A stretch of DNA of 63,733 nucleotides, the filler included. It is 6 parts of 6 records of this genome, joined end to end, with 100 filler letters (N's around TTAATTAATTAA, not from the genome) between each part and the next. Parts side by side here need not be neighbours in the genome. Positions count along the whole stretch, not along the records: positions 1 to 13,772 come from SRR31156797_27420; 5 more parts are not named here. One strand, written 5' to 3'. Made by a program: the position numbers and the translations under genes. Below are positions 1 to 63,733 of this stretch, in pieces (the first letter of the stretch is position 1; each line of letters begins with the position of its first letter). The notes beneath the pieces were generated by a model. That model saw only the letters and a program-made list of their open reading frames with translations. It was not told where the DNA came from and did no database searches.

Positions 1-2
1 AC

Positions 3-134
3 ACGATGGCCGAGCCTGCGCTGCTGGAAACAATGGCAAAGTTCGAGTCCCACTGGATGCGATGGAACGCCATTCGGACAGTCCTTGCAATACTGACGAC
101 AGCACTGTTGCTTGTTATACTAATCCGACTTTGA
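3..134 (+). CDS. 3' end of a DUF1772/anthrone oxygenase-like membrane protein (partial, contig edge)
   Basis: My own translation: TMAEPALLETMAKFESHWMRWNAIRTVLAILTTALLLVILIRL*. FExxWxxWNxIRT followed by a hydrophobic helix is typical of DUF1772 C-termini. Confidence 0.6.
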   Translation, partial: TMAEPALLETMAKFESHWMRWNAIRTVLAILTTALLLVILIRL

Positions 135-491
135 TCAATAAATTCTCGAGTATTCAAGGCAAGCCAATGATATCCAGTTGATAAATGCAAATTCTGCGTG
201 ATCCTTGATACTTAAATTCGCTGGCAAGGAAATGCAAGTTCGGGCTGTGTTCATTTTTATGGGATAGACAGAAGATACTTGCCGGGCTACCCGATTTCCA
301 TATCCATACACATCATGCATGTATTCAAACCGCTTGATTCTTGAAAATTTACATCTTTACTCTAAAGCTTTGATGCCTATTTTTGAAGCTAATATCTCCT
401 TTACGTGACCGAGAAGTGATTTATTAAACCTAAACGATAAGAAAGGTCTGATATTATTGTGCCGCAGTATGAACACAGCTAAGGAGGAGTA

Positions 492-749
492 ATTAATCTC
501 AATAAATTAATCATAATCACATCGTTTGTTATCGTTATATTTTATTTGGTAGCATGTTCATCGACTCCGCACCAAGTTGCCACGGAGGATATAGCTCCTG
601 GTTGGTCAGGCCAGGCTTACAGCAATTTGTTGTTGATCGGCGCATACACAGACCGCCCTACTCGAGTCAGTTACGAAGCCACCTTTACGGAACGGCTGAA
701 AGATAGGGGCTTCAAGGCAATTCCATTTTATTTACGCGCAATCATATAA
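492..749 (+). pseudogene. Truncated lipoprotein gene
   Basis: Strong RBS AAGGAGGAG (481-489), an in-frame ATT at 492 instead of ATG, a hydrophobic signal peptide ending in lipobox LVAC, and about 55 mature residues. The frame then runs into the antisense of the neighbouring SBP remnant near 727. Confidence 0.5.
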
Positions 750-2040
750 AAGCGCTGTTTGAAAAGGTAGATAAACGGTGCATCTGCGTTGATTTTACGG
801 GCGGCTTCGCACAATGCCTGTTGGCGAGTTTCCTGATCAGTACTCATCCGCTGTCGATGCAAAAGGTCATCCACTTCCCCGTTGTTATACTTCATGAAGT
901 TCCATGGGCTATTGGAGTTAAACGAAGCCGTGATGATCGGACCCATGTCGTCAAAACCTGGTATGCCCCAGGAAGAGAGGTCGAATGTTCCGCCGAACAC
1001 CTTCTTTGCGATGCCTCCCCATGCAAGCGGACTCGACCTGACCGTCACGCCGATTCTTTTGAAAAGTTGTTGCATGACCATTGCACTTTCCCTGCCCCTC
1101 TGGGTCTGGCTGTGAACATATTCCAGTTCTACGGGTTTTCCATATGCGGCGATCAAATTCTGTGCCTTCTCTACGTCAGGTTCAAGGTATCCGTAATCAC
1201 GGCAAGCCAACATATCAGCGTTCAAGTACTCAGTGCTGTCAACGACACCTTTGAAAACTGTTTCGATGTATTTTTTCTGGTTCCAGGCATGGGCCAGGGC
1301 CCGGCCGACCCTGGCATCGTCAAGGGGTGGCTTGCTATTGTTCATCATCAGGATGGCTGTTCCGCCGGTGTCAGAAATCATGGTCGTGTAATCGGGATTT
1401 TGCATCAGTTTTTTGACATGATTGGGGCGGTCGGTGGCGATCAGGTCAACCTGCCCGGAGAGCAGGGTCGCATAGCGGGCGTCATGGTCTGGGATCTGGC
1501 GAATAACGATTTCATCCAGATACGGCTTGCCTTTTAGGCGGTAATCTGGATTTCGGGAAACCACGATGCGGTGGCCGGTCTTCCATTCAGTGAAAAGCCA
1601 AGGCCCCGGTGCCGACAGGCGATCGGTTCTGGATATCATCCCGGACGGCCTTGGGCGATGGAATCAGCGAAACCGCCAAACGCTTATTGGCCAAAACCAT
1701 GGACTGAAATGGTTCCCAGGCACGGTTCAACACAAACTTTACTCCATACTCATCTGTCTTTCCCACCGATTTCAGTGGTTGTAGCAATATCCGCCTTCTA
1801 TACCGGTTATCCGGATTGAGAATGCGTTTCCAGTGTTCCACCACCGCATCGGCGTTGAAAGTGGTGCCACCGTGAAATTTCACTCCCCGGCGCAGTTTTA
1901 CCGTCCAGATGGATCTATCTTCAGAAGGTGTCACCGACAGTCCCAGGACCGGCCCATGTATCCTGGGTGGAAGTGATACCAACAAATGAAGTCAATAGCA
2001 GGGCAATGAAACTGTGTTTTCTAATTGATCTGAGCCACAT
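728..2040 (-). pseudogene. Family-5 (Opp/Dpp-type) ABC substrate-binding protein pseudogene
   Basis: RBS GGAGA + ATG at 2040 gives signal peptide MWLRSIRKHSFIALLLTSFVGITSTQDTWA. The sequence then jumps frame to PVLGLS (about 50 codons missing relative to paralog 3462-4994), has a second frameshift near 1600-1620 (PVGTG/PW split over two ORFs), and ends early at 728. Confidence 0.85.
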
Positions 2041-2135
2041 GGAAATCTCCCTTTAAGCATTGATAATAGAAAAAAGTTCCTTCGGGTTATAGCTAAACAT
2101 GATTGTAGAACACCTAATCAGTCATTCCGATAAAG

Positions 2136-3449
2136 CTATAAGCCTGCTTCTGCTGCAGGTTGGATGGCAATATCGCCTACAGAATTCTTCCATGCCTCGT
2201 ACCCGGCATGTTTAAGGGCATTCACGGCCCCGTCAAGGTAGCCGTCTTGCACCATCGTTTGCCATAATAGAGAAACCTGTTTGATATATTCGTTGGGTTG
2301 GATTTCCTCCGCAAGAAACTGCAAATAGCCGTCCGCCCGGCGTTGGCAAATACCGTGGTGTTCTAGCAACTCGTCTTGCCGATAGCTGAAATCGGACCAG
2401 AAGGGACCATCGGTTTTGATCTTTCCGACCAAATCCGCCAGCAGTCTAGCTTCGGGGTCATCATCGTGGAAGGTAAGAAAGGGCATAAAGACAATATGAC
2501 CGAGATTGTCCAAACTGAAGGCGAACTCATCAAGTGATATGCCGTGATTACCTTTTTTGTAAACAGCATATCGAAATTGGTTACCGAGGCCGTTGGTGCC
2601 TGCGATCAAAATGCTGTCTTTTTTAAGAAGTTCGCCAATCCGGACCAGCATTTTCTTTCTGGTTTCGGGTTTGAAGTAAAGCAGAACATTCATACATCTT
2701 ACTACTTGGGCCGGCGGGAGTTTTAGTTCTCCGATATCGGATTTAATGAAAGTAAGGTTGTCTGTCTCAAAATCCCGAATGTGATTATGGATGAGCTTGC
2801 TACCATCCTTTTCTACAGTCTCACTCCTTGTACCTTTCGGATTCTTAAGTAAGGGAATAATGCCTTCAAAGAGTTCTTCAAATCGGCTCATAGTGCTCTG
2901 CGGATCAGAGTACAATGTCCGTCCGCTTAGATTCGTAAGTCCCTGAAAATACTGAAACTCTCCTTGTCGGTTAAAGCAAGCGTAGCATCCATCGCGGTCG
3001 TACAAGATGTATTCATCAAAGGAGGTGTCCACACCAAAAATATGCCAATCGGCAAATCTGCGTGCCGTGTCAGCTGTCGTAACGGGAGGAAAACCACAAC
3101 CGATATCCACGAAAACAGGTGGTTCGTCACAAATATACTGGCATTGATTGGCAACGTAATCGTCGAGCTTTTTATGGCGTTCCGGTAGGGTCAACGGTGG
3201 AATCCGTCCGCCCCAAGAGCTTGGCAGAATACTGGGAACCGTAGTAAAAAGCCATCGGATCAAGGCGGGATTGAACTCAAATGCTGAATAACAGCCTTTT
3301 TTCATTAGCACCAGGGCGCGGGTCATGAAATCTTTGGCGTCTGGTGACAGTTCTGACAAAGAGATGGATTCTGCAATTTGCCTGGGCAAGCTTTGCCCTA
3401 AGTATTCCTCGACAAGCTTATCAAATGTTGGAGGGGATAGTTCCTGCAT
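2136..3449 (-). CDS. Class I SAM-dependent methyltransferase-like protein (CheR-like C-terminal motif)
   Basis: Motif I VDIGCG, acidic GVD after strand 2, and VVRCMNVLLYF...RKKML..IGELLK resembling the CheR CRNVLIYF motif. RBS AGGAG. Confidence 0.6.
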   Translation of the reverse strand: MQELSPPTFDKLVEEYLGQSLPRQIAESISLSELSPDAKDFMTRALVLMKKGCYSAFEFNPALIRWLFTTVPSILPSSWGGRIPPLTLPERHKKLDDYVANQCQYICDEPPVFVDIGCGFPPVTTADTARRFADWHIFGVDTSFDEYILYDRDGCYACFNRQGEFQYFQGLTNLSGRTLYSDPQSTMSRFEELFEGIIPLLKNPKGTRSETVEKDGSKLIHNHIRDFETDNLTFIKSDIGELKLPPAQVVRCMNVLLYFKPETRKKMLVRIGELLKKDSILIAGTNGLGNQFRYAVYKKGNHGISLDEFAFSLDNLGHIVFMPFLTFHDDDPEARLLADLVGKIKTDGPFWSDFSYRQDELLEHHGICQRRADGYLQFLAEEIQPNEYIKQVSLLWQTMVQDGYLDGAVNALKHAGYEAWKNSVGDIAIQPAAEAGL

Positions 3450-3461
3450 GGGACATCTCCT

Positions 3462-4994
3462 TTATTTTCTGAACCAGGCATCAACAATCTGGATAACCCC
3501 GTTTTGAATTTCCGGTATGCCTCTGACTTTTTGGTTTGCAAGAAGATGGTACCGGCGTCCGCCTCGGTATAAAACCGGAACGTCTTCATTCAGCAGGCTG
3601 GCGATATCACAGAGCAGATCTTGCCGTTTCTCAGGATCGGTTTCCATTCGCTGGGCCACTAGCAGCCGATCCATCTCTGGATTGGAATAGCCGGAAACGT
3701 TGGCTCCGCTTTGTGAATGAAAACTTCTGAAAAGATAAGGGCCGAGATCTACCGCAGCCGGGATGCGCCAGGCAGATACATGGTATTTTTTTGAGTATAC
3801 TTTTTTAACGATCGGTCCGATATTCATCCCTCGTGGTACGACATTGATGCCGACCTCCTTGCAGAACTGCTGCAACATCACCCCAAACTCGCGCCCGCGC
3901 TTCGTCTTGGTATGCAGGCATTCAATTTCAATCGGTTGGCCGATTTTTGCGATCAACTGCTCAGCTTTTTCTATATTATGTTTTCGGTAGCCCGCATCTC
4001 CGCAGGGCACCCCATTGCCAAAAGGATGATGGGCGGTCGGGATAGAGTTCTTATAGCTCATGCTTACATAGGTGGACTGGTTCCACGCATGGGCGATGGC
4101 CCGGCGGACACGAGGATCGTCCAAAGGTGGTTTGGTTGTGTTCAGGTAGAAGGTCTCGGCCCCATTGGCATCGCCTTGATAATGTATTAGAGAACTGTCT
4201 TTCTCCGCTTTTTTCAGAATATGTCCTCGGTCCATAAAAATGACATCCGTCTGGCCAGACTGCAGACTGGCAAACCGGGTTTGATGGTCAGGTACCGGTT
4301 TGAATTTGATTTCATCGAGATACGGTCGTCCCTTTCTCCAGTAGTTCGAATTTTTAACCACGACAAGCCGATCACCGGATTTCCACTCCTTGAACATGAA
4401 CGGTCCTGTGCCTACCGGTGCTCGCATTTGCACTCCGGAGTCAACTGCATTCGGAGAAGGGATATAGCTTGTCAATGTACGTGTATCCGCCAGAATTTTT
4501 GGAAAGGGGAGCCACGCATGCGTCAGAACGAAACGGACTGTGAAATCGTCGACTTTTTCTACAGCCCGGATGGGTGCGACTTGGGAGCGGCCCCGAAATT
4601 TATTTTCAGGATTTAAAAGGCGTGACCAGTGGTGTACCACCGCATCGGCGTTAAACGGCGCGCCGTCGTGAAATAAGACACCTTGTCGAAGTGTTATCGT
4701 CCAGGTCTTATCATCCGGCGAAGACCTTGCGGATAGCCCGAGAACGGGGATCAGATTTTTTTGGCTATCTAAATCGAAAAGCCTTTCCTGAATCGTGCCG
4801 TTTACAATCGAATCACAAATAGTGAGCGCGTTTACCGATAGTACATCGAACCCACGAAATTCATTTTCAGCACCAAATGTCAGGGTGCCACCGGATTGGC
4901 GGGTTGCTGCTTTGGCCATATCTTGCGTATATGGAATCACCATGTTGGTTAGAGCGAATATGACCAATAAGACTCGGTAGCGCATTGGATACAT
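3462..4994 (-). CDS. ABC transporter substrate-binding protein, family 5 (peptide/nickel)
   Basis: Signal peptide, GGTL, LRQGVLFHDGAPFNADAV, PVGTGPF and PPLDDPRVRRAIAHA motifs. Confidence 0.93.
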   Translation of the reverse strand: MYPMRYRVLLVIFALTNMVIPYTQDMAKAATRQSGGTLTFGAENEFRGFDVLSVNALTICDSIVNGTIQERLFDLDSQKNLIPVLGLSARSSPDDKTWTITLRQGVLFHDGAPFNADAVVHHWSRLLNPENKFRGRSQVAPIRAVEKVDDFTVRFVLTHAWLPFPKILADTRTLTSYIPSPNAVDSGVQMRAPVGTGPFMFKEWKSGDRLVVVKNSNYWRKGRPYLDEIKFKPVPDHQTRFASLQSGQTDVIFMDRGHILKKAEKDSSLIHYQGDANGAETFYLNTTKPPLDDPRVRRAIAHAWNQSTYVSMSYKNSIPTAHHPFGNGVPCGDAGYRKHNIEKAEQLIAKIGQPIEIECLHTKTKRGREFGVMLQQFCKEVGINVVPRGMNIGPIVKKVYSKKYHVSAWRIPAAVDLGPYLFRSFHSQSGANVSGYSNPEMDRLLVAQRMETDPEKRQDLLCDIASLLNEDVPVLYRGGRRYHLLANQKVRGIPEIQNGVIQIVDAWFRK

Positions 4995-5046
4995 AGTATT
5001 TCCCTCCTCAATCCATTTTTAGCGATGACGGCCAAATCTCTTTACT

Positions 5047-5682
5047 TCATCTCGTTTTGCCTTGTAGCCTTGCCCTTATCTCAGGAGAAACCCTCTTGGT
5101 TATCTCGTCTAACTGATCCCCACGTACTGATAATCCGTCGATAAGAATTTCACTGCACAATGAGACCATTCTTCGAATCACCTTCTCGTCATCATAGGCA
5201 CCTACAAAGCCTGAACTAACTGAAACGGCAATGCCATGCGTCAACAACGCCCGCATGTGTCGGATCCAGCCGACATGTTCGGCTGGCAGGTCTTCAAAGG
5301 CCGGGTGATTTCCCAATTGAGCCGTTGTAAACTGCCAGAATCGCATCCTTCGTTCGATAATTTCCTCGATCTTCCCATAGTGCATGCAACTGAAAATTTG
5401 ACCATGATCCCTGGCAAAAAGGACATATCCGATACCTTGATCTACCCAGGTGTCTCCGGTATATTTGCGTGAGGCATATTCCGCTATAATTTCCCATGCC
5501 CGATTCATGATTGCGGTTTTGAAATCATTCATCGTTGCGAAATGAGAAAAGATGGGCATAGTGGATGCGCCTAGTTTCTTCGCGACTGACTTGGGTGTAA
5601 GGCCTTCCCATCCGTTTTCTTTCAATTGTTCGAGGCCCGCTTCAATCACGTTCGCCTTGGTATATTGTACCTTTTTCGGCAT
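5047..5682 (-). CDS. TetR/AcrR family transcriptional regulator
   Basis: N-terminal HTH (VIEAGLEQLKENGWEGLTPKSVAKKLGASTMPIFSHF). Divergent from the ABC permease genes. Confidence 0.9.
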   Translation of the reverse strand: MPKKVQYTKANVIEAGLEQLKENGWEGLTPKSVAKKLGASTMPIFSHFATMNDFKTAIMNRAWEIIAEYASRKYTGDTWVDQGIGYVLFARDHGQIFSCMHYGKIEEIIERRMRFWQFTTAQLGNHPAFEDLPAEHVGWIRHMRALLTHGIAVSVSSGFVGAYDDEKVIRRMVSLCSEILIDGLSVRGDQLDEITKRVSPEIRARLQGKTR

Positions 5683-5699
5683 CGGCTCTTGCTCCGGAA

Positions 5700-5750
5700 T
5701 ATAAATAGTTTTAGTTATATAGTTGACGTTATATAATTACAGCTATATAA
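5700..5750. promoter_or_regulatory. Candidate tandem TetR operator in the divergent promoter
   Basis: TA(A/T)ATA hexamers at 5702, 5716, 5730 and 5744, an exact 14-bp period, forming overlapping TATATA-N8-TATATA dyads. Confidence 0.45.
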
Positions 5751-5863
5751 TTTCAACAGTTTTTCCAATTTCACTTGCCACATAACATATCTTTATTGGG
5801 AAGGCGTTCTTAGTTGACAAACCGAGTGATACGAGCAACTCACTCCTTGCAATCAGGAATCTT

Positions 5864-6808
5864 ATGGTTAGAAAAGCGATTCGATTGGCGGCAGTAATTC
5901 TGGCCGTCACCTGTATCACTTTCCTGATGGTCGATCTGATGCCAGGCGATGTGGCCTACCTTATTGCTGGCCAGGAGGCCTCTTTGGAAGATGTCCGTGC
6001 CATTCGGGAGGAACTCGGGCTCGAGCAACCGATTGTTATCCGCTATCTCAAATGGCTGGCCCAGGTCGCCGGGGGCAATCTGGGGCGTTCTTACCTCACC
6101 AACGAGCCAGTGCTGGATGCGATTGTTTATCGCCTACCGGTCACACTTGAGCTGATGCTTCTGGCCCAGTTGCTGGCACTGGGTTTGGCGATTCCGACCG
6201 GTATCTTCTGTGCCTACCGGCCAAGATCGATGGGCGATAAGGCCATCGGATCGGTTGCCTTTGCGACCATGTCCGTTCCCGTATTCGTCATGGCCCTGGT
6301 TCTCATCCTGTTGTTTGCTCTGAAGCTGCGCTGGTTTCCGGCCACCGGGTACATCCCCTTTTCCGAGGGGCTGTGGCCCAATATCAGGTCCCTCATTCTG
6401 CCTGCCGTTAGCATTGCCATGGTCGAATGGGTGAGCCTGATGCGGGTGCTGAGAAGCGACATGATCTCAACGCTTCAGGAAGACTACATCCTAATGGCAA
6501 GATCCAAGGGATTACCGGCCTCCCACATCTTACTCCGGCATGCCCTGCGTCCCTCCCTATTTACCCTCATCACTATCCTGGGCATGCAGATAGGGCATTT
6601 GATCGGAGGGTCGTTGATCATAGAGGTTATTTTTGCACTGCCAGGGATCGGTCGCTTGTTGGTCGGGGCCATATACGGGCAGGATTTAATGATGGTCCAA
6701 GGCTGCGTTTTGCTGATTGCCGTGGCCTATGTGGTCGTGAATTCGCTGGTTGATTTATGCTATTTCCTGCTGGATCCCAGGATCCGAAGGGAGGGTTCCG
6801 TTGGCTGA
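5864..6808 (+). CDS. ABC transporter permease (DppB/OppB-like)
   Basis: MPGD, LGLEQP..IRYLKWL, GNLGRSY, EAA-type loop DYILMARSKGL, IEVIFALPGIG, LLDPRIR. Confidence 0.93.
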   Translation: MVRKAIRLAAVILAVTCITFLMVDLMPGDVAYLIAGQEASLEDVRAIREELGLEQPIVIRYLKWLAQVAGGNLGRSYLTNEPVLDAIVYRLPVTLELMLLAQLLALGLAIPTGIFCAYRPRSMGDKAIGSVAFATMSVPVFVMALVLILLFALKLRWFPATGYIPFSEGLWPNIRSLILPAVSIAMVEWVSLMRVLRSDMISTLQEDYILMARSKGLPASHILLRHALRPSLFTLITILGMQIGHLIGGSLIIEVIFALPGIGRLLVGAIYGQDLMMVQGCVLLIAVAYVVVNSLVDLCYFLLDPRIRREGSVG

Positions 6809-7775
6809 TGATATCACCGGGGTGAACCTCTCGACACCAGGTGAAGAAGATCACGGGAAAATGCCGCAGGATGTCCCCGATACTGTCATTGGACGCAAAT
6901 CCCTGCACGCTGCCATGGGCGAATCCTTCTGGCTGGCCACCATGTGGCTTTGCATCGTGGCCGTTCTGGCGGTTACGGCAAATTTATGGCCCCTGCCCGA
7001 ATTCGATCATATGGACTGGCAGTATCAGGCGGCAATGCCGGGTACGGAAAGCCGGGCTCCCCTTAAAGACAGCCGCGGGAAAACAATCGAATCGGCTTTT
7101 GTCTATCTGCTGGGCACGGATACCATGGGGAGGGATATTGTCACCCGGCTTATCTTCGGCGCCAGGATTTCCCTAACCGTGGGCTTGGCGGCACCCTGCA
7201 TCGGCATGCTGCTGGGTGGAATTCTGGGCATGCTGGCCGGATTTTACCGGGGGCGATTAGACGCATTCATTATGGTGGTCATGGATACCATCCTGGCCTT
7301 TCCGGGTATCGTCCTCCTGCTGGTTATTACTTTCTACTTAGGCCCTGGTCTGCGAAATATGATATTCGCATTGGGACTTTTGACCATTCCACATTTCTCG
7401 CGGGTTGCCCGGGCCAACACCTTGAAGGTTGCCGCCCAGGAGTTCGTTACCAGTGCGCGTATGATAGGGCAGTCCGACGTCAGTATCATGCTCCGGGAAA
7501 TTGTGCCCAATATCAGTATGCCTCTGATCGTATACGCCTTGATAGTGGTGGCTTACATGATCGTGGCGGAAGGCGTCTTGAGTTTTTTGGGATTGGGTGT
7601 GCCCGCGCCGACGCCGAGTTGGGGCGGCATGATAGCGGAAGGCAAGGAGGTGCTTGAGGAAGCCCCCCACATCAGCTTGCTTCCGGCTCTGGTGATGTTT
7701 CTGACCGTGCTTGCATTCAATGTTATCGGTGATTCCCTGAAACGTGTCCTCGATTCCAAAGAGGGGCAGCTATGA
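6801..7775 (+). CDS. ABC transporter permease (DppC/OppC-like)
   Basis: LGTDTMGRD, GARISL, EFVTSARMIG, LSFLGLGV..PTPSWG. Likely TTG start at 6801 after AGGGAGG. Confidence 0.92.
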   Translation: MADDITGVNLSTPGEEDHGKMPQDVPDTVIGRKSLHAAMGESFWLATMWLCIVAVLAVTANLWPLPEFDHMDWQYQAAMPGTESRAPLKDSRGKTIESAFVYLLGTDTMGRDIVTRLIFGARISLTVGLAAPCIGMLLGGILGMLAGFYRGRLDAFIMVVMDTILAFPGIVLLLVITFYLGPGLRNMIFALGLLTIPHFSRVARANTLKVAAQEFVTSARMIGQSDVSIMLREIVPNISMPLIVYALIVVAYMIVAEGVLSFLGLGVPAPTPSWGGMIAEGKEVLEEAPHISLLPALVMFLTVLAFNVIGDSLKRVLDSKEGQL

Positions 7776-8779
7776 GTCCGGCTGTTCAGTATGGCGACCA
7801 CCCGTTGCTGCATGTTGCCGACCTGTGTGTCCGCCTGCCGACTGATCATGGTGTTGTGCATGCACTCAACGGTGTGTCTTTCACAATCGGCAGCCAAAAA
7901 ACACTCGCCATCGTTGGGGAGTCCGGATGCGGCAAGAGCGTCCTCTGTCGCACGATACTGGGCCTGCTTCCTCAAAGGGCGATTATTGCCCCGACGTCGA
8001 AAATCAGTTTCAATAGTAGGGATCTTATCGGGCTTGGCGAAACCGATTACAACCAAATCAGGGCCGCGGAATTAGCCATGGTATTCCAGGACCCGCTCTC
8101 GGCGCTTAATCCGGTTATAAAAATTGGCCGGCAAATCACTGAAGTCCTCATCCATCATAAAAAAATGACTCTGGCTGCGGCCCGACACCGGGCAATCGAC
8201 CTGCTGCAATCGGTAGAAGTGCCCGATCCGCAAAAGCGTATCGACCAGTATCCCCATCAACTGTCCGGCGGCATGCGGCAGAGAGTCGCTATCGCCATTG
8301 CACTCGCCTGCAAGCCGCAACTGCTGATTGCCGATGAACCGACCACCGGACTGGATGTCACTGTCCAGGAAGGCATCCTGGATCTGCTCGGTGAGTTGCA
8401 GGCAAAAAGTAGGATGGCCATAATTCTGGTTACCCACGATTTACGAATGGCCGCCAGCCGTGCTCACCACATTGCTGTGATGTACGCGGGCAAAATTGTT
8501 GAGCAGGCCCCTGCTGTGACTCTTTTCAATCATATGGCCATGCCCTATACCAAAGCGCTGATCGATACGATTCCGAGCCTTGACAACAGACCACACACAC
8601 CGCTCAATTCCATAAACGGCCAGCCTCCGAATCTTATTGGTCCCATATCCGGATGTGCATTTGCACCGCGATGTTCCCGGGTGAAGGAGCAATGCTATTC
8701 CAGCTCGCCGCTTTTGCTACCCGGTCCGGAACATGACCACCTGGTTGCATGCTGGTATCCGCTGGGAGGCCCAGCGTGA
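7772..8779 (+). CDS. ABC transporter ATP-binding protein (DppD/OppD-like)
   Basis: Walker A GESGCGKS, LSGGMRQR, ADEPTT, C-terminal GCAFAPRC Cys motif. Confidence 0.95.
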   Translation: MSPAVQYGDHPLLHVADLCVRLPTDHGVVHALNGVSFTIGSQKTLAIVGESGCGKSVLCRTILGLLPQRAIIAPTSKISFNSRDLIGLGETDYNQIRAAELAMVFQDPLSALNPVIKIGRQITEVLIHHKKMTLAAARHRAIDLLQSVEVPDPQKRIDQYPHQLSGGMRQRVAIAIALACKPQLLIADEPTTGLDVTVQEGILDLLGELQAKSRMAIILVTHDLRMAASRAHHIAVMYAGKIVEQAPAVTLFNHMAMPYTKALIDTIPSLDNRPHTPLNSINGQPPNLIGPISGCAFAPRCSRVKEQCYSSSPLLLPGPEHDHLVACWYPLGGPA

Positions 8780-9753
8780 TGGGCCATACTGAAATTATAC
8801 TGGAGATACAAAATCTCATCGTGGAATATCGGGCCAGTAAAGGGCGTAAGGTCCACGCAGTTTCCGATGTCAGTTTTCAGTTGGCAAGGGGGAAGACACT
8901 GGGCCTAGTTGGCGAGTCTGGTTGCGGCAAGTCTTCCGTGGCAAAGTCGATTATCCAGCTTCCCACTCCCACATCCGGGACGGTCCTTTTTAATGGTGAA
9001 GACCTGACCAAAATCAACGGCAAACGCCTGCGCCAGGTCAGACCCCAATTACAAATGATTTTCCAGGACTCGATTTCGGCATTGAATCCCAGAAGAAAAA
9101 TTGGCAATACGATCGCCATGCCCCTCAAGATTATTGGCGAGGGGACACCTGCGGAGAGAAAATCGGTGGCGTGCAAAATGATGACCGCAGTTGGACTCAA
9201 TTCGGAAAATTTTGAGCGGCTGCCGTTCCAGCTCTCCGGAGGCCAGTGCCAGCGAGTTCAGATCGCACGATCGTTGATTACGAAACCTTCTCTTTTGATC
9301 TGCGACGAGCCTGTATCTTCACTTGATGTCTCTATACAGGCCCAGATCCTCAATCTCATAGAAAAGCTGCGCACCCAGTACACGCTATCGATCCTGTTCA
9401 TTTCACATGACATGGCTGTGGTGAAAAATGTATGCGACCGGGTGGCCGTAATGTATCTGGGAAAACTTTGTGAGGTCGCTCGGACGGAAGATCTCTATAA
9501 AATACCAACCCACCCGTATACGCAAGCGCTGATCAATGCGATCCCGAAAAAGGCCGCGGCACCTCATGCAAAAAAAACAAACCTCAAGAACGCTGAACTT
9601 CCTTCTCCTATTAATCCGCCATCTGGTTGCAGGTTTCATACACGCTGTCCCAACGCACGACCGCTTTGTTCTGAATCCGAACCAGTTTTACTAAAAATGG
9701 AAAGGGGCAGGATGGTAGCCTGTCACTTCCCCTTAGAGTCTTGTCAAGTTTAG
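8776..9753 (+). CDS. ABC transporter ATP-binding protein (DppF/OppF-like)
   Basis: GESGCGKS, LSGGQCQR, CDEPVSSLD, HPYT, PSGCRFHTRC. Confidence 0.95.
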   Translation: MMGHTEIILEIQNLIVEYRASKGRKVHAVSDVSFQLARGKTLGLVGESGCGKSSVAKSIIQLPTPTSGTVLFNGEDLTKINGKRLRQVRPQLQMIFQDSISALNPRRKIGNTIAMPLKIIGEGTPAERKSVACKMMTAVGLNSENFERLPFQLSGGQCQRVQIARSLITKPSLLICDEPVSSLDVSIQAQILNLIEKLRTQYTLSILFISHDMAVVKNVCDRVAVMYLGKLCEVARTEDLYKIPTHPYTQALINAIPKKAAAPHAKKTNLKNAELPSPINPPSGCRFHTRCPNARPLCSESEPVLLKMERGRMVACHFPLESCQV

Positions 9754-10056
9754 CAGTGTGATCTCCTTTAGCTTTCCAGAACATATCTCACAAACAATCA
9801 AACCGGTGATAACTGCTATCACTTTGTAATTATAAAGCATATAGGCCGGCTACAAGATATGGTAGTCGGTCTCTTTTATTTAAATTAGTTCCAAACGCCA
9901 GATACGAACCGCTTATATCATACGCATTTCAATCTCATGGTATTGGAGTTACTCTAACATTGCTCTATATGAAGATTAATTTGAAGTGATAGGTGTGAGA
10001 TGTGGAAACATGCCTTTAGGTTTATATTGATGGCTACGGTATATCGGATTGATTGA

Positions 10057-11460
10057 TCAATTCACACGACTTGAGTTCGCGCGCAAGCACTCGGCCGACG
10101 GGCTGTTTTGAACCATTGTTTGAGCGGCATGGCGCACACCGCGATACAATTGGTCCAACTGTTTGAACAGATCGTGTTCGACAAATCCGCCCGTAGGCCG
10201 GATCGGTCGTTTATAGTAGAATGAGAGCCAATCCTGGTAGCCGTGCCAATCGCAACGCGCGGCCAGGTCCAGAAACAGGGCCACGTCCAATACAAGCGGG
10301 GCGGCCAGAATACTGTCGCGGCAGAGAAAATCAATCTTGATCTGCATGGGGTAGCCCAACCAGCCGAAGATGTCGATGTTGTCCCAGCCCTCTTTGTTAT
10401 CACCGCGTGGTGGATAGTAGTTGATTTTCACCTTGTGGTACAGGTCGGCATACAAATCGGGGAACTGATCCGGCTGAAGGATATGCGTGAGCGCACTCAG
10501 CTTGGTCATCTCTTTGGTTTTCAGCGATTGCGGTTCGTCCAGCACCTCGCCGTCCCGGTTTCCCAGGATATTGGTCGAAAACCAACCTGAAACGCCCAGC
10601 ATGCGCGCCTTGAATGCCGGTGCCAGCACTGTCTTCATCATGGTTTGGCCGGTCTTGAAATCTTTGCCACTGAGGGGCACACTGTGTTTCTCCGCCAGCG
10701 CCTGAAGGGCGGGAATCTCTTCGGTTAAATTTGGCGCCCCATTGGCAAAGGGAACGCCTTCGCAAATGGCCGCGTAGGCATAGATCATGCTGGGGGAAAT
10801 ATCCGGGTGATTGCCTTGCAAACCGGCCTCGAATGCAGCTACGGACCGATGGACGGATCCAGGCTGCAAATAAGCTTCTGTGCTCCCGCACCAGATCATG
10901 ACCATACGTTCCACATGGTTGGCTGATTTAAATGCCTGGATATCCCTTCGGAGTTGATCGGCGAGATCCATATAGGTTTTACCCGATTTAACATGACCGC
11001 CGTCGAGTCGCGCAACAAAACGGCGATCAAAAACCGCCGTCATGGGCCGTATCGCTTCGAGTTCGGGTCGGATTCGATCCAGAATCCTGTGATCAAGGAC
11101 CCCGGCGGTGACGGCAGCCCTGTACATGTCCTCTTCGAAGATGTCCCACCCACCGAAAACAAGATCGTCCAGTCGGGCCAGGGGAACGGCTTTCCGAATG
11201 GCCCGGGTGGATTCAGTAGCGCTCTCGTCCAGGGAAAGACGCCCCAGTTGTGACAGGGAGCCGACGGGTTTTCCCAGGCTACGGCGAACGGCGAAGACAC
11301 CGCCGATAAAGGTCGTCGCCACGGCGCCCATACCCGGCATCAATACGCCCAGTCGACCGCCGGGGCCAGCGGTAGAGGGTGCCGGTGCGGATTTTCTCTG
11401 GTCGTTCGTTTCATCGTACACGTGTAGGCTACCCCTTCGTTTTTCGTTGCGGTTGTCCAT
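10057..11460 (-). CDS. ino1: Inositol-3-phosphate (myo-inositol-1-phosphate) synthase
   Basis: GMGAVATT Rossmann motif, FGGWD, WCGSTE, NGAPN, GKDFKTGQT, STNILGNRDG, GDNKEGWD, CRDSILAAP. Start is likely 11460 (ATG) or 11421 (GTG), not 11547. Confidence 0.93.
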   Translation of the reverse strand: MDNRNEKRRGSLHVYDETNDQRKSAPAPSTAGPGGRLGVLMPGMGAVATTFIGGVFAVRRSLGKPVGSLSQLGRLSLDESATESTRAIRKAVPLARLDDLVFGGWDIFEEDMYRAAVTAGVLDHRILDRIRPELEAIRPMTAVFDRRFVARLDGGHVKSGKTYMDLADQLRRDIQAFKSANHVERMVMIWCGSTEAYLQPGSVHRSVAAFEAGLQGNHPDISPSMIYAYAAICEGVPFANGAPNLTEEIPALQALAEKHSVPLSGKDFKTGQTMMKTVLAPAFKARMLGVSGWFSTNILGNRDGEVLDEPQSLKTKEMTKLSALTHILQPDQFPDLYADLYHKVKINYYPPRGDNKEGWDNIDIFGWLGYPMQIKIDFLCRDSILAAPLVLDVALFLDLAARCDWHGYQDWLSFYYKRPIRPTGGFVEHDLFKQLDQLYRGVRHAAQTMVQNSPSAECLRANSSRVN

Positions 11461-11479
11461 CCGGCCGGATCCGTTGGGA

Positions 11480-12214
11480 TCAGCTTGGCAAAACCACCCG
11501 GTAAAATCCCTCGGCCAAATCGAAATCCACGTTCCGGGCCATTTCACGGCAGCGTTCCTTCAGCCATTCAGCTGGACTTGTAGATTTAAATTCTCTCATC
11601 TGGCTGGCATGCTTGTAAAGCGCTTCAATTTTACGATCGAAGGTGTCCGTCACATCCATCACATGGTTGATCTCATCGGCACCCCAAAAGAGAATTTCAG
11701 CCACTTTGTGCGGTTCTAACCCCTGTTCGAGAAGATCGGGATACGCCATGTGGTCCCTGGCATACGGATAAACAGCATCCATTGCCACTTGACCGATGAT
11801 GCGGTGATCCCGGTGCCAAAGATAGCGACGATAGGGATCCGAGGTGACCAGTTTACGGGGCCGGAAGATTCTCAGCAGGCGGACGACGTCCTTGCGCAGG
11901 CCGGGTGTCTCCTCCAAACCCTGATCAGGATAGCCCATGTAGACTATTTCACTGACCCCAGTCGATTCAGCGGCGTGCGCCTGCTCCTTCCTGCGAATTG
12001 CCGCCAGTGCTTCAGGTGAAAGGCTGCGGTCGCTCGATCCTTTATCGCCATCGGTTGCGACGGCATAGACAACCCTCAGTCCGTCGTCTACCCAATGGAT
12101 TACTGAACCGGCAGCACCAAATTCGGCATCATCCGGATGCGCCGAAAGGACCATGACATCACAGGCATTGATCGATAGCGTCTCTGGAATACCATTGTGG
12201 ACGATCAGCTTCAT
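11480..12214 (-). CDS. PIG-L/LmbE family Zn-dependent N-deacetylase (MshB/BshB-like)
   Basis: AHPDDAEFG, TDGDKG, IRRKEQ, YPD, HRDH, ALYKHASQ and AEGF motifs. Confidence 0.88.
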   Translation of the reverse strand: MKLIVHNGIPETLSINACDVMVLSAHPDDAEFGAAGSVIHWVDDGLRVVYAVATDGDKGSSDRSLSPEALAAIRRKEQAHAAESTGVSEIVYMGYPDQGLEETPGLRKDVVRLLRIFRPRKLVTSDPYRRYLWHRDHRIIGQVAMDAVYPYARDHMAYPDLLEQGLEPHKVAEILFWGADEINHVMDVTDTFDRKIEALYKHASQMREFKSTSPAEWLKERCREMARNVDFDLAEGFYRVVLPS

Positions 12215-12226
12215 AGGACTCCTTTC

Positions 12227-13450
12227 TTATACCTTGGCCACGACCGAGCGGTAGGCCGTCATCGTTGCCTGCGCTGTGCGACGCCAGGTATAGTCACTCA
12301 CGCCTCTGCGGATAACATGCGGTGCCCAGCCGGGGCCGTCGTTTTCATTGGCAGCAACGATAGCCTCTGCCAGCGCGGCTGGGGATCCCGCTGTCATCAC
12401 CACACCGGCTCGACGCCTGTTTGCCAGGGTCTTCATGATACCCACCGGCGTCGTGACCACGGGTCGACCGCACGCCAACGCCTCCAAGCCAACCAGGCCG
12501 AAACTTTCATAATGAGATGCCAAAACGAGCATATCCATCGCCGCATAATACTCAGCCAGCTCGGTCTGTGGCACACTGCCACAGAAGCGTACCTGCGACA
12601 CGATGCCCAATTCATCCGCCAGTTGGTACAGGCGAGTTTGCTCAGGATCGCCCTGGCCGTTACCACCGACAAAAATCAATCGCGCGTGGTATTCGTCTCC
12701 AAGTCGGGCCATCGCCTCGATGATTCGGTCCTGGCCCTTCTGGGGTGTCAGACGGCCAACGCAAAGCAGCATCAGATCCCTCATATCGATCCCCAGTCTC
12801 TGTCGCGCCGAAGGCTTGTCCATGGGCTGAAAACGCTGCCTGTCGACACCGCCCGTAACCAATGTTGCTTTACCGGGGTCAGCCTTATAATAATGCATCA
12901 TATGGTTCATTTCACCCTCGCACGGCACCAGCAAGCCGTCACATTCATCGACCAGTGCCTGTTCTTCTGCCAATCTCCGGGGGGGAGCGGCCGCACCGAC
13001 TCCTGTATTGGTTTTGAGGGCCGCCAGCGTGTGGAAAGTGATCACATGGGGACGACGCCATGATCGACGCGCCAACCGCCCCACACGCCCGGAGATCCAG
13101 TAGTGGCTGTGGACCAGGTCATAGGTGAGCGATCGACGGAGGCGGAACGACTCGATGGCCGCAAAGGTCTCTTTGCCGTAATCGTAAAGATCCGCTTTGG
13201 ACACCTGTCGTCCACCGGCGATATCGAGCAGGACCAGGCGAACGTTGGGTGCCAGAAGAGTCATCTCCGGGCTGTTCGCATCCGTACGGCGGGTGAAAAT
13301 ATCCACCCGGTGGCCTGCGCGGCCCAACTCACCGGCCAAGGCGTTTATGTAAACGCTCATCCCGCCCGTGTCGCGTGTACCCAGCGTTCCCATCGGACTG
13401 GAGTGGATGCTCAGCATGGCAATGGATAAGGGGGGCATGGGACGGTGCAT
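12227..13450 (-). CDS. mshA: MshA-like GT4 glycosyltransferase (D-inositol-3-phosphate glycosyltransferase-like)
   Basis: SIHSSP.GTLGTRDTGGMSVY (MshA: SVHTSP..QPG.GDAGGMNVY), VDIFTR, HSHYWISG, TFHTLAALK, VGRL.PQKG, SHYESFGLVGLEALACGRPVV. Confidence 0.8.
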   Translation of the reverse strand: MHRPMPPLSIAMLSIHSSPMGTLGTRDTGGMSVYINALAGELGRAGHRVDIFTRRTDANSPEMTLLAPNVRLVLLDIAGGRQVSKADLYDYGKETFAAIESFRLRRSLTYDLVHSHYWISGRVGRLARRSWRRPHVITFHTLAALKTNTGVGAAAPPRRLAEEQALVDECDGLLVPCEGEMNHMMHYYKADPGKATLVTGGVDRQRFQPMDKPSARQRLGIDMRDLMLLCVGRLTPQKGQDRIIEAMARLGDEYHARLIFVGGNGQGDPEQTRLYQLADELGIVSQVRFCGSVPQTELAEYYAAMDMLVLASHYESFGLVGLEALACGRPVVTTPVGIMKTLANRRRAGVVMTAGSPAALAEAIVAANENDGPGWAPHVIRRGVSDYTWRRTAQATMTAYRSVVAKV

Positions 13451-13454
13451 TCCT

Positions 13455-13772
13455 TTACCGGTTCAGTACGATGACGCAGCGAGTGATGGTAACCGGTTTT
13501 CCACCCAACCGCCGTTTGTAGGCTTCGGATCCCTTGAGAAAATCGTAGGTCCGCCATCCATTGCGTAGGCTGTCCTTGATCGTGAGCACCTTGCTCAGCA
13601 ACCCAACGCTCAGGGATCGAAATGCGTCGTCGTAGCCATTGTTGTACAGATAAACGGTTGACCCATGGGCGATGCAAAACGTCGCCGCGATGGTTCGGTC
13701 GTCCAGGTCGAGAAAATAGAGTTTCAGGAATCCCCCGGAAGCCAGGTTCAGCGCCAGAGAGCGAAAAAAGGC
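13455..13772 (-). CDS. GNAT-superfamily protein, Acetyltransf_6/CelD-BcsL/FemAB-like (C-terminal 105 aa, partial; absent from the ORF track)
   Basis: My own translation from the contig edge: AFFRSLALNLASGGFLKLYFLDLDDRTIAATFCIAHGSTVYLYNNGYDDAFRSLSVGLLSKVLTIKDSLRNGWRTYDFLKGSEAYKRRLGGKP...*. It has the typical YLYNxGYD, SxGLL and YDFLKGxExYKxRLG motifs. Its stop is 4 bp before the mshA ATG. Confidence 0.85.
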   Translation of the reverse strand, partial: AFFRSLALNLASGGFLKLYFLDLDDRTIAATFCIAHGSTVYLYNNGYDDAFRSLSVGLLSKVLTIKDSLRNGWRTYDFLKGSEAYKRRLGGKPVTITRCVIVLNR

Positions 13773-13872
13773 NNNNNNNNNNNNNNNNNNNNNNNNNNNN
13801 NNNNNNNNNNNNNNNNTTAATTAATTAANNNNNNNNNNNNNNNNNNNNNNNNNNNNNNNNNNNNNNNNNNNN
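13773..13872. other. Artificial contig linker
   Basis: 44 N + TTAATTAATTAA (stops in all six frames) + 44 N. Confidence 0.99.
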
Positions 13873-14793
13873 GAAACCGAGAGAAGCGCAAAAACTGTAA
13901 AAGGTGCTTTTCAGCTATTGAAAACATCCCATGTAATTGATTTTCTTATGAAGAACCACATTGGTCAGAACAGGGGTTCTACTTTAAGGGAGTTATATTA
14001 CATCTCTGAGAACTGGGATATAGCTAAGTTTAAAGAGCAACCGGAAAGTGACAGGCTAATAGAGGATCTCGAGATAATATCCGGTCTCCAGAGGGAGTAT
14101 TTCCATATGCGTCCGGAAGAAGATGGAGCTACCATGTTCGGCCCTATAAGGTTGCGTGAGGAAACAAAGCGCGGTGATCGTATCATTCATTGTCAGGAGG
14201 ACATTGGAGAAAGTGGCTATCAAATCCCTTTCAATGTGGAGAATATTGAGTTTCTGGATACGGATGCTAAGTTCATTATTGCCATTGAGACTGGTGGTAT
14301 GTATGCCAGGCTTATAGAGAATGGATTCGATGAAAGAAATGATGCAATACTGGTTCATCTTAAAGGTCAGCCTGCACGTTCAACCCGTCGAATAATCAAA
14401 AGAATGAATGAGGAGATGAACTTGCCTGTTGTGGTGTTCACTGATGGTGATCCCTGGTCATACCGTATATTCGCATCAGTTGCATATGGAGCGATAAAAA
14501 GTGCTCACCTTTCGGAATATATGGCGACACCGGGTGCAAAGTTTGTTGGTGTCCAGCCATCAGATATAGTCGAATATGAGCTTTCCACTGACAAATTGAC
14601 AGACAAGGATGTTGCAGCTCTGCGTAGTGAGCTTACAGATCCAAGGTTTGAAAGTGATTACTGGAAAGAGCAGATAAAACTTCAGCTTGATATCAACAAA
14701 AAAGCAGAACAGCAGGCCTTTGCAGGAAAAGGTCTGGATTTTGTTACTGACAGGTATCTTCCTGAACGTCTTACAGAACTCGGAATTCTTTAA
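13873..14793 (+). CDS. top6A: DNA topoisomerase VI subunit A (5' partial)
   Basis: STLRELYY (catalytic Tyr), Toprim [27 protein letters not shown]. The frame is open from the contig edge. Confidence 0.95.
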
Positions 14794-14823
14794 TTCCGAA
14801 TTCTGTTCTTACTAATTTTTCTT

Positions 14824-15519
14824 TTAAGCAGGTCTGAAATTCCTGCATATGGCATTAGTAGATACTACCATGGCCTTTGTTTCCCTATGGTGGCAAATAC
14901 CATTTTCCAGGAATTTGCATGATCCGCAACAATATACTTTTTGGCTTAGCTTTTCCTGTATTATTTTCTCTTTGATCATGTCTTCTCCAAAGCCCTTGTA
15001 ATATTTAATTTCTTTTTTGCTGCATTTCATGGCACTTGAGAGAAGCGTAGTGACAGCCGGAGGTTCCCACCTGTCATATACCTGATTGACTGCCAGATTC
15101 TTTGCAGGTATGTATTGGGAATTGGGGATTCCTGTTTTTTCCTTATTTTCCATGATTCGAGTAAGGTTTTCAACATGATTTTTAATCTTTTCATTTTCAG
15201 GCTGTTGCTTTAGTGCCCTGTTCATAAAGGTGAGTGCAGCTTCTGTTCGGCCCATCTTTTTAAGTGCCAGACTCTTGTTGTATAATGCAGGAACTGATTT
15301 TGACATGTTGTATTGTCCCAGTATCCTGTCATAGCATTCTATGGCTTCATGAAAGAATCCTTTTCCGTGCAGTATCATTCCTTTACCATTAAGGGCTGTA
15401 CTATTATTGGGCTCAAGCTCAAGTGCCAGATCAAAGTAATGCAGTTTTTTATCAGGATCTTTTTCGCTGAGTCCTTTCTCGACCCAGTTCTTAGCTACAT
15501 AGGAGTTTCCTTTTTTCAT
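14824..15519 (-). CDS. TPR-repeat protein with a C-terminal four-Cys motif
   Basis: Three TPR-like repeats (ALELEPNN, AIECYD, ALKQQPEN), then CGSC-x7-C-x15-CRNF. Confidence 0.75.
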   Translation of the reverse strand: MKKGNSYVAKNWVEKGLSEKDPDKKLHYFDLALELEPNNSTALNGKGMILHGKGFFHEAIECYDRILGQYNMSKSVPALYNKSLALKKMGRTEAALTFMNRALKQQPENEKIKNHVENLTRIMENKEKTGIPNSQYIPAKNLAVNQVYDRWEPPAVTTLLSSAMKCSKKEIKYYKGFGEDMIKEKIIQEKLSQKVYCCGSCKFLENGICHHRETKAMVVSTNAICRNFRPA

Positions 15520-15611
15520 TGGGTTGAGTATCCTGCAGATTCTATATTATCCTTTTTGTGTGCCTGTTTTGATTAATAAAGTTTATATAGGAATTGTTCA
15601 AACATGTTGCT

Positions 15612-16697
15612 ATGTTCCTAAACGACACTATTCCTTTTTATATTAATCAAATTGTCCAGTCCCAGATTGGAATATTCGGATCCGATATTATGGCTGCAAC
15701 AGTTGTTCTGGTTGCTGCTGTGGTGCTTGCTTTTGTTATAAATCTTCTTTTTGAGAAGATCTTTATGCATTATGCTAAGAAAACAAAATATGATTGTGAT
15801 GATCTTATTGTTGCATCCCTTAAAAAACCCATATTCTACACGGTGGCTTTTATTGGAGCTTTCATTGCTGTGGAGATAGTATTCCCCGGAAACACTGCAA
15901 TAGAATTCATCATGGGTCTGTTGTTAAGTGTTCTTGGAATTATATGGATACTTGCGCTTCTGCGTATAGATAAGATCCTGTTTAAGCATGTATTTTCAAG
16001 TCTTGTAAAAAGGACAGATACAAGCATGGATGATGAACTACTTCCTCTTTTCAAGAATATAATCGATGTACTGATAGTCTTTTTCGGTATTCTTGCAATA
16101 CTTAAAGGTATATGGGATGCGGATATATTGCCTCTTTTTGCTTCTGCAGGAATTGTAGGTCTTGCTGTTGCATTTGCTGCCAAGGATACAATTTCCCAGT
16201 TCTTTGGAGGGATATCTATCTATTTTGACCAGCCATTCAGGCCAGGGGACAGGATAGAGATAGATGGTGGGGAAATAGGCATTGTTCAGGATGTTGGTAT
16301 TCGCAGTACCAGGATCAAGAATCTTGAGAACAATATGATCGTTATTCCTAATAGTATAATAGCAAATAGTAAGATTACAAATTATACCTATCCTGAGGAA
16401 TCAATGCTAGTGAAAGTGACCATTGGTGTTGCGTATGGTTCTGATGTGCAGAAAGTAAAAGATATTCTGACAACGATAGCCCAGAGTGTGGAATCTGTCG
16501 TTGATGATCCAATGCCCTATGTCCGTTTTGATAATCATGGAGATTTCAGCCTTGATTTTGCCATGATCATGTGGGTAACCCAGCCCGGACAAAAATTTGC
16601 TGTCGTAAATGAGGTAAATACCAAGATCAGTGCTGAATTCGAGAAAGAAGGAATAGAAATACCTTTCCCTGTTCAGACTATTATTAGGCAGGATTGA
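15612..16697 (+). CDS. Small-conductance mechanosensitive channel (MscS family)
   Basis: Five TM segments, GLAVAFAAKD, PFRPGDRI, GIRSTRI, IPNS, IGVAYGSD, GIEIPFP. Confidence 0.93.
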   Translation: MFLNDTIPFYINQIVQSQIGIFGSDIMAATVVLVAAVVLAFVINLLFEKIFMHYAKKTKYDCDDLIVASLKKPIFYTVAFIGAFIAVEIVFPGNTAIEFIMGLLLSVLGIIWILALLRIDKILFKHVFSSLVKRTDTSMDDELLPLFKNIIDVLIVFFGILAILKGIWDADILPLFASAGIVGLAVAFAAKDTISQFFGGISIYFDQPFRPGDRIEIDGGEIGIVQDVGIRSTRIKNLENNMIVIPNSIIANSKITNYTYPEESMLVKVTIGVAYGSDVQKVKDILTTIAQSVESVVDDPMPYVRFDNHGDFSLDFAMIMWVTQPGQKFAVVNEVNTKISAEFEKEGIEIPFPVQTIIRQD

Positions 16698-16754
16698 AAT
16701 TGAATGCAGGATTATTTCCTGCACTCTTCTCTTTCAGGGTGCTGGCTATAAATG

Positions 16755-17072
16755 TTAAATTTTGGTTGAGTCAGCTATCCATTTAAGATATTGCTCTTCT
16801 CCTTTTATTTCCCATGAAATTATGGCCGGAAGATCGTAGCTGTGCATGTCCCTAATACATTCTGTAATCTCATTCACTTTACTAGTTACTGTTTTTATGG
16901 AAAGGGCAATTTCCCTCTCATTTTCGACCTTGCCTTCCCAGAGATAGATTGAGTCAATGGGGTGCATGTTAACACAGGCGGCAAGTTTTTGCTGTACAAG
17001 TTTGCATGCTATTTTTTTAGCTTCACTTTCATCATTTGTCGTTGTGTACACCATGGAATACATTTTAATCAC
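16755..17072 (-). CDS. cutA: Divalent-cation tolerance protein CutA
   Basis: KLAACVN, SIYLWEG, HSYDLPAI, YLKWI. Confidence 0.93.
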   Translation of the reverse strand: MIKMYSMVYTTTNDESEAKKIACKLVQQKLAACVNMHPIDSIYLWEGKVENEREIALSIKTVTSKVNEITECIRDMHSYDLPAIISWEIKGEEQYLKWIADSTKI

Positions 17073-17121
17073 ATCAAAGTTTTAATAATTGTTATATATT
17101 TTTAGTTTCATAATCTTATCG

Positions 17122-17643
17122 ATGACTTATAATGATTCGACAGATTCAGTTATTTTCAGGGAGGTACAGAGATTTACCCAGATATGGGTATGGATTATTA
17201 TTCTCCTTGCTATTTCGCCTGCATGGTATGGTTTCATCGAACAATTAGTCTATGGAAATGCCTTTGGCAGCAATCCTGCTTCTGATCAGGAGGTGCTTGT
17301 GTCATGGGTATTTGCCGGTGTTTTGTTGCCTTTATTTATATGTTCCATACGCCTGACAGTTGAGATCAGGAATAGCGGTATTTATGTAAAGTTGTTCCCA
17401 TTTCATCTGTCATTTAAGCATTATCCTTTTGAAAACATTCGTTCATATAGCGCCATTACTTACAGGCCTCTGCGTGACTATGGTGGTTGGGGCTTAAGGT
17501 ATGGGTCAAAAGGTAAGGCCTACAATATAAAAGGAAACAAAGGCCTGCTTCTTGAATTCACGGATAGTGGACGCCTGATGATTGGCTCTCAGGAACCAGA
17601 AGTGCTGAAAATGTCCATTGACCAGGGCCGCAACAGAAAATAG
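17122..17643 (+). CDS. DUF6141-like membrane protein
   Basis: FREVQRF, two TM helices, YRPLRDYGGWGLR, KAYNIKGNKG, IGSQEP. Confidence 0.75.
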   Translation: MTYNDSTDSVIFREVQRFTQIWVWIIILLAISPAWYGFIEQLVYGNAFGSNPASDQEVLVSWVFAGVLLPLFICSIRLTVEIRNSGIYVKLFPFHLSFKHYPFENIRSYSAITYRPLRDYGGWGLRYGSKGKAYNIKGNKGLLLEFTDSGRLMIGSQEPEVLKMSIDQGRNRK

Positions 17644-17915
17644 GCTGAAGTGTTCCTTTCTTTTTTAGACCGCTTGCATACAAAATAATATTCTTATTGC
17701 TTTTGCCATATTAGAGTTGCATTTAGTGATTACATGTATGCTTATTTCATATTATTAGTATGATATTTATGATGAATAATTAAATATGCCTATTGATTCT
17801 GTTTATTCTATTAGTTTGTTGTTTGTTGTTTACAATTTGAAACAAACAACAAAAAACAACGCATTTTTTAAGTTTTAGTGGTTATTGTTTTAAACGTTAT
17901 GATAAATTATTACGC

Positions 17916-18224
17916 ATGGAAAATGAGATTACAGAATTGGTATCTTGTGATATTGAGCATTATGTGCCAGAAATATCAATAGCTGCTATTATTGATATTT
18001 TTCAGGCATATGATATTCGTTTCATTCGTAATTTTGGTTCTGATCTCTTCTATGTTGAAATGGTTGATAGTGAACCTCTCGTTCCAATGCATCCACAAAG
18101 CACTTATCCACCTGGCATAGAAAAACTCTTTGATTTTATGACAAGGGAAAGGATCAGCATGTTAATTCACAAAGATGAAAAGATTATGAAATCATATTTT
18201 TCTGTAGATACTAATAACCTATAA
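17916..18224 (+). CDS. Hypothetical protein
   Basis: 102-aa ATG ORF in an AT-rich region with no competing frame; no motif recognised. Confidence 0.55.
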   Translation: MENEITELVSCDIEHYVPEISIAAIIDIFQAYDIRFIRNFGSDLFYVEMVDSEPLVPMHPQSTYPPGIEKLFDFMTRERISMLIHKDEKIMKSYFSVDTNNL

Positions 18225-18438
18225 TCATACATATCCAATTAATTATTTATACTTAATAATATATAATCTACAATTCGATTCCATGAAACTTATTTAAATC
18301 CATTTTCTATAATAATCTATTTCAGAAGTATTGGGGAAAAAGCCTTAATTGCTATCTTTTAGCAGTAAAGACTGAACATCCATTTATTAAGGACAAATAG
18401 GTTTTTATATTTTTGAATAATATTAAAGTTAGAGTGGT

Positions 18439-18846
18439 ATGAATTCGTTATATGATTTAAGGGACTGGTTCTATGAGTGTGACAGATTGCTTTTTCTTGC
18501 AGAAGTCCACTATCATAAGGAAGATGTTGTTCCTTCGGAACATAAATTCTCTCATGAGCTTACAAGCTCCTGTCTGGAAAAAATGTTCAGTACTGTCAGG
18601 AAAATGGAAAAGAATTGTAACTATTGCATTAGCTTTGAATCATGTACTCCAGAGAATGAAGTAGTATTTCTTGAAGAAATTCTTGATAAAATATTTTCCA
18701 ACAAATGGGATAGCATGGATATAGACTGCATCTTAAAAGCGCAGAAAATAGTTCATAGGCTTGCCGATGCAATAAATACCGATATTCTGGAAAACAGTGA
18801 ACTTCGCGGGTATCCAAATATTTACAATGCCTGCAAGATCAGATGA
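18439..18846 (+). CDS. Hypothetical protein
   Basis: 135-aa ATG ORF convergent with the next gene; no motif recognised. Confidence 0.6.
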   Translation: MNSLYDLRDWFYECDRLLFLAEVHYHKEDVVPSEHKFSHELTSSCLEKMFSTVRKMEKNCNYCISFESCTPENEVVFLEEILDKIFSNKWDSMDIDCILKAQKIVHRLADAINTDILENSELRGYPNIYNACKIR

Positions 18847-18849
18847 TTT

Positions 18850-20052
18850 TTAACAACAATGCTGTCGAATTTTTGTTGATGAAGTACCGTCATCAGCATA
18901 CGTTTCCAGGGACACTATATCGCAGATATCAGGAATTTCCATATCATTAGCGATATCAGAATCCTTCCGCCTGAATACTAAAAACCTGGTATTATACTTG
19001 TGGAAATGCTCCAGCAGACCATTTTTGTCTTCATTTTCACGATAGTATTTTTCATTGAATAACCTGTTCAGGGTATCAGTTCCTATAATAAAGGTAGTAT
19101 TTGGAAAAAGTATTGCCTTGTCTGCAAACAGCGGAGAGTTTGTCAGGTAGAGGTTTCCTACATACTTTTCATTCCTGTATTTCAGGATTGAATTAATTCT
19201 GTTCTCAAGGGAAATGTAATCAATAGGTGGCTTGTCAACATTTGCCAGTGATATTTCAAAGCTGACAGGTTGATTGTACTTTTTGGCAGCAATTTCAGCC
19301 ATTTCAATATGATTCTTATGGCATGGATTAAAAGAACCTGAAAATATAATTTTAGGTTCAGCATCACTAATTTCCATATCGACTTTTGCAGGTTCCATGG
19401 CCTTTTTGTCTTTTGAATTAAGATGTTCCAGGGTTTTTAAAAGCAGTTCTGAAACCGGTAACTCTGCTTTAGCCTCTTTGTCAATGTTGTCTCTGATCAT
19501 TTTATTTTCCGGCAACTTTGCCTCTGCTATTTGCCCAGGACAACAAATTGACGCTATTTTCCGGAGAATAATATCCGATACAAGTTTTTCCTGTTCTTCC
19601 CTGCTGGCATCACCTTCCAGATAAATACTTGAAATTCCTGTTCTATAATATGACTGAAAAGCAAAGTGAAACTCGTGTTTTCTTCCCTTCCTTTCGCCTT
19701 CTTTTTTCGCCAGTTTGCATGTAACTCCAATACCAATAAGCTTTTCAGGATCCTTTATTCCTGTTTTTGAATCAAGATAGAGCGCACGTCTGTAAGTTGA
19801 CATGGAAATATCCAATGCGGTAGCAGTAGAAGCATACACTTGTGGCTCTTTTCCTATAAGGTCTGCAAGTGATTCTCTACTATAGGGAACAATCGCCTCA
19901 ATAACTGTTTCTGAACCTTTTCCATGGCGCAACAATTCACCAATTACTTCTGCTCCTCCTCCTGTTATTGCCATTAGTATCCTGTAAGGAGATTTGTGTA
20001 TCCTGCTGACTATATCTGTAGTGTATGATTTGCAGTCTGCTTTTTTGTTCAA
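18850..20052 (-). CDS. CinA-like domain fused to a cytidyltransferase/NadD-like nucleotidyltransferase
   Basis: N-terminal ITGGG...GSETVIEAIVPYS, GIGVTC and RKGRKH; C-terminal FSGSFNPCHKNH (HxGH variant), NVDKPP, IGTDTLNRL and SSTKIR. Confidence 0.75.
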   Translation of the reverse strand: MNKKADCKSYTTDIVSRIHKSPYRILMAITGGGAEVIGELLRHGKGSETVIEAIVPYSRESLADLIGKEPQVYASTATALDISMSTYRRALYLDSKTGIKDPEKLIGIGVTCKLAKKEGERKGRKHEFHFAFQSYYRTGISSIYLEGDASREEQEKLVSDIILRKIASICCPGQIAEAKLPENKMIRDNIDKEAKAELPVSELLLKTLEHLNSKDKKAMEPAKVDMEISDAEPKIIFSGSFNPCHKNHIEMAEIAAKKYNQPVSFEISLANVDKPPIDYISLENRINSILKYRNEKYVGNLYLTNSPLFADKAILFPNTTFIIGTDTLNRLFNEKYYRENEDKNGLLEHFHKYNTRFLVFRRKDSDIANDMEIPDICDIVSLETYADDGTSSTKIRQHCC

Positions 20053-20337
20053 GTTGAATCACTTTTTATGCAGTAAAGGGAAGTAGTTCGGAAAGTATTC
20101 CATGTTTTCTTTTGTGTGTGCTGTGGAGATTTTTCTGCTCTTTTAAATACTTTTCTTCAGTTTGATACTTTTGAGTATCCTGATGCGATATGCTTTTATA
20201 TGGTAATAACTAAATAAAATTATCATTAACTTATTATATTTATCATTCAGAATCCTAACTTAGAACAAAGTTTGTATCTGTGTGTAAAATTCACCAATAT
20301 AACATAAGTAATGCGATTTAACAGTTTGAGGAAAAAA

Positions 20338-20709
20338 ATGTGCCACATACTCGTAATAGAAGATAACCCTGTGAATATGGAACTGACTGTGGATCTTCTG
20401 GAATCATACGGATATCAGGTTACTCCTGCAGAAGATGGTTTCATTGCACTGGATAAAATAAAGGACAATAGCTTTAATCTAATTCTTCTGGATATCCAGT
20501 TGCCTAAAATGGACGGGCTTGAAGTACTGTCTCATTTGAAGAAAGATGAAAGCACAAAAGATGTCCCTGTAATAGCATTGACTGCTCACTCCATGCGTGG
20601 TGATGATGAAAGGTTCATTGCAGCCGGATGCATAGATTATATTTCTAAACCTATTGATATCCATAGTTTCAAGGAAAAGATACAATATCATCTTGGGGCT
20701 TCGAACTGA
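20338..20709 (+). CDS. Single-domain response regulator (DivK/CheY-like)
   Basis: ILVIEDN, LILLDIQLPKMDG, IALTAH, YISKPI. Confidence 0.93.
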   Translation: MCHILVIEDNPVNMELTVDLLESYGYQVTPAEDGFIALDKIKDNSFNLILLDIQLPKMDGLEVLSHLKKDESTKDVPVIALTAHSMRGDDERFIAAGCIDYISKPIDIHSFKEKIQYHLGASN

Positions 20710-20744
20710 CTGCTAAATTCTGTTAAATCGGTTTTGGATGGGCT

Positions 20745-21390
20745 ATGCAAATTCGCACAAAAACATTAATTGTATTTAGTTTTACTCTCTTTTTTTTAGT
20801 GCTGACCTTACATCTCAGTGCAGGTTCTATTATCTTCAGTAGTTTTGAAGATCTTGAACGTCAGGATGTCACTGATAATATGGCTAAGGTTCTTGATTAC
20901 TTAGATCAGACCAGATCGTATTTAGAAACATTATCCACTGACTTGACTGACAGTTCTGATGCTCGTGAATTTATTGTGAATAATAATTCAGACTACATAA
21001 ACTCGAATTTTGCAAATTCTAATTTAAGAGAAATGCGTATAAATATAGTCATTTTTCTGAATGAATCTGGTGATATTGTTTACAAAAAAGCATATGATGC
21101 TCACAAGGATGAAGAAGTATCTTTCCCTGTTGAACTTATTAATATTATCTCAGATGACAATCCTATGATACCATCCTCTGAAAATGAATATGAGCCTTCT
21201 GGCATTATCATTCTTTCTGATACACCTCTTATTTTTTCATCAAAACCTATACATGAATCATCTGTGAACCCTACTCCAAAAGGAACCCTTATAGTAGGAA
21301 GTATTTTTGATGCTAATTCTGCTGCTTTTTTTTCCTTAGTGCATAAAATTCCTTTGAATTATCATATTCTCAGTGATCCTTCAATCGATC
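20745..21390 (+). CDS. CHASE4-domain membrane sensor (probable histidine kinase), 3' partial
   Basis: N-terminal TM, SFEDLE, YINSNF, SKPI...GTLIVG, typical of CHASE4. Cut by the contig end. Confidence 0.75.
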
Positions 21391-21490
21391 NNNNNNNNNN
21401 NNNNNNNNNNNNNNNNNNNNNNNNNNNNNNNNNNTTAATTAATTAANNNNNNNNNNNNNNNNNNNNNNNNNNNNNNNNNNNNNNNNNNNN
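21391..21490. other. Artificial contig linker
   Basis: 44 N + TTAATTAATTAA + 44 N. Confidence 0.99.
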
Positions 21491-21630
21491 TGGTGTGATC
21501 CTGATAGGCTCCGCCGACCAACCGTAAAAAAGCATCAGTGTCTTCGGTTTCAAAGACGCTGGCGGACCACGCTCAAGGATTTTTCAATCGCGATTAACTC
21601 AACGATATACCCCGTATCCGGAGATTCACG

Positions 21631-22503
21631 CTAAACATCAAATTTCCTCTCTTTGGTCCGCCGTTGGTTAATTACGAAACGTTTCATTACTGTTGACAAG
21701 AAACCGCCAAGAACACTCAGTGCTAAAATAAAATTATACCATAGTATATGAAAATTTGTCAGTGCCAGAGCCAAACATCCTAAAACCGTAACAACCGATA
21801 TCCACTGCGCCTCAGAATACCCCGACCAAACAGGCCGATGCGCATCACCACGGAAGAATTCGATCCAGAAACGTCCGGTTCCATAGGCGACCACATACCA
21901 AAAAAAGGCACTGCCAGGACGGGCGTCAGATAAAACAATCATTGCCGCAATGGATGTCATCAGAAACAACCACATGCTTTCCAATAACTGGACCGGGATA
22001 AGACGTTGGCCTTTGAAACGGCTGTTAAAACCTGCCGCGACATGGGCCTGGCCGTAACAAACTCCCCATTTTTTAGCTGGACGTCCATGACAACACCCAA
22101 CCATGAAGCACCCAATGCGACCGAATGATAAAAAAATGCCCAATCCGACGGCTGTAATATCCAGGTATATCCATAAAGGTTGTTTCATTAGAAAGAGCAA
22201 ACTGCTGATCACGGCGAATACAGCTATCATGGAGTGGTAGCAAACCAGCACCTCTTCACCGGTTATGATTTTTACCGTAAGGGCCAGTAACAGAACAGTG
22301 AGCAAACCTGATAAGGCAATCATACCGAGAATGATCATTGATAGATCTCTGTGGACTCCCAAAACCATGGCAGCCGTGATTGCCGAGAATAATCCCACGA
22401 CTGCCCAAAACTGAAAGGCGTGCAGCGGCCGGCCCAGCACCTGCACATGCAGCCGGGTTGTCCGGTCAAATATTCGGTTAATCATTCCAAGAGTATCGTG
22501 CAT
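21631..22503 (-). CDS. Prolipoprotein diacylglyceryl transferase (Lgt)-family membrane protein
   Basis: Multiple TMs, GRIGCFMVGCCHG, RLIPVQLLES, YGTGRFWIEFFRGD, SEAQWIS. Confidence 0.8.
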   Translation of the reverse strand: MHDTLGMINRIFDRTTRLHVQVLGRPLHAFQFWAVVGLFSAITAAMVLGVHRDLSMIILGMIALSGLLTVLLLALTVKIITGEEVLVCYHSMIAVFAVISSLLFLMKQPLWIYLDITAVGLGIFLSFGRIGCFMVGCCHGRPAKKWGVCYGQAHVAAGFNSRFKGQRLIPVQLLESMWLFLMTSIAAMIVLSDARPGSAFFWYVVAYGTGRFWIEFFRGDAHRPVWSGYSEAQWISVVTVLGCLALALTNFHILWYNFILALSVLGGFLSTVMKRFVINQRRTKERKFDV

Positions 22504-22505
22504 CC

Positions 22506-24299
22506 CTATTCTGCCCCCCTGTATCGCAGCCGTTCAGCAGTTTGCGCCATGTCTGGATTTTGGCCGAGCGTATTAAAATAAAGCATCATATACGCTGCGG
22601 TGGGAACTCTGAGATCCCAATCCATGGGCATGACGTTTCCTTCTCCAAAAAACGGGTACAAATCCGTTAACACGGTCCTGATGCCGTTTCTCAATGCTGC
22701 CGGTATCCCTTCTCCACCTTCGAGATAGTAGCCTGACATAACTTGGTCAAGGGATGTTCCCCTGCGAAGCCTTATGTAATGCGCTGTCCGCGAAGCTCCG
22801 AAATGACTGATGCGAAGCGGCAGCCCGTGCTCCTCTCGGAGCATATTTTCGGTGATGATGTCTTCTTGGGGGATTCCATAAGTTGTTTCCATCGTCTGGC
22901 CCTCAAACAGCCCCCCCTGTCCCCTGAGCGTAAACCCTGTCTGACCGGTGATGGTGAGAAGCTCTTCGGGTTCCGTTGGAAGGCCGGTAGCAGGATCAAT
23001 CGGTTGAAGTGTTCCGAACATATCCCCAAATAACCCCTGCGCCTTGGAAGGGGAGAGGCTCTGCCCACGGGCATAATGGAGTGCGTGGATCAACTCGTGG
23101 CCCAGGGTGATTTCATCAGGTGATTCAGTAATCTCAGGTTGTTGTTCCGTACCGGTGAGAACCGAGGATTCGCTGAGCTGAGAATAGTTGATCCTGACCG
23201 TCGACCCAATGGGTTCACCTGAACGATGCTGTTCAGGCTCGGGCTGCCCGCCTTCAGTATTGCTGGTGATCAACCGCCCTGCAGCCGGATTTTCCGGATC
23301 AACATCCGCTTCCACACCGGTTTCACCTTCTGTACTTTCCAGTCTGATGGATTGACCGGTGGCCAATAACTCTACCACTATCCTGAACCCCACAGGTCTG
23401 CTTGCCAGCAATCTGAACTGGCTGTCGGCCCAATTGGCAAACTCGGGCGCTGTTTCGTCCACCCTTATACTAGTGTTTCCCTGCATAATGGAATCAATGA
23501 CCAGATCCTGATAAGCCGTATAAAATTCGTGCCGATCCCGGCGATGCATTCCGGCGATCATGGTCCAGTCACGTTCACGCACAGCCAGTTCCCATTCAGC
23601 GCCAAGAACAAGAAGCGATCCGGAAGGGGCATCATCACGCAATCGCTGGAGATCTGATGTACTTAAATCGGAAAGTTCTCCTGCCAGACTGTAAGCGCTG
23701 TCAATATCTGAAAGCCTTTGAAGAAGACTCACTTCTTCATCAGTGCAACTTTTGATGCAGCGTTGCAGCTTCAAGCCGGATTTTAAACGGGGAACAGCAT
23801 TGAGGTAAATCTCTCCCAGCAAGGTACGCAGGTTACCGAACATTCTGCTGACAGCCACCATCGCCGCCATATCAGCCTCTTTTTCCAAGAGGCCTGGTGG
23901 TTGAGTGTCTATGCTCTCGTTTCTTCCGTTTGTCTGCTGTTGTGCCACATGTGCCAACTCATGGGCGATAAGCCCGTCGCCGGCAGGAGTACCCGGCCTG
24001 TATGCCCCCCGGGCAAAAGCAATATCATTGCCTATCGTAACGGCCTGGGCCTGAATACGATCCGTCAACCCAGCTGCCTTATCATTGGTATGTACTCGTA
24101 CATCGGAAAAATCACGGCCGTAAATACCGCCCACGGCACTACTGACATGGGAACGCAGCGGAATCCCTGACTGGTGAAGAAACAGGGGCATGCCTGCTGG
24201 AGCACCTTGGTTTTTAACCAAAGTTTCCGTTCTATTGGATTTTCTCCGCGAAGCGGTCGGTGTTTTCTTTATTTTCGTTGTTATTTTGTTATTCCGCAT
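22506..24299 (-). CDS. DUF4157 (eCIS core) domain protein with a C-terminal M91/NleD-like Zn-metallopeptidase; putative toxin
   Basis: DFSDVRVHT...AQAVTIGNDIAF..GAYRP...LIAHELAHVAQQ (DUF4157), then LGHELIHALH...EELLTITG...ITENMLREEHGLPLR (M91-like). Confidence 0.8.
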   Translation of the reverse strand: MRNNKITTKIKKTPTASRRKSNRTETLVKNQGAPAGMPLFLHQSGIPLRSHVSSAVGGIYGRDFSDVRVHTNDKAAGLTDRIQAQAVTIGNDIAFARGAYRPGTPAGDGLIAHELAHVAQQQTNGRNESIDTQPPGLLEKEADMAAMVAVSRMFGNLRTLLGEIYLNAVPRLKSGLKLQRCIKSCTDEEVSLLQRLSDIDSAYSLAGELSDLSTSDLQRLRDDAPSGSLLVLGAEWELAVRERDWTMIAGMHRRDRHEFYTAYQDLVIDSIMQGNTSIRVDETAPEFANWADSQFRLLASRPVGFRIVVELLATGQSIRLESTEGETGVEADVDPENPAAGRLITSNTEGGQPEPEQHRSGEPIGSTVRINYSQLSESSVLTGTEQQPEITESPDEITLGHELIHALHYARGQSLSPSKAQGLFGDMFGTLQPIDPATGLPTEPEELLTITGQTGFTLRGQGGLFEGQTMETTYGIPQEDIITENMLREEHGLPLRISHFGASRTAHYIRLRRGTSLDQVMSGYYLEGGEGIPAALRNGIRTVLTDLYPFFGEGNVMPMDWDLRVPTAAYMMLYFNTLGQNPDMAQTAERLRYRGAE

Positions 24300-26307
24300 T
24301 GGACGTATATAGCCCCCTCACCCGTTTTAATTCCGGAGACAGTTGTTTGCCGATTTTCCGGTATTCATCTGAAAGGGCATCTATCAGAGTTTTAAAGGAA
24401 ATGGATGTTTGTTTGCTTTTGGCCATAACCGCCGCCGTCAACACCACATTCCGGATATGGCCGCCGGAAAGTTCGCACTGCATGGCCAATTGATTGATGT
24501 TGCCTTTGGAAAGGGTGTGGAACGATCCCAGGTGATTAAGCCAGATGGCCCGTCGCTCTTTCGGGTTGGGCAGGGGGAAATCGATGATCATGTCCAGTCT
24601 GCGGGTGAAGGCCGCATCGAACCGGGCTTTGCTGTTGCTGGTGAGCAGCACCACTCCGGTGTAGGTCTCGATTCTCTGGAGCAGGTAGTTAGTCTGGGCG
24701 TTGGCGAATCGGTCATTGGCATCTTTGACATCGGTGCGTTTGCCGAACAGGGAGTCCGCCTCGTCAAACAGGAGGACCACATCTTCCTGTTCCGACTGCC
24801 CCAGGAGCCGGGCCAGGTTTTTTTCGGTTTCACCGATGTATTTACTGGTGATAGATGCCAGGTCCACCCGGTACAGAGGGGCGCTCAGCCGGTTGGCCAG
24901 CCAGCTTGCGGCCAAAGTCTTTCCCGTGCCTGACGGACCGGTGAACAGGGCTTTGACACCCATTTCGTACCGGGCCTTGAGGGTGATGCCTAAATCGTCC
25001 ACCAGCTGTTCGCGCATGCGGCATCGTTGCTCCAGCAAGTCCAGCTGCCGTTGGGTCCGGGGCCGGACCACCAGGGTTTTGTCGGTAACTTTGGCTTTCA
25101 CGGGTTGGGCCATGGCACTTAAGCCGCTGTTTTCCCGAAGCCATGCCGCTTCCCGGATTTCCTCCATGCCAACCGTGTCTTTTTGGTGAATAATGCTTTG
25201 GCGTTTGGCCAGACTTGCCAACTCAATGATCCGGTCCATGCCGTGAATATGGTCCCAGGCCAGTTGTTCGGATAATTCGGACCGGTCCAGATGTTTATCC
25301 CAAAGGCTTTTGCGTTCCTCATGGGTCGGTAAAGGTATGGCCCAACCGATGACCTGTCCGAAATTGGATTCAAAGGCCCCCTCATGGCCGGCAAGCACCA
25401 GTACAGGGCCCTGATACCCGGTGATCTCCGGAAGGTTGGTTTGTTCACCGGGCCCGCATTCATAAATCAGAACCGGCAAAAGGTCTTTTTGAATGCAGAT
25501 GGTTCCCAACCCGGGAAAGGCTTTTTCCTGATCCTCTATCATTAAAGCCTTTTTCTTAAGGACAAGGGCAATATGACGGGCAGCCCGTCTTTTTTCCCGG
25601 ATAGACGGCGACCGGATCACCAGGGCATCCCTGGAGCCCTGGGCCAGGGACCGTGCCTGGAGGTCTGCCTGCCGGGCAAGGGACTGCGGCAGTTCAAACC
25701 CGTCATCGTCCCCTATGATCCGGGTACCGGGCCATGAAAAACGGCCCCCGGATACGTTCAATGCCACAGGTGCATGCAGGCGCACCTGCTGCTCAGGCAG
25801 GGGGGATGCTTCATTGAGCACCTGAAGGAGACCCAGTGCGACAGCTTTCCCATGTAGAATGTGTGCCATGATGTTTGCCATATTATCACCAGGGCATATC
25901 CCCGAATTCCGGATTAAAGTGGCCAACAGGCTCAGCGTTGGCCGGGACCCGCCCATGGGCTGTTGAAGGTAAGCCATGCAACGGCCTGCCATGGGATCGG
26001 TTTCCACAAGATAACACAGGGTCAGGGCGATGATATCGGAACAAGCCGGATGCGCTGTTCCCAAAAGCCTGATCAGGTTGTTTTCCCCGGTGTGGGAGTT
26101 TTGAATTATATCTTTTAAGTCCAACGTTCTATGGGGTTTGGGTGGAACTGCGTGCATCAGATAGGCGGCTTCGGGCTGACTGGGTTCCTTTTGCTGGTCC
26201 GGGGGCAGCATGCCGGCCAGCAGCCCCATGATCCAGTTTCTGAGATGCAGGGAAGGTAAGTTTTCCCTTGGAGGGATGGTCTGTTTAATGTGAACGGTAT
26301 GCGGCAT
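24289..26307 (-). CDS. AAA+ ATPase, Afp15/Pvc15 (eCIS)-like
   Basis: LFTGPSGTGKT, YRVDLASITSKYIGETEKNL, LLFDEADSLFGKRTDVKDANDRFAN, YLLQRIE, AFTRRL, LSGGHIRN. ATG at 26307 has a GGAG RBS. Confidence 0.88.
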   Translation of the reverse strand: MPHTVHIKQTIPPRENLPSLHLRNWIMGLLAGMLPPDQQKEPSQPEAAYLMHAVPPKPHRTLDLKDIIQNSHTGENNLIRLLGTAHPACSDIIALTLCYLVETDPMAGRCMAYLQQPMGGSRPTLSLLATLIRNSGICPGDNMANIMAHILHGKAVALGLLQVLNEASPLPEQQVRLHAPVALNVSGGRFSWPGTRIIGDDDGFELPQSLARQADLQARSLAQGSRDALVIRSPSIREKRRAARHIALVLKKKALMIEDQEKAFPGLGTICIQKDLLPVLIYECGPGEQTNLPEITGYQGPVLVLAGHEGAFESNFGQVIGWAIPLPTHEERKSLWDKHLDRSELSEQLAWDHIHGMDRIIELASLAKRQSIIHQKDTVGMEEIREAAWLRENSGLSAMAQPVKAKVTDKTLVVRPRTQRQLDLLEQRCRMREQLVDDLGITLKARYEMGVKALFTGPSGTGKTLAASWLANRLSAPLYRVDLASITSKYIGETEKNLARLLGQSEQEDVVLLFDEADSLFGKRTDVKDANDRFANAQTNYLLQRIETYTGVVLLTSNSKARFDAAFTRRLDMIIDFPLPNPKERRAIWLNHLGSFHTLSKGNINQLAMQCELSGGHIRNVVLTAAVMAKSKQTSISFKTLIDALSDEYRKIGKQLSPELKRVRGLYTSNAE

Positions 26308-26309
26308 GG

Positions 26310-28310
26310 TTAATTGTCTCCCCCAACATAATGAAATTGAAACACCCGTCCCAGCCACGGCACCCAGCCGGGGTTAATATCAAGTCCTGCCATGCGCACA
26401 CGGATATCCAGTTGGCTAAAAGGGAAAGTAAGGTCCAGATGGGTTTTTGTGGTTGCGATATATGCCGGGCGGCAGATCAACTCACCAAGTTCCATGGTGG
26501 CGACATCACGGCAATACCGTTCCATGGCGGCCACCATGGTATCGACCAACCGGTCCAGGGACCAGTCTTGGGAAACAACCGGCTCCGGATCTGTTTGATA
26601 CCGGTTAAACCAAGCTGCTACACGGTCCCGATTTTTATGATGCCAGACGCCGATCATCATCGGTTTTTCGGAATCAAGGCGCAGTCCGTACCCATTAAAG
26701 CCGTTGATTCGGACCACACGGAAAGCACAATCTCTGGATAACGGTTCCGGCAGAATGCGCCGCCATTGCGGTGGTGCTGTAAATTCGGGAACCACGGCAA
26801 CCGGTTCCGGTTTTTCTCCGAGAAATTCAAGGGCCGGATCATCCGGGGGAATGGAAAAAAGCTTTGCGCACCGGAAAAGAATACGCCGGGGAAAATCAAG
26901 ATCTCCATACTCCGGAAATTTTTCTAGTAAAGAATCCATCCCAATGCGCTTCATCAGGGGAATCATGAAAATCAATCCCGCATACTCGCTGATCTCGCCA
27001 GCAAATCCGCCCAAAACCGGCCAAATTTCCGTTAAGGTGTGTTTTTTGAATGGTGTGGATTGAATATGTTTTGATTCCGGGGAAGGGGGGCCGGAAGAAG
27101 AAAGAGCGGAAGAATCGGATACCACTGTGTCGCCGGAAGGACCAGGGAAATCGGTATCGACGTCAATCGAAACATCTCCAGGTGGCTCTATCGATATTTC
27201 GTCTACGATGTCGGTGCATTGAGGGATGGCTTTTCCGGTTGTTTTCTGGTCCGATTTCGGCGTTGCCGTCGGTTTGTTCTTGTCCACAAACTCAGACTCC
27301 GGTTGGCCGGATTCAGCTTGGCCATGGGCATTCGTCTCCTGCTTTGTAACTTCCGATGCTTGTGGATCCATATCAACCGCTTCTGTTGGAACCTCACCGG
27401 ATTGATTCAGTTCCCGGCTGATTTTTCTATGAACTTCAAGACCTGACTTCTGGTGCAGATCCACCATGTTTTCCCGGTTCTTTTTGGTACCTTCGGTGTC
27501 ACGGGAGCTGGAGGGGGGAATGGAAACCCTTTCAAGCAAACGGTTCAAATGAACCGGATCTGTCGCTTGATTCATCCGGGCCAAAACCAGATAAGAAGCA
27601 AGGGCAAACCTTGGATCGAAAACCGACCAGAGACCGATCGCCCGTGTGATCATCCCGCCTTCAAAGGATGGCACGATCATCGGCTTTTCCGGTGATATCA
27701 TCGCCCTTTTTTCCGGTGCTTTCATGGGGTCAATCTGAACCGGTGAAAGACCCATATTGAAAAGATAACGGGTCACATCCCGGGAGTTGAATTTATCAAG
27801 GATGTCGAGAATTCTGCCGCTTTCCAACAACGGTTCCAGCACAAAGCAGAGCCCCCGGATACCGGTTTCGTATTGGGAAACCCGGGAGACAATCACTTGA
27901 TAGCTCTGTGAAACCGATAAAGACGGATGCCATCCCTTTACGGCAGCTTTCCAATACCATGCCCGGGGTTGCTGATTTTTTGCAAGAAGACGTATCAACA
28001 ACCGATAGGGAGACAGGTCGTCGGGAAACCAGACCGCAGGCGCGCCAATCAACTCCGGCGTATCCTGGCAGACCATCACGGGACTGATTTGACGGAACTG
28101 TTCGTCAATTCGCCGGGCCAGAAAGCGGCTTGATGCAGAGGATGAAAACTTACCCAGATCAAGTCGTTTGACAAACACCCGGCCATTGGGGGGAACTCCG
28201 GGAAACGACGCTGTCCGGAACGCATCTTCAATCGTAAATGTCATCCGGGGCAGCATGGCGTCATCCCGGGTTCGAATCCGTAGTTTTCGAACATGACAAT
28301 CTGTCGACAT
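26310..28310 (-). CDS. Contractile injection system tape-measure-like protein (Afp14/CIS_TMP-like termini)
   Basis: N-terminal VFVKRLDLG, a low-complexity linker, YAGLIFMIPLM, and C-terminal RPAYI..TKTHLDL..LDIRVRMAGLDINPGWVPWLGRVFQFHY. Confidence 0.6.
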   Translation of the reverse strand: MSTDCHVRKLRIRTRDDAMLPRMTFTIEDAFRTASFPGVPPNGRVFVKRLDLGKFSSSASSRFLARRIDEQFRQISPVMVCQDTPELIGAPAVWFPDDLSPYRLLIRLLAKNQQPRAWYWKAAVKGWHPSLSVSQSYQVIVSRVSQYETGIRGLCFVLEPLLESGRILDILDKFNSRDVTRYLFNMGLSPVQIDPMKAPEKRAMISPEKPMIVPSFEGGMITRAIGLWSVFDPRFALASYLVLARMNQATDPVHLNRLLERVSIPPSSSRDTEGTKKNRENMVDLHQKSGLEVHRKISRELNQSGEVPTEAVDMDPQASEVTKQETNAHGQAESGQPESEFVDKNKPTATPKSDQKTTGKAIPQCTDIVDEISIEPPGDVSIDVDTDFPGPSGDTVVSDSSALSSSGPPSPESKHIQSTPFKKHTLTEIWPVLGGFAGEISEYAGLIFMIPLMKRIGMDSLLEKFPEYGDLDFPRRILFRCAKLFSIPPDDPALEFLGEKPEPVAVVPEFTAPPQWRRILPEPLSRDCAFRVVRINGFNGYGLRLDSEKPMMIGVWHHKNRDRVAAWFNRYQTDPEPVVSQDWSLDRLVDTMVAAMERYCRDVATMELGELICRPAYIATTKTHLDLTFPFSQLDIRVRMAGLDINPGWVPWLGRVFQFHYVGGDN

Positions 28311-28337
28311 GGCCGGTTCCCCCTATCCCCTTGGTCG

Positions 28338-30397
28338 TTATTTCATGGATTTCATAATCCAATTCATCTGTGTCGCACTGGTTTCCGGAATAAATTTTAT
28401 TTGGGCCCCTTGGTCAATGCTGAAATCAGGTTTGCCGTCCTTGGTTTGGGTGACCTTGATGCGGGCCGCACCGGCCCCGACATCTGCCACAACGCCTTGA
28501 ACCACAAGGGATTGTTGGGTCATTACTGTGGCGGTCATTCCGATTTTTACGATCCCCTGGTTCACGGCGACATCAATGACATCCCCCACCTTTCCGGTGG
28601 AAGGTTCACTTACATATCCTTTTATGATGGTGCTGACCGGTGCATGGGCGGCCAGAAGAATACAGACCCGGACCAGGTCGTTCATGGTCTGGCGGGCCTG
28701 AGTAATGCCGGTGTCAACCTGGGAAAAAAGCCAGTCCACCATATTCTGCAAATCCTTGCGCAAAGTGATATCAATCTTGTCGAAGGAGGGCAGGGCCTCC
28801 AGATAGCGTAAATCCACCGGTTTGTCGTAAATGCTGAGCAAATTGGCCCATTGGAGCTTAACCACCGGTTCCATTCCGTCCACCAGGTGGTACAGACACA
28901 CCGCCACATCCTCCAGGTTTTCCATAACTGTGGCGGCTTGGCGAGCCTGCTTGGAAAAGCCCCTGCCTTTTTCGATCAAATCGGCCAGCGACACCTTGGT
29001 TTCGGCCTGGTGAACTAAATCAAGCCAGGTCATGGTATTCAGTTTAACCGTATCCAGAACGGCTTTTTCCTTAACGGCTGTTTGTTTGACCTGCTGGTTG
29101 GCTGCTATGATTTTCCAGGCGGCCTGGCCAAACGCATGGGTGTTATACATCTTCTGGGAAATGGTTTGGGCCGGCGCCTGGGCTATAATCCGGGCGGTCC
29201 GCGCAGCAGCCTTTGTCATCAGTTCGGCCACACCGGGAACCGTGTTGACCTGGCGAACCAGTCCTTTGGCCTCCGTGAGCCAGGCGATGGGGATTTCACG
29301 GAACACATCCAGCATATCGTCCAGTTCGCCCACGGCTTCGTAATCTTTGGCCAGGCAGGCCGGTACCGGATTAACGTATTCGGCGGCCAGGGGAATTGAC
29401 GGCACATCCAGCCGGGGATCCACCAGCCGGGGCCGGACAAAGACAAGGCTGGTTACATAGGTGTCCAGAATGGCCCGGCGCTGTTCATTGACAGCCGTCA
29501 GGCGGGCCTTTTCTTCTTCATACAGGGATCTGGTGACCAGGGCGTCATGACGCAGCACCACCAGTTTGTCATCAATTTCTCCCAGTTTATCTTTCCAGAG
29601 ACGGGCATTGGTTTGTAAATCCAAAAGCACGTTACCGCATTGGGTGACCGCTTTTTTATAATCCTTAAGTCTTTTTTCGATCAGGCGCATGGCATTGAGC
29701 CCATGTTCCAGGGCCGTTACCCCTGTTGAAAAATAATTGGCCTCATCCCCATCTGCAGGGTCCGGATCAAATATTCCTTCCCTGATATTTTTAGACAGCA
29801 ACGGATTCTTGACCGACCGCATGTTTTTTTTATTGTTTGCTGCCAGATTTGAAAAATAGCTTTGAAGTCTTTCCGAGGAAACAGGCGGATCTTGGCCGGC
29901 CAGGTGTTTTTTTTCATCATCGGTCAATGGAGCGACATGAATGGATGCAAAATCTTCGGATAAACGCGACCGGTTATCCAAAATGACTTGTTCCGGCTCG
30001 GTCAGATTTTCGATATATGCGTCATATTGACTGCGGGTAATGATTGCGGTCTTGCTGTCCGTTACACTGACTTTTTCATCAATTTCCAGGGGCACCTGGG
30101 CAAGCAGGTCAAAAATGGCTGACTTGGTTTTTACCGCGTTGCTTTTAACCTCCATTGCCGGAGATTCATATACCCGCTCAATGATGGGTTTGTCACGAAC
30201 GGCCATTTTCTGGGGGATGACCACTGGTTGTTTATATTTAAAGATTACCTCCGGCGTTGCGGCTGTGGCATAGTACAGATCTTTTTGGGCCGAATAGACG
30301 GGGCCTATTGTTTTTTGTGTTTTAGCCAGCATGGCAATGGTCTTGTTGGCATCCCCGTACCGGTTTGCCGCCACACTGGCCAGTGTGCGTGTGGCCG
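28338..30397 (-). CDS. Large hypothetical coiled-coil protein (5' partial)
   Basis: At least 685-aa frame open from the contig edge, with a long heptad stretch and a beta-rich C-terminus; co-oriented with the eCIS-like genes. Confidence 0.75.
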
Positions 30398-30497
30398 NNN
30401 NNNNNNNNNNNNNNNNNNNNNNNNNNNNNNNNNNNNNNNNNTTAATTAATTAANNNNNNNNNNNNNNNNNNNNNNNNNNNNNNNNNNNNNNNNNNNN
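30398..30497. other. Artificial contig linker
   Basis: 44 N + TTAATTAATTAA + 44 N. Confidence 0.99.
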
Positions 30498-30760
30498 ACA
30501 CGGATGCCGTCGGCAATTTCGACCATCAACTCGTTTTCGTCGATGACCTTGGTGACGGTACCGATGATGCCGCCGTTGGTAACGACCTTGTCGTTGCGGC
30601 GGATGGCACCCAGCATTTCACGATGCTGCTTGGCTTTTTTCTGCTGCGGCCGGATCAGCAGGAAGTAGAAGACGACGAAAATCAGAATCAACGGCAGAAA
30701 GGCTTCAAAACCTCCGCCGCCGAGGCCGCCGGCTTGGGCGTACGCGGGCGATACAAACAT
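30498..30760 (-). CDS. yajC: Preprotein translocase subunit YajC (3' partial)
   Basis: MFVSPAYAQ, FYFLLIRPQQKK, DKVVTNGGIIG. GGAG RBS. Confidence 0.93.
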
Positions 30761-30949
30761 TAAAAACTCCATAAGAATCTTGGGCAGAGCCAGCGGGAAT
30801 ATAGCGGTCCCGGCGCGACTTGCAAACGGAAACACGCCCAGTTCCCGCAAACGTGTGCCGTCAGGCCGAAATTTTGCTCGGGTCGTTGACCCTTCCGGCG
30901 ATTATGCTAGGTTTCGCCGCCCAGAAAAGCCGATACAAAGGACAAGCAA

Positions 30950-31807
30950 ATGCCGGATTCGGAATTCCAACCCCTTTTGCGCCGCGTTACCGATGCGTTG
31001 GAACGGCTCGCGCCGCCGGCACGCCGCGAAGCCGATCTCGATGCCGCCGACGCCTTTGTCTGGCACGCCGATGACGATTGGCTGGAACCGGTCGTCCGGG
31101 TCAGCCGTTTGGATATTTCGCTTCTCAAGGGGATCGAGCAGCAACGCGACATCCTGCTCGAAAACACCCGGCGTTTCGCACATGGCCTGCCGACCAACAA
31201 CGCCCTGCTATGGGGGTCGCGCGGCATGGGCAAGAGTTCGCTGGTAAAGGCCGTACACGCGACGATCAACGGCAGCGGCGAGGCGCCGTTGGGACTGATC
31301 GAGATTCACCGCGAAGACATCCAGTCCCTGCCCCGGCTTCTGGGCGTCCTGCGCGATACGAAAGCCCGCTATATTATCTTCTGCGACGATCTTTCCTTCG
31401 ACGGAAACGATGCTTCGTACAAGTCCCTGAAGGCCGTGCTTGAAGGAGGGATTGAGGGGCGCCCAGGCAACATCGTCTTCTATGCGACGTCGAACCGCCG
31501 TCATTTGATGCCGCGCGACATGATCGAAAACGAACGCTCGACCGCTATCAACCCGGCCGAGGCTGTCGAGGAAAAGGTCTCGATGTCGGACCGATTCGGT
31601 CTATGGCTGGGATTCCACCCCTGCAATCAGGATGTGTTTTTCGAGATGGTCGACGGCTACGCCGCCCATTTCGGTCTGGACCTGCCGGCGGAAGAATTGC
31701 ACAGGCGAGCCAACGAATGGTCGATGACGCGCGGCGCGCGATCCGGCCGCGTTGCCTGGCAGTTCATTCAGGATCTGGCAGGCGAACTGGGCAAGCAGCT
31801 CGGCTGA
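30950..31807 (+). CDS. DUF815 family AAA+ ATP-binding protein
   Basis: NALLWGSRGMGKSSLVK, FCDDLSF, YATSNRRHL, SDRFGLWLGF, SGRVAWQF. Confidence 0.9.
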   Translation: MPDSEFQPLLRRVTDALERLAPPARREADLDAADAFVWHADDDWLEPVVRVSRLDISLLKGIEQQRDILLENTRRFAHGLPTNNALLWGSRGMGKSSLVKAVHATINGSGEAPLGLIEIHREDIQSLPRLLGVLRDTKARYIIFCDDLSFDGNDASYKSLKAVLEGGIEGRPGNIVFYATSNRRHLMPRDMIENERSTAINPAEAVEEKVSMSDRFGLWLGFHPCNQDVFFEMVDGYAAHFGLDLPAEELHRRANEWSMTRGARSGRVAWQFIQDLAGELGKQLG

Positions 31808-31813
31808 ATTCGC

Positions 31814-32314
31814 TCAGACCGGTTTCTTATCCTCGGCCTTTTTGCGTTTGCGCGGCTGGGCCGGTTTCTTGCTTGTACGCGTACCCTTGCTGACCGTGGT
31901 TTTGGCCGTTGTTTTGGACGGGGCTTTCGTTGTTGCCGGTTTCGGCGTTTCCGCTGCCGGCGGCGCAGCCGGTTCCGGATCGGCTTCGCTTTCGGCCTCT
32001 TTCGGCCAGTCCGCCCAGGGATAGGGCTTGTCGTCGCTGCGGAAGGTCTCGAAGGCGACGATCTGGCGGTAATATTCCGACAGGCTGTATCCGAAAGCCT
32101 GCAGCGCCGAATGCGGCTGCCCGGTAAACAGCTTGAACAGGAATTGGACGACCGCGACGACCAACCCGACGAACTTACCGACTTCGAAAACGACCCCGAA
32201 CAGGATCATGTAAAGCAGCCGTAGCCAGGTGCCGGATTCGGCGATGTGGTCGCGAAAATCCTTTTCGGCGAAGGCGTCGTCGAATTTATCGTCATCGATG
32301 CTGGTCACGGCCAT
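31814..32314 (-). CDS. DUF4389 membrane protein with a Lys/Thr/Ala-rich tail
   Basis: WLRLLYMILF...VVQFLF.LFTG...FG..L..Y...DDKPYPW.DWP. Confidence 0.75.
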   Translation of the reverse strand: MAVTSIDDDKFDDAFAEKDFRDHIAESGTWLRLLYMILFGVVFEVGKFVGLVVAVVQFLFKLFTGQPHSALQAFGYSLSEYYRQIVAFETFRSDDKPYPWADWPKEAESEADPEPAAPPAAETPKPATTKAPSKTTAKTTVSKGTRTSKKPAQPRKRKKAEDKKPV

Positions 32315-32402
32315 TTCCTCTCACAATAAGTCCACCCCGGACTTAATCACGGACAAGTGTATCCGAGCGCCGATAGCTCGGCAATGCGCGACCTCGGATG
32401 GA

Positions 32403-33455
32403 TCAGGAGACCTTGCCGCCGCTCAGGTGCTTCATCGGATCGACTGCCTGGCGTCCGCGTCGGATTTCAAAATGCAATTGCGGCGATGCCACGTTGCCGG
32501 TGCTGCCGACCCGCGAAATAACCTGGCCCTTTCGGATCTTGTCCCCGCGTTTGACCAGGATGCGATCATTGTGAGCATAGGCCGTGATCCAGCCACCCGA
32601 ATGCTTGATCAAAAGAAGGTTGCCGAAACCGCGGATCTCGTTACCGGCATAGGCGACGACACCGTTTTCGGCGGCTTTCACCGGTGTCCCGCGCGGCGCC
32701 GCGATGTTGATCCCGTCATTGTGCAGGCCCTTGCTGACGCCGCCGTAGGGAGAAATCACACGACCCTTGGCCGGCCAGGCAAATCCGCCACCGCTTTTCG
32801 GCGGGGGTTTCGCGACCTTACGCGGTTTTGCCGGCGACGGTTTCGGTTTCGGCTGCACCATGGTAACCGCGGTTCCGTCCGATCGGGATTTCGGCGGTGC
32901 CGGTTGCGCCACCACCGGCGCCGGCGCCGAAACGACGGTTGTTTCGACGGGACCGGATTGCGCCGGGCCGCCGATTGGAAGTCGCAGTTTCTGGCCGACC
33001 AGTATGGTGTATGGCGGTTTCAGACCGTTTGCCCGCGCCAACACATACATATCGACGCCGTACTGTCGGGAAATGCCGTAAAGGGTATCGCCCCGTGTGA
33101 CCGAGTATTCGGCGCCGCGTGGCAATACCAGGCGTTGACCGACTTCGAGTCGATAGGGTGCGCGCAGGCGATTGGCCTCGACAATGGCCCGCGGCGATAC
33201 GCCGTGGCGCCGGGCGATGGAGTAAACCGTATCCCCCCTGCTCACCGTTACCGATTCAGCGCCGACGAAGACGGCATCGGAACCCTGCGGCCTTTCGGCC
33301 GGTCGCGGGGCCGGCGAGACATGGGCCGGGATGCGCGGCGAAACCGTACTTGCCGTTTGTGGAGGCGGCCATTCGGCCCAGCCACAGGCACCGAGCGCAA
33401 GGCTCGCGGCCAATACAAGCAACCTGGGCAGACCCGAAAAATACGTTTGCGACAT
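32403..33455 (-). CDS. nlpD: LysM/M23 peptidoglycan lipoprotein (NlpD-like)
   Basis: Lipobox LGAC, two LysM domains (GDTVYSIARR, GDTLYGISR), M23 domain HNDGINI...YAH...PQLHFEIR. Follows pcm. Confidence 0.85.
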   Translation of the reverse strand: MSQTYFSGLPRLLVLAASLALGACGWAEWPPPQTASTVSPRIPAHVSPAPRPAERPQGSDAVFVGAESVTVSRGDTVYSIARRHGVSPRAIVEANRLRAPYRLEVGQRLVLPRGAEYSVTRGDTLYGISRQYGVDMYVLARANGLKPPYTILVGQKLRLPIGGPAQSGPVETTVVSAPAPVVAQPAPPKSRSDGTAVTMVQPKPKPSPAKPRKVAKPPPKSGGGFAWPAKGRVISPYGGVSKGLHNDGINIAAPRGTPVKAAENGVVAYAGNEIRGFGNLLLIKHSGGWITAYAHNDRILVKRGDKIRKGQVISRVGSTGNVASPQLHFEIRRGRQAVDPMKHLSGGKVS

Positions 33456-33510
33456 GGTTGGATTATCGCCAAGGCGTGCCGCCGGTGCAACGGCGCGCTG
33501 TGTGGAACGA

Positions 33511-34149
33511 TTATTCGCCGGCAATGCCCGGTAACATCGGAACGAATCGCACGGCACCGACGGTTTCTTCGTCGAAGCCGTCTTCCGTTCTTTTGATGCG
33601 CAAAAGGCTTTGATCCTTTTCGGTATCGCCGACGGGAACCACCATGAAGCCGCCGACGGACAATTGCTCGGCCAGGCTTTTCGGCAATTCCCGGGCCGCC
33701 GCCGTTATGATGATGCGGTCGAACGGCGCCTGTTCGGGCCATCCGGCAAAGCCGTCGCCGACACGAGTCGTGATGTTGGTTAGTCGCAACGAGGCGAACT
33801 GCCGCTCGGCCAGTTGCATCAGTTCGCGATGGCGTTCGATGGTGTACAGCCGTCGGCACAATCCGGCCAGGACGGCGGCCTGATAACCCGATCCGGTGCC
33901 GACCTCCAGTACCTTCATGCGGTCGCCCACTTCCAGTGCCTGGGTCATACGGGCGACAATGGAAGGCTGGCTGATGGTTTGATGACGGCCGATCGGCAAC
34001 GTCACGTCGTCATAGGCTCGATCGCGGAAAGTAACGGGAACAAAGGCATCGCGGGGCACCTGCTCCATGACGCCGAGCACGCGTGTATCGGTAATTCCGC
34101 ATTTACGGAGCGCCAGGATCAGTCGGATTTTTCTCGAATCCGGATTCAC
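33511..34149 (-). CDS. pcm: Protein-L-isoaspartate O-methyltransferase
   Basis: QTISQP, VLEVGTGSGYQ, APFDRIIITAA, VRFVP. Confidence 0.95.
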   Translation of the reverse strand: MNPDSRKIRLILALRKCGITDTRVLGVMEQVPRDAFVPVTFRDRAYDDVTLPIGRHQTISQPSIVARMTQALEVGDRMKVLEVGTGSGYQAAVLAGLCRRLYTIERHRELMQLAERQFASLRLTNITTRVGDGFAGWPEQAPFDRIIITAAARELPKSLAEQLSVGGFMVVPVGDTEKDQSLLRIKRTEDGFDEETVGAVRFVPMLPGIAGE

Positions 34150-34150
34150 G

Positions 34151-34933
34151 TTATTCGAACTCGGCTTTCAATGCCTTCAAGGTCGGTCCATGGGTCAGGT
34201 CCAGCGACAGAGGCGTGATCGAGATGCGGTCGCGGTTGACGGCATCCAGGTCGTTACCCGTGCGATAGCGGTTTTGATGCTGTTCGGTACCGAGCCAGTA
34301 AATATCGCCGCCGTGCGGGTCGACGGCCGCGGTCAGGCCCTGGCCGGCTTTTCCATTGCCCTGGCTGGTCACCTCGATGCCCTTGACCAAATCGCCCGGT
34401 ATGTTGGGAAAGTTCAGGTTGAGCACGATATTTTCGGGCCAGCCGATTTCACTCAGTCTTTTCAGAACACCCGGAGCCCATTGCTCAACTGTCGCCCAAC
34501 GGGCGTTCTTGGCGCCGTCGGTAACAAGGCTAAGCGCGACGCCCGGCACCCCCAGAAGCGAGCCTTCCATGGCTGCCGCAATGGTTCCCGAATAGGTGAT
34601 GTCGTCGCACAGATTGCCGCCGCGATTGACACCCGAAAGAACGATATCCGGTGGCGCGTCCTTCATGATCTGGCGGACACCCAGAAGGACCGAATCGGTC
34701 GGCGATCCGTCGACCGCGAAGCGCCGTTCGGAAATCTCGCGGATTCTCAGGGGCCGCATCCGCGTCAGGGAATGGCTGGCCGCGCTTTGCTCGGTTTCCG
34801 GCGCCACGACCCAAACTTCGCGCGCCACCTCACGCGCCACCTTTTCCAATACTTTCAGTCCCGGCGCGTTGATGCCGTCGTCGTTGGAGACGAGGACCCG
34901 TGCTTTTTTCAGATCCAGCGGTTTATTTGCCAT
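34151..34933 (-). CDS. surE: 5'/3'-nucleotidase SurE
   Basis: [34 protein letters not shown]. Confidence 0.95.
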
Positions 34934-36203
34934 CTGCGGTTATTTCCTCCATGCCGCCCATATAGGGGCGGAGCGCGTCCGGAACCGTAACGCTTCCGTC
35001 GGCTTTTTGATAGTTCTCAAGAACGGCGATCAGCGTCCGCCCGACGGCAAGACCGGAACCGTTCAGCGTATGCACGAACTGCGTTCCCTTCCCGCCTTCC
35101 GGGCGGAAGCGCGCCTTCATGCGCCGGGCCTGGAAATCGCCGCAGTTGGAACAACTGGATATCTCGCGATACCGATCCTGCCCCGGCAGCCAGACCTCGA
35201 TGTCATGGGTCTTGCGGGCCGAGAACCCCATGTCGCCGGTACTGAGCACGACGACGCGGTATGGCAGATCAAGGCGTTTCAGCACCTCTTCGGCACACCC
35301 GGTCATGCGATCAAGCTCGGCGTCCGACCGGTCGGGATGCACGATGCTGACCATCTCGACCTTGTTGAACTGGTGCTGGCGGATCATGCCGCGCGTATCC
35401 TTGCCGGCGGCGCCGGCTTCGGACCGGAAACACGGTGTCAGCGCCGTCACCCTTTTGGGAAGATCGGCCTCGGCCAGGATTTCCCCGGCAACCAGATTGG
35501 TCAACGGCACCTCGGCTGTTGCAATCAGCCAAAGGCCGTCGGTCGTACGGAAGGAATCCTCGCCGAATTTGGGAAGCTGGCCAGTGCCGTATAGGGCTTC
35601 GTCCTTGACCAGGATCGGCGGATTGATCTCGGTATAGCCGTGCTCTTCCGTCTGCAGATCCAGCATGAAGGCGGCAATGGCGCGCTCCAGGCGGGCCAGG
35701 GCGCCACTCAGCACAACGAAACGGGCGCCGGAAATCTTGGCCGCCGCTTCGAAATCCATCAGGCCCAGGCCTTCGCCGATCTCGAAATGCTCCTTGGCGT
35801 CGAACTCCAGGCTTTTAGGCTCGCTCCAACGGCGGATTTCGACATTGGCGGCCTCATCCGGCCCAACCGGCACGTCGTCGGCCGGCAGGTTCGGCAGCGC
35901 CGCCAGGGCGGCATCCAATTCGGCGGCTGATTTTTTTGCCACCTCTTCGGCTTCGGCTTCCTGCTGTTTGGATCGCGAAACCTCGGCAATGATTTCGGTA
36001 GCGTCTTCGCCGCGCGATTTGGCGGCGCCGATTTCCTTCGCCAGCGTGTTTCTTTTCGACTGGATTTTCTGGGCCCGGGTCTGGGCTTCGCGGCGTTCCG
36101 TATCGAGCGCGATAAGGGTTGCGGCGGCGGCATCAGCACCGCGGTTTGCCAAGGCCTTGTCGTAGGCCTCGGGATTTTCGCGTATCCATTTTATGTCGAA
36201 CAT
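34923..36203 (-). CDS. serS: Serine--tRNA ligase
   Basis: N-terminal coiled coil, [41 protein letters not shown]. Confidence 0.97.
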
Positions 36204-36332
36204 GGAGACTTCCGAACTAAGAGTGGAAACGGCAGTTTTATAGGGGCAACGCCGGACCGCGTCCAGACACGGACGGCTTTCTTCGGTGGAAAGGATGTAC
36301 GAACTCAGGGATGAAACAGGCGCAGTCCGTCG

Positions 36333-37196
36333 TCACGCCTTGGTGTCCGTTTCCTTGTCCGCTTCGTCATCTGAATCGGTGTCGTCTTCGACGCCGGCTT
36401 CCTTGGCGGTTTTTGCATCGATTTCATCACGCTTCTTTTCGACCATGCTGACCGAAAGGATCGATATCTCGTACAAAAGAAGGGTCGGCACGGCCAAACC
36501 GATCTGACTGATGACGTCTGGCGGCGTCAGAAGCGCGGCGGCGATGAAGGCGATGACGATGGCGTATTTTCTTTTGTCGCGAAGGCCTTGTGCGGTGACC
36601 ATGCCGACCCGCGCCAGCAAGGTCAGCAGTACCGGCAACTGGAAGCACAATCCGAAGGCGAAGATCAGCCGCATCACCAGGGCCAGGTATTCGTTGACCT
36701 TGGCTTCCAATTGGATGGGCAATCCGCCGGCAACTCCGGCCGTTTCGAAACTGAGGAAAAACTTCCAGGCCAGCGGAAAGATCAGGTAATAGACCAGGGC
36801 GCCGCCAAGGAAAAAGAGGATCGGCGTTGCCACGAGGAATGGCAGGAAGGCGCGTTTTTCGTGCTTGTACAGACCCGGTGCGATGAACATCCAGATCTGC
36901 CCGCCGATGAACGGAAAGGCAAGGAAAAGGGCGGCGAAAAAGGAAACCTTGATATAGGTGAAAAAGGCCTCGTGAAGGGCCGTGAAGATCAATCGCCGTT
37001 TGCCACCGTCTTCCGACAGGACGTCGGCCAGGGGCTGCACTAAAAATGCATAAATGTTTTCGGCGAAATAGTAACAGGCGAAAAACAGAACGATCAGCGC
37101 CACGAACGAACGGATCAGCCTTTGGCGCAATTCGACCAGATGTGCCATCAGCGGCATTTTTTGATCGTCGACTTTTTCGATTTCGCCTTCGGACAC
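36333..37196 (-). CDS. tatC: Twin-arginine translocase TatC
   Basis: HLVELRQRL, FIAPGLY..E, FQLP, TPPD. Confidence 0.96.
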   Translation of the reverse strand: MSEGEIEKVDDQKMPLMAHLVELRQRLIRSFVALIVLFFACYYFAENIYAFLVQPLADVLSEDGGKRRLIFTALHEAFFTYIKVSFFAALFLAFPFIGGQIWMFIAPGLYKHEKRAFLPFLVATPILFFLGGALVYYLIFPLAWKFFLSFETAGVAGGLPIQLEAKVNEYLALVMRLIFAFGLCFQLPVLLTLLARVGMVTAQGLRDKRKYAIVIAFIAAALLTPPDVISQIGLAVPTLLLYEISILSVSMVEKKRDEIDAKTAKEAGVEDDTDSDDEADKETDTKA

Positions 37197-37201
37197 GGCT
37201 C

Positions 37202-37672
37202 TTATCCGGTTGCCTGTTTGTTGTCTTTGTCGTCGCCGGTGCTTTTGCCGGTGTCCTCCGCCGGAGTATCCGCTTCGGCCGCACCGCTTGCGTCCGCTGT
37301 TGTTTCACCGGCGTCGCCGGCTGGCGCAATCGTAGCCGGCTTGCTTTCGATACTTGCGGTCTTGGTGGCAGTGTCCAGATCCTGCTGCAGATCCGTGAAT
37401 TGATCACCTATGTCACCGTCGGGGTCGAGGGCGTCCTCTATTTCCTTGCCGATATCGAATGTGCTGCCGTCTTCGACCTGCTTCTTGATGTCGTCAAGTT
37501 CGACCTCGCGGACGACATCGTCGATGCCGCTTTGGAACTCCCGCGCGATACCGCGTGCCTTGCGGACCCATTTCATGATCGTTGAAAGAACGCGCGGCAA
37601 ATCCTTCGGCCCGACCACAACAATGGCGATGGCCGCGATAATGAAAAGCTCTTGCCAGCCGATGTCCAACAT
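37202..37672 (-). CDS. tatB: Twin-arginine translocase TatB
   Basis: MLDIGWQEL...VVGPKDLP. Confidence 0.92.
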   Translation of the reverse strand: MLDIGWQELFIIAAIAIVVVGPKDLPRVLSTIMKWVRKARGIAREFQSGIDDVVREVELDDIKKQVEDGSTFDIGKEIEDALDPDGDIGDQFTDLQQDLDTATKTASIESKPATIAPAGDAGETTADASGAAEADTPAEDTGKSTGDDKDNKQATG

Positions 37673-37726
37673 ATCGTGGTAAAACGGTTCCCTGCCCACG
37701 CCTTCAAACGGCGGGGCGACAGCGGA

Positions 37727-37975
37727 TCAGCTTTTCGAAGCCTCGTCCCTTTCGGCGGTCGCGTCGACCACTGGCGCCGAGTCAGCCTCGATTGCTTTTG
37801 CCGCGTCGTCGGCCACTTCGGCACCTTCCGTCTGATCCTTGACGCCTTTCTTAAACGCTTTCAGACCCTTGCCGAAATCACCCATCAGGGCCGAAATCTT
37901 GCCGCGTCCGCCAAACAGAAGCAGAACGATCGCAAGTACGACGACCCATTGCCAAATTCCAGTCCAACCACCCAT
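37727..37975 (-). CDS. tatA: Twin-arginine translocase TatA
   Basis: [28 protein letters not shown]. Confidence 0.92.
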
Positions 37976-38101
37976 TTTCTCGTCTCGCTTTCTTGGTGTG
38001 CGCGTGCCAGGAGGCGGGATAATGGCAGAAAGGCTGACCCTTCGCAACGCCACGTATCGCCACCATGTGGGATTGCCGCCGCGGCTTTCCGCGACCCGAT
38101 G

Positions 38102-38803
38102 TCAGCTTTCTTCGGCAGGTGTGGTTTCGTCATCCGGATCGAGCGGTTCCGGCATTTCAGGCGCCGTCCTGAACAGGCCGGGTTCTTCCGCATCCGAACC
38201 ATTGTCTTCGGCGCCTTCCGTTTCCTCGGCGCTTAGGACCTTGCCTTTTACGGCATAGGCTTCGATGGCCGGGCGCTTATCAAGAAGCCCTGCCGCCTTC
38301 AGTTCGTCAAGCCCCGGCAGGTCCTTCAGGGTTTCCAGCCCGAAATGGTCCAGGAATACGTCGGTGGTGCCCCAGGTCACCGGACGACCCGGTGTTTTGC
38401 GGCGGCCGACCGGGCGAATCCAGCCGGCTTCGAAAAGCGCATCCAGGGTTCCGCGATTGAAACCGACACCCCGGATCTCCTCGACCTCGGTTCGGGTCAC
38501 CGGCTGGTGGTAGGCGATGACGGCCAGGGATTCCACCATGGCTCGGCCCAGTTTCCGGGTTTTCTGCCTCTGCAGGGCCAACTGCGGACCCAGATCGGGC
38601 GCCGTGCGAAAGGCCCAAGCCTTGCCTGCCTTGCACAGATTGACACCCCGATTTGCGTAGGTTTCCTTCAACGCCGCCAATAGAGCCGGTATATCGGCAT
38701 CGTCCGGCATGCGTTCAGCCAGTGCTTTCTCGGCCAGGGGGGCTTCCGCTGCGAACAGGATGGCTTCCAGAAGCCGCAAATGCTGCCCGTCGATTTCGCT
38801 CAT
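38102..38803 (-). CDS. scpB: SMC-Scp complex subunit ScpB
   Basis: LEAILFA, LAVIAYHQPVTR.EVEEIRGV, PGRP..WGTT..FLDHFGL. Confidence 0.95.
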   Translation of the reverse strand: MSEIDGQHLRLLEAILFAAEAPLAEKALAERMPDDADIPALLAALKETYANRGVNLCKAGKAWAFRTAPDLGPQLALQRQKTRKLGRAMVESLAVIAYHQPVTRTEVEEIRGVGFNRGTLDALFEAGWIRPVGRRKTPGRPVTWGTTDVFLDHFGLETLKDLPGLDELKAAGLLDKRPAIEAYAVKGKVLSAEETEGAEDNGSDAEEPGLFRTAPEMPEPLDPDDETTPAEES

Positions 38804-39642
38804 GCCCCGCCTTCGCTTCCGCTTTCGCTGTCGTCATTTTCGCTGTTTTTGTCATCGGCATCATCGGCCTGCCGGACATAGATGGGGCCGAAGGTCCCCA
38901 TCTGACGAATTCTTAGCTTCCCGGCTTTTACAAGTTCAAGGCTTGCCGAGAAGGTAGACGCCAGCGCCGAACGCGCCAACATATGGTCGGTAAGCCCGGG
39001 CGGAAGGAATTTGATCAGGTTTTCCCATTCCGGCGTCCGCCCGACGAGGGTGCGCAACCGTTCCAGGGCATCCTCGACCGCGTACAATCCCCAGGCTTCG
39101 ATTTGAAGGGTGCCTTCCCCTTCCCGCTTCTGTTGATCGCCGTAGGCCTTGAGCAGGTCGTACAGCGTCACCTCGAAGATGGTGGTGACCTCTTCGTCGC
39201 GTTTTTCCGGCATGCCGCGGGCGAAAAACTCCTGCCCCAGTCGCGGTCTTGCCAAAAGACGGGCCCCCGCTTCCTGGATGGCCTCGAGCCGTTGAAGCTG
39301 GAACGCCAGGGCGGCGGCCAGTTCTTCACCCGACGGTTCGTCTTCGTCACCCATGTCGGGAATCAACAACCGGGATTTGAGATAGGCCAACCAGGCCGCC
39401 ATTACCAGATAGTCGGCGGCCAGTTCGATATTGATCTCGCGTGCCTTGGCAACGAACTCCAGATACTGGTCGGCCAGCTGCAGGATCGAAATCTGGGCCA
39501 GATCCACCTTCTGATCGCGGGCCAAGGTCAACAGCACGTCGATCGGCCCTTCGAAGCCGTCGATGTCGACGACGAAGCGCGACCCCGGCAGATACTGCGG
39601 GCCGTCCTCCATTTCTTCGAAGCTGTTCTGGTTTTCGTTCAT
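38800..39642 (-). CDS. scpA: Segregation and condensation protein ScpA
   Basis: FEGPIDVLL, ADYLVMAAWLAYLKSRLL, F.ASLEL.K.G...Q...FGPI. Confidence 0.95.
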   Translation of the reverse strand: MNENQNSFEEMEDGPQYLPGSRFVVDIDGFEGPIDVLLTLARDQKVDLAQISILQLADQYLEFVAKAREINIELAADYLVMAAWLAYLKSRLLIPDMGDEDEPSGEELAAALAFQLQRLEAIQEAGARLLARPRLGQEFFARGMPEKRDEEVTTIFEVTLYDLLKAYGDQQKREGEGTLQIEAWGLYAVEDALERLRTLVGRTPEWENLIKFLPPGLTDHMLARSALASTFSASLELVKAGKLRIRQMGTFGPIYVRQADDADDKNSENDDSESGSEGGA

Positions 39643-39649
39643 GTTTCCA

Positions 39650-40339
39650 TCAAGTCACATGCACAATCCGCAACAGCAATTCAACCAGGGCCTCGGCCGG
39701 TTCGCCGATGACCCACCAGAATATCTCCCATCGATGGCCAAGGGCTTCGCCAACCCAAGGGATCACGAAAAACGCACCCAGTATAATCACGATTCCAGCC
39801 CGTTCCAGCCGCGCCAGTGGTCTTGCCAGGACTTTCGGCAGTAACCCGACCATGACCCGCCCCCCGTCCAAAGGCGGAACCGGCAGCATATTGAATACCG
39901 CCAGCAACAGATTGATCCAGATGGCGGCGTACAGGGTCGATACGTACCACTCGCGAAAGGCCCCGGTTACGAAAGGTGTTGTATGAAGCAGAACCGCCGC
40001 CGCCAACGCCATGACGACATTGGTTGCCGGGCCGGCGATGGCGACCAGCACCATGTCGCGCCGGGGTTTGTTCAGGCGCCAGAAATTTACCGGTACGGGC
40101 CGGGCGAAGCCGAACATCATGCGTCCGCCGCTGGCCAGCAGCAGCATCGCCGGCAACAAAACCGTTCCGAAGGGATCGATATGGCGAATTGGATTGAAAG
40201 TGACCCGACCCAGGCGATAGGCCGTGTCGTCACCCAGTCGCCATGCGACCCAGCCATGCGCCGCTTCGTGCAGGGTCACCGCCAGGACGACCGGTACCGC
40301 CCAGACGGCCAGATTGAAAAGCAAACCCGAAAAATCCAT
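39650..40339 (-). CDS. Site-2 protease family (M50) membrane peptidase
   Basis: HEAAH, AGPATN, FNMLPVPPLDGG. Confidence 0.92.
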   Translation of the reverse strand: MDFSGLLFNLAVWAVPVVLAVTLHEAAHGWVAWRLGDDTAYRLGRVTFNPIRHIDPFGTVLLPAMLLLASGGRMMFGFARPVPVNFWRLNKPRRDMVLVAIAGPATNVVMALAAAVLLHTTPFVTGAFREWYVSTLYAAIWINLLLAVFNMLPVPPLDGGRVMVGLLPKVLARPLARLERAGIVIILGAFFVIPWVGEALGHRWEIFWWVIGEPAEALVELLLRIVHVT

Positions 40340-41367
40340 CAGTGCGCTTTTCCTTTAAGAAGTGAGGTCAGCCGCGCCAATGCCTCGTCGCGGTCGAGGG
40401 GTTCGGGACGCCGGCGCATGGCTTCGGCCAGCGAAATGCGGGCCCTGGCATTTGCCGACAGGGGCGTGCAATTGGCGGCAACGTCCTTCATCTCGGCCAT
40501 ATCGCCGTTGCAGTGCAAGGCGATGTCGCAACCGGCGCCAAGGGCCGCGGCGGCACGTTCGCCGACGGTTCCGGCAAGGGCGTTCATGGACAGATCGTCC
40601 GAAATCAACACACCGTCGAACCCGATATGGGAACGGATCACCGATTCGACGACGATGTGGGACGTGGTTGCCGGTTGCTTGTCGTCGAATTCGGTAAACA
40701 GGATATGCCCGGTCATCCCCCAGGGCATGTCGCGAAGGGCGCGGAAAGGAGAAAAATCCTCGGTATGCAGGTCGGTCAGATCGGCATCGACGATCGGAAG
40801 CGCCTGATGACTGTCGACCATGGCGCGGCCGTGACCGGGAATGTGCTTGATCACCGGCAGAATCCCGCCTTCCAGAAGTCCCTCGGCGATGGCGCGGCCG
40901 ACGATGATGACGATGTCGGCGGATCGGCTTGGCGCCCGATCACCGATGACATCGTTGGCGCCGGCCTGTGGAATATCGAGGACAGGCGCGCAATTGTGGC
41001 TGATTCCAAGCTCATGCAGGTCGTGCGCGATCAGGCGGGCGTTGAGGCGTGCCGCCTCGGTTCCGCGGCTGGGCGAGGCCGCCGCCTTGCGTCCGAATAC
41101 GGCAGCCGCCGGCGCGTCCCGCCAATGAGGCGGTTTCAGGCGTGCCACCCGGCCGCCTTCCTGATCGATCAGTACCGGCGCATCGTCGCGGCCGACGCTT
41201 TCGCGCATTGAACCGACCAAAGCACGGACCTGGTCAGGCGTATCGCAATTGCGCGCGAAAAGAATAAACCCCAGCGGATCGGCATCGGCGAAGAAGGCGC
41301 GTTCCTGATCCGTCAGGGCGGGACCGGAACAGCCGAAAACGGCGGCAAGTGGCATCGCGGCGCTCAC
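40339..41367 (-). CDS. nagZ: Beta-N-acetylhexosaminidase (GH3)
   Basis: GFILFARN, DQEGGRV.RL, APVLD, KHIPGHG...DSH, SDDLSM. Start is GTG 41367 or ATG 41355. Confidence 0.93.
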   Translation of the reverse strand: MSAAMPLAAVFGCSGPALTDQERAFFADADPLGFILFARNCDTPDQVRALVGSMRESVGRDDAPVLIDQEGGRVARLKPPHWRDAPAAAVFGRKAAASPSRGTEAARLNARLIAHDLHELGISHNCAPVLDIPQAGANDVIGDRAPSRSADIVIIVGRAIAEGLLEGGILPVIKHIPGHGRAMVDSHQALPIVDADLTDLHTEDFSPFRALRDMPWGMTGHILFTEFDDKQPATTSHIVVESVIRSHIGFDGVLISDDLSMNALAGTVGERAAAALGAGCDIALHCNGDMAEMKDVAANCTPLSANARARISLAEAMRRRPEPLDRDEALARLTSLLKGKAH

Positions 41368-41374
41368 TCCCGCC

Positions 41375-41796
41375 CTATCCTTCCGGCCTGACGACGAGAC
41401 AGCCGACCTTGCGTTCGGCCAGTTCCTTGCACAGGGCCTTGGCCGCCGCCTCATCGGCGATGGGACCGGCGCGCAGCCGGAAAAATACGCCTTTTGCCGG
41501 ACCCAGGTCGGCCCGCATGACCGACAGTTTCAACGACCCGAGCAGATCGCTGTGACGGCGACGCAGGCGGTCCCATTCGCTATCGACCGCGGTCCGTTCG
41601 CGGACGGCGGCCAACTGGATTCTATAGCCGCCGTCAGCCGAAACGGCCGGCGCCGTTTCTGTCGGTTTCGGAGCCGATGCCGGCTGTTTTGGCGGCGGCG
41701 TTTGCAAGACCGATTCGGGCTTTTCCGGTTGCGGCGCCGGCGGCGGCCGCATGGCGGTCAATACCTCGTTGACGGTCGGTGCGGTCGTTTTCGGCA
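41375..41796 (-). CDS. SPOR-domain cell division protein (5' partial)
   Basis: Pro-rich linker, then YRIQLAAVR...RADLG..KGVFFRLRAGP...C..L....GC. Confidence 0.85.
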
Positions 41797-41896
41797 NNNN
41801 NNNNNNNNNNNNNNNNNNNNNNNNNNNNNNNNNNNNNNNNTTAATTAATTAANNNNNNNNNNNNNNNNNNNNNNNNNNNNNNNNNNNNNNNNNNNN
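41797..41896. other. Artificial contig linker
   Basis: 44 N + TTAATTAATTAA + 44 N. Confidence 0.99.
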
Positions 41897-41921
41897 CCGA
41901 ATCAACTCAAAAGGAAGCGTT

Positions 41922-42230
41922 ATGAAAAGAAACGGGATAAAACTACTCCTCATGGTTTGTGTCACAATTGCAGCCACAAATGTTCAGGCATCAGGCTCCC
42001 AGGTTGATATAGAGTTAGGATGTGTCTCTGTAGCTAACAAAGACGTGTCAATCAAAACGGGTAACTGTAGTACTACCAGAATCGAAACAGTCGAAAGAGT
42101 GAAAGTTGTAAAGGTGGTGGAAGACAAACATCATCGAGGTCATCCAGTGCATGGGAAACACCCCGGAAAGAAGAAAGGGCACAATAAAGAAACGTATATA
42201 GTCATGCCCGAGGATAAGCACAAACAGTAA
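41922..42230 (+). CDS. Small secreted His/Lys-rich hypothetical protein
   Basis: AAGGA RBS, Sec signal peptide (VQA), two Cys, HHRGHPVHGKHPGKKKGH. Confidence 0.7.
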   Translation: MKRNGIKLLLMVCVTIAATNVQASGSQVDIELGCVSVANKDVSIKTGNCSTTRIETVERVKVVKVVEDKHHRGHPVHGKHPGKKKGHNKETYIVMPEDKHKQ

Positions 42231-42243
42231 AGTTTAGAACAAC

Positions 42244-42272
42244 AAAAAGGGATGCTACCTAGCATCCCTTTT
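42244..42272. terminator. Bidirectional intrinsic terminator
   Basis: AAAAGGGATGCTA-CC-TAGCATCCCTTTT between convergent genes. Confidence 0.85.
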
Positions 42273-42293
42273 ACATTGACGACTTATGACAAA

Positions 42294-43742
42294 TTAAACG
42301 TCGTAAGTTGTAGAAGCGGTATCACCGCCTGTACCCGTCCAGTTAGTGTGGAAGAACTCACCACGTGCACGGTCTGTACGCTCATATGTGTGAGCACCGA
42401 AGTAGTCACGTTGAGCTTGTAGCAGGTTCGCTGGAAGGCGAGCTGTTGTGTAACCGTCTAGGAAGGTTAGCGCAGAAGTCATACATGGCATAGGAATACC
42501 AACTTCCATAGACTTAGCCGCAACTTTACGCCATGCAACTAGGCTACCTTGAAGGATACCTTTGAAGTAGTCGTCTGAACCTAGGAATGCAAGTTCTGGG
42601 TTGTTCTCGAATGCATCACGGATGTTGCCTAGGAATGCCGAGCGGATGATACAACCGCCACGCCACATCAGTGCTACGTTACCGTAGTTTAGATCCCAGC
42701 CGTTCTCGTTTGATGCTTCGCGCATTAGCATGAAGCCTTGAGCGTAAGAGATGATCTTAGACGCAAGCAGTGCTTGACGTAGCGCATCAACCCACTCTTT
42801 CTTATCGCCTTCAACTGGAGTGATAGTTTTACCAAACAGTTTTTCAGCTTCAACACGTTGATCTTTCAGTGCAGACAGACAACGAGAGAATACAGACTCA
42901 GAGATTAGCGTTAGCGGAATGCCTAGGTCTAGTGCGTTGATACCTGTCCATTTACCGGTACCTTTTTGGCCAGCAGTATCCAGGATTTTCTCAACCAGAG
43001 GTTCACCGTCTTCATCTTTGTAGCCAAGGATGTCAGCTGTGATTTCTACTAGGTAGCTGTTTAGTTCAGTCTTGTCCCAGTCAGCAAACACCGCTTGCAT
43101 TTCATCAGCGGACATACCCAGACCATCTTTCATGAACTGGTAAGCTTCAGTGATAAGCTGCATGTCACCGTATTCGATACCGTTGTGTACCATTTTAACG
43201 AAGTGACCCGCACCGTCGTTACCAACCCAATCACAACATGGTTCGCCAGCGTCAGTTTTCGCAGAGATACCTTGGAAAATAGGCTTAACCGCTTCCCAAG
43301 CTTCAGGTGCGCCGCCAGGCATGATTGAAGGTCCGAAACGCGCACCTTCTTCGCCACCAGAAACACCAGTACCGATGAAGTGGATGCCTTTTTCACGTAG
43401 CGCAGCCACACGACGGTTAGTGTCTGGGTAGTTAGTGTTACCACCATCAATGATGATGTCGCCTTTGTCTAGCAGTGGCACTAGTTGGTCAATGAAAGCA
43501 TCAACAACTGCGCCAGCACGAACCATAAGCATTACTTTACGTGGTGCTTCTAGTTTCTCTACTAGCTCTTCCAGAGAGTAAGCACCAATGATGTTAGTGC
43601 CTTTAGCTGGACCTTCTAGGAATTCGTCAACTTTTGACGCAGTACGGTTGTGAGCAACTACTTTGAAGCCGTGGTCGTTCATGTTTAGGATCAGGTTTTG
43701 ACCCATAACCGCCAGGCCGATTACACCGATATCACCTTTCAT
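42294..43742 (-). CDS. gnd: 6-phosphogluconate dehydrogenase, decarboxylating
   Basis: GLAVMG, DGGN, VSGGEEGA, KMVHNGIEYG, QKGTGKW, QRDYFGAH. Confidence 0.97.
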   Translation of the reverse strand: MKGDIGVIGLAVMGQNLILNMNDHGFKVVAHNRTASKVDEFLEGPAKGTNIIGAYSLEELVEKLEAPRKVMLMVRAGAVVDAFIDQLVPLLDKGDIIIDGGNTNYPDTNRRVAALREKGIHFIGTGVSGGEEGARFGPSIMPGGAPEAWEAVKPIFQGISAKTDAGEPCCDWVGNDGAGHFVKMVHNGIEYGDMQLITEAYQFMKDGLGMSADEMQAVFADWDKTELNSYLVEITADILGYKDEDGEPLVEKILDTAGQKGTGKWTGINALDLGIPLTLISESVFSRCLSALKDQRVEAEKLFGKTITPVEGDKKEWVDALRQALLASKIISYAQGFMLMREASNENGWDLNYGNVALMWRGGCIIRSAFLGNIRDAFENNPELAFLGSDDYFKGILQGSLVAWRKVAAKSMEVGIPMPCMTSALTFLDGYTTARLPANLLQAQRDYFGAHTYERTDRARGEFFHTNWTGTGGDTASTTYDV

Positions 43743-43755
43743 TTCTTTCTCTCCT

Positions 43756-44472
43756 TCACGCAATCTTTGCTGCTGCGTCTAAATCTAAATACCACTCTGT
43801 TTCACCAGTCTTAGACTGGATTTTAGCTGCTGGGTAAGGAAGGTCTGCAGCTGGAGTAGTGTGAATTTCATGTACGATCTCAGTTTTTCCTGCACCAAGA
43901 ACGAGATAACTAATGCGTTTTGCCGCTTCGAGAACTTTCGCAGTTTTTGATACGCGAAGCTGACCCGATTCAGGATGAGTAGCAATAATTGATAGGTTCT
44001 CATCTTCGTAATTTGTTACGTTCGGGAATAGTGATGCCGTGTGGCCATCAGCCCCAACGCCTAATAGAATCCAGTCGAAAACAGGCGTACCGTTTTCAGA
44101 TGGGATGACATCCGCCATCTCTTTTGCAAAACGTTCTGCTTCTGCTTGTGGTTCATCTTCACCACGAATGCGATGAATGTTTTCAGCAGGCAAGTTTACT
44201 TGACTGAACAGCAGTGCGTTCGCTTCGCCGTAGTTGCTTTCAGCATCATCCGGTGCCACACAGCGCTCGTCACCCCACCAGAAGTGTAGGTTGTTCCACT
44301 GAATGGTTTCAGCGTAAGGAGCACTTGCCAGAAGCTTAAACAGCATCTTAGGCGTGCTACCGCCTGAAAGTGAAATGTGTACAGGCTTTCCTTGCTCGCT
44401 GTAGCTTTTCATTTCATTAGCTAGTGTTTCAACGACCTGCTCTGGAGTTTTAAATATCTTATGGTTGATCAT
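43756..44472 (-). CDS. pgl: 6-phosphogluconolactonase
   Basis: [32 protein letters not shown]. Lies between zwf and gnd. Confidence 0.95.
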
Positions 44473-45974
44473 AGTTCGCAGTAATCCGTGTCAGTTAGGT
44501 TTTTACAAGGGAAGCGCCATTCTCTGCCATCTTTAGTCAGCAGTTCATCAGACTCTCTAGGGCCCCAAGTACCACATGCGTATCCGTAGAGTGATTGTGG
44601 ATCTTGTTTGAAATCCAGAATCGGTTGAACAAACTTCCAGCAGGCTTCTACCGCATCAGTGCGGGCAAACAGGGTTGCATCGCCATTTAATGCATCTAGA
44701 AGTAGACGTTCGTAAGCGGTCAGCATCTTTGTTTCTTCCAAAGATGTGTAGTGGAAGTTCATCGAAACTTCTTTCGCTTTAAATCCTGCGCCTGGCTCTT
44801 TTAAGCCAAAGCTCATAAGAATACCTTCATCAGGTTGGATACGAATAATAAGTTTGTTTTCAGGTGCGTTTTGCCCGAAGACAGGGTGTGGTGTGCGCTT
44901 AAAGTGAATAACCACTTCAGTTACACGTGTTGGTAAGCGTTTACCCGAACGAACATAGAACGGAATACCGTTCCAACGCCAGTTATTGATAAACATTTTT
45001 AAGCCGACATAGGTTTCTGTACGAGAATCGTCAGCCACGCCTATTTCATCACGGTAGCCCGGTAGGAAGTTGCCACGCACTTCGGACTCTGTGTATTGAC
45101 CTAACACTAGGTTATTACGTAGGTCATCTTCAGAAAGAGGCTGAAGGCTTTGCAGTACTTTGTTGACTTCGTTACGAATTGAATCAGCGTTGATAGCGGC
45201 TGGTGGTTCCATACCGACCATTGCTAACACTTGCAGCAAGTGGTTTTGGAACATATCGCGTACTGCACCAGAACCATCGTAGTAGCCACCACGCTCTTCA
45301 ACACCTAAGAACTCTGCACCCGTAATCTCAACGTAGTCGATGAAGTTGCGGTTCCAAAGTGGCTCAAACATACCGTTGGCAAAACGGAACACCAATAGGT
45401 TTTGAACGGTTTCTTTACCTAAGTAGTGGTCAATACGGTAGATCTGGTGCTCTTTGAAGTGGTGGTGGATCTCGATATCCAACTCTTGTGCAGATTTTAA
45501 ATCGTAGCCGAATGGTTTTTCGATAATGAGACGTTTCCAGCCATCTTTTTCTTCATTTAAACCGTGAGCAGCTAAACAAGATGGAATAACACCATATAGG
45601 CTTGGCGGAGTAGCGAGGTAGAACAGAGTATTACGTTGTTCGAATCCGTAATCATTTGAAAGTGTCTCTAAACGGTCTTTCAATTTTACGTAATCATCGA
45701 CGTCCGATGTATTGATTGCTTGATAGTGAATGTATTCACAGAATGCATCAAGAATCTCTGGTTCAGTTTTCTCTAATTCTTGAAGCGAGCGTTTCAATTT
45801 TTCACGGTAGGAATCGTCACTGTATTCAGTTCGACTCACGCCTAAGATTGCAAAGGATTCTGGCAGTTGATTGCTGGCATAGAGGTGATACAAAGCAGGA
45901 ATCAGCTTGCGGTAGGTTAAATCGCCCGAAGCACCAAAAATAACGATGCTGCTGTTTTCAGGTATTACCATCAT
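44469..45974 (-). CDS. zwf: Glucose-6-phosphate 1-dehydrogenase
   Basis: [30 protein letters not shown]. Start is ATG 45974 or 45971. Confidence 0.97.
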
Positions 45975-46281
45975 CTTTCCCTTAGAAACTAGGTGTACCC
46001 TACATACTTCAACGTGCGCGGTTTGAGTGGTTAACACACTCATCAACGCACAACTTAAAGCCGTTGGGGTGTATTTTGTAATGCAGTTAGCGTAGCAGTG
46101 CATTACACAAATAAGTAATTGGTTTTGTCTATTCTTGTCATTAGAAAAACCGAAACGCCCTCAGTACGCAATGTCATTATTTTACACTGGACATCGGGAC
46201 TAACATGGCCGCTTTTCACTCAGGTGAAAAGCGAACCTTTTTGAGAGGGGTATTGTCTACGACAATTTGACACACATCAAC
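45975..46281 (-). promoter_or_regulatory. Candidate sigma70 promoter and long (about 270 nt) structured 5' leader of zwf
   Basis: Minus-strand TTGATG-N17-GACAAT at about 46280-46252; hairpins at 46210-46233, 46077-46107 and about 46014-46051. Confidence 0.45.
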
Positions 46282-46378
46282 TATTGATAGCGCAATCGAT
46301 TAACTTTTGTTCGATTAGTGACCATATAATCATGTGAGTGTTTCAAAACGGCCGAAATTTGTGACATGTTCTACCAGT

Positions 46379-49252
46379 TTAGAACTGCTGTTTCATATAA
46401 GCTTTCACCAATTTGATGTGCAGTTGCTTGTCAATGACGCTGTGTTGGAACTTATCTAGGAACATATCTGCGTACTGTTGATAGACGTTGTGCTCCAAAA
46501 ACAGTAGATAGATCTTAGGATCTATATGACCGGAAGTGGCCATTTTGGTCATGATGTTAATCGACTCTTCAACCGTTTTGGCTTGCTTATATGGTCGGTC
46601 ATTCGATGTCAGTGCTTCAAACACATCGGCAATGGCCATGATCTTGGCCTGCACAGACAGTTCTTCGCCATTTAGTCCTCTTGGATAGCCTTTGCCATCA
46701 ACACGTTCATGGTGACCGCCCGCAATGTCTGGGACATTTTTAAGGTGTTCAGGGTAGGGTAAACGTTGCAGCATGGTAATGGTTTGAACGATATGGTCAT
46801 TAATCATAAAACGTTCTTCATCGTTAAGAGTGCCAGCTCGAATGGAGAGATTATACAGTTCACCTCGGTTGTACCTATGATCTCCGGGTTGTAATACAAA
46901 GTCTTCGTGCCAGTTATCTTGTGGCGAGTTGTTGGCTTCCCACGGCACTTGATGAACGGGTTTGTTTACCAATACGTTTTCCATCACTGGAAGTGGTTGT
47001 TTTTCACCGACACGTTGAGCCTCTAGCCATGAAATACCCAACTGGTCATCGATGGTACGTTTCCACTGCCTTTGAGCAATGGACTGCAAGCGAGAGACAT
47101 CTTCATCTGACATATACTCGCCACCAATATTACATTGGGCGATAAATGCGAAATCATCATCAAGTGCTTGTTGCGTGTCTAACATTTCGCGTTTTAATTG
47201 TTCTGCATCGCCACCATCACTGACTGCTTGCCAGTAATCGATTTCAGCTTGAGCTTTGAGAACCTCAAAGCGCATACGTACCTCATGGATACGATCGTAT
47301 ATGGTTTCTAACTTGGTCGCTTTATCGACCACATACTCAGGGGTGGTGACTTTGCCACAGTCGTGTAACCAAGCCGCTAAATCTAACTCTTCCCACTGCT
47401 GGCTGGTCAGTGAGAAATGACGGTAGTAGTGGTTATCTTTCTCTGCAATTTCGGCAAGAATTTTGGTTAGTACAGGCACTCGTTGGCAATGCCCCCCGGT
47501 ATAAGGGGATTTGGTATCGATAGCAGATGCGATAAGCGCGACAAACGCGTTCAACATATCTTTTTGTTGTTGAATCTTATCAATATTGTCTTTTGCGATT
47601 TCGGCAAAACTGAGTAGTTCGCGCAAAAATGCATGTTTATCGTACTGTTCGGCGGTGATGCTGCGTTCGTAGCCAAGGTTTAGTACTCCAACTAACTGCT
47701 TCTGTCTATTGAGCAATGGGAACAGGTAGATGTCAGAGTTGTAAAGATGGTCCTCGTGCTTTCTCAGAATGTTATCTCCTCGTTGCAAATGCACCGTTTC
47801 GCCTTTAGTCAGCTCTGCCATCAGCCAAGGAGTGCTACTGACGAGTTGATTGAGATCGATTTTGAATGGAATGATGGCGTGATTGGCCACATTGATGAAA
47901 CCGCCCTTGTCCGGGTTGTAAGTATAGAGCTGTATCGTCTCTGCTTTGGTGACCAGATAGCTTTGATGGGTCACCGTCTTGGCTAACACTCCAAACTCCT
48001 GATTTGACGCTGTATCTCTTAATAGTCGCAATAAGTCATGTAGCGTGTGTTCCATCAGTTCGATGGATTTGGTGAGGTTAGAAACCTCTTTAATCATACT
48101 TTTGGGATAACGGGTTTTTTTAAAGTCAAAACGAGCGATGTTATCGGTGAGCTCCATTAGCGTCACCAAAGGTTTAGCTAAACGTGAAGAAATAATCCAA
48201 ACCGCGGTAAAGCAGATTAGCAGTAGCACGACGGCGGCCTGTACCTGTTTATCCCTCATGGATAATAAGTTGGCGATTAAATCGTTTTGCGGTGTCGCAT
48301 CAGCCAGCAGCAAGTGTACTTGTGGGGTCAAGGCAACGGGCGTTAAGGTCACAGACCATGACTGACCATCTTGTTCTATCGATTGATAAATAGCGGAACT
48401 GCTAACTCGATTGGCCACAGACGCGAAAATACTGGTTTTTAATTTCTGTTGTGTCGTTGTTTCATTATCACTGACGTCTAGCAGTGAATTGTGTTCTGCC
48501 AGTACTTTAAATTGGTGGTCAAACAGAGCGAGTTTGGCGTTCTGAGAAAATCCGATGTTCGACAGTTCTTCCGAAAGAGAATCTAAGGTGAAATCTGCGC
48601 CAACGACTTGAGAACCATCTGCCGAGCGACGTGAAAGGGTAATACCAGGTGTTTGGAATAGATAAAAAACGTAGGGCTCTGTCATTCGAATCACATCATC
48701 GTTCTGCGCGGACCGGTACCAAGGCCGAGTTCTGGGATCAAACTGATTGTCCATATGATTGACGTAACCCACTTGATTCAGACTGTTGTCGAAAAAAATG
48801 TAGTTGTTGGTGCCGTCTATCTTAGTGTAATTAATGAAAAGGGTCGCTTGACTCGGAGCGTTGACTCGTTGTTTTGTTTGATCATCAATGAGTGGGCGAA
48901 CGATAGTAAAGTCACCGTCGTTATTACCAAAATACAATGCGACCAGGCTGCGTTGGCGTTCAAACAACAGCCTCATCGACGATAACCAACGTGCTTGTTC
49001 TGTCGGTGGCTCTTTCGCGTCGACAAAGTTGCTATACGCCATGAAATCGAGAGTGGAAATAACCGGAGAAATATTTTGTTGGAACGTTGATTCCAGCTTT
49101 CGACCGTTTTCTTGGCTTAGGTTTTGCGCACTGCCACTCAACAATTCTGTAGCATGCTGAGAACTAATGCCAATAAGAACAAAGCCCACGATTGCCGTGA
49201 GGATGATGAACAATGTCCCTATATGTATGCTCAGCGAGTAGCGACGCTTCAT
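46379..49252 (-). CDS. Membrane HD-GYP phosphodiesterase (Cache-HAMP-GAF-like-HD-GYP)
   Basis: Two TMs flanking a Cache region (FDPRTRPWY), HAMP, KSPYTGGHCQRV, LHDCGK, HHERVDGKGYP, ADVFEALT..DRPYK. Confidence 0.9.
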   Translation of the reverse strand: MKRRYSLSIHIGTLFIILTAIVGFVLIGISSQHATELLSGSAQNLSQENGRKLESTFQQNISPVISTLDFMAYSNFVDAKEPPTEQARWLSSMRLLFERQRSLVALYFGNNDGDFTIVRPLIDDQTKQRVNAPSQATLFINYTKIDGTNNYIFFDNSLNQVGYVNHMDNQFDPRTRPWYRSAQNDDVIRMTEPYVFYLFQTPGITLSRRSADGSQVVGADFTLDSLSEELSNIGFSQNAKLALFDHQFKVLAEHNSLLDVSDNETTTQQKLKTSIFASVANRVSSSAIYQSIEQDGQSWSVTLTPVALTPQVHLLLADATPQNDLIANLLSMRDKQVQAAVVLLLICFTAVWIISSRLAKPLVTLMELTDNIARFDFKKTRYPKSMIKEVSNLTKSIELMEHTLHDLLRLLRDTASNQEFGVLAKTVTHQSYLVTKAETIQLYTYNPDKGGFINVANHAIIPFKIDLNQLVSSTPWLMAELTKGETVHLQRGDNILRKHEDHLYNSDIYLFPLLNRQKQLVGVLNLGYERSITAEQYDKHAFLRELLSFAEIAKDNIDKIQQQKDMLNAFVALIASAIDTKSPYTGGHCQRVPVLTKILAEIAEKDNHYYRHFSLTSQQWEELDLAAWLHDCGKVTTPEYVVDKATKLETIYDRIHEVRMRFEVLKAQAEIDYWQAVSDGGDAEQLKREMLDTQQALDDDFAFIAQCNIGGEYMSDEDVSRLQSIAQRQWKRTIDDQLGISWLEAQRVGEKQPLPVMENVLVNKPVHQVPWEANNSPQDNWHEDFVLQPGDHRYNRGELYNLSIRAGTLNDEERFMINDHIVQTITMLQRLPYPEHLKNVPDIAGGHHERVDGKGYPRGLNGEELSVQAKIMAIADVFEALTSNDRPYKQAKTVEESINIMTKMATSGHIDPKIYLLFLEHNVYQQYADMFLDKFQHSVIDKQLHIKLVKAYMKQQF

Positions 49253-49563
49253 ATTAAGTTCCCATTATAAAGGTCTTGGACCTTTGAAGTTAAAATTAGC
49301 TCGGGCAAAACGTATTTCCATTAAAGAACAAGCGATATAGATGCAGCTTTGTGAGTAAATGGCTTGTTCTCTGTCTTGATTAAGTATTGACTAAGATTGG
49401 TTTCTTGCAAATTTAATCTCTGTTAGTACATTGAAAAATAGAGAAAATCGGTATCGGAACGTAATTCGATATGGTTTAAAAACGTGATAACAAGCCCCGT
49501 TGATTGGTAACTAAAATTCGGGACTGATACACTGATTGTTCTGTTGCATATAGGTGTGTAGAA

Positions 49564-50310
49564 ATGAAACTCGTCGTAGATACTCATACCCATACATACG
49601 CAAGTGGTCACGCGTATAGTACTTTGATTGAGAATGCTAAATTAGCTAAAGAAAATGGTCTGGCCATGTTCTGTATGACAGACCACGCTGAGACTATGCC
49701 TGGCGCTCCTCATTACTGGTTTTTTGCTAATCAACGTGTGATTCCCCGCTTTTTAGAAGGCGTCGCTGTCATTCGGGGCATAGAGTCCAATATTTTAAAT
49801 ACCGCTGGTGAAGTTGATATCCATCCATCGGTTGATGACAAGCTCGATTGGGTGATTGCCAGTTTCCATGAAGCGGTGTTCAGACCGTCAACCAGAGACG
49901 ACCATACTCAAGCTTTGATCAACGTGATCAAAAGTGGACGGGTGGATGCACTAGGGCATTTAGGTAATCCAAATTATGATTTTGACTTTGAAGCGGTGAT
50001 TGCGTGTGCCGCTGAATATAATGTGGCGATTGAGATAAACAACAGCACGTTAAAAGGGCACAGTCGAGTTGGCAGCATTGAGCGGTGTTATCAGATCGCG
50101 GAAATCGCAAAAGCTTGCGGGGCATGGATAACCACGGGTAGTGATGCTCATTTCTGCCATGATGTCGGCGTATTGACCAAAGCTGAAGAACTGCTGAACA
50201 AAGTGAAGGTTGACCCTTCTAAAGTGATTACTCATACTGCGAGCCAGTTTTTGGCGTTTTTGCAACTTCGAGGCCGAGAGCCAATAGAAGAGTTCGCTGA
50301 TTTAGCTTAA
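49564..50310 (+). CDS. ycdX: PHP-family phosphatase (YcdX-like)
   Basis: [32 protein letters not shown]. Confidence 0.9.
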
Positions 50311-50376
50311 CAAATCGAAAGCAAAATATAATGACAACAGGGTTAGCCCAATAGATTGAAAGTAAAGGTAATGTTG

Positions 50377-50763
50377 ATGAAAAAATTAGTCACTTTAAGT
50401 GTCGGCTTATTGTTGTCCACTCAATTGTTCGCTGCAGATTTTGATTTGAAAGCGGCAATGAAAGAGATGAAACGCAACTTCAAACAGGCTGCTCAAGCGC
50501 AAAGTGTCGAAGAGATGCAAGCGCCTATCCAGCAGCTCAGTGAACTGGTTGAGCAAGCGAAATTGGGTGACTACCCACCAGAAAAGCAAGATATCTACCT
50601 GGAAGGTTTTAATAAACTTACAGTCGCTTTGGATAAAATTGACAGTGAGCTCGATGCGGGTGAGTTCGATGCGGCAAAGAGCTCGCTAAGAGAAGTGGAT
50701 AGCTTACGTGAAGAGTACCATGACAAACGTAATCCAAGTATTTGGCAGTCGATTTTTGGCTAA
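50377..50763 (+). CDS. cybC: Soluble cytochrome b562 family protein
   Basis: Signal peptide, a Met near the mature N-terminus (LKAAM) and C-terminal R.EYH heme ligands; four-helix pattern. Confidence 0.78.
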   Translation: MKKLVTLSVGLLLSTQLFAADFDLKAAMKEMKRNFKQAAQAQSVEEMQAPIQQLSELVEQAKLGDYPPEKQDIYLEGFNKLTVALDKIDSELDAGEFDAAKSSLREVDSLREEYHDKRNPSIWQSIFG

Positions 50764-50784
50764 TCACTAAGCAAAACTATTGAT

Positions 50785-60659: not shown

Positions 60660-62948
60660 ATGAAAATCTGTTCCAGATTTATTATTCTTCTAATTGTAAC
60701 ATTCATATCTTTTTATGGGTGTGCAACAAACGAGGAAAAAATAGAAAGTTACATTCAAAAAGGTGGAGAATACTTCACAGTTAAAGAATATAAAAAAGCA
60801 GAAATAGAATTTAAAAATGCACTTCAATTAGATAATAAAAATATTGAAGCCCTGATAAAACTCGGTGATACATATATGAAGCTGGGGCAGTTGAAAAATG
60901 CTTTTGTTGCTTACTTGAATGTTGAAAAAATAGATCCGGATAATTCAGATGCACTATTCCATTTAGCAAAATTTTATTTTTTAGATAGAAAGTGGCCGGA
61001 AGCAAAGAAACGAATTGATAAAATTCTTGAAAAAAACACCGATGATCTTAATGCCCTTTTTTTAAAAGGGCAAATTTTTGTTCAGGAAAAAAATTTAAAA
61101 AATGCCCAACTTATTTTTGAAAAAATACTCGGAATAAAAAGGGATCATGTGGCAGCACTTCAAGGAATGGGAAGTGTGATGGCCATGTCACAAAAATATA
61201 AAGAGGCAGAAAGCTATCTGATCAAAGCAGTAGAAGCTGCAGAACAAAAGGCTAAACCAAGGTTTATTCTTACTCAGTTTTATCTTTCCATGAGAAAATT
61301 GAGTAAAGCTGAGGAGCAGTTGCAAATATCAGCGTCAGAAAATCCTGGAAATGCAGATCACCAAATCCTCATAGGAAATATTTATTTAAAGGTTAATAAT
61401 AAAGAAAAAGCTGAAATAGCATTTAAAAAAGCCCTTGATCTTCAACCTGATAAAACGCGGCCTTATATTACACTTGCTGCATTTTATAATGCTGTCAATA
61501 AATTTGACGAAGCCCTGAAACTATACGAAAAAGCCCTAAGCCTTGATCCTGATAATATAAATATAAAGCTTGTTCTTTCTAGATTTTTTTATAATCAAAA
61601 AGATTTTGATAAATCAAAAGATTTGATAAATGAAATTTTAACAGATCGTCCTAAATTTAATGGCGCAAGGATACTTAAAAGTGAACTTCTTGTCAGGGAA
61701 AGAAAATTCAATGATGCTTTAGAAATTCTTTTAGAAGTAGAAAAAGAAGAACCCCGGGCAGTTCAAGTTCATTATATTAAAGGGTTATGCCATTTAGGGC
61801 TGGGAGATATAAACGAAGCGTCAAAAGATGTGCATAAATCAGTGGAATTAAAGCCTGATTATATTCCAGCTATAATACTTTTATCTGATATATATTTACG
61901 TCAGCATTCGTATAATCTTGCCGTAAATAAAATAACTGATCTGATAAAGTCAAAACCGGATATTTACAGTGCATATTTTATCAGGGGAAATGCTTTTATT
62001 GGAATAAATAAATTAAAAGAGGCGGAAAAAGATTACGATAAACTGATACAACTAGATCCGAATAATCCTACAGGCTATTATCGAAAAGGATTTATTAAAT
62101 CAAAGCTAAAAGAGTTCGAACAGGCAGATGCCTTGCTCAACAAAGCGTATAAGTTGAATAACAAACTGATGGATGTATTTATTTTAAGAGTAAATATAGC
62201 ACTGGCTCAAAAACAGTTTTTAAAGGCCCATAAACTTTGTGAACAGCAGGTTGAAAATATAAAAGAAAACAATGGAGCTACTGCCCACGTATTGAATACA
62301 TGGGCAAAGGTTCATCTTTCTGAAAGAAAAATAGAAGAAGCAAAAAACAAACTGTACAAATCCATTGAAATCGCTCCGGATTATCTTGAATCCTATAATA
62401 TGCTTGGAAGAATTTATATATCTGAAAAAGACATAAATAATGCAAAAGAGCAATACAGGATAATGATAGAAAAAAATCCGAAGAATGCAACGCCTCATAT
62501 GCTGATGGCAACTTTATATGAAGCAGAAAAAGATTATAGTACTGCCGAAACACACTATCGAAAAGCATTAGAAATAAGTCCTGAATATGCGGCAGCCGCA
62601 AATAACCTAGCATATCATTTAGCTGAAAGAACGAATAAGTATGATGAAGCATTGGTTTATGCTAAAATAGCAAAATCCAAGTTTCCTGAAGACCCTCGAA
62701 TAATGGAAACAATGGGTTATGCCTGGTATAAAAAAGAATTTTATGGTAACGCGATCGCTGAATTTTCAGACAGCCTTAAAAAACTGCCCGATCGTCCTAT
62801 TGCAAGATATCATCTAGGGCTGGCTTACTATAAAAAAGGGAATAAGACTCTGGCTAAAAAAGAATTAACCAAGGCACTTGAAATAAAATCTGATTTTTCA
62901 GGTGCTGATCATGCCAGGTCATTAATCGGGGAGATTAATAAAGAATGA
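60660..62948 (+). CDS. Long TPR-repeat lipoprotein (PrsT-like)
   Basis: Lipobox FYGC, AEIEFKNALQ.D, about 20 TPRs, C-terminal AANNLAY...ETMGYAWYK...YHLGLAY. Confidence 0.85.
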   Translation: MKICSRFIILLIVTFISFYGCATNEEKIESYIQKGGEYFTVKEYKKAEIEFKNALQLDNKNIEALIKLGDTYMKLGQLKNAFVAYLNVEKIDPDNSDALFHLAKFYFLDRKWPEAKKRIDKILEKNTDDLNALFLKGQIFVQEKNLKNAQLIFEKILGIKRDHVAALQGMGSVMAMSQKYKEAESYLIKAVEAAEQKAKPRFILTQFYLSMRKLSKAEEQLQISASENPGNADHQILIGNIYLKVNNKEKAEIAFKKALDLQPDKTRPYITLAAFYNAVNKFDEALKLYEKALSLDPDNINIKLVLSRFFYNQKDFDKSKDLINEILTDRPKFNGARILKSELLVRERKFNDALEILLEVEKEEPRAVQVHYIKGLCHLGLGDINEASKDVHKSVELKPDYIPAIILLSDIYLRQHSYNLAVNKITDLIKSKPDIYSAYFIRGNAFIGINKLKEAEKDYDKLIQLDPNNPTGYYRKGFIKSKLKEFEQADALLNKAYKLNNKLMDVFILRVNIALAQKQFLKAHKLCEQQVENIKENNGATAHVLNTWAKVHLSERKIEEAKNKLYKSIEIAPDYLESYNMLGRIYISEKDINNAKEQYRIMIEKNPKNATPHMLMATLYEAEKDYSTAETHYRKALEISPEYAAAANNLAYHLAERTNKYDEALVYAKIAKSKFPEDPRIMETMGYAWYKKEFYGNAIAEFSDSLKKLPDRPIARYHLGLAYYKKGNKTLAKKELTKALEIKSDFSGADHARSLIGEINKE

Positions 62949-63724
62949 AAAAACTAATATATTTTGGATTCACTATTCCAATCGTATTATTTTTTTTAGT
63001 AATAAATGCAGGTGCTGAACAATTTAGTGGAATCCAGCTGGCCCAGAAGGTATTTGATCGATACAGGGGAAAGGATTCGGTTTCATCAGCCCAAATGGTT
63101 TTAGTAAATAAAAACGGTAAAAAAAGAATCCGGCATTTTACCATTCACAGGATCGAAGAGAAGGGGTTGGAAAAACAACTGACAAGGTTTACTGCGCCTG
63201 CTGATATTGAGGGTACAGGATTTTTAAGTATAGAAAAACAAGGGTGGAAAACAGAACAGTTTTTATATCTTCCGGCGCTTAAGAGAACAAGGAGGGTTGT
63301 AAGTTCTCAAAAGTCGCAAAGATTTGTAAATAGTGATTTTACATATGAAGATATGGAACGCCACCCGGTTTCTAATTATACTTATAATATAGCCGGTTTA
63401 TCAAAACTTGGCAACATGGACTGCTATATACTTGAGTCCCGTCCCAAAAAGGACGTTGAATCCCAATATGGTTTGACCGTCAGTATGGTTTCAAAAGCTA
63501 CGTTTGTTCCGGTTCATATTAAATTTTACGATAAAAAAAATAAGCATATCAAAACCTATACAGTACTAAAACTTGAACAAATTCAAGACATATGGACTGA
63601 AGTGGTTACAAGTATGGAAGATTTAAAAAAAGCACATAAAACATATATAAAACAAGATAAAGTTTCATATAATGAAAACATAAATGCAGATGATATTTCA
63701 CGAAAAAACCTGGAAAATTATTGA
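62945..63724 (+). CDS. Outer-membrane lipoprotein-sorting protein (LolA-like/TP0789 family)
   Basis: Signal peptide, F.APADIEGTGFL, YLPALKRTRR, FVNSDFTYEDM, FYDKK...KT. Confidence 0.85.
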   Translation: MKKLIYFGFTIPIVLFFLVINAGAEQFSGIQLAQKVFDRYRGKDSVSSAQMVLVNKNGKKRIRHFTIHRIEEKGLEKQLTRFTAPADIEGTGFLSIEKQGWKTEQFLYLPALKRTRRVVSSQKSQRFVNSDFTYEDMERHPVSNYTYNIAGLSKLGNMDCYILESRPKKDVESQYGLTVSMVSKATFVPVHIKFYDKKNKHIKTYTVLKLEQIQDIWTEVVTSMEDLKKAHKTYIKQDKVSYNENINADDISRKNLENY

Positions 63725-63733
63725 TCCGGTATC

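Follow-up and report, generated by a model that had tools for sequence, protein, structure and literature searches.

A Fem-like transferase gene found in many anaerobic bacteria directly upstream of mycothiol-like sugar-inositol genes

Mycothiol is considered a thiol of actinobacteria. Little is known, as far as we are aware, of the low-molecular-weight thiols that predominate in sulfate reducers and many other anaerobes, and the mechanism by which BshC ligates cysteine has yet to be resolved. MshC is described in the literature as a CysRS paralogue of class I whose reaction depends on ATP and involves no tRNA. As for Fem-type enzymes, the accessible portion of a review reports that the known ones use Gly, Ala, Ser and Leu, that a helix with positive charge in the second GNAT domain binds the acceptor stem, that FemX has a catalytic Lys305 and DhpH-C the pair Phe328-Lys329, and that Orf11 (Sbb17) moves Gly from Gly-tRNA to the amine of an amino sugar. 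Here, we describe a Fem-like gene that, in many anaerobic bacteria, immediately precedes a set of mycothiol-like sugar-inositol genes and whose product may attach cysteine by a hitherto undescribed route.

The window, that is, the whole stretch of DNA that was analysed (63,733 nucleotides, filler included), consists of six contigs joined via N runs and a TTAATTAATTAA linker. One of them ends within a gene for a FemX-fold (Acetyltransf_6/FemAB_like) transferase of about 335 aa, of which the C-terminal third is present (Table 1). The frame runs into the N spacer and its 5′ two thirds are missing; a tblastn search for the missing part and for upstream genes, extended to the five remaining contigs, gave the known fragment only. 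Because the frame abuts the N run, it is absent from the ORF listing, even with open ends allowed. At the other end, the reverse complement of 13448..13457 was read directly as TAAAGGAATG, so that the stop codon (13457..13455) is separated by 4 nt, AGGA, from the ATG (13450..13448) of the next gene. This AGGA probably serves as a ribosome-binding site, and with so short a gap the two genes may be translationally coupled. The sequence-only reading had described a 105-codon open frame from the contig edge that was missing from the ORF track, ended 4 bp before an mshA-like gene and was of Acetyltransf_6 rather than MshD type; all of these points were borne out by the translation, the direct read and the family searches given below.

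Table 1. Features of the window around the Fem-like gene fragment
Feature	Position	Strand	Evidence or remark
Fem-like gene, 3′ part	13455..13772	minus	105 sense codons + TAA; translation without internal stop
Artificial spacer	13773..13872	.	N runs + TTAATTAATTAA linker; contig end cutting the gene
AGGA spacer	13451..13454	minus	Between the Fem-like stop and the GT4 ATG; direct sequence read
MshA-like GT4 glycosyltransferase, 407 aa	12227..13450	minus	TIGR03449 MshA, 295.8 bits, whole length
PIG-L/LmbE-family de-N-acetylase, 244 aa	11480..12214	minus	PF02585, E 2.2e-27
myo-Inositol-1-phosphate synthase (MIPS)	10057..11460	minus	PF07994, E 2.3e-88; PF01658, E 1e-32; last operon gene

Among 839 candidates, 529 database proteins match the fragment at E ≤ 0.001, the best being P0002, a 331-aa metagenome protein with 90% identity over 100% of the fragment. 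The extent of the full gene, whose recovery from homologs had been proposed earlier, can be read from such relatives, which are about 331–350 aa long and carry both PF13480 and PF04339. The fragment itself matches PF13480 (Acetyltransf_6) with an E of 7.6e-22 and 78.5 bits (cut-off 22), its residues 1–87 covering profile positions 57–143 of 143, and full-length relatives reach 94.9–113 bits. PF04339 (FemAB_like, cut-off 27 bits) scores 31.9 bits in the relative from locus L001 and 25.9 in P0002, while FemAB (PF02388) stays under its cut-off of 24 in three of four relatives (11.2, 12.0 and 19.0 bits) and gives no match in the fourth. With E values up to 10, the remaining Pfam matches were FemAB_like, FemAB (11–19 bits) and Mig-14 only, none of the classical acetyl-CoA GNAT families being among them. 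Additionally, an NCBIfam search of the fragment returned no match to MshD (TIGR03448) or any other family, P0002 likewise had no TIGR03448 match, and the Fem-like family gave a single, weak NCBIfam match, at 38.7 bits, with BspF, a crotonyl-transferase.

Sequence searches against solved structures were uninformative (no hits for the fragment and a best E of 1.1 for the family profile) and, therefore, the fold was compared through an AF2 model of the full-length relative P0002 (pLDDT 92.3) instead of the window fragment. This model is closest to FemA (Z 21.5), FemX (21.4 and 19.4–19.9) and Sbb17/Sba18 (20.4–20.5), followed by L-PGS/MprF (17.1–19.3), with an rmsd of 3.1–3.9 Å over 263–295 residues for the whole set and of 3.6–3.9 Å over 281–295 residues for FemX/FemA. 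By contrast, the acyl-CoA tandem GNATs VipF (Z 14.7), GlcN N-acetyltransferase (13.4) and MshD (13.3 and 12.4) superpose with an rmsd of 5.5–7.7 Å (5.5–6.2 Å for MshD). Foldseek agrees with this ranking. As modelled, the Fem-like protein has the double-GNAT fold of aminoacyl-tRNA transferases, which is in line with its earlier description as FemAB-like.

Several sequence features are shared by the family. A Tyr-Lys dyad near the C-terminus, Y311-K312 (fragment residues 85–86, within AYKRRLGG), does not vary in any of 15 sequences, among them relatives at 28–30% identity. At the same level of identity, a basic helix, RHExRRKxR(R/K), is still nearly invariant. K312 may be the counterpart of FemX Lys305, an equivalence of position only. 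The motifs YLYNNGYD and YDFLKG[ST]E are conserved strongly enough to serve as search patterns for finding loci.

The gene that follows the fragment is predicted to encode a UDP-GlcNAc:inositol-phosphate GlcNAc transferase. Of 44 families, MshA is its best match, well ahead of GlcN-PG synthase (96.4 bits) and BshA (86.7 bits), with a score that lies under the MshA equivalog cut-off of 462.5 bits. Its nearest solved relative is the MshA of C. glutamicum (3c48/3c4q, E 1e-68), and it is identical at the positions aligned to N25, K78, Y110, H133, T134 and R154, which we take to be the inositol-phosphate-binding residues of that enzyme. The PIG-L protein is predicted to free the amine of GlcNAc-inositol; it belongs to its Pfam family, and its top NCBIfam matches, BshB1 (89.8 bits, cut-off 182.5) and MshB (30.2 bits, cut-off 224.35), are below the equivalog scores. 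The open frame of MIPS extends to a GTG at 11547, overlapping the PIG-L gene, and we therefore take the ATG at 11460 as the probable start from the translation; relatives align from about residue 29–38 of the long frame.

This arrangement is repeated in relatives, most of the genomes searched being MAGs. Among loci with room, a GT4 gene comes directly after the Fem-like gene in 68 of 75 from genomes and in 53 of 53 from metagenomes, and still does so where identity falls to about 30%, so that the linkage to an mshA-like gene on which the sequence-only reading depended is retained. PIG-L genes are found within 4 kb in 52/63 genome and 15/27 metagenome loci, and MIPS lies downstream in 16/51 and 7/18, respectively. 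The gene after GT4 is usually PIG-L, followed in the lineage of the window by MIPS, which was not found in two of five carriers searched. In a phylum sample, 10 of the 11 Fem-like genes whose surroundings were examined directly adjoin an MshA-like GT4. Seven Fem-like proteins from this sample are 31–35% identical to reference ones by BLAST, and one GT4 adjoining such a gene scores 351.6 bits for MshA versus 115.4 for BshA. Altogether, the cluster is spread over at least three phyla, Desulfobacterota, Nitrospirota and Chloroflexota.

Other genes accompany the cluster less regularly. An MshD-like tandem GNAT (100.5–105.9 bits) is encoded inside 8 of 80 genome loci, sharing the cluster with the Fem-like gene in L016, L036, L044, L061, L062, L070 and L078, and a GloB-like MBL hydrolase (101.7 bits) is present in some clusters. 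The operon of relatives also holds two ThuA/Gfo-type oxidoreductase genes, with an IolG-like match of 96.1 bits. Beyond the contig end of the window, some 225 further codons of the Fem-like gene would be expected, and then two ThuA/Gfo genes like those of L101, a locus with 86.5% nucleotide identity. A scan of 36 loci for tRNA genes found no tRNA(Cys), one tRNA-Leu and one tmRNA. Apparent fusions of the Fem-like protein to GT4 in G031, G146 and G207 (frames of 704–711 aa) were rejected as overlapping frames in GC-rich DNA.

Upstream, within 4.3 kb, 44 of 47 genome loci and 21 of 23 metagenome loci with room encode a protein in which a peptidase-S51 fold is joined to the anticodon-binding domain of CysRS (S51+CysS_C), a new observation here. 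PF23493 matches 23 of 24 members, the family profile matches CysRS residues 338–486 (E 1.2e-8 to 2e-6) and Foldseek matches the CysRS-tRNA(Cys) complex 1u0b. In fact, the counterparts of E. coli CysRS R423, D436, R439, D451, G455 and W458 are invariant in 24/24 members. Invariant residues are also found in the S51 domain, namely S139, H183 and E222, whose counterparts in 6nqc, a cyanophycinase-like protein, are likewise S, H and E. In the phylum sample of 201 genomes, the Fem-like gene is found in 20 of the 24 with S51-CysS_C versus 17 of the other 177 (Fisher p 6e-14, not corrected for kinship), which leaves four with S51-CysS_C and no Fem-like gene. The association is also broken in the opposite direction, as no S51-CysS_C hit was obtained in G191, G082, G111, G146 and G207, where the Fem-like gene adjoins GT4; the assemblies of G007–G009 yielded no full-length copy. 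Neither GT4 nor PIG-L was seen near the S51 gene in four genomes that have it on a different contig from the Fem-like gene, nor in three examined genomes lacking the latter. The family has at least 7991 relatives, named only ‘hypothetical’, ‘peptidase E’ or ‘cyanophycinase-like’, which according to the Atlas are also found in Actinomycetota, bacteria that do have MshC; the neighbours of unlinked copies (AAA/SMC, Macro, CcmF, TPP enzymes, PNP) are uninformative. Because this conserved neighbour carries a CysRS anticodon-binding domain, the idea of Cys-tRNA as a donor gains weight. The assignment of cysteine, and thus the putative donor, comes from the neighbour protein and not from the Fem-like protein.

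Canonical thiol genes were searched for in carrier genomes of relatives, in place of the source genome of the window. MshC did not exceed its curated cut-off in any of 15 carriers, nor did BshC in 10; in five carriers, neither MshD nor GshB exceeded its cut-off and GshA (PF04262) was not found. The suggestion that carriers would lack mshC was thus upheld, and the combination of canonical mshC and mshD, which had been named as part of a possible refutation of the sequence-only reading, did not appear in these genomes. All the computational checks put forward with that reading went the way it had predicted. Four of five Nitrospirota/Chloroflexota carriers have, away from the Fem-like cluster, a CysRS paralogue of about 410 aa without the anticodon domain, an MshC-like architecture that could correspond to an MshC-type ligase; none was seen in 10 Desulfobacterota carriers.

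The identity of the gene, its fold class, the synteny and the absence of canonical MshC and BshC are the observed basis for the pathway that we propose. We suggest, tentatively and giving it a little under an even chance, that the Fem-like enzyme carries out a Cys-tRNA-dependent cysteinylation of GlcN-inositol in an MshC-independent, mycothiol-like pathway, whose acceptor, donor, amino acid and product we infer. The Fem-like gene would be co-transcribed with those building glucosaminyl-inositol: MIPS would produce inositol phosphate, the MshA-like GT4 would attach GlcNAc to it, a HAD phosphatase (in relatives) would strip the phosphate and the PIG-L enzyme the acetyl group. The Fem-like enzyme would then form an amide on the freed glucosamine amine with an aminoacyl group from an aminoacyl-tRNA, most likely Cys-tRNA(Cys), giving Cys-GlcN-inositol, a mycothiol-type thiol for which subtracting the acetyl group from mycothiol (486 Da) gives about 444 Da, without MshC or BshC. 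The S51+CysS_C protein may recognise tRNA(Cys), either as a partner presenting the tRNA or to perform a second catalytic step. Where an MshD-like tandem GNAT is inside the cluster, the Fem-like gene is better cast as a replacement of MshC than of MshD, the two roles that had been considered for it. Counting against the proposal are the GNAT-clan membership of PF13480, the R-x-L-S-x-G stretch, the weak BspF match, the carriers with no S51-CysS_C hit and the genomes with S51-CysS_C but no Fem-like gene, the truncated CysRS paralogue, the MshD-like tandem GNAT of some loci, the carriers in which MIPS was not found and the lack of a tRNA(Cys) gene in the 36 loci scanned. A more far-reaching version, which we regard as rather doubtful, is that Desulfobacterota, Nitrospirota and Chloroflexota have a tRNA-dependent route to a mycothiol-like thiol, be it Cys-GlcN-inositol or a tailored form of it, with no ATP-dependent ligase, the FemX-fold enzyme taking cysteine from Cys-tRNA(Cys) and S51+CysS_C, with its intact serine-hydrolase domain, selecting or processing the tRNA.

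Other explanations have to be weighed against Cys-tRNA-dependent cysteinylation. The Fem-like protein might be an N-acyltransferase using acyl-CoA or an acyl carrier, which would transfer an acetyl or another acyl group either to GlcN-inositol, the product being a solute or the head group of a glycolipid, or to the amine of the cysteine, in an MshD-like last step. PF13480 belongs to the GNAT clan, the weakly matched BspF is an acyl-CoA enzyme, the Foldseek hits include 2wpw (TM 0.52), a tandem GNAT with AcCoA, and an R-x-L-S-x-G stretch, presumably at the place of the motif with which GNATs bind CoA, is kept across the family; since most clusters have no MshD-like gene, the MshD-like step would be otherwise vacant in them. 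We nevertheless consider this reading unlikely, as every CoA-dependent tandem GNAT is, by fold, 5–8 Z units further away than the tRNA-dependent enzymes, no classical acetyltransferase family is matched even weakly while FemAB is, and a mechanism of Fem type, as far as the accessible review describes it, would accord with the basic helix and the Tyr-Lys dyad that the family conserves. Furthermore, the Fem-like and MshD-like genes coexist in seven clusters.

It is also conceivable, if clearly improbable in our opinion, that cysteine is ligated by another protein, either S51+CysS_C, which would use Cys-tRNA in the manner of a serine acyl-enzyme transferase, or the truncated CysRS paralogue, and that the Fem-like enzyme adds a second aminoacyl group to the cysteine amine to give a dipeptidyl-GlcN-inositol. 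The operon would then hold two amide-forming candidates, and the S51 domain does keep its Ser-His-Glu triad and is fused to a tRNA(Cys)-recognition module. However, GT4 and PIG-L are tied to the Fem-like gene and not to the S51 gene, as seen in the unlinked copies and in the five genomes with no S51-CysS_C hit, and the CysRS paralogue is remote from the cluster and was not seen in the 10 Desulfobacterota carriers. Even less probable, we believe, is that the amino acid which the enzyme takes from a tRNA is not cysteine but, for instance, Gly, Ala or Ser, giving rise to an aminoacyl-GlcN-inositol that would be a solute or an envelope building block instead of a redox thiol. Such amino acids are the substrates reported for known Fem-type enzymes, the Gfo/ThuA sugar or inositol oxidoreductases suggest further tailoring of the sugar, JGI names the relatives CelD/BcsL cellulose-biosynthesis acetyltransferases and, in the part of the literature accessible to us, a GT4 and deacetylase pair makes GlcN-phosphatidylglycerol in Pseudomonas. 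Against it, tRNA(Cys) is the sole amino-acid-specific signal in the operon, the GloB-like and MshD-like neighbours point to a thiol and membrane or export genes are not constant parts of the cluster. The GlcN-phosphatidylglycerol (gpgSD) alternative itself was ranked low because the GT4 of the window fits MshA three times better.

Our full-text literature searches uncovered no paper dealing with PF23493, with the thiols of the carrier lineages or with a gene of Fem type next to mshA-like ones, and PF13480 appeared in one paper, on Brucella BspF. If Cys-tRNA-dependent cysteinylation proves true, it would be a third, tRNA-dependent solution to the cysteine-ligation step, would extend GlcN-inositol thiols to anaerobic sediment bacteria and would provide a function for the large unnamed S51+CysS_C family. 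The more far-reaching version would, in addition, be the first case of a redox cofactor made in a tRNA-dependent way and would make S51+CysS_C a new class of tRNA(Cys)-binding enzyme.

When compared with known systems, the Fem-like protein shares the Pfam family, and its relatives the database name, of CelD/BcsL and other Acetyltransf_6 proteins, but cellulose-synthesis genes are not found near it, and we know of no demonstrated chemistry behind that family name. The C-terminal domain of MprF/aminoacyl-phosphatidylglycerol synthase is of the same fold class and its chemistry is tRNA-dependent; MprF differs in its lipid acceptor and fused membrane flippase domain, the Fem-like protein being soluble and stand-alone. 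Like MshD, it has two GNAT domains per chain and would act late in a GlcN-inositol pathway, although the structural distance, the missing TIGR03448 match and the separate MshD-like gene beside it in some loci set them apart. With MshC and BshC it would share the proposed step, the formation of an amide between cysteine and a deacetylase-freed amine, and it adjoins MshA-like and MshB/BshB-like genes, but neither MshC (TIGR03447) nor BshC (TIGR03998) is homologous to this GNAT-fold protein.

The likeness to FemX and FemA comprises the same double-GNAT fold over the whole length (Z 19.4–21.5 for the P0002 model), the weak PF02388 matches and, putatively and as far as the accessible review describes them, a C-terminal aromatic-Lys dyad and a basic helix. 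By contrast, identity is 11–16%, the PF02388 scores lie below the FemAB gathering score, there is no coiled-coil arm, the context is a sugar-inositol operon and not cell-wall genes, and the use of tRNA is putative. Orf11/Sbb17 (BD-12, streptothricin-type), about 290 aa long, belongs to actinomycete secondary metabolism, has another acceptor and amino acid and lacks GT4, PIG-L or MIPS partners. Nonetheless, it superposes on the P0002 model with a Z of 20.5 (rmsd 3.5 Å, 276 residues) and, according to the same review, combines the FemX fold with the aminoacylation of an amino-sugar amine from Gly-tRNA; by analogy, it would be the nearest mechanistic precedent for the Fem-like protein.

The open frame at the edge of the first contig, which ends at position 13772, is a piece of a real gene, because it matches Pfam Acetyltransf_6 (E 7.6e-22, profile positions 57-143 of 143), 529 of 839 candidate database proteins match it at E≤0.001, and the closest of them, a protein of 331 aa, is 90% identical. 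Its relatives are named in databases "CelD/BcsL family acetyltransferase" or "GNAT family N-acetyltransferase". Only AGGA (4 nt) separates its stop from the ATG of a gene for an MshA-like glycosyltransferase (GT4), followed on the same strand by genes for a PIG-L deacetylase and a myo-inositol-1-phosphate synthase (MIPS). The sequence-only reading had described a 105-codon frame at the contig edge, 4 nt before an mshA-like gene, and every detail was borne out (translation, Pfam assignment, relatives and downstream genes). The six contigs appear mutually unrelated (GC range 33-61%), and there is probably more than one organism in the window, since the contigs differ in GC and the second one (GC approximately 35-40%) opens with a gene for a topoisomerase VI subunit A of archaeal type. 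On the third contig, an AAA ATPase of 689 aa and two large proteins that match no Pfam family lie next to a protein combining an eCIS core domain with a Peptidase_M91 region.

For the 407-aa GT4, MshA is the best of 44 NCBIfam families (295.8 bits along its whole length, with a cut-off of 462.5), the BshA score being 86.7 bits. Corynebacterium MshA is the closest solved structure (E 1e-68), and the residues aligned to its N25, K78, Y110, H133, T134 and R154, which we take to be binders of inositol phosphate and sugar nucleotide, are all kept. The top NCBIfam match of the deacetylase is BshB1 (89.8 bits). Next to the operon, the first contig carries a peptide ABC transporter set of the Opp/Dpp type and a TetR-like gene, and in some relatives ABC ATPase genes sit between GT4 and MIPS.

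Homologues of the Fem-like gene were expected to be linked to mshA-like genes, and this expectation held. A search limited to a single genome for each species gave 145 relatives, of which the best 80 loci were kept; MAGs of Desulfobacterota predominate among their hosts, which also include some Nitrospirota/Thermodesulfovibrionia, a single member of Chloroflexota and a single one of Planctomycetaceae. Among loci whose flanks were long enough to be scored, an MshA-like GT4 starts at most 700 nt downstream on the same strand in 68/75 genome and 53/53 metagenome loci, PIG-L lies within 4 kb in 52/63 and 15/27, and an inositol-phosphate synthase is found downstream in 16/51 and 7/18, respectively. 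Seven genome loci have no adjacent GT4 (L048, L049, L061, L063, L067, L077 and L080). In a 201-genome phylum sample, the GT4 directly adjoins 10 of the 11 Fem-like genes whose surroundings were examined (G094, G128, G119, G047, G191, G082, G111, G031, G146 and G207; the exception is G175). The linkage persists despite sequence divergence, as seven Fem-likes of this sample compared by BLAST share 31-35% identity with the reference Fem-likes.

The nearest relative of the first contig, locus L101 (1307 nt aligned at 86.5% nucleotide identity), has two ThuA/Gfo oxidoreductase genes immediately upstream. The order in the next nearest relatives is HAD phosphatase, short S51 protein, a peptidase-S51 domain fused to a CysRS anticodon-binding domain (S51+CysS_C), two oxidoreductases, Fem-like, GT4, PIG-L and MIPS. 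A pair of Gfo/Idh/MocA genes, of which the first carries a fused ThuA-like domain, stands between the S51+CysS_C and Fem-like genes in 34 of the 80 genome loci, and their top family is inositol 2-dehydrogenase-like (IolG-like, 96.1 bits). Desulfosarcinaceae-type clusters carry the short second S51 protein and the HAD phosphatase upstream of the S51+CysS_C gene.

Coordinates of features in the window and in related loci (L-numbers)
Feature	Sequence	Position	Strand	Remarks
Fem-like gene fragment	window	13455..13772	-	open frame, 105 codons, TAA stop
N spacers	window	13773-13872, 21391-21490, 30398-30497, 41797-41896, 57666-57765		joins
Peptide transporter set and TetR-like gene	window	728-9753		two SBP_bac_5 genes, two permeases, two ATPases
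Topoisomerase VI subunit A	window	13918-14793		second contig
eCIS/Peptidase_M91 neighbourhood	window	22506-26358	-	third contig; the eCIS/Peptidase_M91 protein has 597 aa
Gfo/Idh/MocA genes	L001	5271-6923		and following gene
Gfo/Idh/MocA genes	L024	5244-6971, 6961-7974		
Short S51 protein	L002	2595-3446	+	283 aa, best family cyanophycinase, 66.8 bits
Short CysRS paralogue	L185	5991-7229	+	
Short CysRS paralogue	L184	6236-7381	+	
PALP-CysRS fusion	L084	1495-3375	-	also ORFs of ~765-793 aa in G001, G003, G004, G006-G009

Where at least 4.8 kb of upstream sequence is available, the same strand codes for the S51+CysS_C protein (approximately 417 aa) in 44/47 genome and 21/23 metagenome loci. The protein belongs to a large family without a name that is highly conserved (mean column identity 67%, 24 sequences). 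Its N-terminal 260 residues have a peptidase-S51 fold, matched by Pfam in 20/24 members and by Foldseek to cyanophycinase-like 6nqc, peptidase E and cyanophycinase (target-normalised TM 0.64-0.78); S139, H183 and E222, all invariant, correspond in the alignment to Ser, His and Glu in 6nqc. The C-terminal 125 residues are a CysRS anticodon-binding region (PF23493 in 23/24 members): the family profile matches three CysRS structures (E 1.2e-8 to 2e-6, CysRS residues 338-486), Foldseek gives a match to 1u0b, a complex of CysRS with tRNA(Cys), and the positions corresponding to R423, D436, R439, D451, G455 and W458 of E. coli CysRS, several of which are presumably anticodon contacts, are invariant. 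Among the 201 genomes, 24 hold S51+CysS_C and 20 of these also a Fem-like gene, found in 17 of the remaining 177 (Fisher p 6e-14, uncorrected for shared ancestry). GT4 and PIG-L are tied to the Fem-like gene, not to the S51+CysS_C gene: neither was found near the S51 gene in four genomes with both genes on different contigs, nor in three of four genomes with S51+CysS_C and no Fem-like gene, and GT4 still adjoins the Fem-like gene in five genomes without an S51+CysS_C match (G191, G082, G111, G146 and G207).

The Fem-like protein, of which 20 relatives align over approximately 331 residues (mean column identity 60%), is not MshD, MshC or BshC. It is a member of Pfam Acetyltransf_6 and, judged from the AF2 model (pLDDT 92.3) built for its closest full-length relative, has a predicted FemABX fold without FemABX sequence membership: the FemAB Pfam model matched weakly (11-19 bits in 3/4 relatives, cut-off 24), and no classical acetyltransferase Pfam family matched the relatives even at E up to 10. 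The top Foldseek matches were FemX, the soluble domain of MprF, and Sbb17, a peptide synthase that depends on aminoacyl-tRNA. With a second aligner, the matches fell into two clearly separate classes. Aminoacyl-tRNA transferases reached Z 21.5 (FemA), 21.4 and 19.4-19.9 (FemX), 20.4-20.5 (Sbb17/Sba18) and 17.1-19.3 (L-PGS/A-PGS/MprF), all with rmsd 3.1-3.9 A over 263-295 residues, and 2hqy (function unassigned) is the sole other match in this upper group. The acyl-CoA tandem GNATs scored 14.7 (VipF), 14.0 (MAB_4324), 13.4 (glucosamine N-acetyltransferase), and 13.3 and 12.4 (MshD), with rmsd 5.5-7.7 A. In an alignment of GT4-adjacent Fem-likes that reaches down to 28-30% identity, a Tyr-Lys dyad approximately 20 residues before the C-terminus (residues 85-86 of the fragment) is among the invariant positions, and a basic helix (RHExRRKxR) is almost fully conserved; both are equated with FemX-type features by position only.

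Carriers of the operon had been suspected to lack mshC, and the searches agree: MshC exceeded the cut-off in 0/15 carrier genomes and MshD in 0/5, with BshC in 0/10, GshA in 0/5 and GshB (over cut-off) in 0/5, these genomes being mostly MAGs, in which absence is weaker evidence than presence. The MshC-model matches in carriers are CysRS-like, as in 13-14 of 14 control genomes. A tandem GNAT gene whose best family is MshD occurs in 8/80 genome loci, one in-cluster protein covering the whole MshD model (105.9 bits). MIPS is present elsewhere in three complete chromosomes and was not found in two MAGs. Additionally, a CysRS paralogue of approximately 410 aa (range approximately 380-412) without the C-terminal anticodon domain is encoded by 4/5 carriers from Nitrospirota/Chloroflexota, always adjoining a MATE transporter gene far from the cluster; it scores 284-301 bits for cysS (cut-off 340) and 174-187 for MshC, resembles MshC in architecture, and could be an MshC-type ligase in these lineages. 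Desulfobacterota carriers have, besides an ordinary CysRS of approximately 490-520 aa, a PLP-dependent (PALP, cysteine-synthase-type) domain fused to a complete CysRS (catalytic, DALR_2, CysS_C), which may be a dedicated Cys-tRNA supplier.

In the pathway that we propose, GlcNAc would be added to inositol phosphate from MIPS, the product would be dephosphorylated and then de-N-acetylated, and the amine thus freed would be acylated by the Fem-like enzyme. That this enzyme acts on the GlcN amine within the pathway is probable. An aminoacyl-tRNA is favoured as its donor because of the predicted fold, the conservation of the dyad and helix, and the precedent of Orf11 (Sbb17), which, according to a review, transfers glycine from Gly-tRNA onto the amine of an amino sugar; the chances of this donor seem evenly balanced. 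Cysteine is favoured because of the tRNA(Cys)-module neighbour, a GloB-like hydrolase and the MshD-like GNAT, and the full statement, that the Fem-like enzyme uses Cys-tRNA in a GlcN-inositol pathway, is tentative, its chances falling somewhat short of even.

A CoA-dependent acyl transfer by the Fem-like enzyme is rather unlikely. It is doubtful, to a greater degree, that cysteine is ligated by the S51+CysS_C protein or by a paralogue of CysRS, with the Fem-like enzyme performing a second aminoacylation. Least expected is an aminoacyl product with an amino acid other than cysteine; the S51+CysS_C protein is the sole amino-acid-specific signal in the operon.

A full-text literature search returned nothing on a Fem-like gene with an mshA-like operon arrangement. 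The operon resembles mycothiol biosynthesis in its MshA-like, deacetylase and inositol-phosphate-synthase genes, but differs from it in the ligation enzyme, the tRNA(Cys)-module protein and the hosts.
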